Shown piece by piece: positions 1-64,000 of a stretch of DNA of 64,000 nucleotides (the stretch's first letter is position 1; each line of letters begins with the position of its first letter). The notes under the pieces are model-generated. The model made no database searches. It saw only the letters and a program-made list of their open reading frames with translations, and had not been told where the DNA came from. Both the position numbers and the translations under genes were made by a program. Source of the DNA: Bacillota bacterium (lineage in GTDB: Bacteria; Bacillota; DTU025). The stretch spans positions 416,001-480,000 of the forward strand of contig JBMNJT010000002.1 in assembly GCA_050951805.1 (NCBI GenBank). Reading direction: 5' to 3'.

Positions 1-771
1 AACATCGACTTCCGCAGAGCCATGGAGTGCCTCCTCGACAGAGACAGGATAATCGATGAAGTTTACAATGGCCTCGCAATCCCCGGCGGCGGCCTGGTGC
101 TCCCCTCCAACAAGGCCTTCTACAACCCGAAGATAGAGGAGATTATGAGGCCGTACGATCCACGCAAGGCCAATGCAGCCCTCGACAAGCTGGGCCTTGA
201 CAAGAGAGGCCGCGATGGGTTCAGGCTCTTCCCTGACGGCAAGAGGGTCGAGTTCACCCTCACCGTGGCCAGTGCGCCTCAGGATCACCAGGATATCGCC
301 TTGATCTTCAAGGAGGACCTGGAGAAGGCAGGAATCAAAGTCAATCTGCAGATCCTCGATGCCACGCTTGTAGGGAACATGTTCGGAGCAGGCAACTTCG
401 AGGCCGGAATAAGGGCCTTCGGAAACCAGCCCGACCTCGAGCTGAGGAAGGCGATATGGCAGCCGGGAACTCAGCTCTATTACTGGCACTACTCGACGCT
501 TGACAAGGATAACTTGGCCGCGATCACCAAAAACATGACTGATTGGGAGAAGAGAGTCTATCTTCTCTTTGATAGAGGGTCTGTTACAACTGATCCTGCC
601 AAGAGGAAAGAGATCTACGACGAGATCCAGGAGATCTACTACGACGTCGTCCCGGTGATCTTTGTGTGCAAGGGCATGAACTTGTTTGCAGCCAACAACT
701 CACTCGGCAACATATGGCAAGACAAGCAGGGCATAGTCTACTTCTCAAGCTACACAACGTACAGAAAGTAA
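1..771 (+). CDS. Peptide/oligosaccharide ABC transporter substrate-binding protein (family 5), C-terminal part; start lies before the window
   Basis: SBP_bac_5 C-terminal motifs (YDPRKANAALDKLG..DGFR, TTDPAKRKEIYDEIQ); frame is open from base 1; followed by oppBCDF-like genes. Confidence 0.9.
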   Translation, partial: NIDFRRAMECLLDRDRIIDEVYNGLAIPGGGLVLPSNKAFYNPKIEEIMRPYDPRKANAALDKLGLDKRGRDGFRLFPDGKRVEFTLTVASAPQDHQDIALIFKEDLEKAGIKVNLQILDATLVGNMFGAGNFEAGIRAFGNQPDLELRKAIWQPGTQLYYWHYSTLDKDNLAAITKNMTDWEKRVYLLFDRGSVTTDPAKRKEIYDEIQEIYYDVVPVIFVCKGMNLFAANNSLGNIWQDKQGIVYFSSYTTYRK

Positions 772-780
772 CGTTCGATA

Positions 781-805
781 AGGGGGAAGCGCCCCGCTTC
801 CCCCT
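781..805 (+). terminator. GC-rich stem-loop between the SBP and permease genes (attenuator or mRNA-stabilising hairpin)
   Basis: AGGGGGAAGCG-CCC-CGCTTCCCCCT, perfect 11-bp inverted repeat. Confidence 0.7.
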
Positions 806-838
806 GCTCTATTTGCACGTTTAGAGGAGAGGGCATGA

Positions 839-1807
839 ATGCGGGCATTCATAGCGAGACGTATATTGATCATGATTCCCATGATGCTCCTGGCGTCGGT
901 GATCTGTTTTTGGATCACAGAGCTTCAGCCTGGCGACTTTGTCAGTCAGTATCTGGATAACCCCAGGATATCACCGGAGCAGATCAGGCTGCTCAGGGAG
1001 AGACTAGGCCTCGACAAGCCAGCCCATGTCAGGTATTTCATGTGGCTGAAAGGCGTAGTCACCAAGTGGGACTTCGGTTACTCTTTCGCTTACGAACGGC
1101 CGGTCGGCGACCTCATATGGGAGCGAATGGGCTGGACGGTCACCATAGCCTTGCTCACAGTGGTCTTCCAGTGGCTTTTGGCCGTGCCGATGGGCATCTA
1201 CTCGGCCTTGCATCCCTATTCGCCCCTTGACTACACCCTGACCGTCATCGGGTTCATAGGGATCTCCGTTCCCGACTTCTTCCTCGCCCTAATACTTATG
1301 TACTGGTCGCTCAAGGCGGGCGCTACGTCTATAGGCGGGCTTTTTTCACCCCAGTTCATAGGCGCGCCGTGGAGTCTTGCGAAATTCGCCGACCTCCTGA
1401 GGCATCTTTGGATGCCCCTGGTCGTTGTGGGCTTGGGGGGCCTGGCCGGGCTGATGAGAGTCATGCGAGGCAACATGCTCGATGTCTTAGGATCGCCGTT
1501 TATCACATCGCTCAGGGCTTACGGCCTCGATGAGCGGACCGTCAAAAAGCATGCTGTGAAAAACGCCCTCAATCCCATGGTGAGCATTGCCGGGTCGGAG
1601 CTGCCCAACATATTTTCCGGGACAATAATTGCGGCCATCGTTCTCAATCTTCCGACGATGGGCCCGTTTTTCTATAACGCGCTGCTCAATCACGACCAAT
1701 ACCTGGTCATGGCTTTTCTGATGTTCATCGCACTCATTACGCAGATCGGGAATTTGCTTGCCGACATCGCGCTTGCCTTCCTCGATCCGAGAATAAGGAT
1801 GAGCTAG
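839..1807 (+). CDS. oppB: Oligopeptide ABC transporter permease (OppB/DppB family)
   Basis: LGLDKP..RYF.WL, DFGYSF, terminal LDPRIR motifs; RBS gaggag. Confidence 0.9.
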   Translation: MRAFIARRILIMIPMMLLASVICFWITELQPGDFVSQYLDNPRISPEQIRLLRERLGLDKPAHVRYFMWLKGVVTKWDFGYSFAYERPVGDLIWERMGWTVTIALLTVVFQWLLAVPMGIYSALHPYSPLDYTLTVIGFIGISVPDFFLALILMYWSLKAGATSIGGLFSPQFIGAPWSLAKFADLLRHLWMPLVVVGLGGLAGLMRVMRGNMLDVLGSPFITSLRAYGLDERTVKKHAVKNALNPMVSIAGSELPNIFSGTIIAAIVLNLPTMGPFFYNALLNHDQYLVMAFLMFIALITQIGNLLADIALAFLDPRIRMS

Positions 1808-1809
1808 GG

Positions 1810-2910
1810 GTGTCCACCATGGAAGGAACCAGGAAAAGAATTGCTGACAGCTTCTTCAAACACAAACTGGGTATGGTTGGCCTTGTTGTACTGATCATCT
1901 TCTACCTCGTTGTGATATTTGCCGATTTTGTGGCCCCCTACAACTTCGCCGAAACGCACAGAAACTTCATCTATGCGCCTCCTTCCAAGGTGAAGTGGGT
2001 TGACAGCTCTGGCAAATGGGTGGGGCCCCACATTCACGAAATGGTAAAGAGCAGGGATCCGGTCACGTATGAGCTGGTATATGCCGAGGATCCCGACAGT
2101 GTAGTTCCCCTGAAGTTCTTCGTGAGGGGGGAGAAATACAGGTTCCTCGGACTGTGGGAATCGGACTTGCACCTCTTCGGAGTAGAGGCATCTCCTGAAA
2201 AGGCGATGTTTCTGGTCTTTGGCGCCGACAGGTTTGGCCGCGACCTGTTTTCCAGGATAGTGATAGGCGGCAGGGTGTCGATGACCGTGGGACTGCTCGG
2301 AACCTTCCTCAGCGTGTTCATTGGCGCCATAGTTGGGGCGCTTTCAGGCTACTACGGGGGTTGGGTTGACGTGCTGATCCAACGGTTCACCGAACTTCTC
2401 AGATCTTTCCCGAGGATCCCACTGTGGCTGGCGCTTGCAGTGATAATCCCTCCTAGTTGGCCAAGCACCTGGGTCTACTTTGGAATCGTGACCGTGCTCT
2501 CCCTCATCGGCTGGATGGGGGTGGCCAGGGTGATGCGGGGGATGACATTGAGCCTCAGGGAGAAGGAATATGTCCTCGCAGCGAAGGTGATGGGCGTCTC
2601 GGATTGGAAGATCATCACCAAGCACCTGATACCGAACACCTTGAGCTATCTCATTGTAGTTTCGACCCTTTCGATCCCAGGGATGATACTGGGCGAAAGC
2701 ACCATCAGCTTCCTTGGGCTGGGCATCAAGGAGCCCATGACCAGTTGGGGATTACTGCTCAGCCAGGCCCAGTCCTTAAGCGAGCTCGAAGCCCATCCAT
2801 GGCTGATGGTGCCCGGAATATTCATAATGATTGCCGTGCTTTCCTTCAATTTCGTGGGTGATGCGCTGAGGGACGCGGTAGATCCGTATAGGACGGTAGA
2901 GAAGGTATGA
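1810..2910 (+). CDS. oppC: Oligopeptide ABC transporter permease (OppC/DppC family)
   Basis: GADRFGRDLFSR, EYVLAAKVMG (EAA loop), FNFVGDALRDA. Confidence 0.9.
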   Translation: MSTMEGTRKRIADSFFKHKLGMVGLVVLIIFYLVVIFADFVAPYNFAETHRNFIYAPPSKVKWVDSSGKWVGPHIHEMVKSRDPVTYELVYAEDPDSVVPLKFFVRGEKYRFLGLWESDLHLFGVEASPEKAMFLVFGADRFGRDLFSRIVIGGRVSMTVGLLGTFLSVFIGAIVGALSGYYGGWVDVLIQRFTELLRSFPRIPLWLALAVIIPPSWPSTWVYFGIVTVLSLIGWMGVARVMRGMTLSLREKEYVLAAKVMGVSDWKIITKHLIPNTLSYLIVVSTLSIPGMILGESTISFLGLGIKEPMTSWGLLLSQAQSLSELEAHPWLMVPGIFIMIAVLSFNFVGDALRDAVDPYRTVEKV

Positions 2911-3896
2911 CAACTGCATGCGAACGTATCCTCACTGTGTCGAACCTGAAAACGTATTTCCGCACGCCCGATGGCATCGTGCGCGCAGTCGACGATGTCA
3001 GTTTCCACCTAAACCGGGGCGAGGTCCTGGCCTTAGTGGGCGAATCCGGCTGTGGAAAGAGTGTGACTGCCCATTCCATAATGGGGCTGGTAAAAGCGCC
3101 TCCCGCAAAACTTGAGGGAAGCATCGTCTTTGACTGCCGCGAGCTGATCGGGCTTTCGTCCAGCGAATATCGAAAGATAAGAGGCATGCAGATCAGCATG
3201 GTCTTTCAGGAGCCCATGTCGTCATTTGACCCCCTGTACACAGTAGGCGAACAATTGATGGAGGTGGCACAAGCTCACATGCCGTGGGGTGAGGAAGAGG
3301 CGAAGGAGAGGATCATCGAGACATTGAGGCTTGTCCACATTCCCGAGCCCGATAAGCGCTACAGCGAGTACCCCCACCAGATGAGCGGAGGCATGCTCCA
3401 GAGGATCATGATAGCCATGGCTCTCATTACGAGCCCTAAGATCATAATCGCAGACGAACCCACGACGGCCCTGGATGTTACCATTCAGGCTCAGGTTTTA
3501 AACCTCATGCAGGACATCCAGAGCGAGTACGACGGTTCCATAATATTCATAACTCACGACCTCGGCACAGTGGCAGAGATTGCGGACCGGGTTCATGTGA
3601 TGTATGCAGGCAAGATAGTGGAGAAGGCGTCCGTTGTGGAGCTCTTTGACAACCCCCTGCACCCATACACAGCGGGGCTTTTGGCCTCCCGTGTCCGACG
3701 AGAATACAAGGGCCAAGACCTGCCATACATCGAAGGCTACGTGCCCAGAGCCGACCAGTTTCCCGAAGGGTGTAGGTTCAACCCGAGGTGTCTGCGGGCA
3801 ACGGCCAAGTGCAGGGAACTTCAGCCTCCCGATCTCGAGCCTGCGCCTGGCCATACCGTTGCCTGCTGGCTTTATGAGGGGGGTGATGGAAGATGA
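2907..3896 (+). CDS. oppD: Oligopeptide ABC transporter ATP-binding protein (OppD/DppD)
   Basis: Walker A GESGCGKS, signature [18 protein letters not shown]-terminal Cys cluster. Confidence 0.93.
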   Translation: MTTACERILTVSNLKTYFRTPDGIVRAVDDVSFHLNRGEVLALVGESGCGKSVTAHSIMGLVKAPPAKLEGSIVFDCRELIGLSSSEYRKIRGMQISMVFQEPMSSFDPLYTVGEQLMEVAQAHMPWGEEEAKERIIETLRLVHIPEPDKRYSEYPHQMSGGMLQRIMIAMALITSPKIIIADEPTTALDVTIQAQVLNLMQDIQSEYDGSIIFITHDLGTVAEIADRVHVMYAGKIVEKASVVELFDNPLHPYTAGLLASRVRREYKGQDLPYIEGYVPRADQFPEGCRFNPRCLRATAKCRELQPPDLEPAPGHTVACWLYEGGDGR

Positions 3897-4906
3897 AGAT
3901 ACTGTCCACAACGGGGCTGAAGAAGTACTTTCCCATAAGGTCGGGGGTGTTTCTGCAAGTTACAGGGTATGTAAGGGCACTGGAATCGACCGACTTCGAG
4001 ATAAACGAAGGAGAGACCATCGGCATCGTCGGCGAGTCCGGGTGCGGCAAGAGTACCCTCGGGAGGACGTTGGTGAAGATCTACGAGCCCACTGCAGGGA
4101 CGATAACCTACTATGATCCTCTCGGGGCGAGCCACGACATCTCAAAAGGCCTTGGCCGAGATGTGAGGCAGACATTTAGAAAAGACGTGCAGATGATATT
4201 CCAAAACCCCTTCGATTCACTCAATCCGAGGATGACAATACGGGACATAATCCGCGAACCCATCGAGACCCACAAACTCTTCGATGACGTGGCGGCAATG
4301 GATGAGCGTGTCGCAGAACTTTTGACCCGGGTGGGCTTGTACCCCGAATACGCCCAGAGATATCCCCATGAGTTCTCCGGAGGCCAGCGACAGCGGATCG
4401 CGGTGGCGCGCTCGATCGCGGTCAATCCTAGGCTTCTCATATGCGATGAGCCCACGTCGGCTCTGGACGTCTCCGTTCAGAGCCAGATCATCAACTTGCT
4501 AAAGGAGATACAGCGGGAGACGGGCATGTCTCTCATCTTCATCTCCCACAATCTGGACGTGGTCCATCACATGAGCGACAGGATCATGGTGATGTACCTT
4601 GGCAATGTTGTGGAATCAGCGCCTGCCTCGGAGCTTTTCGACGAACCGGCTCACCCCTACACGAGTGCGTTGATGTCGGCCATCCCCAGCTGGAATCCGA
4701 AAGACCGCAAGCTGGCTAAAGTCAAGCTTGAGGGGGAACCGCCCAGCCCCATCAATCCGCCGTCGGGTTGCCCGTTCCATCCGAGGTGTCCGCACGCGAT
4801 GGAGCTTTGTCATGAGATCAAGCCCGAGCCGCAAGAGGTGAACGATGGACACCTGTGCGCCTGCCATCTGCATGCTCGGGCGGATGCAGAGGTTGCTGCG
4901 AGGTAG
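3893..4906 (+). CDS. oppF: Oligopeptide ABC transporter ATP-binding protein (OppF/AppF)
   Basis: [37 protein letters not shown]. Confidence 0.93.
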   Translation: MKILSTTGLKKYFPIRSGVFLQVTGYVRALESTDFEINEGETIGIVGESGCGKSTLGRTLVKIYEPTAGTITYYDPLGASHDISKGLGRDVRQTFRKDVQMIFQNPFDSLNPRMTIRDIIREPIETHKLFDDVAAMDERVAELLTRVGLYPEYAQRYPHEFSGGQRQRIAVARSIAVNPRLLICDEPTSALDVSVQSQIINLLKEIQRETGMSLIFISHNLDVVHHMSDRIMVMYLGNVVESAPASELFDEPAHPYTSALMSAIPSWNPKDRKLAKVKLEGEPPSPINPPSGCPFHPRCPHAMELCHEIKPEPQEVNDGHLCACHLHARADAEVAAR

Positions 4907-4974
4907 TTGAGTTAGGCGCCCCAGGCCACAAGCTGGCGTGACCGGCGCGGAAAGTGGTGGTGCTTGTGGAGAAT

Positions 4975-5883
4975 ATGGACTACGCTGATCTTGCCACAGA
5001 GGAAACGAACCCCAGATCCCGTGGGCTAGACCGGATGAGCACAGTGCAGATCCTTGAGGTTATGAACGAGGAGGATCGGCGCGTGCCCGAGGTCGTAGCC
5101 AGGGCTATTCCGGAGATCGCAAAGGCTGTTGACATGATCGTGGCGCGTATGGCCGCAGGCGGAAGGCTCCTGTACGTGGGCGCCGGGACTAGCGGGCGCC
5201 TGGGGATCCTGGATGCCGTGGAATGCGTCCCCACGTTCGGAGTAGATCCAAACCAGGTTTCTGCCGTGATCGCCGGCGGACCTGGAGCCGTATTCCATTC
5301 TGTTGAAGCCGCAGAGGATGACGAGTCGTCAGGGGTTCGCGATGTTGCGGAGTCAATCACGGAATTGGATGTTGTGGTTGGAATATCCGCAAGCGGCGTT
5401 ACCCCTTACGTTCAGGGAGCATTGAAAGCGGCGAAAGAAGTCGGCGCGGGCACTGTGGCGATCGTGTGCAACCACGCCGATAAGCTGGACCTTGATGTAG
5501 ATGTTGTTATATCCCTGCCCGTCGGCGCTGAAGTGCTCACAGGCTCCACCCGCCTCAAAGCCGGAACTGCCCAAAAGCTCGTCCTTAACATGATATCCAC
5601 TGCCACAATGGTCAAGCTGGGCAAGGTGTACGACAACCTCATGGTGGACATGCAGGCGACCAACAGGAAACTGAAGCGTCGTGCTGTGAGAATCGTATCC
5701 ACCGTCACGGGGCTGGATGAAGAGGTCAGCGAGGATTTGCTGGATAAGGCGGGCGGGAACATCAAGACCGCCATCGTTATGGCGTTGGCATCAGTCAATA
5801 GGCGCGAGGCCGAGCGTGCTCTGGAGAAGGCGTGTGGGCACACCAGAAATGCGGTACAGGCGGCCATAGAGCGCACGAGGTGA
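4975..5883 (+). CDS. murQ: N-acetylmuramic acid 6-phosphate etherase
   Basis: TEETNP, GAGTSGRLGILDAVECVPTFG, GSTRLKAGTAQKLVLNMIST, GKVYDNLMVD. Confidence 0.96.
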   Translation: MDYADLATEETNPRSRGLDRMSTVQILEVMNEEDRRVPEVVARAIPEIAKAVDMIVARMAAGGRLLYVGAGTSGRLGILDAVECVPTFGVDPNQVSAVIAGGPGAVFHSVEAAEDDESSGVRDVAESITELDVVVGISASGVTPYVQGALKAAKEVGAGTVAIVCNHADKLDLDVDVVISLPVGAEVLTGSTRLKAGTAQKLVLNMISTATMVKLGKVYDNLMVDMQATNRKLKRRAVRIVSTVTGLDEEVSEDLLDKAGGNIKTAIVMALASVNRREAERALEKACGHTRNAVQAAIERTR

Positions 5884-5889
5884 GGAGAA

Positions 5890-6918
5890 ATGCCTGCTGA
5901 ACGATTTCCTCTTTTACCAGGCGTTGGACACGGAGGCGAAGCCGGACTCCTTTTGGGTGTAGACGGCGGCGGGACGAGGACAGATTGTCTGCTTGCCACC
6001 CTGGACGGCGTTGTAATAGGCCGAGGATCCTCCGGCCCTTCCAACCTTCAAGCGGTCGGAATTGATGTGGCGGTTTGTGAGATAGAAAAGGCCGTCAGAT
6101 TGGCCATGCGCGAGGCGGCATGTTCCGGCGGGACGGCGAGAATCACTTCGGCATGCTTCGGCCTAGCGGGCGCCGGCCGTAAGCGCGACCGCGACATGAT
6201 TGAAATGAGGCTTCGTCAGCTGCTTGCAGAAGTCTGTTCCCCGGATGCGCCGTTTCCTGCGCTCACCGTGGTCAACGATGGGATCATTGCGCTTGCCGGG
6301 GCGAATGCGGGCGAGCCCGGCGTAGTAGTGATCGCGGGGACCGGATCCTTGGCGTATGGCGTGTCGCCTGATGGCCGGGAGGCGCGAGCAGGGGGATGGG
6401 GATACATCCTCGGGGATGAGGGTTCTGCATACGATATTGGAGTTAAAGGGCTCCGTGAGGCGCTCCGGGCGGCGGACGGGAGGCAGATTCCCACATGTTT
6501 GACGGAAGACCTCGCTGTTGCGCTCGAGATCGAAGAGATTGAAGATGTTGTTTCAGTGGTGTATTCGGGGATGACGAGACCGGAGATCGCGGCGCTAGCC
6601 CCTGTAGTTGCCAAGGCGGCCGAAAAGGGAGATCATGTCGCACAGGACATAGTTGTCGATGCGGGCCGAGAACTTGGACTGATGGCCTTAGCGGTAATCC
6701 ATCGACTCGGGATGAGCGGCGGCGCTGGCAACGTTGCAGCCGTCGGCGGCGTGCTCGAGTCCAACGAGATGGCGCTCGACGCCATGCGAGGCAGGGTGAA
6801 GGTATCGGCGCCCGCGTGGTCTGTTGAGCGAGGCAAATTTTCGCCGGCGGTTGGCGCCCTGCTTGTCGCCGGACGGGCGATTGGGGGCGGCTCGATCGAC
6901 GAGGACCACGCCAGATAA
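5890..6918 (+). CDS. BadF/BadG/BcrA/BcrD-family N-acetylglucosamine/MurNAc kinase (MurK-like)
   Basis: GVDGGGTRT, IAGTGS, RAGGWGYILGDEGSAY; amino-sugar operon context. Confidence 0.88.
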   Translation: MPAERFPLLPGVGHGGEAGLLLGVDGGGTRTDCLLATLDGVVIGRGSSGPSNLQAVGIDVAVCEIEKAVRLAMREAACSGGTARITSACFGLAGAGRKRDRDMIEMRLRQLLAEVCSPDAPFPALTVVNDGIIALAGANAGEPGVVVIAGTGSLAYGVSPDGREARAGGWGYILGDEGSAYDIGVKGLREALRAADGRQIPTCLTEDLAVALEIEEIEDVVSVVYSGMTRPEIAALAPVVAKAAEKGDHVAQDIVVDAGRELGLMALAVIHRLGMSGGAGNVAAVGGVLESNEMALDAMRGRVKVSAPAWSVERGKFSPAVGALLVAGRAIGGGSIDEDHAR

Positions 6919-6973
6919 CGTCTGTAGTTGATGGGGCAGTTGGGTGGCTGGGTGATGGAAAGGCGGGGGTAGA

Positions 6974-8617
6974 ATGGAACTGCTTGATTCCATGAACATT
7001 GAAGAAAAAATAGGGCAGATGGTAATGGTGGGTCTGGATGGCCCCGAGCTTACGTCATCTGATCAGGAATTTATCGACAAGTACAAGATCGGCAACGTAG
7101 TCTTCCTCGGAAGGAACATAATCGATCCGAAGCAGGCACAGTCTCTCACCTACGGGCTCCAGGAGACCGCCTCCAGGCGCCGCCATCCAATAGGATTCCT
7201 CCTCTCCATCGACCAGGAGGGCGGGGTGGTTGCCCGGCTGACAAGGGGCGGGACTGTGTTTCCTGGGAACATGGCCCTCGGGGCGACCCGGTCAGAGGAG
7301 TACGCACGCCGGGCAGCCAAGGTGACGGCGGACGAGATGCTTGCCCTGGGATTTAACATGAACCTCGCGCCGGTACTCGATGTTAACAGCAATCCCAACA
7401 ACCCCGGGATAGGGGTCCGCTCATTCGGGGAGGACGTCGATATGGTGACCCGGCTCGGAGTTGCGACTATCGAGGCTTACCAGGCCTCGGGGGTGGTAGC
7501 CACTGCAAAGCATTTTCCGGGGAAGGGCGATGTCACAGTAGACTCCCACCTCGACCTGCCTACCGTTCCCCATAACAGAGAGAGGTTGGAGAGGGTGGAG
7601 TTTGCCCCGTTTGCAGCTTCCATACGAGCAGGGGTTGGGGCCGTCATGACCGCCCACGTATTTTTCCCGGCCGTGGAGGCGGAACCTGACCTTCCGGCGA
7701 CTCTTTCCCGAAAAGTGCTCACGGGCCTGCTCAGGGAAGAGCTGGGGTTTGGCGGAGTGCTGCTCACAGACGACCTCTTCATGGGCGCCATCGCGAAAAG
7801 GTTTTCCATCGACGAGGCGGCAGTGCGGGCGCTGGAGGCTGGGGCGGATATCGCTCTGCTCTGTCACAATCAGGCCGAGCAGGCCGTGGCGATTGAGGGC
7901 ATATGGGATGCTGTGAGGAGTGGAAGGATCTCAGAGGAGAGGGTGGATGAATCGGTCAGGCGAATTTTGGGGCTCAAGGAACGTTTCGGCTTGCTTGCTC
8001 CAGAGAGATACCTCGTCCGACGCAGCCTGAAGCCGGTAGGAAGCCCGGAAAATCGTCGTGTTGCCCTGGAGATCGCAAGGGATTCGGTGACCCTTGTTGC
8101 GAATAGACAGGCACTCATTCCCATGACGCCGGAGGATTACCCGGGCCTTGTAGTCATGTCTCCCGACATCCGAGGGCTGACACAGGTCGAAGACGGTCAA
8201 CTGGCGGAATCTCCGCTTGTTGCAGAGATCAAGCGCTTTGTTCCTGGGGTTCGGGATTTCGGTTTTTCCCAGTCCCCCGATGAACGGGAAATAGCGGAGG
8301 CGGTCAGTTTTGCGAGCGCCAAAGATGCGGTGATTATCGGCACATACAACGCCCACCTCTACCGAGAGCAAGGCAGACTGGTCAGGGCTTTGCTGGAGGC
8401 GCTCGATCCAAACATCCCCGTGGTGGTTGTGGCGCTCAGGAATCCATACGACATTCAACAGTTCCCGTCTGCAGAGACGTACATAGCCGCCTACGGGTTC
8501 AGGGAGTGCACGATGCGAGCCGTGGCGGAACTTATCTTCGGCGCGATCGCGCCCAAAGGGAGGCTGCCCGTTTCCATCCCGGGGATATGCGCTTGCGGGG
8601 CCGGGTTGACTCAATAG
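6974..8617 (+). CDS. nagZ: GH3 beta-N-acetylhexosaminidase (cytoplasmic, two-domain)
   Basis: IDQEGG.V.RL, APVLDVN, RSFGED, KHFPG-G-VTVDSH, TDDL; no signal peptide. Confidence 0.92.
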   Translation: MELLDSMNIEEKIGQMVMVGLDGPELTSSDQEFIDKYKIGNVVFLGRNIIDPKQAQSLTYGLQETASRRRHPIGFLLSIDQEGGVVARLTRGGTVFPGNMALGATRSEEYARRAAKVTADEMLALGFNMNLAPVLDVNSNPNNPGIGVRSFGEDVDMVTRLGVATIEAYQASGVVATAKHFPGKGDVTVDSHLDLPTVPHNRERLERVEFAPFAASIRAGVGAVMTAHVFFPAVEAEPDLPATLSRKVLTGLLREELGFGGVLLTDDLFMGAIAKRFSIDEAAVRALEAGADIALLCHNQAEQAVAIEGIWDAVRSGRISEERVDESVRRILGLKERFGLLAPERYLVRRSLKPVGSPENRRVALEIARDSVTLVANRQALIPMTPEDYPGLVVMSPDIRGLTQVEDGQLAESPLVAEIKRFVPGVRDFGFSQSPDEREIAEAVSFASAKDAVIIGTYNAHLYREQGRLVRALLEALDPNIPVVVVALRNPYDIQQFPSAETYIAAYGFRECTMRAVAELIFGAIAPKGRLPVSIPGICACGAGLTQ

Positions 8618-8636
8618 GGAGGAGAGTCGGGTCGCT

Positions 8637-9833
8637 TTGTGTTCAACGATGAAGGTTGTGGGCCTTATGTCAGGCACATCCGCTGACGGCATAGATGCTG
8701 CCCTAGTGGAGATAGAGGATCGGGATTCGGGCCTGAAAGCGGAGACGTTGGCGTTTGGCAATTACCACTATCCTGAGAGAGTGAGAGAGAAGATATTCGA
8801 GCTTTTCTCCCCCAAAACGTCTTCAGCGGATAGAATATGCAGGTTCAACTTCGTGCTGGGCAGGCTCTTTGCAGATGCTGCGGTTTCTGTAATAGAGCAG
8901 GCGGGCTTGGAATTGGGAGATGTAGATCTCGTGGCCATGCACGGCCAGACCGTATGCCATCTGCCCTGGGCAGGAGAAGGGGAGTTCCAAGTCCCTTCAA
9001 CACTCCAAATAGGCGAGCCCGCGGTAGTGGCCGAGCGCACCGGCATAACCGTCATCTCGAACTTCAGGTCGCGCGATATTGCAGCAGGCGGCCAGGGGGC
9101 TCCATTGGTACCTTATGCCGATTACATCCTCTTTCGCCATGAGGACAAGACGAGGGTTGTGCAGAATATAGGGGGGATTGCCAATATGACGGTCCTGCCC
9201 CGCGGCGCGCGGCCTCAGGATGTGATCGCTTTCGACAATGGGCCGGGGAACATGGTGATAGATGCGGTGGTGAGCGAAGTCACTGGGGGATGCATGGATT
9301 ACGATGTGGACGGGGCTATTGCGGCAAGGGGCAGAGTGGTAGAGGAATTCGTGGCGGAGCTGATGGATCATCCTTTTGTGCGGATTGAGCCTCCCAAGAG
9401 CACGGGGAGAGAGGAATTCGGCGCGGAGTATGTAAAGAGTGTCATGGCTCGGGCGCGGACCTTAGGAATCGGCGACGAGGACATTGTCGCGTCTGTCACG
9501 GCTTTTACCGCTGAATGCATCGGCAAGCATCTGAGCGACTTGGTGGTGCCTGAATATGGGTTGGACGAGCTGATCATCGGGGGAGGCGGCGCCTACAATC
9601 CCACCTTGATGAGGATGATCAGGGAGCGAGTGGATCCTGTGCCTGTTGTAACTCACGAGGCGTATGGGATATCGAGCGATGCCAAAGAGGCCATCGCTTT
9701 TGCGATCCTCGGATATCTCGGCATACATGGGATCCCGGCGAATCTGCCTAGCGCGACCGGCGCCCATCACCAGGTTCTGCTCGGATCCATAACGCCCGGG
9801 CGCCGGTCGGAGAAGATATGGGATCGGCTTTAG
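8637..9833 (+). CDS. anmK: Anhydro-N-acetylmuramic acid kinase
   Basis: GLMSGTSADGIDAAL, HGQTVCH, DIAAGGQGAPLVP, NIGGIAN, FDNGPGN, KSTGREEF. Confidence 0.96.
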   Translation: MCSTMKVVGLMSGTSADGIDAALVEIEDRDSGLKAETLAFGNYHYPERVREKIFELFSPKTSSADRICRFNFVLGRLFADAAVSVIEQAGLELGDVDLVAMHGQTVCHLPWAGEGEFQVPSTLQIGEPAVVAERTGITVISNFRSRDIAAGGQGAPLVPYADYILFRHEDKTRVVQNIGGIANMTVLPRGARPQDVIAFDNGPGNMVIDAVVSEVTGGCMDYDVDGAIAARGRVVEEFVAELMDHPFVRIEPPKSTGREEFGAEYVKSVMARARTLGIGDEDIVASVTAFTAECIGKHLSDLVVPEYGLDELIIGGGGAYNPTLMRMIRERVDPVPVVTHEAYGISSDAKEAIAFAILGYLGIHGIPANLPSATGAHHQVLLGSITPGRRSEKIWDRL

Positions 9834-9868
9834 GCTACACAAGGACACTTTGAGGGGGCAGGAGACAG

Positions 9869-10759
9869 ATGACAAATGACAGAGATGAAAACAGGGTGCA
9901 GCAGACTAAGAATGCCGACTACTGCCTCGTAACTATCCGCGGACGATATCCTTCTCTTGCTCCTGCCGAGCAGAAAGTCGCATTCTTCATCCTCGAGCAC
10001 CCTGAAGCCGCCGCCGAGATGACCTCGGTTCAGCTGGCTGCAGCTGCAGGAGTGAGCGAGTCGACTGTGGTGAAATGCTGCCAACGCCTTGGATTCACAG
10101 GATTTTCCCAATTCAAGTTGGCGTTGGTCAGAGAACTCGCTACCAGCAGGGAGGGTGCGTTCGGCGAAGTTGAGCCTGGAGACGATGTACCCGCCATCTG
10201 CGACAAGATATTCACGGCAACGCTTCAGGCGGTTGAAGATACAGCTAAGGTGCTTGACCCCTCCGAGGTTGCCCGCGCAGCAGAGGCCATACATCGTGCC
10301 AGACGGTTGTTCTTCTTCGGCGTAGGCTCCTCAGGGGTGGTTGCCCAAGACGCCCAGCTCAAGTTCATGCGCATAGGGATGACAGCCTTCAGCTATCTTG
10401 ATACCCATGCTCAGCTTACACAGGCTGCTCTGCTGAATCCAGAGGATGTGGCGGTGGTGATAACCTACTCAGGCCGGACGAGGGAGGCCATGGATGTCAT
10501 CGATCTTGCGCGGGAATGTGGGGCGTGTACGGTCTGCATCACGAATTTTCCGACTTCGCCCGCGGCTGTGGGCTCTGATATCGTGCTCTGCACCACGGCA
10601 CACGAGGCCACTGGGCTCAGGGGAGGGGCGATGACCTCTCGGCTGACACAGCTTGCCGTGATCGACTGCCTTTTCACCGCAGTGGCCATGAAAGAATCAG
10701 ACGAGGCAATGGAGCTCCTCATGAAAACCGTGGATGCCCTGGCATCGAGGAAGATCTAG
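9869..10759 (+). CDS. murR: MurR/RpiR-family transcriptional regulator (HTH + SIS)
   Basis: LAAAAGVSESTVVKCCQRLGFTGFSQFK HTH; SIS motifs GVGSS, YSGRT. Confidence 0.88.
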   Translation: MTNDRDENRVQQTKNADYCLVTIRGRYPSLAPAEQKVAFFILEHPEAAAEMTSVQLAAAAGVSESTVVKCCQRLGFTGFSQFKLALVRELATSREGAFGEVEPGDDVPAICDKIFTATLQAVEDTAKVLDPSEVARAAEAIHRARRLFFFGVGSSGVVAQDAQLKFMRIGMTAFSYLDTHAQLTQAALLNPEDVAVVITYSGRTREAMDVIDLARECGACTVCITNFPTSPAAVGSDIVLCTTAHEATGLRGGAMTSRLTQLAVIDCLFTAVAMKESDEAMELLMKTVDALASRKI

Positions 10760-10922
10760 ATGGCTTTCGAGTGGTGTTCGGAAGGTGGGGATATTGGTCC
10801 CTAGGTACGTTTTTCACTGCCTGCCAGAGAACCGGGGATTGGTGTGAAGTGATGGGGCTAGGAGGATCTGTGGCGTGATCAATCGAGCCGGACTGCAGCA
10901 GCCCGAAGTGGAGGGGTGGAAC

Positions 10923-12128
10923 GTGACTGGGCCCGTGGTCAAACTGGGTGTGACGAAGCTCCTCGAAGAGCCGGAGAAGTATCTCGGCACGGCGAGAGTG
11001 GGCCTTGTGGCCAACTACAACGCGGTGGATGAGTATGCAACCCCGATAATCAGGCTCTTTGCCGAGTGCCCGAAGATAGAGTTCACCCGGATTTATGTGG
11101 CTGAGCATGGCTTGTGGGGCTGTGAACAGGCCGGGGTGAAGGTAGGACATATCGGTGATTTGCGAACCGGCGTAGATGTGGTCAGTCTGTACGGCGAAAC
11201 GGTGAAGCCGACTCCGCAAATGCTGGAAGATATCGATGTGTTGGTCTGCGACGGCAATGATATTGGATCGCGCTACTGGACTTGCCTTTCCACCACGGCA
11301 CTCTGTATTGAGGCGGCTGCCGAAGCGGGAAAGCAGATAATCGTGACGGACAGGCCCAATCCCATCGGCGGAATGGCTGTTGAAGGCAATCTTCTCGACA
11401 TCGAGTACCGCTCTTTTGTGGGGTACGATCGGATACCTATTCGCCATGGAATGACCCCGGGGGAACTGGCCGCGATGTACGTCGGCGGGGCAGGCCTTGA
11501 CGTGGATCTTCTCGTGATTCCCATGGATAACTGGGGAAGGGAGATGCTCTTCCCCGAAACCGGCCATTTTTGGACCGGCACGCCAAACATGCCCGGTTTT
11601 GAGACCGCCCTCGTGTACCCCGGAACCTGCTTGTTTGAGGGAACCACGCTTTCCGAAGGAAGGGGAACGACGAAGCCATTCAGGCTGATCGGAGCGCCCT
11701 GGCTCGATGCTATCGATCTTGCCGATAGACTCAACACCATGGAGCTTGGCGGCGTACGCTTTAGGCCGGCCCACTTCAGGCCGATGTTTTCAAAGCACAG
11801 CGGCGTGGAGTGTGCTGGGGTAGAGGTTTATGTGACAGATGCTTGGGAGCTTGATCCGGTTCGCTTGGGGGTTTCAATGCTGATAGCCGCAAGGGAGCAG
11901 AATCTGGACGCTTTTGGATGGTATGGTGCGGGAAGTCCGACCGGCTCTGCTGACCTGGCGCGCCCGTTCCCGGTCGAAGGGCGGCATCTGTTTATCGATC
12001 TTCTTGCAGGAGGCGCCGAGTTGAGAAGATGGATTGAGGAGGGCGCGACTTCTGATGAGATAATGGCCAGGTGGGAACGGGAGACAGCCGAGTTCATGGA
12101 TGCGCGGGAGCCATATCTCATTTATTAG
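10923..12128 (+). CDS. namZ: Exo-beta-N-acetylmuramidase NamZ/YbbC (DUF1343) family, divergent
   Basis: EHG, SLYG, DRPNPIGG, RHGMTPGELA, YPGTCLFEGTTLSEGRGTTKPF, terminal REPYLIY; GTG start after GGAGG. Confidence 0.88.
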   Translation: MTGPVVKLGVTKLLEEPEKYLGTARVGLVANYNAVDEYATPIIRLFAECPKIEFTRIYVAEHGLWGCEQAGVKVGHIGDLRTGVDVVSLYGETVKPTPQMLEDIDVLVCDGNDIGSRYWTCLSTTALCIEAAAEAGKQIIVTDRPNPIGGMAVEGNLLDIEYRSFVGYDRIPIRHGMTPGELAAMYVGGAGLDVDLLVIPMDNWGREMLFPETGHFWTGTPNMPGFETALVYPGTCLFEGTTLSEGRGTTKPFRLIGAPWLDAIDLADRLNTMELGGVRFRPAHFRPMFSKHSGVECAGVEVYVTDAWELDPVRLGVSMLIAAREQNLDAFGWYGAGSPTGSADLARPFPVEGRHLFIDLLAGGAELRRWIEEGATSDEIMARWERETAEFMDAREPYLIY

Positions 12129-12349
12129 CAGTGGTAGAGCAAGTTCATGCTTTAGCCCCTAAACGCGCTGTTTGCCGCCTGCATGCGGCTGATTCTCTAA
12201 AGGATGGCTATACATGAAAAATGCCCCTCCAAGTCTAGTGCCGCGGAATATGTTTGGAACTAGATAGCACCCGATATTTCCCGCTCCCCTTGTCGCATCC
12301 CCAAGGTGAGGTATACGTGTGCGTCAGAACGTCTGACAGGCAATGCCGT

Positions 12350-13312
12350 TTACAAGAAGTTGCGAAGTGATTCGTAAAGTTCGTTGCAGAGAGTCTCAAC
12401 ATATTCCCGCCTTGCGATCACTGAAAGCCATTGACCCGGAATGCTTTCATACCCGTAATAAAGCCCTGCAAGCCCTCCGGCAACTGCAGCGACTGTGTCG
12501 GTATCTTCGCCTAGGTTTACTGCCTTCAGAACACACTCCCCGAAACTGCCTGTGTTGAGCAGACACCAAACGGCGGCTTCGAGCGTATCGACGACGTATC
12601 CGCTGCTTCTGATGTCGGCTTCATCCAGTCGATTGAAGCCTTCATGCGCAAGCCTTTCGTAGTGATGGAGCTCATGGGAAAATCGGGCTTGCACTATGTA
12701 GTATTGCATGGCCCTTCTGATCCCCGTTTCGACGTGTGTTTTGAGATCCTTCCCTTCCATGAGAGCTGAAGCGATAGATACATAGATGCCGCATGCGATC
12801 TGGCTGCGCTCGTGGGCATGGGTGAGGGCTGAAATGTTGTGGATGATGTCAAAAGCCTCATCTATGTCGTAAAAGCCAGGCCCATAGACAGAGCGTAGGT
12901 GAAATAGGATTGGAAGGATCCTCATTAGCGAGCCGTTTCCGTTGTCGCGTTCATCTGTACCTCCGCACTCCAAAGGGGTTGCTCCCCGGGAGAACTTGTA
13001 TAGGGCTTTTTTAGTCGTGTTCCCCGCATCAAAGGCCTTCCCGTATGGCGTATACGCCCCTTCATTGAGCCATGCGAGGAATCTCTCCATGATATCCCGA
13101 TAGTCCAATCCCCTGATGAGGCTGTCGGCAAGGCATAGCGTCATGCTTGTATCATCAGACCAAGTCCCGGCCGGCTGGTTATATGTGCCGTAGGCGCGCA
13201 TACCGACCACCGGGTTTTCCTTCAGAGTCTCTCTGTGAGTAAATTCCACGGGAACGCCCAGCGCATCGCCGACGCATAGTCCCATTACTCCTGCCAACAC
13301 ATGATTCGTCAT
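12350..13312 (-). CDS. ADP-ribosylglycohydrolase (DraG/ARH family)
   Basis: GDALGVPVEF, WSDDT, GNGSLMRI, AVNLGEDTDTVAAVAG. Confidence 0.92.
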   Translation of the reverse strand: MTNHVLAGVMGLCVGDALGVPVEFTHRETLKENPVVGMRAYGTYNQPAGTWSDDTSMTLCLADSLIRGLDYRDIMERFLAWLNEGAYTPYGKAFDAGNTTKKALYKFSRGATPLECGGTDERDNGNGSLMRILPILFHLRSVYGPGFYDIDEAFDIIHNISALTHAHERSQIACGIYVSIASALMEGKDLKTHVETGIRRAMQYYIVQARFSHELHHYERLAHEGFNRLDEADIRSSGYVVDTLEAAVWCLLNTGSFGECVLKAVNLGEDTDTVAAVAGGLAGLYYGYESIPGQWLSVIARREYVETLCNELYESLRNFL

Positions 13313-13845
13313 GCATACACTCCTCATATACGTCAGTAGTCAAGCCGTCGCTTCTGTGCGAATCTCTCGAAGTTCGCCTCCCAGATGCGACTATGCCAAG
13401 CATCTACAGTTCAATTGAGCGATAATCCGTTTGGGCATAGATTCGTTGCGCCTGCGAGAGGCTCCTCTTAGGCCTGTTCCAAATCTTTGCGGCTTTGGAT
13501 TTCGATTGTCTCATGTGAAAGTGTAATTGAGATCTGATTGGTGGTGCAAGTTTGGAGCAGGATGGGGATGAATGAAAAAGAGGCCGCGTGGTCACGGAAG
13601 ATGTTCCTGAGCGGGACGTCGCTGTTAGGGCATATTTATCGATAAGCTTTGTGGCATTTCTGCAGGGGAGTGTGTAGATTTTACGAAAACAGATTATTCA
13701 GGGAGTCCTGGCGACGCCATTAAGAGGTAATGTGTGAGGGCTTTTTGGGTTTATATATGCAAAATGGAGTTTATGAGGCCAACATGTAGAAGAGGAGACA
13801 TAATCCGAAACTTGTATGGAAATGGGCAGCTCAACAATGCATTGC

Positions 13846-13930
13846 ATAAATATGGTGGTATTATGAAGGCAAAACCAAAGGAGGAAAACCATATTCCGAC
13901 GTAGAATAAATATGGAACAACGAATATGGA
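13846..13930. promoter_or_regulatory. Repeated AATATGG motif (putative operator) upstream of the deacylase/GGT operon
   Basis: ATAAATATGG at 13846 and 13906, AATATGG at 13923, and inverted repeat CCATATT-N13-AATATGG (13889-13915) in an AT-rich intergenic region. Confidence 0.35.
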
Positions 13931-13972
13931 GCGCGCTAAGGCCTGTTGACTATGGATACGGAGGTGAAACCC

Positions 13973-15103
13973 ATGGGCGACAGAGGCGCAAGAGGGGTAG
14001 TCGTAATCGTCATTGCTTTGATTGTGACAGCGGTATCTGCAATGAGGTTTGCGCCATTGGGCCCTGAAGAACTAGAGGCGTACCCATCGCCTTCAATCAG
14101 TCGTGTAGCTAAGCTATCTGAATATAACTCGGCACTTTTGGGCACTGCAGGAGATACTGAGGTATTGATCTATGAGGGCTCTCAGCCAGGCGGAACGATG
14201 CTTGTGGTTGGGGGAACTCATCCTGATGAGCCAGCGGGCACGGTTGCAGCTCTGATTCTGGCAGAGAACGTTGTCGTGGCGCAGGGCAAGCTGATTGTGA
14301 TACCTTATGCAAATGCTTCAGGCTTTACCCACAACCTTCCTCAGGAGGGACATCCCCCATACTACACCCTATCTACCCCGGGTGGCGATCGAATCATGAA
14401 ATATGGTTCGCGTTTAACGAATCCCGTCCACCAATGGCCTGATCCCACGGTCTATGTTGAAAAGGTATCCTATCAGAAACTTGCCGGGACCGAGGCACGC
14501 AATCTCAACAGGGCTTACCCCGGCGAAGAAAACGGCTCGCTGACGGAACGCGTGGCATATGCCATCACCCGGCTCATCATCGATGAAGAGATAGATGTCT
14601 CCATCGACCTCCACGAATCATCTCCCGAGTATCCTGTGAACAATGCTGTTGTTGCCCACGAGCGGGCGTTTGACCTGGCAGCTATTGCTACTCTCGATTT
14701 GGAAATGGAAGGCGTGCAGATCAACGTCGAGCCGTCTCCACCCAACCTGAGGGGGCTTTCGCACAGGGAATGGGGAGATAATACCGATACGTTGGCGCTG
14801 CTGTTTGAATCACCTAACCCCGTCCAAGGCAGACTGAGGGGAGTAACAGATGCTGATTTGATCGTTGACGGGGTGGATCCTATGTACGTGAAGGCATCTG
14901 AGCGAGGACGTTTGTATGTGCCATATACAAGTGAAGGAACTCCGCTTGCAATGAGGGCGGGCAGGCACCTTGCGTCAGTGCAAGCTATTGCAGCGGCCTA
15001 TTCCATGATGGCGCCTGACAGAGCCATTGTTATGGAGGGGTTGCCGTCGTATGGCGAGATAGTTGCAAATGGCGCAGGAGCCTATCTGAACCCAAGCAGA
15101 TAA
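13973..15103 (+). CDS. Membrane-anchored or exported succinylglutamate desuccinylase/aspartoacylase (AstE/AspA, M14-like) family protein
   Basis: N-terminal hydrophobic segment; GGTHPDE (HxxE), RNLNR, DLHE zinc-deacylase motifs; RBS ggaggtg. Confidence 0.82.
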   Translation: MGDRGARGVVVIVIALIVTAVSAMRFAPLGPEELEAYPSPSISRVAKLSEYNSALLGTAGDTEVLIYEGSQPGGTMLVVGGTHPDEPAGTVAALILAENVVVAQGKLIVIPYANASGFTHNLPQEGHPPYYTLSTPGGDRIMKYGSRLTNPVHQWPDPTVYVEKVSYQKLAGTEARNLNRAYPGEENGSLTERVAYAITRLIIDEEIDVSIDLHESSPEYPVNNAVVAHERAFDLAAIATLDLEMEGVQINVEPSPPNLRGLSHREWGDNTDTLALLFESPNPVQGRLRGVTDADLIVDGVDPMYVKASERGRLYVPYTSEGTPLAMRAGRHLASVQAIAAAYSMMAPDRAIVMEGLPSYGEIVANGAGAYLNPSR

Positions 15104-15123
15104 AGAAGGAAGGAGAACAACAC

Positions 15124-15699
15124 ATGGATAGGAGAATGAGCAATCTTCGTTTTGCGGCTGTAGTTGTTATCGCGGCACTCGTGCTGACTCCTGTACTTGC
15201 AGTTGCTGCGCCCAAACCCGGCAAACCGGCGCTAATAACATCTGCAGGGCAGAGCACTGACGGTCTGATTCTGAAAACAGTTATGACCGACAAGGCTACA
15301 GGCGAGACAATTCCTTTCGAGAAACTTGCAAAGCCCGAAGATCTCAAAGGAATTCGAACTCTGATTGTGTCAGTCGGCCTAAGCAGCAAGGGCCTTGGGG
15401 CCGCAGGGATCAATGTCGATCAGGAGAAGGCTAGAGTCCGTTCGATTCTTGATGCGGCTAAGAAGAACGACATATTCGTGATTATGGTGCACATAGGTGG
15501 CACCGCTCGTCGTGGCGCAGGGTCTGACGAATTCGCAACACTAGTTGCCGATTATGCACACCACATTTTCGTGGTCCGGGCGGGAAACGATGACGGATTC
15601 TTCACCCGGTTAGCGCAGAAAAACAAGATTCCCCTGACAGAAGTGGATGACAGGATTGCCATGGGGCCCGCAATCATGAAACTGCTTAACACCAAGTAA
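15124..15699 (+). CDS. Exported hypothetical protein (DUF6305-like)
   Basis: Signal peptide; LITSAGQS, SSKGLGAAG, HIGGTARRG, GNDDGFF motifs recalled for this family. Confidence 0.65.
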   Translation: MDRRMSNLRFAAVVVIAALVLTPVLAVAAPKPGKPALITSAGQSTDGLILKTVMTDKATGETIPFEKLAKPEDLKGIRTLIVSVGLSSKGLGAAGINVDQEKARVRSILDAAKKNDIFVIMVHIGGTARRGAGSDEFATLVADYAHHIFVVRAGNDDGFFTRLAQKNKIPLTEVDDRIAMGPAIMKLLNTK

Positions 15700-15728
15700 C
15701 ATGAGAGCATGTGTCTGGAGGGTATTAG

Positions 15729-16772
15729 ATGCGCAGAATGAGTAGGACGGTCTGTGCAGTTTTCGCGGCGGCTCTGGTGATGGCAGTGGCTGTAGCGCCT
15801 GCTCTGGCTGAGCCGATAATTCACGATGTGAGGCCTGGATATGGGGTTACGGGAATCGGATGGATTTCCGATTACCACGCCCCGTTGCGCGGTTCTGCTG
15901 TGGATACCCGTGTATACTATCTGGACAGCAAAGTGGAAGGGCCCACGACCCTTGTGTTGGGAGGAACTCATTCCAACGAGATTGCCGGGATCATGGCTGC
16001 CACATTGCTCGTGGAGAGGGCGGTGGTTACTACCGGAAGACTCATAGTAGTCCCATACGCCAACGCATCCGGGGCAAGCTATGCAGATACATATCATCCC
16101 GAGATCGGTTATTACAGCTTGACTACAGAGAGTGGAGTTCGTGTTTTCAGGTATGGAGATCGCCTCACAAACCCGGAGCACCAGGGACCCGATGCTGACA
16201 AGTACATTCACTATCCGTCGGGTCAGGAGTTTCCCGGTTATGAAGCGCGCAACCTTGACAGGGCCCATCCGGGCAAGGCTGACGGCAACCTCACCCAGCA
16301 GCTTGCATACGCTTACCACCAGTTGTTGCTTGAGGAAAAGGTAGATGTGGCTTTCGACCTACATGAAGCCGGCCCCACGTCTCGACTGGCGAACATGGTT
16401 GTGGCAAACCCCAAGAATATTGATTTCGCGGTGATGGCCATAGTCGATCTGGAGATGCAGGGAATTGTGATGAATGTGGAGCATTCGTCCGACACTTTTC
16501 ACGGTCTTTCCCACAGGGAGTGGGGAGACACTACTCCTGCTGCTTCGTATTTGATCGAAACGCCTAACCCTGCCCAAGCCTCCAATGCCATCAACCCTGA
16601 TGTGGTAAATGACAAGGTTAATCCCTTGTCCCGCAGAACTGCTACACACCTTGCTACGATAGATGCAGTGCTCAATGCACACGAGCTCCTTGACGGCAAG
16701 CGCACGCGGTGGGTTGGACTGCCTTCTTATGAGGAATTGGTTTCGGACGGACTCGAAGAATATCTGAGATAG
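15729..16772 (+). CDS. Second exported AstE/AspA-family deacylase (paralog of 13973..15103)
   Basis: Signal peptide (ALA|EP); GGTHSNE, RNLDR, DLHE, GLSHREWGD shared with paralog. Confidence 0.82.
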   Translation: MRRMSRTVCAVFAAALVMAVAVAPALAEPIIHDVRPGYGVTGIGWISDYHAPLRGSAVDTRVYYLDSKVEGPTTLVLGGTHSNEIAGIMAATLLVERAVVTTGRLIVVPYANASGASYADTYHPEIGYYSLTTESGVRVFRYGDRLTNPEHQGPDADKYIHYPSGQEFPGYEARNLDRAHPGKADGNLTQQLAYAYHQLLLEEKVDVAFDLHEAGPTSRLANMVVANPKNIDFAVMAIVDLEMQGIVMNVEHSSDTFHGLSHREWGDTTPAASYLIETPNPAQASNAINPDVVNDKVNPLSRRTATHLATIDAVLNAHELLDGKRTRWVGLPSYEELVSDGLEEYLR

Positions 16773-16800
16773 ACCTGAATTAAGAAGGAGGGCACAGACT

Positions 16801-18522
16801 ATGTTCAGACCTGATTCCAGGAAACGCATTTTTGCAATAGTGGCACTGCTTGCGTTGGTTATGGTTATGACTGGTGTGGCAGGGGCGGAGCTGCCACAGG
16901 AAGTCCGCGCGCCAAACGGTATGGTTGCTGCGGCGCACCAGTTGGCGGCCGAAGCCGGAGTTGAAATCCTCAAAGCTGGTGGAAACGCTGTTGATGCTGG
17001 AGTTGCCACTGCGTTCGCAGTCGGAGTAGTGGAGCCCAACGCATCAGGCTTAGGCGGCGAGGGCATGATCGTAATCTATCTTCCTGAGGGAGACAGGGCC
17101 GTTGTGATCGACTACAGGTCGACGGCGCCTGCGGCTGCGGCTGAAGCCCTGGCAGACAGCAAAATGCCAGGGACGGGCTGGCCGTCAGTGGCCACCCCCG
17201 GGCTCGTTGCGGGCTTGGCTTCGGCTCTGGAGCAGTATGGGACAATGACGCTTGAGCAGGTATTGCAGCCTGCAATTAGGCTGGCTGAAGAGGGATTCCC
17301 TATTGGCGCAACCCTCGCCGGCGTCATTGAAGACCGATACGAGGCCGTACTGAATGACCCTGAGCTTGCTGCGACATTCCTTGACGACGGTCTGCCTCCG
17401 CAGGAGGGCTGGATTCTGAAAAACCCCGGTCTCGCGTCATCGCTCAAGAAGATCGCTGCAGAAGGCCCCGACGCATTCTATCGCGGGGAGATTGCGCAGG
17501 CGATCGATGCTGCCAGCCGAGCGGGCGGCGGCTACATCACCGCTGAAGACTTGGCAAATTACAAGGCCGTAACGAGATGGCCTGCACGAGGCAACTACAG
17601 AGGATACGAGGTGTTCTCTGCGCCGCCACCGGTAGGAGGCGCAACCTTGATTGAAGTTCTGAATATTGTGGAGAACTTCGATCTCAGCGCAGCTCCGTTC
17701 CCGAACGCCCAGGCGATTCACTACCTTGCGGAGTCAATAAAGCCTGCGTTCCGTGATTACCGTGCATACGTGCATGATCCTGATTTCGTGTATGTGCCTT
17801 TGCAGGAGATGCTCTCTAAGGATTATGCAAAGGAGCGCGCTTCCAAGGTCAACCCCGATAAGATGACCCCAGCTGGCAAGATTCAGGCTGGCGAATTTGC
17901 CAAGAAGGCTGCTCTGGCTCCAACTGGCACCGAAGGCGCCAAATACGAATCACCGTCAACAACTCACATTTCAGTAATTGACAAAGACCGAAACATGGTG
18001 GCGATCACCCAGACTATCAGCTCATTCTTCGGAGCAGGCGTAATGATTGAGGGCACTGGTGTGATTCTCAACAACGAGATGGCCAACTTCTCAACTGACA
18101 AGACCAGTGGCAACTACATTGCTCCCAACAAGAGGATGAGGACTTCGATCGCTCCAACGCTCGTGCTGCGCGAGGGAGAGCCCTTCCTGAGCATCGGAAC
18201 TCCGGGCGCCGGAAGGATCGTGCCTACAATGGCGCAGCTGCTGGTCAACATAATCGACTTCGACATGGGGCTGCAAGAGGCCATAAATGCACCCAGATTC
18301 TATGCGCGAGAGGGTTCTGACGTGTTCGAATACGAACCCCGCTTCCCTGAAGAGGTCATTGATGATCTGAAGAAGATGGGTTATCCCATCGACGAGAAGT
18401 CGGTACGAGGTGAATACGATCTGTATTTCGGAGGCGCTCAGGGCGTCATGGTCGACCCCAACACCGGCGAACTGATTGGAGCTGCTGACCCAAGGCGGGA
18501 TGGCGCTGCTGTAGGTTACTGA
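16801..18522 (+). CDS. ggt: Gamma-glutamyltransferase (exported)
   Basis: GGNAVDA, SGLGGEG, catalytic T in STTHISVID, LNNEM, GTPGA, GAADPRRDG. Confidence 0.95.
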   Translation: MFRPDSRKRIFAIVALLALVMVMTGVAGAELPQEVRAPNGMVAAAHQLAAEAGVEILKAGGNAVDAGVATAFAVGVVEPNASGLGGEGMIVIYLPEGDRAVVIDYRSTAPAAAAEALADSKMPGTGWPSVATPGLVAGLASALEQYGTMTLEQVLQPAIRLAEEGFPIGATLAGVIEDRYEAVLNDPELAATFLDDGLPPQEGWILKNPGLASSLKKIAAEGPDAFYRGEIAQAIDAASRAGGGYITAEDLANYKAVTRWPARGNYRGYEVFSAPPPVGGATLIEVLNIVENFDLSAAPFPNAQAIHYLAESIKPAFRDYRAYVHDPDFVYVPLQEMLSKDYAKERASKVNPDKMTPAGKIQAGEFAKKAALAPTGTEGAKYESPSTTHISVIDKDRNMVAITQTISSFFGAGVMIEGTGVILNNEMANFSTDKTSGNYIAPNKRMRTSIAPTLVLREGEPFLSIGTPGAGRIVPTMAQLLVNIIDFDMGLQEAINAPRFYAREGSDVFEYEPRFPEEVIDDLKKMGYPIDEKSVRGEYDLYFGGAQGVMVDPNTGELIGAADPRRDGAAVGY

Positions 18523-18546
18523 GGACATAAGGAAGCAAACAAAACC

Positions 18547-18584
18547 GGGCGCGGCGGTCGGGACGCCGAACGTCGCGCCTTTTT
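18547..18584 (+). terminator. Putative intrinsic terminator or attenuator after ggt
   Basis: GGGCGCGGCG...CGTCGCGCCT hairpin followed by TTTT. Confidence 0.6.
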
Positions 18585-18593
18585 CATGGAAGA

Positions 18594-19889
18594 GTGATGC
18601 TAATGTGGGCTCAGCTCATTACATTTGTCTGCATGCTAGGCACGTTTTTGCTGTTTGCTGCAGCGCTCAAGCTGCCTCCAGCCCTGGCTACAGCGGGCGC
18701 CGCTGTAGTGGGCCTTGCTGTTTCGGGCAACATAGGGTCCTTGTATCATCTGATTGAAGGGGCTTTCGGCTACTTCGATGTGATTCTGATTATCGCCATG
18801 GCAATGGTGTTCATGGCCGCGCTCGAGGCAGCAGGAATCCTGGAAGAGATCTCCTACAGAATCACCAGACAGCTCGGCAACAAGCCTCTGTTGCTCTCTT
18901 TGGCGTCCATGGTCTTGGTGATGCTTCCGGGCATGCTGACCGGTTCATCCACAGCCGCCGCTATGACCACAGGAAGGTTTGTCTTGCCTGTGCTCGTCAA
19001 TGCTGGCATTGCTCCGGCTCGGGCAGGCGCATTTGTCGCTCTCGGCAGCATAATCGGGATGATTGCGCCTCCTGTGAACGTGCCGGTGATGATTATCGGG
19101 TCGGGAATAGACATGCCCTACGTGGGCTTCGACATCCCGTTGTTGCTCCTTTCCGTGCCCGCCGCGATAGCTGTCTCAATATGGGTGGTGGCAGGGATTA
19201 ACAAGGAGCCGTCAGGCGACAAGCTAGAACCGGGACAGGCCGCGCCGGCAGGCGCCAGTGAACGCATTCCCGGTTTCAAAGTTTACATTCCCATTATCGC
19301 ACTTTTGGCGATGATGCTCGCGGTTAGGCTGTCAAAGGGCTCCATACCCGATCCGGGCATCCCATTCATGTTCGCCGCAGGGGCGCTGCTTGCCATGGTT
19401 TGCGGAAGGCCGATCAAGCTCTGGGACACAATAGTCGATGGAATTGGCATGGCGATGCCTGTTATGGGCGTGCTTGTTGGCGCGGGCATGTTCGTTCAGG
19501 TGATGACTGTGACAGGCGTCAGAGGGTTGCTTGTAACATCCGCCTTGGATATACCGATAGCGTGGATATTCGTAGTGGCTGCACTGGCCCTACCGCTTTT
19601 CGGGGCGATCTCCGCCTATGCGTCATCTTCCGTTATGGGCGTGCCGATTCTCCTCGCGCTCCTTGGCAACGACGAGATAGTCACAGCTGCGGCTCTTTCA
19701 ATGCTGGCTGCGATAGGCGATCTGCTGCCGCCCATCGCAATAGTGCCCAGCCTCATATCCCAATCATCTGGAGAAGGGCCCGATTTCCGATCTGAATTGC
19801 TGAGGCAGGCAGCGGTGCCTATATTCTGTCTCGTGCTCTGGGCCTTTGCGGTGCTCAGATGGGCCCCTGCCATAGGCAGACTGTTGTAG
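18594..19889 (+). CDS. TRAP large-permease (DctM)/IT-superfamily transporter
   Basis: Multiple TM helices; PGMLTGSSTAA, GMIAPPVNVP motifs. Confidence 0.8.
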   Translation: MMLMWAQLITFVCMLGTFLLFAAALKLPPALATAGAAVVGLAVSGNIGSLYHLIEGAFGYFDVILIIAMAMVFMAALEAAGILEEISYRITRQLGNKPLLLSLASMVLVMLPGMLTGSSTAAAMTTGRFVLPVLVNAGIAPARAGAFVALGSIIGMIAPPVNVPVMIIGSGIDMPYVGFDIPLLLLSVPAAIAVSIWVVAGINKEPSGDKLEPGQAAPAGASERIPGFKVYIPIIALLAMMLAVRLSKGSIPDPGIPFMFAAGALLAMVCGRPIKLWDTIVDGIGMAMPVMGVLVGAGMFVQVMTVTGVRGLLVTSALDIPIAWIFVVAALALPLFGAISAYASSSVMGVPILLALLGNDEIVTAAALSMLAAIGDLLPPIAIVPSLISQSSGEGPDFRSELLRQAAVPIFCLVLWAFAVLRWAPAIGRLL

Positions 19890-19927
19890 CTTAGGCGGAA
19901 CGCGATGCTAGAGGAGGAAACGATAGA

Positions 19928-20104
19928 ATGACCTACTTCAAACTGGCAACAGCAAGTTGGCTCACGCCGATATATCTTCTCATGTTGGCGGTGACGGTTG
20001 TGGCTGTTGCAGTCAACATACTGCGGGAAGAGAAACTATCATCGCAGATAGTCGGCGGCATGGTGCTGATCCCTCTCGTGCTCCGTCTGCTTTTGGTGAA
20101 GTGA
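19928..20104 (+). CDS. Small 58-aa two-TM membrane protein (below the ORF-track cut-off)
   Basis: RBS GAGGAGG; ATG 19928; MTYFKLATASWLTPIYLLMLAVTVVAVAVNILREEKLSSQIVGGMVLIPLVLRLLLVK; last gene before the terminator. Confidence 0.75.
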   Translation: MTYFKLATASWLTPIYLLMLAVTVVAVAVNILREEKLSSQIVGGMVLIPLVLRLLLVK

Positions 20105-20165
20105 GCGCGAGGATTTCGGAGGAGTGCAAGATTAACGTCCATCCCTCTACTGTATCCCCGAAGGG

Positions 20166-20208
20166 AAGAACCCGCGTTCGGCCGTGTGAAGGCGCGGCGC
20201 GGGTTCTT
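20166..20208. terminator. Bidirectional terminator hairpin between convergent operons
   Basis: AAGAACCCGCG...CGCGGGTTCTT inverted repeat. Confidence 0.7.
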
Positions 20209-20213
20209 GATGT

Positions 20214-21077
20214 TCAACCCTTCACTGTGGAATGCAAGCCCTCGGTGCTGATGAAGTAATTCGACATAGTGAAGAACAAGATGAACATCGGAAGGCTGGC
20301 CATGGTCGCAACGGCCATCATGATCCCTTCGTCACTGTGGGTTTCCGCCATGAACTTGGTTATATACAGAGGAATCGTTTTCATCTCATCGCTCTGAACC
20401 ACGAGCAGGGGCCAGAGCAGGTTGTCCCATTGTGAGCGGAACGTCAGAATCGCCAGGGTGGCGATGGCCGGACCACTGTTGGGCAACACGATGTTGGCGA
20501 AAATGCGGGGTTCACTCGCGCCATCGATGCGGGCGGCATCGAGCACCTCATCGGGGAAGGTGATCAGAAACTGCCGCATCAAAAACACGCCAAAAGCGTT
20601 GGTGAGGAAGGGCAGAATGAGTCCGGCATATGAATCGTGCAGCCCCATTTTTGTGACTACCATGTAGAGCGGGATCATGATGGTCTCGAAAGGGATCATC
20701 ATTGTCGCCATTATCAGCATGAAGACGAGATTGCGACCTTTAAATTGGAATTTAGCGAGCCCATACCCTGACATTGACGACAGAAGAACTGTTGTTGCGG
20801 TGACAGAAAGGGCAACGACGAGAGAGTTGAGTATGTTGCGAACAAATATGAATGACCCGTCAGGTCCCTTCAAACCATTCCAATAGTTCTGCCAGTGTAT
20901 GTGATCACTGAACCAAGGGTAGGGCAGTTTCATAATATCTATTGCGGGCATGAAGGATGCAGTAACCATGAACAGAAGTGGTGTGACCACGAACACGCAG
21001 GCCAAAATGAGAAATAGCCAGATAAAGATGTCTGCCAGCCTTTCTCCGATTGGGGCCTTCCCTTTAGCATAATTCAT
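20214..21077 (-). CDS. Carbohydrate ABC transporter permease (MalG-like)
   Basis: NSLVVA, DAARIDGASE (EAA loop), WDNLLWPL. Confidence 0.92.
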   Translation of the reverse strand: MNYAKGKAPIGERLADIFIWLFLILACVFVVTPLLFMVTASFMPAIDIMKLPYPWFSDHIHWQNYWNGLKGPDGSFIFVRNILNSLVVALSVTATTVLLSSMSGYGLAKFQFKGRNLVFMLIMATMMIPFETIMIPLYMVVTKMGLHDSYAGLILPFLTNAFGVFLMRQFLITFPDEVLDAARIDGASEPRIFANIVLPNSGPAIATLAILTFRSQWDNLLWPLLVVQSDEMKTIPLYITKFMAETHSDEGIMMAVATMASLPMFILFFTMSNYFISTEGLHSTVKG

Positions 21078-21129
21078 GTCAATCCCCCTGATCCCAGAGC
21101 ATCTAGCTGATCGCCCTGTTTTGATATTT

Positions 21130-22041
21130 CTACATGTAAGTGACTTCCTCAGTCCTAGATATCCTGAATTGCAACCATGTTAGGACCAACATGACAAGGA
21201 AAAGCAGAACACTCATGGCGCTGGCTCTCCCGATATTGTGATCCTTGATTGCAGTATTGTAGATACTGAGGGTAATGACATCAATGGGTCTGGTGGGCGC
21301 CCCGGATGTCGTGAAGAGGTATTGCGTGCTAAAAGTCTTGAGACACTGGATCATGACCATCACTGAAACCAAGAGAGTGGTCGGCTTCAGTAGCGGAAAT
21401 GTGATATGCCAGAAGTCTTGCCATCTGTTTGCTCCATCGATCAGAGCTGCCTCGTGCAAGTAGTCTGGGATGCCTCCTATGCCAGCAATGAATACGATGG
21501 TGAAATAGCCGATGTATTTCCAAAAATACAGTATTATCGTTGACAACCGCAGCATGTTCGCGTTAGAGAGCCAGTGATAATTGACTCCCGATGTTCCATT
21601 AATAAAATTGAGCGCTTGGTTTGCCAGGCCCCGAGGATCGAAGATAAGCAGCCAGATAAGGGCCGCCACAACCGACGAAAGCGCGGCCGGGGAGTATAGC
21701 GCCATCTGAAGGAATTTCTGAAACTTTGTCCGCGACATGATGAAAGCGGCCAATACGAGGCTGAGAACGACCAGGGGAATGAATGTGCCCACTGTGAATA
21801 TGGCTGTATTGGCCACAGACTGCCAGAACATGTCTGACGAGAATAAATACTTGTAGTTGCCCCAACCGACGAATTCAGGCGGCTTGAGCGACAACAGATT
21901 CTTCTTGAAAAAGCTCATGTAGATTGCATTGCCAATGGGGTAGAAGCTGAAGACTAAGAAGAACGCCAAAGTCGGAGCGACGAATATCCATCCCCATCTG
22001 GCCTTTTTCTGTTCCATACTGAATCCCTTGTGCTGCTGCAT
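21130..22041 (-). CDS. Carbohydrate ABC transporter permease (MalF-like)
   Basis: FVGWGNY, EAALIDGAN, ITFPLLKP. Confidence 0.92.
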   Translation of the reverse strand: MQQHKGFSMEQKKARWGWIFVAPTLAFFLVFSFYPIGNAIYMSFFKKNLLSLKPPEFVGWGNYKYLFSSDMFWQSVANTAIFTVGTFIPLVVLSLVLAAFIMSRTKFQKFLQMALYSPAALSSVVAALIWLLIFDPRGLANQALNFINGTSGVNYHWLSNANMLRLSTIILYFWKYIGYFTIVFIAGIGGIPDYLHEAALIDGANRWQDFWHITFPLLKPTTLLVSVMVMIQCLKTFSTQYLFTTSGAPTRPIDVITLSIYNTAIKDHNIGRASAMSVLLFLVMLVLTWLQFRISRTEEVTYM

Positions 22042-22074
22042 CGAATCTCCCCCTCAAGGAAATCTCGGAAGCTA

Positions 22075-22101
22075 AAGTCCGGGTTGCAAGAACCCGGACT
22101 T
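22075..22101 (-). terminator. Stem-loop after the sugar SBP gene
   Basis: AAGTCCGGGTT-GCAAG-AACCCGGACTT. Confidence 0.65.
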
Positions 22102-22119
22102 CAGCTTGCGCTGCTACTG

Positions 22120-23400
22120 CTATTCGTTATCCAGGACTTCCTGGATACGGTTGCGCAGGGTATTGAGGGCCTCTTTTGGAGGCACCTTGGACAGCATAAC
22201 GCCTTCAACTGCTTCCTTTATAAATCTTTCAAACTGGTACCCGTTTTCATGGAGGAAGACCGGATGTGCCCGGTTCATGTCTGCCATGAAGACTTCAGTG
22301 TAAGGAAGGTTCTTGAACGTCTTCGACGTCAGGAGCTCTTTGCGCGGCTGAATGAGGTTGACCTTTACCAGATACTCCATGGAATGGCTGAGCATGTAGT
22401 CAGCTAACTTCCACGCCATCTCCTGCTTTTCTTTGGGCGCCTGGGCGTTGACCATCAGGTAATGGCCATAGAAGGAGCACGCCACATCGTTGACGGCGTT
22501 CTTGAAGACTGGGAACGGAACAACCATCCATTCTTTGCTTTCGAAGAATGCAGGGTTATCGTTCTGCAACCGGCCTTGCTGATAGAACCCGCTGAGGCAC
22601 ATGGCTATGTCGTTGTTGTCCTTGTTCCAGATTTTCCTGGGAGCGGCGTATGTGGGGCTGCCGAGGTTGCGTCCGTGGGGACCCCATTCCCTCATGTATT
22701 CCAGCACTTGCAGCCATGCCTTGTCATTGACTATGGCTGTCTTGCCGTCATCACTGAGCAACTTCCCACCCAACTGCTCAACCATGGGGAGGAAAGAGAC
22801 GAGGTAGTACGGATAGCGGAAGTCGAACCCGCGCCGCACGAGGATATCACCATTGCGTATGGCAATCTTGTCGGAGATATTGGCCATGTCTTCCCATGTT
22901 TTGGGGTAGTCTTTCTCGGGATCGAGCCCTGCATCGCGGAAGACCTTCTTGTTTATGTAGATGCACCAGTTAGTGATCTCTAGGGGAAGGCCGTATATCT
23001 TCCCGCCCATGGTCACTGCATCAAAGGTGCCTTTGATGTACTGGGACTTCAATTCGTCGTAGTTTTTGACGCCAATGGCCTTGCAGTCGACAGGAGCAAC
23101 GCGGTAGTTCTTCATGTAGCCGTATTCTTGTTCGATTGGAAGGTTGAATAGGTCTGGAGCGTTATTGGCTGAGAAAGCGGTAAGGACAATGTCTCCCATC
23201 TTGCTAGCTTCATTTACGACTCTCTTGACGCGCACGTTAGGTTACATCTTGGTGAACTCAGCGATATACCTGTTTTCGATCTCGGTTCGGTTGTCGTCAG
23301 TGTGGGTCCAATAGGTCAACTCAATAGGCTTTGCGGCGCCGACTCCGAAGGACAGGGTTACGATGATGGCAACAGCGAGCAACCATGTAGACCTTTTCAT
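22120..23400 (-). pseudogene. Sugar ABC transporter substrate-binding protein with one in-frame TAA at codon 53
   Basis: RBS GAGGAGG then ATG 23400 (MKRSTWLLAVAIIVTLSFGVGAAKPIELTYW...EFTKM*PNVRVKR), in frame with ORF 22120..23235; TAA at 23244-23242. Confidence 0.85.
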
Positions 23401-23860
23401 GAACAACTCCTCCTCTAGCGTCTTTGTTGGGCAGCCAACCCATGTAGTGTCTGCGGCGCGTCACCTCCATGCCAGGACTACAGGAAACCCCAGCGTGATC
23501 GTTGTCATTAGAAACCAACTATAAACAAAATTCGTCATTGAAGTAAGTAGTCCTGCGTCCAACTGCAAATCCGACACGTTTTTGCTATATGTTAGTCAGT
23601 AAGTGAAGGCGCCTGGCGTGGCATAGACCTTGTGCCGCCTGGGGGACTTGATGATAATGAAGTATCTCAGCTTGCCGCCACCGGCTACGATTTGCGGCAG
23701 GTTTGCATCGCTCCATGAATTATCGCCAGTCAGGCTCTGACCGCAAGCGTGATGAGCATGTTCAAATCCTCGTTGAGACATGATTCAGACTTGTAGAGAG
23801 GCTTCTCAAGGCTTGCGTTATTCTGATCGGCCGCAAAGCCAGATTCGACAGCCAAGACAA

Positions 23861-23906
23861 TTGACTACAACACTAGTCTGTGCTAATGTTGACTACAGAT
23901 GTAGGC
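23861..23906 (+). promoter_or_regulatory. Sigma-A promoter overlapped by two BlaI/CopY-type operators
   Basis: TTGACT(23861)-N17-TAATGT(23884) with upstream TG; GACTACAACACTAGTC (23863) and GACTACAGATGTAGGC (23891, TACAnnTGTA core). Confidence 0.7.
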
Positions 23907-23993
23907 ACACTGGTGACTGATCCGGGGGGCCCAGCGGAGTTGCAGCTCGAAAGCTGGATTCAGAAGTCCTATTTGCATGGAGCAGCAGAGGGG

Positions 23994-24707
23994 ATGTTGA
24001 AAGTGATGGAGTTTTTGGCGAATCAGGGTAAGAGACTATCGGTGGAGATCGACGGGCGCACCTATATGCGTATTCCAATAAAGACTCATGTTGTCGTCGC
24101 AGACGACGATATTGTGGATGTGGTTGGGAGGTACGCTGAACCTCTGTTGTGTACAGGCGACATGTTGGTAGTGAGCGAGAAAATCGTAGCTATTACTCAG
24201 CACAGGGCGTATCCAGTTGACCAAATCGAACCTTCGCGGCTTGCTCGTTTTCTCTCTCGGTTCGTGTATAAATCGCCCTATGGAATCGGGCTGGCGAGCC
24301 CGTGCACGATGGAGCTGGCTATAAGGGAAGCTGGCGCGCCGAGGATAGTGGCGGCGGCGTGTGTGGCAGGGGTTGGCAAGCTTTTCGGAGCTAAAGGAGT
24401 CTTTTACCGGATATGCGGCGCAGACGTGGCCGCAATCGACGGCCCATGCGACTATACTATCCCGCCCTACGACAGGTATGCGATTTTGGCTCCGTCGAAG
24501 CCCAAAGATGTTGCTCAGTCGTTAAGCGATGCTACTGGTATGCCGGTGGCGATTGTGGATGCGAATGACTTGGGCGTTTCCATACTTGGATTATCGGCGG
24601 GATGCCCCGAGCCGGAGCTTATAAAGAAGATCCTTGCCGACAATCCCCTTGGGCAGTCATGCGAGCAGACTCCCATTGGAATAGTGCGCCAGGCTAAGGA
24701 TATATAG
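23994..24707 (+). CDS. Coenzyme F420-0:L-glutamate ligase-like protein (CofE/DUF129 family)
   Basis: IPIKTH, SEKIVAITQ, FYRICG, AAIDG, IVDANDLG, DNPLGQ..EQTP. Confidence 0.8.
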   Translation: MLKVMEFLANQGKRLSVEIDGRTYMRIPIKTHVVVADDDIVDVVGRYAEPLLCTGDMLVVSEKIVAITQHRAYPVDQIEPSRLARFLSRFVYKSPYGIGLASPCTMELAIREAGAPRIVAAACVAGVGKLFGAKGVFYRICGADVAAIDGPCDYTIPPYDRYAILAPSKPKDVAQSLSDATGMPVAIVDANDLGVSILGLSAGCPEPELIKKILADNPLGQSCEQTPIGIVRQAKDI

Positions 24708-25087
24708 GTTATAGCGGAACTTTCAAGATTCGACGTTTTCTCGGCGTTCAAACCGGCCTGAAGAAACAGTGATAGCCGTGGTTGGATGTGTGTTTCTTGT
24801 AGGTGACGACGATCGGCAATAAAGGGAGAACAACGTCAGGCGCCCACCTCGTGGCCAAGACAGAATGTGGCAAGCCGAGTTGACTGCTTAGCGATTACAC
24901 AGAGACAGACAGCGGGCAATGCACATCGATTAGCACCCATCTCAATTTAATGTGGGCACGTGTGCCATGGTGCTCTTTTGGCTGGAACATCCAGGGTTTG
25001 CGTTAACCCCCAAACTAGGCCCGCGTGACCTTAGAAGAGGTGACGGCGGTTACGGTTGCTACAATGCCCACGTGCACTCGGTTGCAG

Positions 25088-25132
25088 TTGACGCCCTCTG
25101 ATTCCATGCGTATACTGACTACAGATATAGTT
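25088..25132 (+). promoter_or_regulatory. Sigma-A promoter and BlaI-type operator of blaI/blaR-like operon
   Basis: TTGACG(25088)-N17-TATACT(25111) followed by GACTACAGATATAGTT (25117). Confidence 0.72.
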
Positions 25133-25171
25133 AGTAGTGCTTTAAGACGACGAGATGGGGGGTATGGGCAT

Positions 25172-25558
25172 ATGGGAATGCCTCCTCTGGGCGATCAAGA
25201 GTTGGAACTGCTACGATTTATCACCGAACATTCGCCGATCACGGTGCGTGAGGCTTATGAGAACTATGGAAAGGACCGGGGCCTTGCGCGAACCACAATC
25301 CTCACAATGATGGAAAGACTCAGAAACAAGGGTTATCTGACTAGGTCGGAGGGGAAAGGGGCAAATGAATATTCTGCCTGCTTAACCCGTTCGGCGCTCA
25401 TGCGCGGAGTGGTGCGTGGATTCGTGGAAGAGACGCTTGGAGGCACTTTGTCGCCTTTTGTGGCATATATCGCCGAAGAGGCCAGTGTAAGTCCGCAGGA
25501 ACTTGAAGAACTAAAGCGACTTGTTGAGGAACTCGAATCGCGGGAGGAAGAGAATTGA
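25172..25558 (+). CDS. BlaI/MecI/CopY-family transcriptional repressor
   Basis: LGDQELELL, LARTTILTMMERLRNKGYL wHTH, SPQELEELKRL. Confidence 0.92.
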   Translation: MGMPPLGDQELELLRFITEHSPITVREAYENYGKDRGLARTTILTMMERLRNKGYLTRSEGKGANEYSACLTRSALMRGVVRGFVEETLGGTLSPFVAYIAEEASVSPQELEELKRLVEELESREEEN

Positions 25559-26694
25559 GGGGCTGTCTGCAGTATCTGTTCCAAATCTCATCCCAATACT
25601 GGGCAAGTTCCATGTGGAGGGCTTTCTATCAGGGGAGCCTGGCGCTCGCGTTTGTATGGGCTGTATGCAAAGCCTTCCCGCACATCCCCGCCCGCGTCAG
25701 ATGCTGGCTATACCGTCTTGGATTGGCCAAGTTGTTTCTTCAATTGTTCGCAGCGCCTCAGATCGATCTCGCTGTTTTGCCTCGAACTCGAACCGTAATT
25801 GCACACGTCGTGTCATATCGTTTTGCTGAGCAAATACCCACCCGCGGAGATCTGGCCCGGGGGGTTGGCGGGCCTTTGATGGCTCTTTGGATCATTGGGG
25901 TCACCATAGGCGTGGCAGGGGTCGCGATAGCTTATGCAAAGGCGCGCTCCATGGCGTTGCGCAGCGTGTCAGTACGTCGAGAGGAGCTCGATGCCATGGT
26001 GGCTCGGATATGCCGAAGCATGAAAATCAGCTGCCTGCCCGAGCTTGTAGTCGCAGGCTGGGCATCTGTCCCGATGACATTGCGAAGGAGGGGCAGGCAT
26101 GTTGTGGTTATCCCTCTAAAGTTCTTGGCTCCCGAACGTCAGAGCGACCTGGAGTTGGTGTTGGCCCATGAGTTGGCCCACATAAAGAGGCACGACTTGA
26201 ACTGGAACTGGCTTCCTACCGCGGCCAAGATTCTATTCTTCTTTAACCCTCTGATCTGGGTGGTCGATCGTGAGCTCGGTATTGCTCAGGAAATGGCTTG
26301 CGATGAGATGGCTGTGCGCGCTACTCGGTCTAAAGCTGCGAGGTACGGCAGGGTTCTCCTCACGATGGTCAGACCGGATCGGGAGGCAGGCTCCACATGG
26401 CGAGTAGCGACGGCGTCTGCAGGGGCGTCTGCCGAAGTAATACGGAGACGCCTGGTCGAGCTAGGTCACATGCAGGACCCGCCTGCAAGAAGAGTGATGG
26501 CATCTATAGTGACGTTGCTCTTCATGTGTCTGCTGGTCATGCCATTTCAGATTGTAGAGGCTCCACGCGATGGCCTGCCTCGTCCTGGAGTGTCGAGGAT
26601 CAGAGACAAGATATACATATCCGAGCCTTGGGGCGAAAAAGCATCCCTCGATGGAGTGACTATAGGCATCGACTTTGAACCTTCAGGCAAATGA
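25555..26694 (+). CDS. M56-family membrane metallopeptidase (BlaR1-like, no penicillin-binding domain)
   Basis: HELAHIKR, FFFNPLIW, EMACDE; overlaps the blaI stop. Confidence 0.9.
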   Translation: MRGCLQYLFQISSQYWASSMWRAFYQGSLALAFVWAVCKAFPHIPARVRCWLYRLGLAKLFLQLFAAPQIDLAVLPRTRTVIAHVVSYRFAEQIPTRGDLARGVGGPLMALWIIGVTIGVAGVAIAYAKARSMALRSVSVRREELDAMVARICRSMKISCLPELVVAGWASVPMTLRRRGRHVVVIPLKFLAPERQSDLELVLAHELAHIKRHDLNWNWLPTAAKILFFFNPLIWVVDRELGIAQEMACDEMAVRATRSKAARYGRVLLTMVRPDREAGSTWRVATASAGASAEVIRRRLVELGHMQDPPARRVMASIVTLLFMCLLVMPFQIVEAPRDGLPRPGVSRIRDKIYISEPWGEKASLDGVTIGIDFEPSGK

Positions 26695-27219
26695 CGGTTC
26701 AAAGAAGACATTGCCATGGCCATCAAGTCGCAGCCGACTGACGCTACCTGTTGCCCTCAACACTTCCATAAGAGATCCACTGGCCAACTTCGGGCATTTT
26801 TGCGGACGATTGGGTTTTGAACCGTTCGCCGACAGATGCTTCAGACTGTGTCGATAGAATCGCGCTGAGCATGTAGTTTTGGTAGTATGCAGGGTAGCGA
26901 GCAACTTGTATCTTCGCAGCCTAGTCGGGCCTCTTGCTCATCTGCATTCCAATATTTGGTTACTCATAACCATTGCCACGGCTTCTGTTGCGAGGACACG
27001 CGTGTTCGCAGAGCCGCATGGTGCAAGAGGCACGGTCTTTAGGAAGAATCGGTATTCCCTAAAAGATCAGGAAGTGAAGGTAGGGAGGCCTGCAGCTCTC
27101 CTTCATGGCGCTATAGATTGCCAAACGGACTGCCTCGACGTTGTGGTCCAGGGTCTTGGCGTGCGAGTTGAAGCTCGTATGTGAGCCCGCACCAAGGTAT
27201 TGAACGTCCAGAGGCTGTC

Positions 27220-28344
27220 TCATGAACCGCAGTCTACACACTCCTGTTCATGCGCGTCGGCAGGGGGCTCGATGGCGATGGTGTCGTCCTTTTTGACGTA
27301 TGCTGAGAATCTGCTGTGGACTTTATCGAAATCCTTGAGGATCGCTTCAGTCATCATGTCGAAAGGAACTACCACGTAGCGCCCTAGAGGGGAGTGACGG
27401 GGATTGTATAGGAGGGTCCCGGTGACGTTTTCCAGACTGATCTTCACGCCCTCGGGCGTCTCCGTCTTGACTACGTCGAGCGAGACAAGAAGGCCGACCA
27501 GTTTAAACAGCTCCTTTTGGGCGGAGAGAAAGTTGCCCAGGGAGTAGATGACCAGAGTATCGCCTACCATGGTTACCGGCTGCACTACGTGAGGGTGGTG
27601 TCCCACTATTATGTGGACGCCGAGCTCCGCGAGGTGCTCCGCTATCTCCGTCTGCTCCTTAGTAGGTGCGAAAACGTATTCATCACCCCAGTGCATGGAG
27701 ACGATGACCACATCAGCATTAGCCCTGGCTTTCTCCACATCGGCCCTGGCTGTCTCGGGGTCGTAGACGTTCACGTAGTATGCCTTGCCATTGGGGGGTC
27801 TCAGGCCGTTGGTGAGGGTGGTATAGGCAAGGAACGCACACGTGATGCCATTTACCTCCACCGTCTGTATTTCGTCCCGATCCGTCTGGCTAAAGTAGCT
27901 TCCGGCTGTGAGGACGCTTTCTTTACCGCTCCAATACTCCAGAGAGCACAGAACAGCATTTTCCCCTCGATCCAGGGTGTGGTTGTTCGCTAATGATACG
28001 AGGTTGAACCCGGTGTCGATAAAGGCGTCCCCTACCTCCTGAGGGGAGTTGAAGCGTGGGTACGTCGACAGACCGAGCTCGACGCCGCCTAGGATTGTCT
28101 CCTGGTTGTAGAAGGCGAGGTCGTGGCGGGCAATGCGGTCGGCGATGAGGCGGAGCATAGGGCGAAAATCGAAGGCGTCGTCCTCTACTCTGGCGGCGTT
28201 GTACACACCTTGGTGGATAAGGGCGTCTCCAACAGCAGCGAAGGAGAAACGGGAAGACATTCCCGGATCCCCGGGCTGTGCCCAGAGAACGAGAATGAGG
28301 GAAAGACTGATAAGGACGAGCGGAAAGGTCTTTCTTCGGATCAT
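27220..28344 (-). CDS. CapA/PGA_cap-family metallophosphoesterase-like protein
   Basis: AAVGDAL, NQET, LANNHTLD, SMHWGDEY, GHHPHVVQ, YSLGNF. Confidence 0.9.
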   Translation of the reverse strand: MIRRKTFPLVLISLSLILVLWAQPGDPGMSSRFSFAAVGDALIHQGVYNAARVEDDAFDFRPMLRLIADRIARHDLAFYNQETILGGVELGLSTYPRFNSPQEVGDAFIDTGFNLVSLANNHTLDRGENAVLCSLEYWSGKESVLTAGSYFSQTDRDEIQTVEVNGITCAFLAYTTLTNGLRPPNGKAYYVNVYDPETARADVEKARANADVVIVSMHWGDEYVFAPTKEQTEIAEHLAELGVHIIVGHHPHVVQPVTMVGDTLVIYSLGNFLSAQKELFKLVGLLVSLDVVKTETPEGVKISLENVTGTLLYNPRHSPLGRYVVVPFDMMTEAILKDFDKVHSRFSAYVKKDDTIAIEPPADAHEQECVDCGS

Positions 28345-28889
28345 GATCTCCTCCATGAGCATGCGTTTCAATCAATAGCTCAGTTCGCCCCGCTCAGGAC
28401 ATACTCCTCTTCGCGTTAGCCGGGTGTTGTCATGATGGGGGATCCTGACACAGCTTTCTCCTCTAACCTCCTTGAGTTTGGTATAATCATAACATCAGCA
28501 GGGCTTCATGCCCGAGGCACTGGGGTATTCTGAGCATTCCTAAGCGGCCAAGGTCTGAATTTCAGACGGAGTCAGGTTGTCGACAAAAGCGCTCATCAAC
28601 TCGAAGCGCGTGAGCGTTGGCGATGGGAATTCGGGATCTCCTAGGTGGCAAGCCATCCGTACGGGAAGTTGCTAGATGAGAATGAAGCGGAGAAAATGTC
28701 GAGCTGGAAGAGGCTTTACGGATACTGTGGCAATAGGATGAGTGCCCCGGCTTGTCTCAAACGAGCCCGACGGTTAGCATCGGATTTGTTTTTGCCTGAG
28801 GAGGCCGCGGCATTGGTTACGGGATTAAGTTGAGGAATCCTATCTTGGAGACTGACCAAGTTGAAACTTCCAAAGAGGTGTAGTGGCTT

Positions 28890-29396
28890 ATGGATGCCGA
28901 GTACTTCGTGGATCTGGCCTTGGAGTGGGGGGCTGATCATGCCGTCCCCTTTGAAATCAGTGATATCGTATTCGATCCGCGGACTATCTTAAAGTGCGCT
29001 TTTGGTTGCGGTGACTGGGGCTATGGGCACACTTGCCCCTCTCGGCCTCTTTCTCTTAGGCCTTGGGAGTATGAACAGGTGTTGCGCCGTTATTCTTGGG
29101 GGATTATCATTCATTCTACGGATAAACGTATTTCGCAGGATGTCTCCTTCGGCATTGAACGCGAAGCCTTTTTGCGCGGATATTATCTGGCCTTTTCACT
29201 TAGCGATTGCGCCATATGCGGGCAATGCGCTGGATTTGTCGGTAAGCCGTGCGCCAATCCCCAAAAGGCGCGTCCGGCCTTTCACAGTGTGGGCATTGAC
29301 GTTTTCAAGACTGTGCACCGCTTCGGCCTGCCGTTGGATACTCTCAAGAGCGAGGATGAAACGCCCAACTGGTATTCAGCGGTATTCATCGAGTGA
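28890..29396 (+). CDS. DUF2284-family Cys-rich metal-binding protein
   Basis: KCAFGC..GHTCP, CAICGQC...C.NP..ARP, GIDVFKT. Confidence 0.82.
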   Translation: MDAEYFVDLALEWGADHAVPFEISDIVFDPRTILKCAFGCGDWGYGHTCPSRPLSLRPWEYEQVLRRYSWGIIIHSTDKRISQDVSFGIEREAFLRGYYLAFSLSDCAICGQCAGFVGKPCANPQKARPAFHSVGIDVFKTVHRFGLPLDTLKSEDETPNWYSAVFIE

Positions 29397-30542
29397 TAAA
29401 TGGATTGTGCCGGGAGAGTCGTCTATCGCGGCAATCAGGCATGCTTGCCTTCCACGGGGATGTTATAGCTGAGCAACCCGACAGTGAACAGTTTTCAGCT
29501 TCCATAGCCCAAGTTAGCTAATGTGATGGCTGACAGCTGAAGGCAGAGATTGCCCATGCCAATGTCAAGGATTAAGGTTACGAAAGCCTAGATGCTTGGA
29601 TGTTCCAGTATCTTTGTCTGAAGATACGTAGATCGGCGGAACAAGCAAGTCATGGAGGCTGCTACGGATCACAGAAGCGGCAGCAGAAGTCCGTTCACCG
29701 AAGGATATAGACGATGCGGTTGCAAACCGTAGTTCAAAGGGTCATGAATACAGCAAAAACCGTTGGGACATTCGTATTCTCCAGAGCTGAACCCGAAAAA
29801 GAACATGTGGGCCGGGCCCCGAGAATACTCTGCCCGAAACAGTGCGTATGCAGTTAAGAGGGAGCCTTCGTATACGCGTACAACACACCAAGCAAAATGA
29901 GAAGGTGTGTGGACGCCAGATCGTAATTTGGGGCATCATGAATTCACTTTGCTTATTGAGGATTATCGTCCGTCCAACGGAAACTCCCGCTTCACGTTCT
30001 AGGCGATAGATGACTCAGTACGGGCCATTTGGTCAGGGCTTAGACACTTATCGACAATCCCCGCTTCAGGCTCGCACATCACATGATTGAGATTGCAGCT
30101 AAGAACCCCTCCATCACGCTCTTTGACCGGCCATACAGCAATATGGTAATCACTGGCGCTATGACAAAACCGTGTCGGGAAATTCACAGGTCACAGGTAT
30201 GCACCCATGAAACGGGGTCTAGTGCTACTCTTAGTTTGAATCCGATCTAGCCCAATCGCCTCCTTTCCGCACACTGTAATTGGTTGTTCTACAAAGCTGG
30301 TGCGCAGGCTTCCTAAACCCGCCTAAGGGCCACAATCCTGACCCACCACAGATCAAGATTACATGAAGAGCGCTGATGCGTTGCACTATCCAGTTTTCCC
30401 TGAGGAACGTTTTTACTTGTCCCTCCAATATCTTCGCATTCACATCGCCCATTTTCTGTTTTCGGACATTTGGCACTCAGAAGTGTTCAGTGCCTCTTCG
30501 AAGCCGTCCGGGAACCCTAGAGGCTGGAAGAGAAGGCAAAAG

Positions 30543-30585
30543 TTCATCATGTGTTCACATTCCCGACACATGACGCTGGTAATCT
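30543..30585 (+). promoter_or_regulatory. Putative OmpR-family response-regulator box plus -10 element upstream of the efflux operon
   Basis: Direct repeats at 11-bp period, TTCATCA/TTCACAT/GACACAT (30543, 30554, 30565), then TAATCT (30580). Confidence 0.4.
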
Positions 30586-30618
30586 GTGCTCAGGCGGTGA
30601 GTGATGGAGGTCGAAGGC

Positions 30619-31806
30619 ATGAAACGAAGCAAAACTGCTGTGATCATTGTGTTGCTGATTGCCGTGGCGGGCGGTGCCGGATTCATGTGGTGGAATCGCT
30701 CCAGGTCGAAGCCAGGAGCCGCGAGCAACCCATACATACCTATCGAGGTCAGACGGGGAGAGCTCTCAACTGACATCTATGCCACAGGCAATGTGCAGAC
30801 CATTCGGACTGTCGACGTATATCCAAGCAAGGCGGGCATCGTCGCCCGGGTGGATGTGGACGAGGGAACCGAGGTTAGAGCGGGGGACGTGTTGATCAGG
30901 TTGGAACGCGATGAATTGGAGGTGCAGCAGACTGAGGCTGAAGAGAGGCAGAAGCGGGAGAACTTGGCGTCTTCGGAAGTTGCCCTCGAGAAAATCCGGA
31001 GTCTCCATGCAAAGGGGGCGGCGACTGAGAAGGAACTCAGGTCAGCCGAGTCAGATGTGCTGCAGGCCAAAGAGTCCTATAATGCGGCAGCGCTAAAGCT
31101 GGATCGCCTTGTTACCAAAGCCAGCGACAGTGTGATCTGGGCCCCGATCAGTGGGGTGGTAAGCAGCGTGAAGGCGACAGTCGGCGCGGGCGTGTCTACA
31201 TCCAATCCTGTCGCCGTAATTACAGACCTCAGCGATGTAGTGGTCAGAGTGACCGTTGATGAGTATGACATAGGCTCTGTCGAGGTAGGGCAAGGCGCCG
31301 AGGTTGTCATGGACGCATTGGACGATCGGAAATATGCTGGCAACGTGTGTTTTGTGGGAAAAATCGGTCAAAACCAGTCCGGCGTGGTTGTATTCAATGT
31401 AGACATCAGACTGGACAACCCCACTCAAGATGTACGCCCGGGGATGAGCGCTGAGGCTAGCATCATGGTGGATCGAGTCGAGAACGCGCTCATCGTCCCC
31501 AACAGTGTTTTGGAAACGCGCAGAGGCGAGACTGTGGCCCGCATCTACAATGCTGATGGCAGTGTACAGTTGCGCCCTGTTATCGTCGGTCTCGCAACTG
31601 ATGGTGGAACTGAGATTGTGGACGGTCTGAATCTCGGAGACATGGTGGCAGTTCCAAATCCTAGGGCTGTATCATCAAATGAGGATCAGGGCTCTGCAGG
31701 ACGTGAACCAGAGCAAGGCATGCCGGGGATGATGCCCGGCGAGGCGCCGACCGGAGTCCCTGGCATGGGCGGTCCGAGCGGCGGATTCGCTCCACCTCAG
31801 AGATAG
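30619..31806 (+). CDS. Efflux transporter periplasmic adaptor (MacA/HlyD family)
   Basis: N-terminal TM, lipoyl half-motifs (VDEGTEVRAGD; IWAPISGVV), RPGMSA, G/P/M-rich tail. Confidence 0.9.
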   Translation: MKRSKTAVIIVLLIAVAGGAGFMWWNRSRSKPGAASNPYIPIEVRRGELSTDIYATGNVQTIRTVDVYPSKAGIVARVDVDEGTEVRAGDVLIRLERDELEVQQTEAEERQKRENLASSEVALEKIRSLHAKGAATEKELRSAESDVLQAKESYNAAALKLDRLVTKASDSVIWAPISGVVSSVKATVGAGVSTSNPVAVITDLSDVVVRVTVDEYDIGSVEVGQGAEVVMDALDDRKYAGNVCFVGKIGQNQSGVVVFNVDIRLDNPTQDVRPGMSAEASIMVDRVENALIVPNSVLETRRGETVARIYNADGSVQLRPVIVGLATDGGTEIVDGLNLGDMVAVPNPRAVSSNEDQGSAGREPEQGMPGMMPGEAPTGVPGMGGPSGGFAPPQR

Positions 31807-31811
31807 GGGCG

Positions 31812-32516
31812 ATGGCAATGAGTCTCATCGAATTGAAGGAAGTCAGCAAAACCTACTCCATGGGAAAGGGATCTATAGAGGTTCGTGCATTGAAAGGAGT
31901 CGACTTGGCAGTGGACGAAGGCGAGTTCGTGTCGATCATGGGCCAGTCGGGATCGGGCAAGTCTACCCTGCTGAACATAGTTGGATGCCTTGACAAGCCC
32001 ACCTCTGGCGAATACTGGCTGGATGGCTGCTTAGTTGGGAGCCTTGGCTCAGACGAGCTGGCAGAAGTTAGAAACAAGATCATGGGCTTTGTCTTTCAGT
32101 CCTTTAATTTGCTGCCTAAACTGACTGCCGTAGGCAATGTGGAGCTGCCGTTGGTATATGCGGGAGTCCATCCTCGCATCAGACGGGAAGAAGCCATCCG
32201 CGCCTTGGACATGGTGGGCCTTGCGGACAGGGCATCCCACAGACCAAATGAGCTTTCTGGAGGCCAACAGCAGAGGGTCGCCATCGCCCGTGCCCTGGTA
32301 AGCAATCCCCGCGTAGTTCTGGCAGACGAACCCACTGGAAATCTGGACACCAAATCGAGCTACGAGATCATGGACATCCTTGCCGACATGAACAAACGGG
32401 GGATAACTGTGGTAATCGTTACCCATGATCCTGACATTGCAGCCCATACACCTAGAGTGCTGACGTTCAGGGACGGCGAGTGCATTGAGGATGTTCGCGC
32501 TTTGGAGGGGGTGTAG
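31812..32516 (+). CDS. ABC transporter ATP-binding protein (MacB/LolD-like)
   Basis: [33 protein letters not shown]. Confidence 0.95.
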
Positions 32517-32520
32517 ACAA

Positions 32521-33693
32521 GTGAGGCCTGCCGACTATCTGAGACTCGCCTTGAGCGGGGTTACAAGTAATCCGTTTCGTTCAATACTGACGGCTCTCGG
32601 CGTGATAATCGGTGTATCGGCTGTGATCATCACCGTATCGATAGGCACTGGGGCTAAGGTGCAGACGCAGTCGCAAATACAGAGACTAGGTTCGAATCTG
32701 ATAACCATAAGCAGCGGATATAGAAGCTTGAGATCTGTTATTACCTCCGATATTCTGCCGATCATTGAAAGCATCAACACCGTTGGCGAGGTAGTGCCAC
32801 AGGTGCAAAGGCAGAGCACAGTAGTGCACGGAGCAGAAGGTCTCAGCACAACCGTAACTGGCACCTCAGCAAACTATCCTTCGGTAAGGAACCTGAAGTT
32901 AGCGCAAGGCTCCTTTCTGACTGATGCGGATATCGACAAAGGTTCATGGAATTGCGTTCTCGGGGCGGATCTGGCGGAAGAACTCTTCGGAGATGATAAT
33001 CCCCTGGGTCAGAAAGTCCGGCTTGACAGAGTGCGTTTCACGGTGATAGGCGTCGCGCAACGCCAGGGCGACAGCGGATTCGCAAGTTCGGATAACGCCA
33101 TGTATGTGCCGTATACGACGATGCAGCGTCGTATAACCGGGAGCAAGAACATAAACACAATCATTGCCCAAGCAGTAGACGCTTCATCAATGGATCTTGC
33201 CTACAGTCAGATATACGCCATGCTCATGATGGCTACCGGCGACGAAGACTCATTCAGGATATCTAACCAAGCCGATATGCTGGAAGTAGCATCTGATGTG
33301 ACTGACACCATGACATTGCTGTTGTCAGGCATTGCAGCGGTGTCGCTGGTCGTGGGGGGTATCGGGATCATGAACATAATGCTAGTTTCAGTGACTGAAC
33401 GGACTCGCGAGATAGGCATACGCAAGGCTATTGGAGCAAAGGAGCATGAGATCTTGTCCCAGTTCATGTTGGAGGCCGCTGCTTTGAGTCTTGCCGGGGG
33501 CCTTCTTGGAATCGTTGTCGGTTTGGTTGGGTCCCGCATCGTGAGCCAAGTGTTCAGCTGGCCCACTGCGGTGGACATGAAATCAGTGGCGTTGGGATTT
33601 ACTCTGTCATTGATAGTGGGAGTGTTCTTTGGGGCATACCCTGCATACAAGGGGGCAAAGCTCGATCCCATCGTGGGGTTGAGATACGAATGA
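32521..33693 (+). CDS. ABC transporter permease (MacB/FtsX family)
   Basis: RSILTALGVIIG, GGIGIMNIMLVSVTERTREIGIRKAIGA, LDPIVGLRYE. Confidence 0.95.
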   Translation: MRPADYLRLALSGVTSNPFRSILTALGVIIGVSAVIITVSIGTGAKVQTQSQIQRLGSNLITISSGYRSLRSVITSDILPIIESINTVGEVVPQVQRQSTVVHGAEGLSTTVTGTSANYPSVRNLKLAQGSFLTDADIDKGSWNCVLGADLAEELFGDDNPLGQKVRLDRVRFTVIGVAQRQGDSGFASSDNAMYVPYTTMQRRITGSKNINTIIAQAVDASSMDLAYSQIYAMLMMATGDEDSFRISNQADMLEVASDVTDTMTLLLSGIAAVSLVVGGIGIMNIMLVSVTERTREIGIRKAIGAKEHEILSQFMLEAAALSLAGGLLGIVVGLVGSRIVSQVFSWPTAVDMKSVALGFTLSLIVGVFFGAYPAYKGAKLDPIVGLRYE

Positions 33694-33715
33694 TAAGGAA
33701 TGTGAGGGATGGCGC

Positions 33716-35095
33716 ATGAGGGCTAGCGTTGGCAGAAGAAAGCCGATTTTCATCATCATGCTGATTCTGGCGGCCTCTTCTGGGGCAGCGGCTGACGGGA
33801 CATTCGGGGCACGCTGGTCAATCGACACGTTTGCGGATGCTGCTGTCAACGTCTGGAAGAACAGTCCGCAAGCTCGACAGCCGCTGGAACTTGCGCTGAT
33901 TGGCGAGGGACTGAGCGTGCCCGTTCGTTCAGCATCCATAACCATCTCCAGCGGAATGTCGAGCGCTAGTCAGTTAACTGAATCCACAGGAGACCGCGGC
34001 GATGCTGAGAAGGTTTCCGCCAAACTCCCGATAACTGACAGGATCAGCTTGAACGCAGCTTACGATTTGAACAAGTCTTCGGGTTCTCTCAAGCTATCAT
34101 ATACCCTTCCACACACTTGGCTTGCGGGTTCGGATGAAGGTATCGCTCAGCGACTGTTTGGCCATTCGGGAGCCAGTGAGGACGCCAAGGTATCGACGGA
34201 TATGGCAAGGATGAAGCTGGATGCATCAGAGTCGTCAATAAAGCTCAAGGCGCAGAAAGCCTATATTGGCGCGCTGAAGTCCCAGAAGAATCGGGAGACG
34301 GCTGAAGGGGAGTGGCGGCTTGCCCAGACTGCACTTGAGATAGCAACGAAAAGATGCCAGGTTGGGCTCTCTACGGAAAGAGACGTGGAGCAAGCAGAGC
34401 TTTCTGTACTCGATGCTGAAATCGCCCTGGTGAAGGCGGAAAACGAGGAGCGGTGGGCTAGGAGAGAACTGAGCAAGCTGGCCGGTGTCGACATGTTAGA
34501 GGCAGAGCTGGAAGATCTTCCGCAGTTTTCGTTGGACATGCCTTCGCTTGATGTGATGATCGAGGCAGCGTTCGAGAGCGATGTCGAGCTTGCTCAGGCA
34601 GAATTGGGCCTAGATTCGTCCATCCGGGAACTTGAAGCAATCAAAAGTCTGCTTCCTACGGTGTCTGCAGAGGTTCAATTTCCGTCAGGGAGCAGCGTTC
34701 CCAAGTTTGTAGCGTCGGCCACATGGAGCATCTCGCTTTCGCGCTCTCTCGAAGCACAGAAGGCAGAGATCAATGTGGATCAAAAGAGGCAGTCGGTAAC
34801 TGAAAGGCGTGAGGCATTGGCAGAGAATGTGGAGAAAAGCCTTGAGCAATTGCATATTTCGGTATGGTCCGCAACCAAATGGGTGAAGCAGCTTGAGCAA
34901 TCCCAAGAGTCCTATGATACAGCTTTGAAGTCGTATAAAGACGGCGAATTGCTGTTAGTGGACCTGGAGCGAGCGCAGCTCAATTTGAAAAAAGCTCGCA
35001 ATAGCTATATTGCAAACTGGTATGGTGTGTGGGAGCTCTGGTACACGCTGGCCAATACGTGCCGGGTTGAAGACCTGGGCATGGGGAACCGATAG
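33716..35095 (+). CDS. TolC-family outer-membrane efflux protein (divergent)
   Basis: Signal peptide; helical repeats (KRCQVGLSTERDVEQAEL; YKDGELLLVDLERAQ) with beta segments; exporter operon. Confidence 0.7.
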   Translation: MRASVGRRKPIFIIMLILAASSGAAADGTFGARWSIDTFADAAVNVWKNSPQARQPLELALIGEGLSVPVRSASITISSGMSSASQLTESTGDRGDAEKVSAKLPITDRISLNAAYDLNKSSGSLKLSYTLPHTWLAGSDEGIAQRLFGHSGASEDAKVSTDMARMKLDASESSIKLKAQKAYIGALKSQKNRETAEGEWRLAQTALEIATKRCQVGLSTERDVEQAELSVLDAEIALVKAENEERWARRELSKLAGVDMLEAELEDLPQFSLDMPSLDVMIEAAFESDVELAQAELGLDSSIRELEAIKSLLPTVSAEVQFPSGSSVPKFVASATWSISLSRSLEAQKAEINVDQKRQSVTERREALAENVEKSLEQLHISVWSATKWVKQLEQSQESYDTALKSYKDGELLLVDLERAQLNLKKARNSYIANWYGVWELWYTLANTCRVEDLGMGNR

Positions 35096-35116
35096 TCATC
35101 AAAAAACGATCCGGAG

Positions 35117-36217
35117 GTGTGTTGGGTGAAACGAAATTGCATGTTGAAAATGGTACCCGTCTTGCTGGCAGTAACGTTGGTGCTAAGCGGCATTGCGCTC
35201 GCGGGGGAATATGTAGATGAAACACTGGAGGTGACTTTGGCTCAGTATGTCGAGGCATATGTGGGAAACAGCGATGCAGTGAAGGCAGCTCGGGAAGATG
35301 CTGAGAATGCGCAGACCCAGTGGCAGCGGGCTGTTGATGAGAAGAAGGCTGCATTGACTGTGAAAGAGCTTGAGAATGCTGCTGAGACTAAGCGACTCGC
35401 TTTGGATGAGGCGGTGAACAATGCAGCTTTGCAGGCTGTTCAGGCCTATGTAGGACTCGGACAGGCACTAAGGGAGCTGGAGGCCAAACGCGTTTCTTTG
35501 GCTGTGTCACAGGAAAGGCTACGAGTTACGAATTTGCGGTATGAAGCAGGGCTTACTACCAAAGATGCCGTATTAGAACAGGAAAACTCGTATCTTTCAG
35601 CTTCCGATTCGCTTTTAAAGGCAGAGCAGAGCCTGAGGCAGACGAAACGGAGCTTCTGCCAGAACATCGGAGCTGAACTTTGTGATGATATTGTGCTGGC
35701 CACTGACGTTAGTACATTATATGGCGGCGTGCCCGAGTACGGCCTTAACGACTCTATCGAGGCTGCGCAGGGAGTTGGTTCCTCATACTTTTCAGCGGCC
35801 GCAGGCAAGGAATTGGCAAGAAGGAAGTGTGAGGCGCTTCAAGATCCGCTGATTGCTACGCCTACGGAGCGTGAGACAGCGGAAAAGTCATGGAAGGACG
35901 CCGAGACCCGATTTGCCAGCGCCGAGCAGTCTTTGATAGATTCCATAGAAAATGCTCTGGTGGAGCTGGAATCGCTGGTCAGAAACTTGAACATGCAGAC
36001 CATCTCCGCGCAGCGCGCTCAGAGCAACCTAGAGGTTGCCAGAATCAAGTTTCAACACGGAGAGATGCTCCAGTATGAACTCGATAACGAGACAAGCTCA
36101 GCTAATCAGGCACTATACAGAATGGCCAAAGCAAAGGAAGACCTGTTTGTACATATGTTGAAGTTGGAATCGCTCATAGGCGGCAGCGTCCTGGACATCG
36201 TGATGAGCAAGAAATGA
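35117..36217 (+). CDS. Second TolC-like protein (mostly helical)
   Basis: Signal peptide; LRYEAGLTTKDAVLEQE and KFQHGEMLQYEL repeats. Confidence 0.65.
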   Translation: MCWVKRNCMLKMVPVLLAVTLVLSGIALAGEYVDETLEVTLAQYVEAYVGNSDAVKAAREDAENAQTQWQRAVDEKKAALTVKELENAAETKRLALDEAVNNAALQAVQAYVGLGQALRELEAKRVSLAVSQERLRVTNLRYEAGLTTKDAVLEQENSYLSASDSLLKAEQSLRQTKRSFCQNIGAELCDDIVLATDVSTLYGGVPEYGLNDSIEAAQGVGSSYFSAAAGKELARRKCEALQDPLIATPTERETAEKSWKDAETRFASAEQSLIDSIENALVELESLVRNLNMQTISAQRAQSNLEVARIKFQHGEMLQYELDNETSSANQALYRMAKAKEDLFVHMLKLESLIGGSVLDIVMSKK

Positions 36218-36227
36218 GGCGAGATTC

Positions 36228-36902
36228 GTGACCAAAGTTCTTCTGGCGGATGATGAGGCAAGAATGCGCAGGCTCGTATCGGATTTTCTCAAACGGGAGG
36301 GCTTTGTCATCCTTGAAGCTCAGAATGGCCGGGAGGCTTTGGATCTTTTCCTCAGCGACCAAGAGATAGAGCTCGTGATATTGGACGTAATGATGCCGGG
36401 CATGGATGGTTGGGTGGTCTGCCGCGAGATACGCAGGAGATCACAGGTGCCGATAATAATGCTTACAGCAAGAGCCGAAGAGAGTGATCAACTCTTCGGC
36501 TTCGATATTGGGGCTGATGAGTACATTACAAAACCCTTCAGCCCCATGATACTCGTAGCTAGGGCTAAAGCCTTGCTCAGACGCACGCAGGCGGGCGATG
36601 GAGGACTCAGGCATCTTGGATTGCTGGAGATAGATGAAGGCAGGCACGTGGTGAGCGTGGACGGTGAAAGACTGGAGCTGAGCCCCAAGGAATTCGAGCT
36701 TCTGGTCTACTTTGCCGACAATGCCAACCTAGCCTTGTCGCGGGATCAGATACTTAGCTCTGTGTGGGACTACGACTATTTCGGGGATGCCAGGACAGTG
36801 GATACTCATGTGAAACGTCTTCGGGCCAAGCTGGGCCCTGCAGCAGGCTATATTGAGACTGTACGTGGCATAGGCTACAGATTTGAGGCGACTGAAGAAT
36901 GA
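36228..36902 (+). CDS. OmpR/PhoB-family response regulator
   Basis: ADDE, LDVMMP, TKPF, RTVDTHVKRLR, TVRGIGY. Confidence 0.96.
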   Translation: MTKVLLADDEARMRRLVSDFLKREGFVILEAQNGREALDLFLSDQEIELVILDVMMPGMDGWVVCREIRRRSQVPIIMLTARAEESDQLFGFDIGADEYITKPFSPMILVARAKALLRRTQAGDGGLRHLGLLEIDEGRHVVSVDGERLELSPKEFELLVYFADNANLALSRDQILSSVWDYDYFGDARTVDTHVKRLRAKLGPAAGYIETVRGIGYRFEATEE

Positions 36903-38449
36903 AGTCTATAAGAGCACGCTTATTCCTGGGAATCGTTGGCCTGGTCGTAGGCTACGTATTACTCTCCTGGTTGCTCAACTCGCAGTTGCTGGATGTGTAC
37001 TATCACCGTATCAAGACCAATTCACTCGTAAGCGGATACAAGCATGTGAAGCAGGCATACGATAGTGGCGACTTGGCCCAGTTGTTGCTGGATCTGGAGA
37101 CAATGGAGCGCAAGGAGGGCCTGATGGTGGTTATAGTGGATTCCTCCTACACGCTCCAGTACGCGTCGAGGCCTGTCCAATCCGCCAGGCATGGCTCTGC
37201 GGGTCCGACGGGCCCTATGGATTCTGCACTACTCGATTCGCTCGATCAGCAAAGAATGCCGCCGCCAGGCCCTGGGCCTAATCCTGCTCCAAACCCGGAC
37301 CCGTTCCCCGTAAATACGATCGAACGCGCGATAGCTGATCTAGAGGGTGAATACGAGGTCCTCAGTTTCACCCGCGACGACAGGCTTAAGCTGGACTTCA
37401 TAAGCCTAATTGGAAGGCTGCCTGATGGGGGTTATGTATTCCTCAGCGCACCGATCTCGTCGATTGAGGAGAGTGCATCGGCAGCTAATAGGTTCTTTTT
37501 GGTAAGCGGAGCATTGATGATAGCAGTGGGGAGTATCGCTGCCTATTGGTACGCCGGACGGTTTACACAACCTATCCATGACATGAAAGTCATTGCTGAG
37601 CGCGTGGCAAAGCTCGATTTCAGCAAGGAGTATGTCGGCAGCACCGATGATGAGATCGGCGCTCTCGGCGAGAGCATCAACATCATGTCGCGCCAGCTGG
37701 AGTACTCCATAAACGAACTGGTGCGCGCCAATGAACGCTTGCAGCAGGACATTGAGCGCGAACGTCAGATCGACGAAATGCGCAAGGAATTCATCGCAAA
37801 TGTGTCGCACGAGCTGAAAACGCCCATTGCGTTGATTCAGGGATATTCTGAAGGACTAAAGCTCAATGTCAACGATGACGAAGAGAATAGGGATTTCTAC
37901 TGCGATGTAATAACGGACGAAGCTGCCAGGATGAATCGTCTTGTAGGCCAGCTGCTTAAACTGGCCCAGATTGAATCGGGGAATATTGCACCTCAAAAGA
38001 TCTGCTTCGACATCGTTGAGTTCATCAACCATATCGTCAGAAAGAACGGTTTGGCGTTGCAAGAACGAGGAGTTGACTTGGGGATAGAGGGCGAATCGTG
38101 TGTGGAGGTTGTGGCCGACATCGACATGATGGAGCAGGTGTTGGTCAATTACATTACCAACGGCATCGACCATTGCGGCGGGGAGCGCAAGATGACCATC
38201 ACAATAGAGGAGGTCGATGAGAAAGCGCGGATCAGTGTTTTCAATACGGGACAACACATACCTGAGGATTGCATGGATTCAATATGGACTAGTTTCTATA
38301 AGACTGACAAGGCGCGCACACGTGACCATGGCGGGACAGGGCTTGGGCTGAGCATAGTGAAAGCAGTGCAAAAGGTTCACGGCAATGATTGCGGATGTAA
38401 GAACGTTGCGGGCGGAGTAGTATTTTGGTTCGATGCCGACCTGTGTTGA
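36899..38449 (+). CDS. HAMP-domain sensor histidine kinase
   Basis: Two TMs, HAMP, SHELKTP, NYITNG, GGTGLGL; Pro-rich extracytoplasmic insert. Confidence 0.95.
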   Translation: MKSIRARLFLGIVGLVVGYVLLSWLLNSQLLDVYYHRIKTNSLVSGYKHVKQAYDSGDLAQLLLDLETMERKEGLMVVIVDSSYTLQYASRPVQSARHGSAGPTGPMDSALLDSLDQQRMPPPGPGPNPAPNPDPFPVNTIERAIADLEGEYEVLSFTRDDRLKLDFISLIGRLPDGGYVFLSAPISSIEESASAANRFFLVSGALMIAVGSIAAYWYAGRFTQPIHDMKVIAERVAKLDFSKEYVGSTDDEIGALGESINIMSRQLEYSINELVRANERLQQDIERERQIDEMRKEFIANVSHELKTPIALIQGYSEGLKLNVNDDEENRDFYCDVITDEAARMNRLVGQLLKLAQIESGNIAPQKICFDIVEFINHIVRKNGLALQERGVDLGIEGESCVEVVADIDMMEQVLVNYITNGIDHCGGERKMTITIEEVDEKARISVFNTGQHIPEDCMDSIWTSFYKTDKARTRDHGGTGLGLSIVKAVQKVHGNDCGCKNVAGGVVFWFDADLC

Positions 38450-38834
38450 CTGTGGAGTACAGGTGTTGCGTCCATTATCACTCCGAACAGTTTCAAGGAG
38501 AAGCGAGATTTGAGCTACCAATGATGATGGCACTCACATAAAGCAATCATGACCGGGTACAGGATACGGGCGGATGAGAGTTGAATCGCGTGATGCCGAA
38601 TCGGGGTGTGATCATATCTGCCAGCCGCTGCCGTAGCGTTCTACACATTCCTCCCTGGCAATGGGATTTTTGCGCCGGGCTTGTGCAGTAATACGGAAGC
38701 AGGCTCATTCCTTAATGCTTCTTGAAGTGGCTTCATTGCGACGAGAAGAGGCCGATAGATAAGTTCACAAACAGGCCAGTTCCCTTCTTTCACTATAGAA
38801 TCATCTGTCAAGATTGGCAACTCCTATCGAGTCT

Positions 38835-38952
38835 TTAGACCTTAATAGACCGCCGCCTCTGTCTAGCTTTTTATTTGAGGTCTGCATCCCCTGCTTACCC
38901 TGTAGGGCTTGGAATGGGATGCATTTTCTCAGTGAGGCGGCGTACAGGCTAA
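38835..38952. other. Long imperfect hairpin (nested inverted repeats) between convergent genes
   Basis: TTAG-CCT/AGGCTAA, CGCCGCCTC/GAGGCGGCG, TGAG/CTCA and TGCATCCC/GGGATGCA nested stems. Confidence 0.55.
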
Positions 38953-38971
38953 CGGGTGGATCCGGTTTCGA

Positions 38972-39814
38972 CTATCTGACCTGGCTCTCAAAGATTTGGG
39001 CCTTGTCAAGTCTCTTCGTGATGGCCATCAAGAGGGCGTAGTCGACGATGATGAGAGCTGCTCCGATGGCCAGCAGCACTTTTGCATCGAGCAGCATGAT
39101 GCCGGTGAACTGCCCGATCATCAGGGCAATCACTGGCAGAACGAGAAAGCCGCTCATTTGATACCCAGCCTGAAACGTAGATACGCGCGCGCTGATGAAG
39201 ACGTTTATGAGCATGGCGAGAAGCCCAATTGCCGGCATTACCAAAAGGATGAGGGGAGCCCAGGCGATGCTAGGGAAGAATAGTCTGCCAAATATGGGCC
39301 AGGCGAAGACGTTCGCGCATACCGCGAAAAGCACGAAGGAAGTGAGGGAAATGGCGATAGCGGGAATAAGTGATGCCAAAGCCTTTGCCGCAAATATGCT
39401 CCGCATGTCGACTGGAGACAGAAGAAGCCCTTCCAGGGTGCCCCTTTCCTTTTCACCCACGAAGCTGTCGACACTGATTGTGCTGGCGGCCATGAGCGGT
39501 ATCATCAGGAAAAACGGGGCCATGAAATAGTTGAACATCATGTAGGCGATTCGCTGCTGATCGGTGATGAGTGAGTCGAATATCCCATTGAGGGAGTCAA
39601 GCGACGACTGGGGCAGCTTTTCAAGCACGTCGAGCAGCTCCTGAAAATCACTGGAGGTGCTGGTGTCGGTCGCCCTTATGGCGAAGGATGCCCCAATAGG
39701 AAACAAGACAGCAAAGACGAGAGGGATTATTAGCATGGGCAGCCACACTTGAATGTTGGAAGTGATGCTCATGATATCTTTCCGGGCAATGGCCCGCACA
39801 GCGCGCCTATTCAT
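38972..39814 (-). CDS. ABC-2 type transporter permease
   Basis: DSFVGEKERGTLEGLLLSP; six TM segments. Confidence 0.9.
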   Translation of the reverse strand: MNRRAVRAIARKDIMSITSNIQVWLPMLIIPLVFAVLFPIGASFAIRATDTSTSSDFQELLDVLEKLPQSSLDSLNGIFDSLITDQQRIAYMMFNYFMAPFFLMIPLMAASTISVDSFVGEKERGTLEGLLLSPVDMRSIFAAKALASLIPAIAISLTSFVLFAVCANVFAWPIFGRLFFPSIAWAPLILLVMPAIGLLAMLINVFISARVSTFQAGYQMSGFLVLPVIALMIGQFTGIMLLDAKVLLAIGAALIIVDYALLMAITKRLDKAQIFESQVR

Positions 39815-40712
39815 CTTTCTCTCCCTCCAATAGCCTGAAATAGACTGATTCTAGGTCATGGCCCTTCAACTTAACCGAGTAGACGTCTGCGTCTTGCGAG
39901 AGTTGACGGATCAACTTAGGAACTTCATTCCTGCTTGAAACGGTAAATTGAATGTCGCCGACCGGCAGCGGTCTTGCTGGAATGCCCCGGTAGGCTTCTC
40001 CATCCAGAATGCAATCGGCATCTACTTCCACAATGGTGGGCCCGGGACATTTTTCCGCCAGCTCGGGCAGGGTTCCCTGGGCCACAGTGCGGCCCCGGTC
40101 GATGATCACGTAGCGTTGGCATACCGTTTCCAGCTGGTGCAGGACGTGGGAGCACAGGACTACCGTCACGCCTTTCTGGCTGTTCAGGCGCTCGATCTCA
40201 TCGAGAACCATGGCGATCCCCGCCGGGTCCAGGCCTGATGTGGGTTCGTCCAGAAGGAGTATCGGCGGATTGGCGAGCAAGGCCTTGGCAAGCCCTAGAC
40301 GTTTCTTCATCCCAGTGCTGTAGGCACCGGCCTTTTTTTCTTTGTGATCCGCGAGCCCGAATTCTTCCATCAGCTCATGCGGTCTTCGGGGATCGTCTAT
40401 TCCATACAACTCCGCAAAGAATCGGAGGTTTTCGATCCCGGAGAGGTTGGAATAGAGCTCGGCAGTCTCGGTGAGGACGCCGATTTGGGAACGAACTTCA
40501 TCCCCCTGGCTTTGGGGATCAAGACCTGCAACCCTGACTTGGCCTGCATCAGGCTTTACAACGCCGCACAGCATCCGGATTGTGGTGGTTTTGCCTGCGC
40601 CGTTAGGGCCGATGAGGCCCAGAATCTCTCCACGAGCCACGTTGAAACTGAGGGCGTCAACGGCGCGTTGCTCTCCATATCGTTTGGTTACGTCCTTGAT
40701 CTGAATCATCAT
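39807..40712 (-). CDS. ABC transporter ATP-binding protein (ABC-2/DrrA-like)
   Basis: GPNGAGKTT, YSTGMKKR, LDEPTSGLD. Confidence 0.93.
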   Translation of the reverse strand: MMIQIKDVTKRYGEQRAVDALSFNVARGEILGLIGPNGAGKTTTIRMLCGVVKPDAGQVRVAGLDPQSQGDEVRSQIGVLTETAELYSNLSGIENLRFFAELYGIDDPRRPHELMEEFGLADHKEKKAGAYSTGMKKRLGLAKALLANPPILLLDEPTSGLDPAGIAMVLDEIERLNSQKGVTVVLCSHVLHQLETVCQRYVIIDRGRTVAQGTLPELAEKCPGPTIVEVDADCILDGEAYRGIPARPLPVGDIQFTVSSRNEVPKLIRQLSQDADVYSVKLKGHDLESVYFRLLEGEKDE

Positions 40713-40803
40713 GCCACACCTTCACATTGATCTAGTAGCCGATTTCTGTATTCGATAGCTTGCGCTCGTTTCAAAGTGGGAGGAGATGCCTAAAAGAGTT
40801 ACG

Positions 40804-41070
40804 CTACTTCTCCGCTTTGATTGATCCACAGTAAGGACAGATCTCCAATTCCCGGGGGATCGGCTTGCTGCATCCGGCGCATCGGACGTTGTTGCGCCTG
40901 GTAACCAGGATGTAGACGATTATGGAAGACGGGATGTTGATCAGCCCGAATAAACCCCACAGCCACGCATAGTCTTCACGGCGTAGGCGCGCGTCACGGA
41001 ATATCCATGTAGCTTGCGCAATGAGCAGCGCGCCCAGAAAGATCCAGAGAATCGGATCGAGTTCATTCAC
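40804..41070 (-). CDS. Small membrane protein with C-terminal zinc ribbon (YxlD-like)
   Basis: QATWIFRDAR..AWLWGLFGLINIP; CAGC...CPYC. Confidence 0.75.
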   Translation of the reverse strand: MNELDPILWIFLGALLIAQATWIFRDARLRREDYAWLWGLFGLINIPSSIIVYILVTRRNNVRCAGCSKPIPRELEICPYCGSIKAEK

Positions 41071-41573
41071 GCTACATCACCTCTTCCCTCTCGCAACACG
41101 TGGAGAGGCAGGTAGAAAAGGGCTATGCCGAAGAATCCGATTGCCTGAAGGTCCAGAAACGCATCGGGGTTTGAGGCCAGAAGCGGAACCCACACGGAAG
41201 TGAGAATACCCGTGGCAGTCAGCGCGAACAGTGCCATATTCCGACGTTCCCGGGCAATTCGCATCTTGATTCCCCGTTCGATGGTCGCATCCAGCCTCGG
41301 CCAAGCGGGGGCGATGCCTTCAATTCCTAGGTCCGTCGTGGCGGGACGCTCAGCGCTTCCAGAAGGTACATTCACATGCGATGATGGCAGCAACGACGCG
41401 ATATCTACGAGGGCGTCAGCGTAGTCTCGACACTCGGGGCAGTTTTTGAGGTGTCTGGCCACATCGGTCGTGCTTATGTCTTTGTCAAGCCTACCTTGGC
41501 CGTCGGCCTCGCCGGACTCAGGGTACGCCATGTCGAGCAGCATATCTTGAACGTTCCTGCAATCTATGTTCAC
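41067..41573 (-). CDS. Zinc-finger anti-sigma factor
   Basis: HLKNCPEC (HxxxCxxC), C-terminal TMs, directly downstream of ECF sigma. Confidence 0.8.
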   Translation of the reverse strand: MNIDCRNVQDMLLDMAYPESGEADGQGRLDKDISTTDVARHLKNCPECRDYADALVDIASLLPSSHVNVPSGSAERPATTDLGIEGIAPAWPRLDATIERGIKMRIARERRNMALFALTATGILTSVWVPLLASNPDAFLDLQAIGFFGIALFYLPLHVLREGRGDVA

Positions 41574-42109
41574 TTCATGTCCCTCCTGGAGATTTCACGC
41601 CTGAGTATTTCAACGGAATCATGCAGCCGGGACCGTACTGTCCCTATTGGGCAGCCAACCGCGTCGGCTATCTCCTCATATTTGAACCCGTAGTAGTGTC
41701 TTAAGACGAACACTTGTCGTTTTTCGGGCCCGAGTGCATCGAGGAGGCTCATCGCCTCGTCTACAGCCATGTTCCGAAGAGCCTTCTCCTCCGCGCTCTC
41801 TTCCTCGGAACCGGTTTCGAAGACGTCCTCAGTCAAAATCTCGCGCCGCGCGGTCCTAAGCCTGTTCTTGTGGGTGTTCAGGGCTATGGTGATCAGCCAT
41901 GTGGAGAACTTCGCTCGCGGCTCGTAGCGTTCTAGGTTGACGATGGCGCGGAGCACCGTCTCCTGTACTATGTCTTCTGCGGATCGGGGATCGCCCGTGA
42001 TGCGGATCAATGCACCAAGGAGAATTGGGTAGTTGATCCGGAAGAGCTCTTCCAAAGCTTGCCTGTCGTTTTGTTGCGCGCGGCGCACTAGCGAAGTCTC
42101 GTCGGGCAT
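41570..42109 (-). CDS. ECF RNA polymerase sigma factor (SigY/SigW-like)
   Basis: AEDIVQET, FSTWLITIA, YEEIA..VGCPIGTVRSRLH. Confidence 0.93.
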   Translation of the reverse strand: MPDETSLVRRAQQNDRQALEELFRINYPILLGALIRITGDPRSAEDIVQETVLRAIVNLERYEPRAKFSTWLITIALNTHKNRLRTARREILTEDVFETGSEEESAEEKALRNMAVDEAMSLLDALGPEKRQVFVLRHYYGFKYEEIADAVGCPIGTVRSRLHDSVEILRREISRRDMK

Positions 42110-42132
42110 CTCCAGTCCCCTTTTCGTTAATT

Positions 42133-42158
42133 GAACACAGCTGGCCCGCAAATAGTTC
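42133..42158 (-). promoter_or_regulatory. Putative ECF autoregulatory promoter
   Basis: Minus strand GAACT-N16-TGTTC just upstream of the sigma RBS. Confidence 0.45.
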
Positions 42159-42508
42159 GGTCGCCAGAAGCATCATGAAGGACGATATCAGACTATATCA
42201 TACCGTGTGTGGCAAATGGCATTGAATGATTGCCCACCAAATCGCGCATTCTCTTTTCGTTGTTGCAAGTCCTGTAAGTGTTTGGCCATGCCAGAAAAAC
42301 TTCCGCTGAATTGCCGGGGCCTGTGGCGTGGTTGGACGCGTATTCTGCGTCTGCCAACACGATCAGGATGGCCCCAGGGCCGGATTGGCCAACCGCGAGC
42401 GAAAAGCTCCAGCGTTCGTCCTCGTCGAGGTCTGGCAAGTCCATATTTTGCAGGAATGAGATGAGTCAGATAAAATCAGGGTATAAAGGAGTATTTGCAG
42501 GTGAGAGA

Positions 42509-42973
42509 ATGTATGTCGCGCAGGTTGAAGCACAAGATCGGAAGGGATGGATATCCCGACAGATTCTCGATGATTTAGGGGAATGGTTCGGCATCCCCGA
42601 GGCCGCGGAATCCTACGCAAGGAGAAGCTCGGAACTGCCCTTTTGGGCAGCTTTTGATGGCGGGAAACCGGTTGGTTTTGTCGCAGTCTTGAAGCACTTC
42701 GATCAAGCCGCTGAGATCTATGTAATGGGGATCCTCAAAGCATACCATCGCAAAGGAATTGGAAGACTTCTCGTAGGAGAAGTTGAAAAGTGGTGCGCAG
42801 ATCAAGACATTAGTTATCTTCAAGTCAAAACGCTCTCAGCTTCTCATCCCGATACTCATTATGAGAAAACCAGAGCATTTTACCGGTCGGTTGGATTCGT
42901 AGAGATAGAGGAGTTTCCTAACCTATGGGGAACTGCGAATCCGTGTCTGCTGATGATCAAGGCAATCCGATAG
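42509..42973 (+). CDS. GNAT-family N-acetyltransferase
   Basis: EWFGIPEA, AYHRKGIGRLL, LQVKTL, FYRSVGF. Confidence 0.9.
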   Translation: MYVAQVEAQDRKGWISRQILDDLGEWFGIPEAAESYARRSSELPFWAAFDGGKPVGFVAVLKHFDQAAEIYVMGILKAYHRKGIGRLLVGEVEKWCADQDISYLQVKTLSASHPDTHYEKTRAFYRSVGFVEIEEFPNLWGTANPCLLMIKAIR

Positions 42974-43147
42974 GGCGATCAGTATTGCCGCTCAGAACCT
43001 CTTTCGGGGCTTCACTCTTTTGGCTATGGAATCCAGGTTCGTTCAGTATGCTCTTAATATCTTGTGCCAGGGTTTGTCCGGACATAACCGCTGCGATCAT
43101 GCACCGATTCTGCAAACGCAGTTGTGGAATCGCAAAGTACGATCTAG

Positions 43148-45022
43148 GAATCTGCTCGGAAACTCCTCAAGGGCAGGCGTGAAGTTCGCTGGACCGAGTT
43201 GACTGAGAGCGATGTATCATCATGTGCGGACGTATAGGACGGCTATGTTGGGTTTGCCATCGTAATACGCAACATTGCTTTCAACTTCGTGGTATTACGC
43301 CCATATATGTGCTATAACATCAGCATAACATGTGTTTGGAGGCTACATCCATGCAAGGCCGGCGCGAACAACAGTTGACGTTTTCCGATGCTCTCTGGCC
43401 CAACGAAATACCCGAGAATTCCTACTGGGCAAGAATGCGAAAATACCTCCTTCAAATAGATGAATCAGTGTTCAGCCCTTTATTCTCGCATACGGGGCGT
43501 CCCTCGATTTCACCTGTGCTCACCTTTGGCGCAATGCTCATTCAGCTTGAAATAGGCTGGTCAGATAGGCAGTTGGAGGAAGAATCCCGGTTTGACGATC
43601 GCTGTAAATATGCCTTCGGGGTGAGTCGGGATTTCGCGGGGATTGATGCAGTTACCCTCTGCGAGCATAGGGCAAGGTTTATAGAATCAGGCATCATATT
43701 CACCTTGTTTCGCGACTTGCTGGCCGACGCCAAAGCAAAAGACCTCATCTCCGAGGACAAGCTCGAGATCGTCGATTCCTTTATGACCTATGGAGCCGCC
43801 GCTGTCCAAGATACATATACATTGCTACGCAAGGGAATCGTGCGGGTTCTCAAGATAGCCGAGTTCCATGAGTTCGATTCCAAGCTGACGCCTGTGCTTG
43901 GCCGCAAGGATTACACAACTGATGCAAAACCCAAGATCAACTGGGATGACCCTGAGGAAAAGCGCCTTCTGTTGGAATCTTATGTTGTTGACGCACGTAA
44001 CCTTGTAGCCGCCGTCCGTGCTTTGCAGCCTTTGCCCCGGGATTTGAAGGATGCGGCTGACCTGCTGGAACGCATTGCAAAGCAAGATATCGACGACGAT
44101 GATGGCCAGATCAACAGGATAATATCTGTTAATGACCCAGATATGCGACACGGGCGCAAGACATCGTCCTCCAAATTCGATGGGTACAAAACGCGCATCA
44201 TGACCGATGGCAATTTCGTAACTGCCGTGGTTGAGACGCCTGCCAACAAGGCTGACTCCGAACCATTCCCTGATCTTATGGATCAATGCGAGGCAAATGG
44301 AATCAAGTTTACGGAGGTCATGGGCGACAGCGCCTACAGCAATTGGCTGATTATCGACAGAAAGGCCAAGGATGGGATAACTGTGATAGCCAAAGTGCCA
44401 TCGGAACCGATAGTGGATGGAAGATACCCAAAGGGCAAATTCGACATAGACACGGAAAACGGTGTGGTTGCCTGCCCAGAGGGGTTTGCAGCTCAGTTTG
44501 ATCCATCTGCGATTGAGAGGCGAAAAGGGACCGTTGCTCGTTTTTCAGACTGCACGGAATGCACGAGTTCCTCAAGAGGCCGCAGCATATCGATCCACCC
44601 CTATGAGCCGGAGATAGCTACAGAACGGAAAAAGCAGGCGACGCCCGAATTCAAGGAATTCTACTCAGAACGCGCTGACGGCGAGAGGGTCATAAGCCAC
44701 CTGACAAGGCACGGGGGCAGACAGGCAAGGTACATAGGAGCCTTCAAAGTGTGGTGCCAGGAGGTCCTCACAGCGCTCAATCACAACATCAAGGCCTTCT
44801 ATAGACTGGCGCCAGCCACTGGCTAGATGTTGCAGGGGAGGACTGCCTGCAGAATCGGATAAATAGGCGCAAACGGGAAGCGCCTGGGGTGATGGGGGCC
44901 ATTAAGTTAGGCCCATGATGCCCTAAGCTATTGCTGGCAGCCTCTAGATAACCACATACTGCCTTTTCTTGATTGTCAAAGATTGCTCCGGGTTGATATC
45001 AGCTCTGTTGGCGAGCAGATTC
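43148..45022 (+). mobile_element. IS1182/IS5-like insertion sequence, about 1.9 kb, with CTAG target duplication
   Basis: Terminal IR GAATCTGCTCG (43148) / CGAGCAGATTC (45022), flanked by CTAG at 43144-43147 and 45023-45026. Confidence 0.88.
43351..44826 (+). CDS. IS1182-family DDE transposase
   Basis: GRPSISP, SDRQL, DPDMRHGRK..FDGYK, GDSAY, CPEG, ERVISHL. Confidence 0.88.
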   Translation: MQGRREQQLTFSDALWPNEIPENSYWARMRKYLLQIDESVFSPLFSHTGRPSISPVLTFGAMLIQLEIGWSDRQLEEESRFDDRCKYAFGVSRDFAGIDAVTLCEHRARFIESGIIFTLFRDLLADAKAKDLISEDKLEIVDSFMTYGAAAVQDTYTLLRKGIVRVLKIAEFHEFDSKLTPVLGRKDYTTDAKPKINWDDPEEKRLLLESYVVDARNLVAAVRALQPLPRDLKDAADLLERIAKQDIDDDDGQINRIISVNDPDMRHGRKTSSSKFDGYKTRIMTDGNFVTAVVETPANKADSEPFPDLMDQCEANGIKFTEVMGDSAYSNWLIIDRKAKDGITVIAKVPSEPIVDGRYPKGKFDIDTENGVVACPEGFAAQFDPSAIERRKGTVARFSDCTECTSSSRGRSISIHPYEPEIATERKKQATPEFKEFYSERADGERVISHLTRHGGRQARYIGAFKVWCQEVLTALNHNIKAFYRLAPATG

Positions 45023-45163
45023 CTAGGAGGGACCGAGTTGAGCACACAGCAAGTCATTAGGAGATTGGCAGTCGTCTGCTCTGTTTGGCAATCGAAAAGT
45101 TCATAGTTCGGCAGTCAAAAAGTGCATAGGCTACCACCACGCCCGGGGTCGGATCTCAGGGCC

Positions 45164-45955
45164 CTATTGGGCCGGGTCGTTTTTGTAAATAGTGTTTTGT
45201 TGGGGGTGGGCACCTCCAACGTCATCTGGGACATGCAATTGGGAGAGGGCGTGCCGTAGACGGTAGCTCTCCCCTGTGAATGCAAGCACATGTCCGTGAT
45301 GAACAAGCCTGTCAATGAGCGCGGCAGTGAGCCGGCTGTCGTTGATTACCGTGTTCCATTGTCCGAACTCAAGGTTCGTAGTGATGGCTACGCTTCGGCG
45401 CTCATAGCAGCTGGCGATTACTTGGAACAAGAGCTCTGCTGCGTGACGGGGTAGAGGCAAGAAGCCCAGTTCATCCACGATAAGCAGATCGCATGATTCG
45501 AGATCGCGTATTAAGCTTCCAAGAGTCCCTTTTGCGTTCTTCTCCAGCAAGCGGTTTGCCAGATCAACTGTCTGAAAGAATCGGACCTCCTTTCCGCTGA
45601 GGACAGCCTTAAGCCCCAGCGCTATCACAAGATGAGTTTTGCCTGTCCCCACGCCGCCCATGCAAATCAGGGACTCCTTCTCATCGATGAACCTCAGTTC
45701 GGTTAGATGTTCTATCGTGGTTTGGGGCGGCAATATGATGTTGTCACAGGAGAACTCCTCCAGCGTCTTGGTTTGCGGAAACCCTGCACGCTTCAACCTT
45801 CGCCGGTTTCGATTTTTCTCTCGGTTTCTTAGCTCTTCTGCAAATAGATCAGTCAGGAATTGCTCTCTGCTTTCAAAGGATATTTCATTGTAGGTCTGGC
45901 TCACCGAACCGAGTTTGAGCATCTTGCACTGTTTCTGAAGCAAAGAGTCTGTCAT
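45164..45955 (-). CDS. istB: IS21 helper ATPase IstB
   Basis: AGFP..KTLEEF, GGVGTGKTHL, VDELGF, YERRS, TTNL, IDRLVHH, GESYR. Confidence 0.96.
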   Translation of the reverse strand: MTDSLLQKQCKMLKLGSVSQTYNEISFESREQFLTDLFAEELRNREKNRNRRRLKRAGFPQTKTLEEFSCDNIILPPQTTIEHLTELRFIDEKESLICMGGVGTGKTHLVIALGLKAVLSGKEVRFFQTVDLANRLLEKNAKGTLGSLIRDLESCDLLIVDELGFLPLPRHAAELLFQVIASCYERRSVAITTNLEFGQWNTVINDSRLTAALIDRLVHHGHVLAFTGESYRLRHALSQLHVPDDVGGAHPQQNTIYKNDPAQ

Positions 45956-47475
45956 GCCTTGACCACTCCTTCAGCCCGTGCAGGCAAGAGCTTGTCGTAG
46001 ACTGCGGAATCTGGATTGTAAGCTGCTACTTCAATTGGCGTGTATCCCTCGGCAATAGGTTCGGGAAGCCCGTTTTCGGGGTTAAGCGCATACAGCTTGA
46101 GCTCAACGTTCGCGGGGTTGGCGCGCCTATCGGCTGGCAACACCTCAAGCGCCTCAGCTACTTCGTCTATGGAATACATCTTCAGCATGTCTCTCGCGAA
46201 CCGCACTCTAGCTGACCGTTCCGATGCATTCGCCTCCTTGAGGTAGGCTTGGACCGCCTTCGGAAGATAGCGGAACATAGCTGAATGCACGGCGGCTCGT
46301 GGCCTACGTGAGTAGATCTCAAAATGGGCCAGCCAGTCAATTGGTTGCTCTTTGAGCATGTAGTGCCTTGGCAGCGTTGTGAGCGCTTCGCCTTCCCGGT
46401 TCCGCACCTCGATGCGATCCCAATACACACTGAGCAAAACCTTCTGCCGTGGTTTCCCCTGTGGCACTGAATAGGTTTCCGACTCGAAGCGGAATTGAGC
46501 ATAGTTGTTTAATACTGCAGCATCAAGCCGCACAGCCTCGAATGGAACGCTTGGGAGCGGCAGCAACGCTGATTGCTCTTCTCGCCACATGTCGGCTATA
46601 GTCCTGCCCTTCTTGTAATGAATGCGATCCATGTCGCGGATAGCCTTAATTGCCAGTTGTTCGCCGAGCTCCTCGAAACTGTTGAGGGGGTGAAGAGGGC
46701 ATAGCCATTGCCGGCGTGAGTATCCTACCTTGTTTTCAACATTTCCTTTCTCGTTGCCTCGAGCCGGCGCACAGAAATCAACATCGAAGCGATAATGGAG
46801 CTGAAAGCGCATGAACGCCTCCGTAAGCGTGCGTTCTTCGCCCTTCCCTATGGTTGCTACCATAGTCGTCGCATTGTCCAACACTAGCCTCTGCGGCACA
46901 CCCCCTGCCTGCTCAAACAGAAGGCGAAGACCCTCCAGAAGGCACTCACCGTTCTCTGATGGCATTGGAACCGCAAAGCCAGCGTTTGACCATGGAAACG
47001 AAAGAACAAGCGCCTTGGCTTCCACGATCTTTCCATCCCGAACACAGCGGATTGTTCCGAAATCCGCCTGGGCTTCTCCAGGTTCGTGCATGAGTTCAAC
47101 GTAGGCCGTGGGTTCGGGTTCTTCCTTGAGCAACTCTTTCCGCCGATTTCGAACATACTCCCTAACTGTGCGTTCACTGCCTTCGAAGCCATGCTTCTCT
47201 CTTAGCTCACTGTAAATGGCTGCAGCATTTCGCCGATCCTTTCTCTGCAGCAACTGATCCTCAAGCAGCCAGGTATCTACAATGTCTGCCACGGGATCCA
47301 TTACAGGCCTACGCTTCTTTCTAACCGTAGGCGGCGATTCATTCCAGTCCTCCTTGTAAGCATATTTTGCCGCCGTTCTCCAACACACGTCGACTTTCCT
47401 GGCAATTTCGCTGATAGATGCACCTTCGTTTTCGAAGGCATGCTTGATATAATACTGTACAGGCATAGCGATCAC
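45952..47475 (-). CDS. istA: IS21 transposase IstA
   Basis: N-terminal HTH (SISEIARK), PGEAQADFG, DN, EKGNVENKVGY, YSVP. Confidence 0.96.
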   Translation of the reverse strand: MIAMPVQYYIKHAFENEGASISEIARKVDVCWRTAAKYAYKEDWNESPPTVRKKRRPVMDPVADIVDTWLLEDQLLQRKDRRNAAAIYSELREKHGFEGSERTVREYVRNRRKELLKEEPEPTAYVELMHEPGEAQADFGTIRCVRDGKIVEAKALVLSFPWSNAGFAVPMPSENGECLLEGLRLLFEQAGGVPQRLVLDNATTMVATIGKGEERTLTEAFMRFQLHYRFDVDFCAPARGNEKGNVENKVGYSRRQWLCPLHPLNSFEELGEQLAIKAIRDMDRIHYKKGRTIADMWREEQSALLPLPSVPFEAVRLDAAVLNNYAQFRFESETYSVPQGKPRQKVLLSVYWDRIEVRNREGEALTTLPRHYMLKEQPIDWLAHFEIYSRRPRAAVHSAMFRYLPKAVQAYLKEANASERSARVRFARDMLKMYSIDEVAEALEVLPADRRANPANVELKLYALNPENGLPEPIAEGYTPIEVAAYNPDSAVYDKLLPARAEGVVKA

Positions 47476-48084
47476 TCCACGTTACCTCCCCGATTGGTCA
47501 CAGTCAAATCTAGGGAGGTATTCTTGTGGCGTGGTGGTTATGCCTTCTTAATCTTCAATTTCTCCTGTGACATTTTGGCTGCCGTTCTCTGTATTGCCAT
47601 TATGCCGAAAACATTCAAGCGCAACAGCACGCGTGAGGATGCCATAGCTGGAGTTCGCTGGCTCAATGAACACTATCGAGACTCCAGCTATGCGGTGATA
47701 AACCATCCTTCGCGCGCTATGAAGTATGCGCCGTCCGATCTGAGGGATCTGAACAATGCAAGCCCTGACGTCTGTTTCGGCTTTGAAGGCCTGCCGGGAA
47801 GACAGAAGAAGAGCTTCGGGTGCGGCTATAGCCAGGATTTTGCCGGTATGACACCACTATGTCGGACATATGGCGGAGCCGATCCCTTCCTTGCTACAAT
47901 TGGAGGGGTGTGGGATAGCTTGCTGGGAGAAGGTCGCAGATTTTGGGTTCTTGCTAATTCCGATTTTCATGAGGCTGGGTCCGATTCTGATTTCTACCCG
48001 GGCGAATACGCAAAGAACTACGTGAAGGTTGACGAGAACAGCCCAAAGGGAATAGTGGACGGATTGAGGTCCGGGAACTGTTTC

Positions 48085-48949
48085 GTTCGCCCGGCATGTT
48101 TGTTGAGCCGATGGACTGAAAGAAGTCCTGTCACCTAACCAGCGGGAAGACAACCCCAAGGCAAGGGCGTCGCTGGTAACGGCGGGGTCTGAAGGAAGCT
48201 TTAAGGGGGAACACGGAACGTAGCGAAAGCGAAGCGAAGTTGGGCTGTCAGGTGGGTAACCTTGCGAAGTATGGGAAAGCCCGAAAGCTGGATAACCTGC
48301 GGGTTAGGACGGACGGGTTCGTGTACAGGCAGACAAACTTAACCGGGGAAGCCCTGCATCATCCAGATAGCTGGTAAGCCCAAACAAGCGGAGACGCAAG
48401 GATGGGAATATGTGGTGTGGGGTGGCAGATGAGTCCGTAGTAGTTATGAACCCTCAGCCCATGAAAGCCGGCAACAGACCGGAGGATAAAACTGAGGGGA
48501 CAGCGGCCGGGAGCTGCTGGGCTGCATTGGCCAAAAGCCTATGCAGTTGCGAAGGGACGAAGGCAAACCAAAGCGTGCAACCTAGTTACAGGCAAGCATG
48601 GGAGAAAGATAACAGAGGCTGAAATGCCGATGGGAACGGGGGAGCCGGGGGCGACGAGTCTGCTGGTCCCTGCGCCCGCTCAGCAGAGTATCAAAGTTTC
48701 GCGGGGTAGATTGCCTTAGAGCTAGAGACGCCTCGCAAGCCTTGGGAAGAAACTGCAACCATGCAAGCTTGATGGCCAAGGAAGCACGGCGAGATGAATT
48801 GACCTCACGAAGTATGAGGTCGGCGTCTTGCATCTCTTCTATGAAGCGAAGTGACTAGGGTTTGCCAGGAGCCGTGTACGGGGCCCGTACGCACGGTTCT
48901 GTGAGAGGGATGACGCCAGGCTAATCACCCTGGCGCCACCCTACTCGAT
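48085..48949 (+). ncRNA. ORF-less group II intron (865 nt), short domain V with AGC triad (class E-like by recall)
   Basis: 5' GTTCGCCCGGCATG; DI motif GGCGTCGCTGGTAACGGCGGGGTCTGAAGGAAGC; DV GAGCCGTGTACGGGGCCCGTACGCACGGTTC (48870-48900); DVI ending CCCTACTCGAT; excision joins the exons in frame. Confidence 0.92.
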
Positions 48950-49597
48950 GTTGTCCATGGAGATCTTATTGACCACCTCGATTTCTGGGCCGAGTGCGGC
49001 AGCAGCGCCGCAACTATGGGCGAGTCAATATGGGTTCCGGCTGGGTCAGATGTGGTTGTTACTGTGCGTCTAAGAAGTCCCCATGAAGATGGGGTGGATC
49101 ATGTGGACTTGATCGCCGGAAGAGTATCCGGCCTGATTGTGCCCGAAGATGCGAGATACAACGTGGGAAACAACCCATCTACGCACGTGGTTGCAAGATT
49201 CTTCACAAAAGGCAAGCTTCTTGATGATGAGGGGTTTGCCAGCATGAGCCATGTGATCCGGAATGTGCGGAGTAACATGTATGTGAGGCTCCGAGGTACG
49301 AATCTTCCGGTAGGGGCGGCGCTGGAGACAGACTTCGACGGCGATCCGCTATCTGATGATCTCGCCCACCTAGGCGGCTATGACAACGAAATGGAAGCCT
49401 ATCACGATCTGTGGTTTTATTCGAACCCGATCAACATAAGGGTTGAGGGTGCTTGCTAAGTGCTATGCGCGGGAGCTGCATACCGAGAGCAAGACCAAAT
49501 CTCATGTCCCCTTCCTGTTTTGCATCTGTTATGATGTGGTATGATAATCCACAGGTAGCTGCATAGGAGCGTTATTGCTCCAAAACAAAGGAGTTTT

Positions 49598-50521
49598 TTG
49601 ATGGGTTCAGTTGACTCTACAGTTCCAAGCTATGTTGGCCTTTACCGCACAGGCGAGCTGGCGAGGCGTGCTGAGGAAGCGGTAAGACGGCTTTCCCGTT
49701 GCGTGATATGTGCCCAAGCCTGCAACGTCAACCGTATAGAAGGCGAGCTGGGGTTCTGCCGAACGGGAAGGCTAGCTGTGGTGTCAAGTGCCGGCCGGCA
49801 CTTCGGTGAGGAGGACGTTTTGGTGGGAACCGGCGGCTCGGGAACGATCTTCTTTGCCAACTGTAACCTTGCGTGCGTCTTCTGTCAGAACTACGATATT
49901 AGCGCGTGCGGTTTCGGAAAAGAGGTCTCGCGTCGTAGATTGGCCGACATGATGTTAAGCTTGCAGGCCAAGGGCTGCCATAACATCAATTTAGTCTCCC
50001 CGAGCCATGTCGTGCCCCAGGTTTTGGAGGCGTTGGTCCTCGCGGTAGAAGAAGGGCTGAGGCTGCCGCTTGTGTACAACACAGGGGGTTATGATGCACT
50101 TTCAACTTTGAAACTGCTTGATGGGATAGTTGACATCTACATGCCTGACTTCAAGTTCGCAGATGCCGATGATGCAGAGCGGTTTTCCGCCGCACCGCGA
50201 TACCCGACTGTGGCGCAGGCTGCGATAAGGGAGATGCATCGGCAGGTAGGTGACTTGGTAGTCGATGAAGATGGGGTTGCCCGACGTGGGCTTATTCTGC
50301 GGCATTTGGTGATGCCGGGGAAGTTGGACGATACACGTGAGATAATGAGATTTGTGGTCCGGTATATCTCGCGCGACACTTATGTGAATGTAATGGGCCA
50401 GTATCGACCTGCCCACCTTGCTTCTCGGTATCCCGAGCTTAGCAGGGCGCTTGGGATATCCGAACACCAGAGGGCCATTGAGATCGCGCGCGAGGAGGGG
50501 CTGTATCGATTTGCGAGGTAG
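49598..50521 (+). CDS. Radical SAM protein, PflX-like
   Basis: C.IC...C, HFGEE..LVG..GSGTIFF, CNLACVFCQN, DIYMPDFKF, RHLVMPG. Confidence 0.9.
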   Translation: MMGSVDSTVPSYVGLYRTGELARRAEEAVRRLSRCVICAQACNVNRIEGELGFCRTGRLAVVSSAGRHFGEEDVLVGTGGSGTIFFANCNLACVFCQNYDISACGFGKEVSRRRLADMMLSLQAKGCHNINLVSPSHVVPQVLEALVLAVEEGLRLPLVYNTGGYDALSTLKLLDGIVDIYMPDFKFADADDAERFSAAPRYPTVAQAAIREMHRQVGDLVVDEDGVARRGLILRHLVMPGKLDDTREIMRFVVRYISRDTYVNVMGQYRPAHLASRYPELSRALGISEHQRAIEIAREEGLYRFAR

Positions 50522-50659
50522 ACTTCACTGGCTTCGTGAAGTCGAAGCTGAGTCCGTATGCCATAAGCCGTTGCGCAGGTGCCATTGATGCACGTCTAGG
50601 TGGTTCCTGATCTGTCTTTGAATTGTTGGCAAGCATCAGCTTGCTGCCAAATCTAGGCA

Positions 50660-51301
50660 TTATCGTTTGAAAGCGTTCAGGCCGCTATTGTGTCTGCCTT
50701 CGGATGGTGTACATACTATGTAGATATTTCGGAAGCCCGGAATGTGAGTGTTCCACAATTTCAAGAACTGTTCTTCTGCCAATATGCGATTTCCTGGGTC
50801 TTTGCCGTTCCCGTCTTCAGCTATCTCAGGGTCGTAAAAATGCAATTCCTTGGTGGGCTCATCGTATCCAACAAGCACAAAGTAGTGCATCCACTTCAAT
50901 CCATCGCCGGTTATCACTATTATTGGGTTTCCCATTGAGAGCCTGGCCTTGAGGGTATTGAGTGTCCCGGTATAGACTTGAGCTTGGATGCCGTGTCGAC
51001 GAAGCTCATTAATGGGTCCCCTCGGCAAGACCCTGCCAGACGGGAGCTTGAACCTGACAGCGTCGTAGATTTCCTTGCCGGTTACCTCGATTTCGAAGTG
51101 GCGGAGCACATACGCGACTGCAAACCCTGTGCACTCGTTCTTGCCCTGAATTTCAAATCGGTTGGGCGCTTCGATCCAGACGGATTCACGGATAACCTGC
51201 GTCACAGTATCAGCTCGTGCTAGGGGACCGCTTGCATAAAACCCAAGACCAGCAAGGACAAGGAATATGACGATGACGATGCTCTTCCACGGAATTTGCA
51301 A
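50660..51301 (-). CDS. Exported C39-like cysteine peptidase
   Basis: Signal or TM anchor; Q-GKNEC (Q..C), HYFVLVGYD, YDP catalytic pattern. Confidence 0.8.
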   Translation of the reverse strand: MQIPWKSIVIVIFLVLAGLGFYASGPLARADTVTQVIRESVWIEAPNRFEIQGKNECTGFAVAYVLRHFEIEVTGKEIYDAVRFKLPSGRVLPRGPINELRRHGIQAQVYTGTLNTLKARLSMGNPIIVITGDGLKWMHYFVLVGYDEPTKELHFYDPEIAEDGNGKDPGNRILAEEQFLKLWNTHIPGFRNIYIVCTPSEGRHNSGLNAFKR

Positions 51302-51791
51302 ATCGAATGCACCTCCCCATCTTTGCCCATCTCAGTCTCTGCATATAGATTTTGCGATGCTCCTTGAGGGTTCTTTCAGGCCCCAGTTGCCCAATGAAAG
51401 CCGGGACACTTCTTGTGACTTGCCAAGAATAAGACTATTCGCTGCCTACCCTATGCCATTTTTTCAGACGCGAGCTCAATTTGGGTCAACAGGTCAGGCC
51501 CCGGGCATGCGCCCTTAAATCCCTGCCCCAAACGATCATTATGCAGCCATGTATATTCCATGGTGTGGCTTAAGATGGCATGCTATAGCAGATCATGATC
51601 GGGCACATGTCGAAATGGAGCCCGAACCCGTTGCCATGTCGAAAAACCGCCACAATGTCACTTCCAAAGCCAGCGGGGCTATCAGCTCTCTCGCCGGTTA
51701 CAGATCGGGTTGGCTTCAATATATATTACCTTTTCATGCGGGATGTGGAGTATGCGATTCGTGCCTGACTTAACATGACGTCTAGTTGCTC

Positions 51792-52697
51792 TCATCCAAT
51801 GGCCAAGGCTACCACGCCTGCCGCCATTGCAACAGATGCCCACAAGCGTTTTTTTCTTGAGCTGGGGTCTCCTTCCTCGAGCATCCGAGTCCCGGCAAGT
51901 GTGCCCAGGAGGATGCTGATTTCCCGTGCCGGGGCGACGTAGCTTACAGGCGATGTTGCCAGGGCCGTGAGGACCAAAAGATACGATAGGGGTGATGATA
52001 TGGAGACTATGAGGGCAGGTTTCCATTGAGTGCGCATGGCGGTGCTCACTTCAGCTCGACGCTTCTTCGATAATAGGAAAAACGGCGCCATTCCTATGGC
52101 ACGCACACAATTGGCAGCCGACGACAGAAACGCCGGTTTGACGCCGACCACATCAAGAGCGTACTTGTCCCACATAGTGTAACCTGCGATCAAAACCCCG
52201 GTGAGGAGCCCGTACACTATTGCTTTGCTGCTGCCGTCATCAGAAGGCGTAGCCTGCGGCTCCTCGGCGCCTGCAAGAAAGAATGCGCCTACTCCTATGA
52301 GCAATGCGCCTGCCAACGCTAATCCTGATGGGCGCTCTCCATACAAAAGCATCGCCGCCAACGTGGATAACAGCGGGCCTGTCCCGCGCGCCAGCGGATA
52401 GACGAGGGATAGATCCCCACATCCGTATCCCGCTTGTAGAGACAGGAAATAGGCTGTATGGATTGCTCCACTGACACTGATTGCGACGACTACAGAGAAA
52501 GGGGATGCTCCTGCTCCTGGCGTGGTCACGTTCCCGGTCATCAACAGCCACGCTGCCAAGGGAAACCAACACAATGCCGACCCGGCAGCCATCAGAAACA
52601 CGTATGCCGCGCCGCCTTCAGCTTTCTTAGTCGCCAGATTCCAGCCTGCGTGGATCACAGCCGAAACGAGTACCAAGATAAGTGCGGAAGTTGTCAC
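51792..52697 (-). CDS. EamA/DMT-family transporter
   Basis: HAGWNL, DLSLVYPLARGTGP, SYVAPAREISI; about ten TMs. Confidence 0.9.
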   Translation of the reverse strand: MTTSALILVLVSAVIHAGWNLATKKAEGGAAYVFLMAAGSALCWFPLAAWLLMTGNVTTPGAGASPFSVVVAISVSGAIHTAYFLSLQAGYGCGDLSLVYPLARGTGPLLSTLAAMLLYGERPSGLALAGALLIGVGAFFLAGAEEPQATPSDDGSSKAIVYGLLTGVLIAGYTMWDKYALDVVGVKPAFLSSAANCVRAIGMAPFFLLSKKRRAEVSTAMRTQWKPALIVSISSPLSYLLVLTALATSPVSYVAPAREISILLGTLAGTRMLEEGDPSSRKKRLWASVAMAAGVVALAIG

Positions 52698-52926
52698 TGC
52701 TTCACCTCCTTCCGACGAATATTCTCTTTTACCGATTCAATCCCTGCTTGCGTCAGGCGGATGAAGTGGTGCCGGGGGCATGGCAGCACTTTGCCTCTAA
52801 AGTCGGAAGTGATATAGTCTACATGCAGCGCAGGGCCTGGTTATGATGGAGTTGGGAAGTGTCTGAGGATGGGTTTCCCGGATGCACTGCGTTCTGCATG
52901 AGACTGCAAGGAGGATGAGTTGGAAT

Positions 52927-53664
52927 ATGCTCTGCCACAGACTTATAGCCCTCGATCTCGATGGTACGGTGCTCACAGACGACAAAAGAATTGCGGACAG
53001 TACGAAGTTATGGGTCGGAAAAGCCGCAGATGCCGGGGTCATCGTCACGTTTGCCACGGGGAGGGGAAGGCAAGACGCGCTTTCATTCGTGCGCGAGCTC
53101 GATCTCGATTCGCCGATGGTGTTCTTGAATGGGGCTGAGATTTGGGGTGGACCTGGACAGCTGTTGGAAAGGCACTTCATGGATACTGAGGACATTTACC
53201 GGTTACACCAACTGACGGCGGAGACTGGATGCTGCTTTTGGGGATACACCGTGGAGACCCTAATACAGAATGACTGGAGTAACGACATGCTTCATCAAGA
53301 GTGGATGAAGTACGGCATGTACTGCGACGATGTCGACTTAATGGCCCAATTACGCGACTACGTCGACAGCTGGGGGACGGTCGAGGTAACCTGCACGTCT
53401 GATGCGAACATGGAAGTCACTGCTCGGGGAATCACGAAAGCCCGAGGAGTCAGGAGAATATGCGAACAGATAGGCATCGAGATGGAGGCGGTCATGGCTG
53501 TTGGAGATGGTCTCAACGATCTGGACTTGATTGAAGGCGCAGGATTGGGCGTGGCAATGGGCAATGCCGCAGAAGAGCTGAAGCGGGCTGCCGACTTTGT
53601 CACTGAATCCAACGAGGATGACGGTGTGGTTCTGGCGATTCGCCGTTGTATCTTTGGCATGTAA
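52927..53664 (+). CDS. Cof-type HAD-IIB hydrolase
   Basis: DLDGT, ATGR, NGA, K, GDGLND, GVAMGNA. Confidence 0.93.
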   Translation: MLCHRLIALDLDGTVLTDDKRIADSTKLWVGKAADAGVIVTFATGRGRQDALSFVRELDLDSPMVFLNGAEIWGGPGQLLERHFMDTEDIYRLHQLTAETGCCFWGYTVETLIQNDWSNDMLHQEWMKYGMYCDDVDLMAQLRDYVDSWGTVEVTCTSDANMEVTARGITKARGVRRICEQIGIEMEAVMAVGDGLNDLDLIEGAGLGVAMGNAAEELKRAADFVTESNEDDGVVLAIRRCIFGM

Positions 53665-53962
53665 TTGCTATTGGCGAAGGGACAATGGCGACCGAATATC
53701 CCCCCCGATTGGCTTCCAAATTTCATTCTTGTATTGTTTCCCAGACGACAGTCTATAAAACTGATGATGGCGCTTGAAAGCCTCTAACCTGAGGGCCTAG
53801 CGGAAGTGTATCACGGAGTGACATCGCTGGCCGGCGACCTATGGTGTTCCCTAGGAAGCCGCAAAGAGCGCCCCAGCCTTATCAAGAAACTCTATCGAGG
53901 CCTGTCCAGACACATACGACGTGCGTTGGGCCGTGCCCCATTATTATAAGCATTCTTTGTAC

Positions 53963-54014
53963 AATTATTGTGAATAATTTTCTGTTTGACTTATCTAGCT
54001 CGCACACGTATAAT
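53963..54014 (+). promoter_or_regulatory. Near-consensus sigma-A promoter with upstream palindrome
   Basis: TTGACT(53986)-N17-TATAAT(54009); AATTATT-GTG-AATAATT at 53963-53979. Confidence 0.75.
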
Positions 54015-54071
54015 TACAGACTAATATCTATTAACGATTTATCATTAGATGCAGCAAGGGGGCAACAGGAC

Positions 54072-55652
54072 ATGTCGAAAAGGACAGTTCTAGCAATCGT
54101 GGCAGCACTTCTATTGGTGTCTGCATCAACCGTGGTTTTGGGAGCCGGTCCGACTAAGGGCGGCACTCTCAAGATCGCGGCGTCATCCATCCAACAGCTT
54201 GATCCATACAAGACTGCCGCCAATGACGAAACCAATCTGTGCGGCCTCGTCTTCGATCCCCTCGTGGTTATCGGCAAAGATAGTTTCGAGCCGAAACCCC
54301 ACCTTGCGCAAAGTTGGGAAATGCCTGATGAGAACACTTGGGTTTTCCATATTCGCAAAGGCGTGTACTTCCAGGAGGGCAATGAGGTTTTCAAAAAGGG
54401 CGCCAAACGTGAAGTGACGGCGGACGACGTCGTGTATTCCATTAATCGTTTCATCAACGTTAGCACTGCTTTCACCCTTGGCCCAATCAAGAGTGTCAAG
54501 GCACTCGATCGTTATACTGTCGAGATCAAGACGCCTGAGCCGTCGCCGTTTCTGGTCAGCGATCCCAACCGATTGCCAAGTGTGGGCATAGTGCCTCGTG
54601 AGGCAATCGAGAAGCTTGGCGAAGATGGCTTTGCCAGAAAGCCCATAGGCTCAGGGCCATTCCAGCTCAAGAGCTTTTCACCTGATAAAGGCGCTGTTCT
54701 TGAACGGAATCCTCGCTACTGGTTGCCGGTATATCTCGATAAAGTTGAATTCGTCGTCATACCTGATCCGACGGTTCAGGTAATGGCCGTTACTTCGGGG
54801 CAAGTGGACATAATCACGTATCTTGTGAACATGGACGCCATGCCCACGATTTCGAAGAACCGCAAGCTGGCTGCTGTGAGAGGTCGTGGCGGCTCATATA
54901 GGGGTCTTGGTTTTAACGTGACTGTTTCGCCTTTCGATGAATTCGCGGTGCGCGATGCGATTTCGAAGGCCATGAACATTGATGCCGCGTTCAACGCAGT
55001 GGTAGCGCCCCATGGCCAGCGGGCATATGGGCAGTGCCCTCCCTGGGTTGCCCATGGCTATGATCCAAGTCTGAAGAGCCTGTGGAAATATGACCCTAAG
55101 GAAGCCGTAGCAATACTGAATAAGGCCGGATTCCGAGACACAAATGGCGATGGAATACTTGACCGAAATGGGCAGCCCTTGAAAGTGGAGATGAAGACTG
55201 TCCCCGGTTCGCAAGTGAGGGTGCTCACAATCCTCGCTACACAGCTCAGGCAGATCGGGATAGATGCATCAGTAGTGCAGCAGGATACGGCCGTTTGGGT
55301 GTCTGACATCATGGGCGGGAAGTCCGGCGTGTTCTTCGACTTCAGTTTCGCAGGAACCACTGGTCTGCATTCGCTCTTCCACAGTGAGGCGATTGGGAAG
55401 ACGAATGGCCACTTCTATGCCGATTCCACTGTAGACTCCCTGCTCGATCAGGCGCTAAGGACCACTGACATGAAGAAGCTGTCGAGCCTCTGGAAGCAGG
55501 CGCAACGCAAGATCATGGAGGACAGGGCCTCGATACCGCTCTACTTCGAATGGGGATACTCGGTTGTAAACAAGAAAGTCAATGACTACGTGTCGCCGTG
55601 GGGCGGTCTCCACCTAGTGACACTCGAGAACAACGTCTGGATTTCAAAGTAG
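54072..55652 (+). CDS. Peptide ABC transporter substrate-binding protein (family 5)
   Basis: Sec signal without lipobox; LAQSW, TADDVVYS, PIGSGPF, YDPKEA..L..AG. Confidence 0.92.
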   Translation: MSKRTVLAIVAALLLVSASTVVLGAGPTKGGTLKIAASSIQQLDPYKTAANDETNLCGLVFDPLVVIGKDSFEPKPHLAQSWEMPDENTWVFHIRKGVYFQEGNEVFKKGAKREVTADDVVYSINRFINVSTAFTLGPIKSVKALDRYTVEIKTPEPSPFLVSDPNRLPSVGIVPREAIEKLGEDGFARKPIGSGPFQLKSFSPDKGAVLERNPRYWLPVYLDKVEFVVIPDPTVQVMAVTSGQVDIITYLVNMDAMPTISKNRKLAAVRGRGGSYRGLGFNVTVSPFDEFAVRDAISKAMNIDAAFNAVVAPHGQRAYGQCPPWVAHGYDPSLKSLWKYDPKEAVAILNKAGFRDTNGDGILDRNGQPLKVEMKTVPGSQVRVLTILATQLRQIGIDASVVQQDTAVWVSDIMGGKSGVFFDFSFAGTTGLHSLFHSEAIGKTNGHFYADSTVDSLLDQALRTTDMKKLSSLWKQAQRKIMEDRASIPLYFEWGYSVVNKKVNDYVSPWGGLHLVTLENNVWISK

Positions 55653-55785
55653 CGTTCATTCCTGACAGATCGATTCGTACGGGAAGATGAACCCAGGAAG
55701 CTTCGATGGGGAGGGATACGTTGCTTGGCGACGCAGCCTTGAAATGTAGCGCCCTCCCCTGTGAAGTTAGGGGGGAAGGTCAGAG

Positions 55786-56733
55786 TTGACCAGATATATT
55801 GTACGTCGTCTTTTGGCGACAGTGCCGGTTATAATCGGCATCACCTTCATAGTGTTTGCGATGGTCAGTTTCGCTCCCGGCGACCCGATCGAGCTTATGC
55901 TCGGATCGGAGACTGTAAATCCGGAATACGCCGAGCGAATTCGGATAGAATTGGGCCTCGACAGGCCATGGTACGAGCAGTATTTGCGATATATGAGTGG
56001 ATTGCTCCGTGGCGATATGGGAAGATCGATAGTCTACAATCGTCCGGTAGCAGGGCAGGTCAAAGAGAGGTTTGCAAACACGGCCATTCTTGCCGTGTCG
56101 TCCGCGATATTTGCGCTACTGATCTCGATCCCGTTGGGCGTGTTGGCCGCTGCAAAGAGGCGCACTTGGATAGATTACACAGCGACGACCCTTGCAATGC
56201 TAGGAGTCTCGCTTCCAGGGTTTTACCTTGGACTTCTGCTGATTCTTCTTTTTGGAGTGAGGCTCGGATGGCTTCCCATCACAGGAATGGGCGCTGCGGG
56301 ATCGGGCGCTTGGGAGTATATCAAACACTTGATACTGCCATCTATAACGTTGGGCAGTGGAATGGCCGCGATTCTGACGCGTCTCACAAGATCGTCCGTG
56401 CTTGAAGCGCTATCACAAGACTTCGTGCGTACTGCCAGGGCCAAAGGGGTCCGTGAGAAGACGGTCCTTTACAAGCACGCTCTCCGCAATGCGCTGTTGC
56501 CCGTAATTACCACCTTCGGGCTGCAATTCGGATCATTGCTCGGAGGAGCTGTGATAACAGAGACGATCTTTTCGTGGCCGGGCATAGGCATGTTGGCTGT
56601 GAACGCAGTCAAACAGCGAGACATTCCGGTAATCCAGGGGACAACCCTTGTTTTCGCTCTCAGCTTTGTGCTGATTACACTCATCGTCGATATAGTATAC
56701 GTATTCATAGATCCGAGGATTAGATATGAGTAA
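55786..56733 (+). CDS. dppB: Dipeptide/oligopeptide ABC permease (DppB)
   Basis: LGLDRP, FVRTARAKG, ETIFSWPGIG, DPRIRY. Confidence 0.92.
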   Translation: MTRYIVRRLLATVPVIIGITFIVFAMVSFAPGDPIELMLGSETVNPEYAERIRIELGLDRPWYEQYLRYMSGLLRGDMGRSIVYNRPVAGQVKERFANTAILAVSSAIFALLISIPLGVLAAAKRRTWIDYTATTLAMLGVSLPGFYLGLLLILLFGVRLGWLPITGMGAAGSGAWEYIKHLILPSITLGSGMAAILTRLTRSSVLEALSQDFVRTARAKGVREKTVLYKHALRNALLPVITTFGLQFGSLLGGAVITETIFSWPGIGMLAVNAVKQRDIPVIQGTTLVFALSFVLITLIVDIVYVFIDPRIRYE

Positions 56734-57622
56734 AGAAAGAGAAAGAATTGAGGAAACAGAGGGAACGATAAGGTCTGAGTTTGCCCATGTCGTGCAAGTG
56801 TTCTTCAGGCATAAGCTCGGCGTTTTGGGACTTGTCATGCTCGTGGCATTCGTGGCCATAGCCATCTTTGCGCCGGTCGTTGCGCCATGTGACCCATATG
56901 AGATGGACCTTGCGAATCCATTCCTGCCGCCGGGCTCGCCAGGACACATCCTCGGCACCGACAACTTTGGGCGAGACATGCTGTCACGGCTCATATACGG
57001 CTCAAGAATATCTCTTCTTATCGGCATTGTAGTTGTGTCGATATCGAGTGTTCTCGGGTCGTTGCTTGGCATGGTTGCGGGCTACTACGGCGGATGGGTT
57101 GACGCATTGGTAATGCGTCTTGTTGAGGTGTTCTATTCATTTCCGTTTCTCATTCTCGTGATAGCGGTCATGGCTATTTTGGGCCCCAGCATATTCAATG
57201 TCATGTGGGTGTTGGGCGTTGTAAGCTGGCCGCTGTACGCACGTTTGGTGAGGGCCCAGGTAATGGCCCTTAAATCCGAAGATTTCATTAAAGCTGCGAG
57301 CGCGTTAGGATGTAGCGACGCCAGGATAATGTTCAGGCACATACTCCCCAACGTGCTGACGCCCGTGATAGTCTCGGCAACGCTTGGAATACCCAGCGCG
57401 ATACTTTCCTCTGCATCTCTGGGTTTTCTGGGGTTTGGAGTTCAGCCGCCAACCCCTGAGTGGGGTGCGATGGTGAGCGAGGCCAAGGATTTTATGTTGA
57501 TCAACTCCAACATGATTATCTGGCCGGGCCTCTGCATTTTTCTGGTTGTTCTCAGCTTCAACTTCGTGGGCGATGCATTGCGGGACGCTCTCGATCCGCG
57601 CCTTGCCAAACAGCTGAACTGA
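56726..57622 (+). CDS. dppC: Dipeptide/oligopeptide ABC permease (DppC)
   Basis: HILGTDNFGRD, QPPTPEWG, GDALRDALDP. Confidence 0.92.
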   Translation: MSKERERIEETEGTIRSEFAHVVQVFFRHKLGVLGLVMLVAFVAIAIFAPVVAPCDPYEMDLANPFLPPGSPGHILGTDNFGRDMLSRLIYGSRISLLIGIVVVSISSVLGSLLGMVAGYYGGWVDALVMRLVEVFYSFPFLILVIAVMAILGPSIFNVMWVLGVVSWPLYARLVRAQVMALKSEDFIKAASALGCSDARIMFRHILPNVLTPVIVSATLGIPSAILSSASLGFLGFGVQPPTPEWGAMVSEAKDFMLINSNMIIWPGLCIFLVVLSFNFVGDALRDALDPRLAKQLN

Positions 57623-57707
57623 ACGCAGTCGAGTGGATAGCACCAATGCCGCGAAGGTTACGGCATGCGAAAGCACTAGCACTATATGTAGCTTGGGAGG
57701 TTTGCAA

Positions 57708-59126
57708 ATGAAAGCAGACTTGACGATAGAAGAACGATTGGCTGCAGTCCCTGAATACACGCGATTTGTGACAGTTGACGAGCTTTATGCACGCGCCAAG
57801 GCGGTGGCGGAGGCCCGTCCTGACATTGCAAAACTGGCCATTGTCGGAAAATCTACAGCCGGCAGCGAGATACCTATGGTCTCCATAGGCGACGGGCCTG
57901 TGAGCATATTGATCTTTGCCTGTCCGCACCCGAACGAACCCATCGGGGCGATGATGACTTACTTCCTAATGGAAGAGCTCCTGAAGGATGAGGACCTGCG
58001 TGCGGGTCGCACGTGGCATATCATGCCGTGTGTCGATCCTGACGGGACGCGTATGAACGAAGGATGGTTTGCAGGCCCATTCAACATCAGAAACTACGCG
58101 CACGATTTCTATAGGCCGCGGCCTCAGGATCAGGTGGAGTGGACTTTCCCAATAGAATACAAGACTCTCAAATGGGATACGCCCAAACCTGAGACGCAGG
58201 CCTTGATGAAGGCAATAGAGACGACACGTCCGGACGTGATGTACTCGCTGCACAACGCCGGCTTCGGAGGAGCTTATTACTATATATCGAGCGGGCTGAG
58301 CAAGGAAGACTACGACGAACTCCACAGAATTCCGATCGATCGCGGCCTTCCGCTCTCATTGGGTGAGCCTGAAGTGCCTTGGGCGGTTGAACTCTATCCG
58401 GGAGTGTACGAATCGTGCCCGATAACGGCTTCCTATGATTACTACGAGCAATTCGCGCCTGGCGACCCGGCACAGTATATCACGGCTGGAGCTGGCAGCG
58501 ATGAGTGGGCCAAGACAGTATGTGATCCGTTTTCGATCGTCACTGAAGTGCCGTATTTCGTGTCTGCCAAAATAGGGGACGAGACTCCTATTGGACGGAC
58601 GAGACGAGAGGTGGTTCTGGAGGGCATAGATAGGGGTAGGCGCATATACGAGTTGCTTGCCAAGGACCTAACCGCGACTGAAGGTCTGATAACAAGGCCT
58701 GAGGGAAAGCTCCTTCGAGGTGCAGTCGAAACATTCGTCGATTCGGAACTGAAGTCCATTCCAAGCCAAGAGCGGTGGGCGCGGGAGACTTCCGGGATGG
58801 ATCAGCCTGCTACAGTTGCTCAGGAGGTTGACTCGATCTATGTGGGCGTGTTCTACAAGATGATAGTCGCCAGCATGTTGGCTCGAGCCATAGCGGGCGA
58901 ACTTGGTGCGGAGAGTCAGGAGGAATGCTGCGATGGGGGATATGGATGCAGCTGTGCGCCTAAAAGGCAGATCCTGCGGTCCGTTCTGTACGACCTCAAT
59001 GCCCATATTGACAGATGGGCCACTGATATAGAAGAGAATCTTGCATACGAAGTGGTCCCCATAAAGGATCTGATCGAGGTTCAATATGGAGCGCTTCTTG
59101 TAGTTCTCAATGCGAAAGGATTCTAA
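57708..59126 (+). CDS. M14-family zinc carboxypeptidase-like protein (cytoplasmic)
   Basis: PHPNEP (HxxE), DPDG, PETQAL, SLHNA, TEVP; ATG 57708 after GGAGG. Confidence 0.85.
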
Positions 59127-59140
59127 GGGGGGGCACAAGA

Positions 59141-60136
59141 GTGCCAGAACTGCACGAACCGTTGTTATCAGTCAGAAATCTGATCACTCGCTTCATGACT
59201 GAAGACGGAGAGGTAACAGCCGTCGATGACGTGAGCTTTGATGTATGGCCAGGCGAGACCTTAGGCATAGTCGGCGAGAGCGGATGCGGCAAGAGCGTGA
59301 CATCCCTTTCGGTAATGCGACTTGTTCAGAGTCCTCCCGGGGTGATCGCTTCCGGGCAGGTGATGTTCGGAGGACGAGATTTGTTATCCATACCAGAACA
59401 TGATATGCGGAAGATCAGAGGAAACGAGATATCCATGATATTTCAGGAGCCGATGACAAGCCTCAACCCCGTATTCACCGTGGGTGACCAGATTATGGAG
59501 GCAATACTGCTTCACCAAGAGGTAGACAAGCGTACTGCAAGAAAACTCGCTATAGAGATGTTGCGGAAGGTGGGAATTCCTTCGCCCGAGCGGCGTGTGG
59601 ACGAGTATCCGCACCAGATGAGCGGCGGAATGAGGCAGAGGGTCATGATCGCCATGGCAATTGCTTGTAATCCCAAGCTGTTGATAGCAGATGAACCCAC
59701 AACTGCCCTGGACGTGACGATTCAGGCGCAGATCCTGGACCTCATAGCGCAGTTGAAATCGGATAGCGGAGCGTCGGTGATGCTCATCACCCACGATCTG
59801 GGCGTGATCGCCGAAACGGCTGACAGGGTGGTAGTGATGTACGCATCCCAGATAGTGGAGACAGGCGATGTGATGACGATATTCGAGAAACCGGTGCATC
59901 CCTACACCGCAGGTCTGCTTCGTTCAGTTCCCAAGCTGAATGAAGAGACAGAACGGCTCCATCCTATCGATGGCGTCGTCCCGAGTCCGTTGCGAATGCC
60001 GGAAGGGTGCCGGTTTGCGCCTAGATGTCCTAATGCCCAAGCGGCCTGCAGGCGCGAAATGCCTCCCTTGAGGAGAATCGCTCCTGGGCACGAGGTAAGG
60101 TGTATCAGGGCAGAAAAGGAGGCGGACCAGAAGTGA
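59141..60136 (+). CDS. dppD: Peptide ABC transporter ATP-binding protein (DppD)
   Basis: [24 protein letters not shown]. Confidence 0.93.
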
Positions 60137-61137
60137 GCAAAGGATCAGCTGAAGCTCTGCTCCGCGTAGATAATCTGACAAAGCACTATCCGATTACTCA
60201 GGGGATAATTCGCCAGAAGCAAGTAGGCGCAGTCCGGGCGGTTGATGGAATATCCTTCGAAGTTCGAAAGGGCGAGACTTTGGGCCTTGTAGGCGAGAGC
60301 GGATGTGGCAAGTCAACCACCGGGCGGCTGCTGATGCGGCTCGAGGAGCCTACGGAAGGATCGATCCGTTTCGACGGCTGTGATTGGCTTTCAATGGGCA
60401 AGGAAGATCTCCGGAGAGCGCGCAAGGATATGCAGATAGTCTTCCAGGATCCATTTTCATCTCTCAACCCTCGGATGACCGTGGGTGAGATGGTTGGCGA
60501 GCCCTTGCTGGTTCACGGGATTGCAAAAGGCGCCGAATTGGAGCGGAGGACTGCAGAGCTTTTGGGAGTTGTCGGGCTTGACAGATCGCATGCACACAGG
60601 TATCCGCACGAGTTTTCCGGCGGGCAACGCCAGCGAATCGGCGTTGCGAGGGCGCTCGCACTCAATCCCAAGCTGATAATCCTGGACGAACCCGTATCGG
60701 CTCTGGACGTTTCCGTTCAGGCGCAGGTCATCAACTTGCTCCAGGATCTGCAGCAAGAGTTCGGGCTGACGTATATCTTTATCGCCCACGACCTTGCTGT
60801 AGTTCGGCACATAAGCAACAGAGTGGCCGTGATGTACCTGGGAAAGATTGTAGAGCTGGCGCAGAAGGATGAACTATGTTCAAGCCCTCTGCATCCGTAT
60901 ACGGAGGCGCTGCTATCTGCGGTGCCGATACCCGACCCGAAGCTGAGGGGCGGGAGACAGAGGATAATACTTGAAGGAGACGTTCCTAGCCCGGTTGACC
61001 CCCCGAGCGGCTGCAGGTTCCATACGAGATGTCGGTTGGCTCAGGACATATGCAGCGAAAAGGAACCGGTGCTCGAGGATGTTGGCGGAGGACATATGTG
61101 CGCCTGCTGGGTGCGAGGCCGCACAGAGGTTGCATGA
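60133..61137 (+). CDS. dppF: Peptide ABC transporter ATP-binding protein (DppF)
   Basis: GTG start overlapping the dppD TGA; [28 protein letters not shown]. Confidence 0.93.
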
Positions 61138-61147
61138 TGTGAATATG

Positions 61148-61441
61148 CCGCTGAGGTTTCCGGCGGAGTTTCGCCAATCCCATGAAAGCTTTCATGTGGA
61201 TTGGCCGTTAGTTGGGCGTGTCGCTTCTGCAAGAATGACCTGTCGACGGGTCGCCCCACTCTGAGGACTGGGGAAAAGAAGCGACGCGCCGGCGTCGCCG
61301 TCAATATGCCAGCCTTCGGAGGTTGCTGCAATTGACACTCGCATACTTGGGGATTCTTAGGCGCTCGAACCGTAGCCCACGACCTATGCCAGGCTGTGGG
61401 CTGCCGGTGAAAGGACTTGGATCTCACAACTAGCATGTGAC
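61148..61441 (+). other. Candidate structured RNA or palindromic element (about 300 nt of consecutive hairpins)
   Basis: Back-to-back stems including a 14-bp stem closing a multibranch junction; non-Watson-Crick pairs are mostly G-U on the + strand. Confidence 0.45.
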
Positions 61442-61456
61442 GCGAGAGTCTTAATA

Positions 61457-62353
61457 TCAGTCCTTGTCATCTACGAACATGTCAGCACGCTTGAACCAGT
61501 TGAACCCTGCTTCCTCAGTGGCCCGGACAAGGTCCTCATTCCCATCAGGCAGTTTGTCTGCACGGTAGTGCAGGCCAAACCTGTATTGCGCTGCATTTAT
61601 CAGTCCAGCTTCCCGGACTCGTTCCAGGCATTCAACAGCAAATTCATCGCCGTGCACTGCTTTGCATACTTCCTCCAGAATTGCTACTCGCTCTTCGGTG
61701 GCTTCAAGGGCAAACCCTTCGTACTTGTTTTCATAGGCCCGCAGCAATTCTTCAGCATCCAGATCCCGGTAGACCTCATCATGCACTACAACGTCTGCCC
61801 CCAACTTCCTGCGGGGCATTGGTCGTTCTCGGGGATACCCAATAGCCAGCAACACTACGGGAAGCACTCCATTTGGGAGTTCGAGCAGTTCGCGAAGTTC
61901 ACGAAGGCATTCCAGGACGGTTCCAATGTAACACGAGCCGAGCCCGACGGCGTCGGCGGCGGTGCAGATGTTTTGAGCACAAATGACAGTATCCTGAAAT
62001 GAGATCCAAAAGTGGCGGAACGACTGTGTGGCGGAGAACGGAGCGTCCTCCAAGGATGCCCACCGTTCTAGTCGGTGCCAATCAATGCAGAATACTAGGT
62101 TGACCGGGGCTTTGGCAATGAAACCCTGATCGCCGCAGAATTCGGCCAGGCGGATGCGCATGTCATGATTTTCGACCTTTATTATGGAATATGGCTGTAG
62201 ATTGCCGCCGGTTGGCGCATGGATTCCGGCATTGAGCACTGCATTAATCGTCTCTTGCGGTATCTTCTTGTCAGAAAAATCGCGGCAGCTCGCCCTCGAC
62301 GTAAGCAGACGAAGGGTTTCGTTGCCATTCGCATAGCCATTGGCGCAGTTCAT
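61457..62353 (-). CDS. Nitroreductase-family protein (NfrA/Frp-like)
   Basis: RASCRDF, APTGGNLQPYSII, AQN..AA..GLGSCYIG, IGYP. Confidence 0.92.
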   Translation of the reverse strand: MNCANGYANGNETLRLLTSRASCRDFSDKKIPQETINAVLNAGIHAPTGGNLQPYSIIKVENHDMRIRLAEFCGDQGFIAKAPVNLVFCIDWHRLERWASLEDAPFSATQSFRHFWISFQDTVICAQNICTAADAVGLGSCYIGTVLECLRELRELLELPNGVLPVVLLAIGYPRERPMPRRKLGADVVVHDEVYRDLDAEELLRAYENKYEGFALEATEERVAILEEVCKAVHGDEFAVECLERVREAGLINAAQYRFGLHYRADKLPDGNEDLVRATEEAGFNWFKRADMFVDDKD

Positions 62354-62455
62354 GTGCCTACCTCCTCAAAGCCATACTATTGTTCCCGCGGGCGTAGCAA
62401 AAGATATGCTGAAAGCCGCGTGGAAGGCTGCGCATCATTTGATCCCAGTTAAGGT

Positions 62456-62483
62456 TTTAGGGGCGCCTTCCGACGCCCCTAAA
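62456..62483 (-). terminator. Terminator hairpin downstream of the small acidic lipoprotein gene
   Basis: TTTAGGGGCG...CGCCCCTAAA inverted repeat. Confidence 0.65.
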
Positions 62484-62555
62484 TCGAATAGATCTAGTCA
62501 GTTATCCAACTGCATTACGGCAACATAAGACCGTAGTATGTTTTTACCGGACGAA

Positions 62556-62807
62556 CTACTCGAACGATCCGCCCCAATCGTAATCATCGTCTTCTTCGTC
62601 GGTCGTATCTTCCCAGTCGAAATCCCAAGAGTCACTGTCGAAATCTGTGGACTCAGTGTCGTCTTCGTCGTAGTCCCAGGTTTCCGTTTCCTCAAAATCG
62701 TTGTCCAGGATGTCCTCTTCGGGCTCTTCTTTCTTGCCGCAGCCGACGAGCGACAACGACAGCAGGACTACCAGGAACAATGCGAGCAGCCTACTCAGCC
62801 TTTTCAT
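62556..62807 (-). CDS. Small, very acidic lipoprotein (83 aa)
   Basis: Lipobox LVG|C at residue 23; purine-rich RBS AAGGGA; own terminator; 31 of the 60 residues after Cys are D/E. Confidence 0.8.
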   Translation of the reverse strand: MKRLSRLLALFLVVLLSLSLVGCGKKEEPEEDILDNDFEETETWDYDEDDTESTDFDSDSWDFDWEDTTDEEDDDYDWGGSFE

Positions 62808-63062
62808 GACAATCTTCCCTTTCCAGACATGTGTAATGAGTCGAAATTAGGAGTAGCCTCCTACTCTATAACTAATAATACTACTATGGACTTATTTGTG
62901 AAGAGCTAAGTTTACATATTACCTAGGGTTTTGTCTGGAAGGTCAGAAAGATGAGCATTTTAGCCGCTAAAAGCAGGATGGCCAGTCTCTGCACCAGAGG
63001 AATTGGATTATAATAAAGCATGGAGTCGCGTGCTTTACAAGGAAAAGTATGGTGTTGGAGAG

Positions 63063-64000
63063 ATGAAAGTGCAAAACGATGAGAAAGAGCTATTGCTGAA
63101 AAACGGACAAATTCTAGCTATTGACGAACCGAACCTCCAGGGCGACGCAATACTCGTTCGCAACGGCAGAATAGCTTACGTTGGCGCGGAAGAAGGGGCA
63201 TTTTCGCGATGCCATGGTAGACCAGAGGTTATTGACCTTGAAGGCCGGGCCGTTGCGCCGGGCTTTGTGGAATCACACATGCATCCGTCCATATTGGCCG
63301 GAATGATGCTCGATGTGGATTGCACATACCCTTCTGTGAAATCTGTGGCCGATATTGTCGATAAGATTGCAGAACGCGTAGATGAGACCCCGAAGGGCGG
63401 ATGGGTTCGTGGGTGGGGATACGACGACAGTAAACTGGAGGAACGCGTGCATCCGACTAGATGGGATCTGGACAAGGTTTCGCCTGACAACCCGGTCTAT
63501 ATAAGGAGGACTTGTGTACACATGGGCGTTGCCAACAGTCTCGCGCTGAGGCTGTCTGGAATAACGGCGGATACGCCTGATCCTGAGGGAGGGCGGATCG
63601 ACCGCGATCCGGCCACTGGTGAACCCACTGGTTTGTTGATGGATCGTGCACAAGATCTGATAGCCATACCGCCGTACACCGATCAGGAAGTGGAACGCGG
63701 ATTCGCACTCGCTCTCGGGCAGTTGCCGAAGTGGGGGATAACAACAGTCCACGACATGCTCGTCGATGCGGACGCGTTCGCAACCTACCAAAGACTAGCT
63801 GAAAGCCATAGCTTGCCTGCTCGGGTCCGCGTGTGGCTTGAAGGCATCACTTTCGGGTCGCGGGATGCGGGGCTTATCCCCTTTGTTTTAGGATCCGGAC
63901 TCAAGAGCGGGTATGGAAACGACATGTTGAAGTTCATGGGCGTAAAATTCATCCTGGATGGCAGCATAGGCGGGTGTTCGGCAGCTGTGGAAGAGGATTA
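63063..64000 (+). CDS. Amidohydrolase-3 (YtcJ-like), runs off the window end
   Basis: MKVQNDEKELLLKNGQI...IDLEGRAVAPGFVESHMH, GWGYD, NSLAL, GEPTGLL, GITT, KFILDGSIG. Confidence 0.9.
   Translation, partial: MKVQNDEKELLLKNGQILAIDEPNLQGDAILVRNGRIAYVGAEEGAFSRCHGRPEVIDLEGRAVAPGFVESHMHPSILAGMMLDVDCTYPSVKSVADIVDKIAERVDETPKGGWVRGWGYDDSKLEERVHPTRWDLDKVSPDNPVYIRRTCVHMGVANSLALRLSGITADTPDPEGGRIDRDPATGEPTGLLMDRAQDLIAIPPYTDQEVERGFALALGQLPKWGITTVHDMLVDADAFATYQRLAESHSLPARVRVWLEGITFGSRDAGLIPFVLGSGLKSGYGNDMLKFMGVKFILDGSIGGCSAAVEED

Follow-up and report, generated by a model that had tools for sequence, protein, structure and literature searches.

A group II intron without an open reading frame, very probably a non-autonomous derivative of bacterial class C

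Introduction

The closest described systems are the class C (IIC) group II introns B.h.I1 of Bacillus halodurans (PMC1702495, excerpt) and O.i.I1 of Oceanobacillus iheyensis (PMC4748821, excerpt). Introns of this class have the boundary consensus 5′ GUNYGCCNRGCAUGG and CCUACYCGAU 3′ (PMC4028801, excerpt), an EBS1–IBS1 pairing of 3–4 bp (PMC1702495, excerpt) and, in most cases, a 3-bp helix below the branch-point A of domain VI (PMC4748821, excerpt). The intron family analysed here resembles B.h.I1 and O.i.I1 in its boundary consensus and in an intron-encoded protein (IEP) that lacks the endonuclease (En) domain. It also shares with them insertion behind terminator-type hairpins and an EBS1–IBS1 pairing of 3–4 bp, and it has a helix of 3–4 bp below the branch-point A of domain VI, comparable to the 3-bp helix of most class C introns. 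Unlike B.h.I1 and O.i.I1, the copy that is the subject of this report carries no IEP gene and lies inside coding sequence without a strong hairpin upstream. Whereas B.h.I1 starts with GUGUG (PMC1702495, excerpt), this copy starts with GUU and not GUG.

ORF-less introns are rare in bacteria and are nearly always accompanied in the genome by related introns that may supply an IEP in trans (PMC4424553, excerpt). The copy described here fits that pattern, being an ORF-less intron in a genome with related introns that encode an IEP. It differs in this from C.te.I1 of Clostridium tetani, given as an exception in the same excerpt of PMC4424553, whose genome has no IEP gene; here there are three. In Thermosynechococcus elongatus, ORF-less derivatives have proliferated with IEPs provided by sister copies, and several near-identical ORF-less copies share the genome with related ORF-bearing ones, which implies splicing and mobility in trans (PMC2882425, excerpt). 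A similar arrangement is found in the genome analysed here. The T. elongatus introns belong to the chloroplast-like (IIB) lineage and retrohome in a site-specific manner; the present introns, unlike these, are assigned to class C and appear to use loose, structure-based targeting.

The analysis follows up an earlier note on a 64-kb stretch of DNA, referred to as the window, which corresponds to C2:416001–480000 of a 2.75-Mb genome in 8 contigs. Coordinates are positions in the window unless a contig is named.

Results

The intron and its ribozyme domains

The intron occupies 48085–48949 on the + strand and is 865 nt long, with first bases GTTCG at 48085 and last bases CGAT at 48949. Its 5′ sequence from 48085 is GTTCGCCCGGCATG... 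and its 3′ sequence up to 48949 is ...CCTACTCGAT. Both ends are fixed by the near-complete copies in the genome, 10/10 of which start with GTTCG and end with CTCGAT in unrelated flanks. The sequence ends and the common ends of the ten copies thus bear out, to the nucleotide, the boundaries drawn in the earlier note. A comparison with Rfam, also suggested there, gave two matches in total in the whole 64-kb window at the gathering threshold, both on the + strand and both inside the intron. These are RF02001 (group-II-D1D4-3) at 48170–48338, with 50.1 bits against a cut-off of 32, and RF00029 (Intron_gpII, domains V–VI) at 48867–48949, with 48.6 bits against a cut-off of 40. The longest ORF within 48085–48949 is 83 aa, in agreement with the absence of an RT ORF from the intron that had been reported before. 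The window had likewise been said to hold no intron RT gene, and tblastn with the parental RT (see below) over the window's range of contig C2 found none.

Domain limits were taken from a consensus fold of 22 introns (RNAalifold), the RF00029 alignment, alignment to a full-length copy and an MFE fold. Domain I extends from 48085 to 48348 and contains the covarying helices I(i) and I(ii) in the consensus fold, helix I(i) pairing 48090–48094 with 48343–48347. Domains II (~48351–48426) and III (~48433–48558) together occupy 48351–48558, their limits, from the consensus and the MFE fold, being approximate. The remnant of domain IV lies at 48562–48866 (intron positions 478–782); at ~305 nt in the MFE fold, it is longer than the ~260 nt first estimated. 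Domain V (48868–48900) is short, at 31–33 nt in the MFE fold, with an AGC triad at 48870–48872, a 2-nt AC bulge at 48889–48890 and a 3-nt loop. [quoted passage not shown] The RF00029 alignment and MFE fold therefore agree with the earlier reading of a short domain V with an AGC triad and a domain VI with a bulged A. Judged by these sequence features, 48085–48949 is a genuine group II intron of the self-splicing type that has lost its own RT gene.

Full-length relatives in the same genome and the deletion that separates them

Sister copies and an RT-bearing parent, both of which the earlier note had proposed to look for by BLAST, are present in the genome. We refer to the intron at 48085–48949 as copy A, to the other ORF-less copies as B–E, to the full-length copies as F–H, and to two shorter, ORF-bearing copies as I and J. 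BLAST against the same genome found four more 865-nt ORF-less copies with 97.7–98.3% identity to copy A, at C2:930928 (B), C2:1101225 (C), C4:16381 (D, − strand) and C7:28591 (E, − strand), so that there are five ORF-less copies in all. Full-length copies of 2092 nt were found at C2:831218 (F), C7:21996 (G) and C7:29456 (H, − strand). The shorter ORF-bearing copies are at C3:143717–145566 (I, 1850 nt) and C4:101073–102895 (J, 1823 nt). Beside copies A–J, the genome also contains degenerate copies and several fragments.

In copies F, G and H, intron positions 1–714 and 714–865 are split by 1227 nt, with 98–99% identity to copy A on either side. These three copies are intact and encode a 423-aa IEP (P0002) that is 100% identical among them. 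The IEP contains RVT_1 (residues 70–279) and GIIM (residues 292–370) domains, and a domain search over the 423 aa gave no HNH match that would indicate an endonuclease domain. It scores 428 bits on TIGR04416, a model that marks group II RT/maturases only and not their class. The description of copy A as non-autonomous is upheld, as it has no internal IEP gene and three intact, identical RT/maturase genes lie elsewhere in the genome. In copies I and J the RT/maturase genes have several in-frame deletions, which include part of the maturase region (...RGWINYFR... is lost), and their ORFs stay open across 404–408 codons.

Alignment to copy F showed that the ORF-less form is the full-length form minus 1227 nt in domain IV, with the junction at 48798. 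With this segment the IEP gene has lost its Shine-Dalgarno sequence, its start codon and 405 codons. The segment starts at the AGGAG 8–12 nt ahead of the ATG and stops within the last ~20 codons, leaving about the last 18 codons and the stop codon in the ORF-less form, which keeps ribozyme domains I–III, V and VI. A 30-mer across the deletion junction is found in 5/5 ORF-less copies (A–E) and in 0/5 ORF-bearing copies, and the five ORF-less copies lie at five sites with different flanks. Metagenome contigs give both continuations at 48798, the deleted and the ORF-bearing one, as loose ends. A direct repeat at the ends of the deletion was considered and discarded: the microhomology is 1 nt only, and an ATTGA repeat is 8 nt off register, so that no mechanism can be read from the ends.

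Assignment of the intron family to class C

Compared with the published class C consensus (PMC4028801, excerpt), the intron agrees at 14/15 positions at its 5′ end and at 10/10 positions at its 3′ end. The 45-nt 5′ flanks of copies B–I have folding energies of −19.6 to −27.8 kcal/mol, and none of them ranks above the 1st percentile of 2000 random 45-mers from the same genome; on the same control the flank of copy J is at the 4th percentile. The terminator-like hairpins behind which 8/10 copies sit are GC-rich and are followed by 3–8 mostly U/C bases.

A scan with one genome per species found relatives of the IEP at 58 loci, mostly in Bacillota (Pelotomaculum, Desulforamulus, Desulforadius, Thermotalea), with some in Bacteroidota and Desulfobacterota. 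[quoted passage not shown] A hairpin followed by a U-run lies upstream of the related intron in 21/21 cases, and 14/21 flanks rank no higher than the 5th percentile of 1036 controls.

EBS1 consists of the four bases that follow UUGC in the loop of ID (intron positions 182–185), which are complementary to the last bases of the 5′ exon. Examples of EBS1/IBS1 are GAAG/UUUC (copy A), AUAA/UUAU, ACGA/UCGU, CAAA/UUUG, AAAG/CUUU and AUG/CAU. The first three EBS1 positions pair with the last three exon bases in 20/21 introns. The mean number of EBS1–IBS1 pairs is 3.67 out of 4, compared with 3.05 ± 0.09 after random reassignment of exons to introns; the observed value was reached in 0/2000 shuffles. 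In copy A, EBS1 GAAG (48266–48269, +) forms 4/4 pairs with the exon end UUUC (48081–48084). The earlier note had proposed the six bases GAAGUA as EBS1; the hairpin loop was the right one, but only GAAG is backed by the comparison across 21 introns.

The termini, the terminator hairpins, the EBS1–IBS1 pairing of 3–4 bp and the IEP without an endonuclease together place the family, by sequence characters, in bacterial class C (IIC). Copy A is very probably one copy of a non-autonomous, ORF-less derivative of an intron of this class.

The GUUCG start and covariation of positions 3 and 258

The 5′ end GUUCG of copy A (48085–48089, +, with U3 at 48087) is common to 10/10 copies in the genome. Of 26 related introns, 17 start with GUUUG, five with GUUCG, three with GUGCG and one with GUGUG, so that GUUYG accounts for 22/26. 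Because GUNYG is the published class C consensus (PMC4028801, excerpt) and 22/26 relatives have GUUYG, the start that had been singled out as a non-canonical oddity is a trait of the class, not a peculiarity of this element. Among the full-text matches listed for group II introns, nothing relevant to GUUYG-type starts was found.

In 23 distinct domain I (D1) sequences, position 3 has a perfect partner in position 258 (A258 of copy A, at 48342, +): U is paired with A in 19/19 introns and G with C in 4/4. The next best partner column for position 3 is far weaker. On a D1 tree built from the same alignment with columns 3 and 258 masked, the paired state changes four times, with the four G-C introns dispersed over it. 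In the fold, the internal loop that separates helices I(i) and I(ii) contains position 258, which immediately precedes the return strand of I(i), and position 4 (C or U) is opposite an invariant A257. A compensatory change for U3, which the earlier note had suggested seeking, therefore exists: nucleotide 258 is A where nucleotide 3 is U, and C where nucleotide 3 is G. It is because of this covariation that position 3 appears as N in the class C consensus. The name ε′ was considered for nucleotide 258 and not adopted, its location in solved class C structures being unconfirmed. In IIA and IIB introns ε′ is in subdomain IC1, a different place from that of nucleotide 258.

These results bear on the proposal, made in the earlier note, that the intron might represent a new compact family, naturally ORF-less and with an unusual GUUCG end. 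Its length of 865 nt, its lack of an ORF and a start unlike the general GUGYG consensus would all suit such a family. However, the genome contains 2092-nt ORF-bearing copies with which the intron is collinear at 98–99% identity and from which it differs by the absence of 1227 nt; the intron has class C termini; and its start falls within the published GUNYG consensus (PMC4028801, excerpt) and is of the GUUYG type found in 22/26 ORF-bearing relatives in other genomes. A new family is accordingly highly improbable, and we return to copy A as a derivative of the resident full-length intron.

The host gene and the insertion site of copy A

Excision of 48085–48949 joins ...GLRSGNCF to VVHGDLIDHLDF... 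in frame. An uninterrupted 501-aa allele (P0004), which is found in public assemblies and contains ...LRSGNCFVVHGDLIDHLDF..., is identical to exon 2 at 169/169 residues. Across the insertion point it reads ...KGIVDGLRSGNCFVVHGDLIDHLDFWAECG..., that is, with SGNCF|VVHGDL contiguous. The fusion of two ORF fragments in phase 0 had been predicted in exactly this form. All five homologues fetched (P0004 itself, and P0005, P0007, P0008 and P0011 at 46–54% identity) are contiguous across the insertion point, as had been expected of intron-free orthologues.

Exon 2, comprising residues 333–501 and the stop codon, is at 48950–49462 (+). The remnant of exon 1, located by tblastn with P0004, is at 47614–48084 (+) and covers residues ~176–332 of the 501-aa CehA/McbA-like metallohydrolase. 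The NCBIfam model NF038032 (CehA/McbA family metallohydrolase) gives P0004 75 bits, just below its 80-bit cut-off, and a Pfam search gave no match for the host protein. Since exon 2 was matched in only 1/40 related genomes, at 35% identity, the comparison of the host gene is based on protein database matches.

Homology to the host begins at 47614, the first base past the end of a 2.5-kb IS21-family element at 45076–47613 (− strand), whose ORFs are istA (45952–47475) and istB (45164–45955). Three other full copies of this element, 98.7–99.0% identical, set its ends at 45076/45080 and 47613. Host residues 1 to ~175 were not found in the assembly, in which tblastn with P0004 detects residues 171–501 only, and to the left of the IS21 element is another transposase gene, not the missing 5′ part of the host. 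A 498-aa transposase-like ORF (43330–44826) beside the IS21 element makes this a cluster of mobile elements. As the IS21 element cuts the host gene and the first ~175 codons are lost, the intron sits in a pseudogene, and the phase-0 insertion is therefore without present consequence for a protein. Thus, the view that the intron is inserted in phase 0 of a protein gene holds for phase and frame, but the host is a 5′-truncated remnant.

Metagenome DNA contigs from two runs, belonging to two studies, bridge both exon–intron borders with 0 differences. The occupied allele is therefore real and not an assembly artefact. Public assemblies also contain an intron-free allele that encodes the identical protein sequence, so the insertion is polymorphic.

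The site of copy A is atypical. It is inside coding sequence, after UGUUUC, and the upstream hairpin is weak: the 45-nt 5′ flank has a folding energy of −13.8 kcal/mol, which is equalled or bettered by 10.6% of random 45-mers.

Sequence decay in copy A and its prospects for splicing

Among the eight close copies, copy A is the most diverged, with 11–18 differences compared with 0–12 among the other seven. It has 13 private changes, four of which fall at positions that are paired in the 22-intron consensus fold, and all four of these break the pair. The broken pairs, 150–228, 160–219, 241–126 and 385–392, are in domains I and III and have each gone from a standard pair to a mismatch. The RF02001 score is 50.1 bits in copy A against 61.7 bits in copies B–E, a drop of 11.6 bits, whereas the RF00029 score is 48.6 bits in copy A and 48.5–48.7 bits in the sister copies. 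By these differences copy A is the most decayed of the set, and its decay has already begun.

In vitro, a class C intron without the terminator stem-loop yielded no ligated exons (PMC1702495, excerpt). Together with the weak hairpin at copy A, this makes efficient splicing here doubtful. It also bears on the possibility that copy A is still a working intron, transcribed with the host remnant and spliced by means of the parental maturase, and that before the arrival of the IS21 element it allowed production of the metallohydrolase. Domains V and VI, EBS1 and both termini are intact in copy A, its RF00029 score is level with those of its sisters, IBS1 UUUC forms all four pairs with EBS1, the intron is in sense orientation and the frame is restored exactly. 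Against this, all four private changes at paired positions break a helix in domain I or III, the D1 score is lower by 11.6 bits, the class C intron tested in vitro failed to ligate its exons without the terminator stem-loop while the hairpin at this site is only weak, and the host gene has neither its 5′ part nor a known promoter in this genome. We therefore regard continued function of copy A as distinctly unlikely.

Logan contigs from two DNA and two RNA sequencing runs were placed on 47600–49460. No contig joins 48084 to 48950, a result that has no bearing either way on splicing, as these are contigs only and exon depths are 0–10. A joint from 48949 to 48085 was found in 4/4 runs (2 DNA, 2 RNA), including an 875-nt permuted RNA contig. 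The depth of this joint relative to that of the intron was, roughly, ~42/190 and 72/250 in DNA and ~450/1870 in RNA. Circles of intron RNA were considered as the source of the joint and rejected, since the same joint is present in the DNA runs at a similar share and a genomic tandem pair on C7 gives rise to it.

In the metatranscriptome run X15, summed contig depths were 193–14859 in intron bins, whereas exon 2 had ~3 and exon 1 had 0. In the DNA runs the intron had a depth of ~150–650, compared with 7–10 for the exons. This is a hint that intron RNA may be abundant in run X15, although contig depth is a poor measure and the copies are many.

Tandem copies, nested insertions and remnants

The tandem pair is at C7:28591–31547, where full-length copy H is followed by ORF-less copy E, base to base and with no gap. 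The pair is likely to have arisen when an already occupied terminator site was invaded a second time, since targeting depends on what is upstream of the insertion point. The 48949→48085 joint amounts to ~1/5–1/4 of the intron depth, which is above expectation for one tandem in ten copies, and further tandem arrays may exist. A nested arrangement was seen at C4:16330–17245. Here a 51-nt 5′ fragment of an older intron, with 80% identity, has copy D inserted after its first four bases (GTTC). At this site the intron's own GUUC end puts a UUC IBS1 on offer.

Remnants of several kinds were also observed. Two isolated fragments of ~40 nt, at C8:222587–222629 and C8:364995–365031, correspond to the intron 5′ end only (positions 2–44 and 8–44). 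Reverse transcription that starts at the 3′ end and stops short would not leave fragments of the 5′ terminus. At C8:449631–452999, immediately downstream of six arrayed tRNA genes, is a diverged remnant of an ORF-less intron; it scores 33.5 bits on RF02001 and gives no domain V match at the gathering score. A genome of the same genus (G001) contains shorter relatives of ~420 nt (C16:3052–3472) and ~250 nt (C130:18631–18879), which comprise pieces of D1, D2, domain IV and domains V–VI. These may be further deletion derivatives.

Discussion

One 1227-nt deletion in domain IV of the 2092-nt parent gave rise to the ORF-less form that is now at five sites. In the pathway that we propose, the ORF-less RNA would be bound by the parental IEP made in trans, and the resulting RNP would reverse-splice into single-stranded DNA carrying a short IBS1 (UUC/UUU, read by EBS1 GAAG). 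The target would usually lie just past a terminator-type hairpin, and the inserted intron would then be copied into DNA from a replication primer. Reverse splicing into single-stranded DNA and copying from a replication primer have been described for class C introns that lack the En domain (PMC4424553, excerpt). Copy A landed at an atypical site in coding sequence and has begun to decay; the IS21 element abuts codon ~176 of the host gene.

The distribution of sequence variants allows another history for the five ORF-less copies. Apart from the deletion itself, no substitution separates ORF-less from ORF-bearing copies, and the variant sites are mosaic. Variants common to both groups occur at positions 222–223 in A and F, at 444 in A, H and I, and at 654 in A, D, F and H; copies E (ORF-less) and G (ORF-bearing) have 0 differences over 864 shared columns. 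Recombination or gene conversion between resident copies could thus account for the spread of the deletion. In that case a full-length copy would have invaded first and lost its ORF later, by exchange with an ORF-less copy, and the ORF-less form need never have moved itself. This would, however, require five separate conversions with an identical junction, and one deletion followed by spread is simpler. In addition, for an IEP of cyanobacterial origin, action in trans on the splicing of an ORF-less intron has been demonstrated (PMC4424553, excerpt), and the proliferation of ORF-less derivatives is the subject of a published account (PMC2882425, excerpt). Five sites with one junction are consistent with mobility in trans and also with gene conversion; the history by conversion we consider rather unlikely.

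With respect to spread of the ORF-less form itself, we tentatively suggest that the 865-nt form could be a class C intron that is actively mobile in the manner of a MITE. It would be an RNA consisting of the ribozyme only, dependent on the 423-aa RT encoded by its parents and able to invade coding sequences and its own kind. Such invasion would be possible because class C targeting needs little beyond UUC/UUU and local structure. If this suggestion is right, the high RNA depth relative to the exons in one metatranscriptome would represent a stable pool of excised RNP.

The outcome of the analysis is mainly a correction, in that the supposed new compact ribozyme family is an ordinary class C intron minus its ORF, among many relatives. 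The clean covariation of positions 3 and 258 (U-A in 19 introns and G-C in four, with four independent switches) should be of use to specialists. An insertion of a class C intron inside coding sequence, for which the empty allele is known, bears on how strict the terminator requirement is. Finally, five ORF-less and three ORF-bearing class C copies that are 97.7–100% identical and occur in one genome make a handy system for testing the mobilisation of IIC introns in trans.
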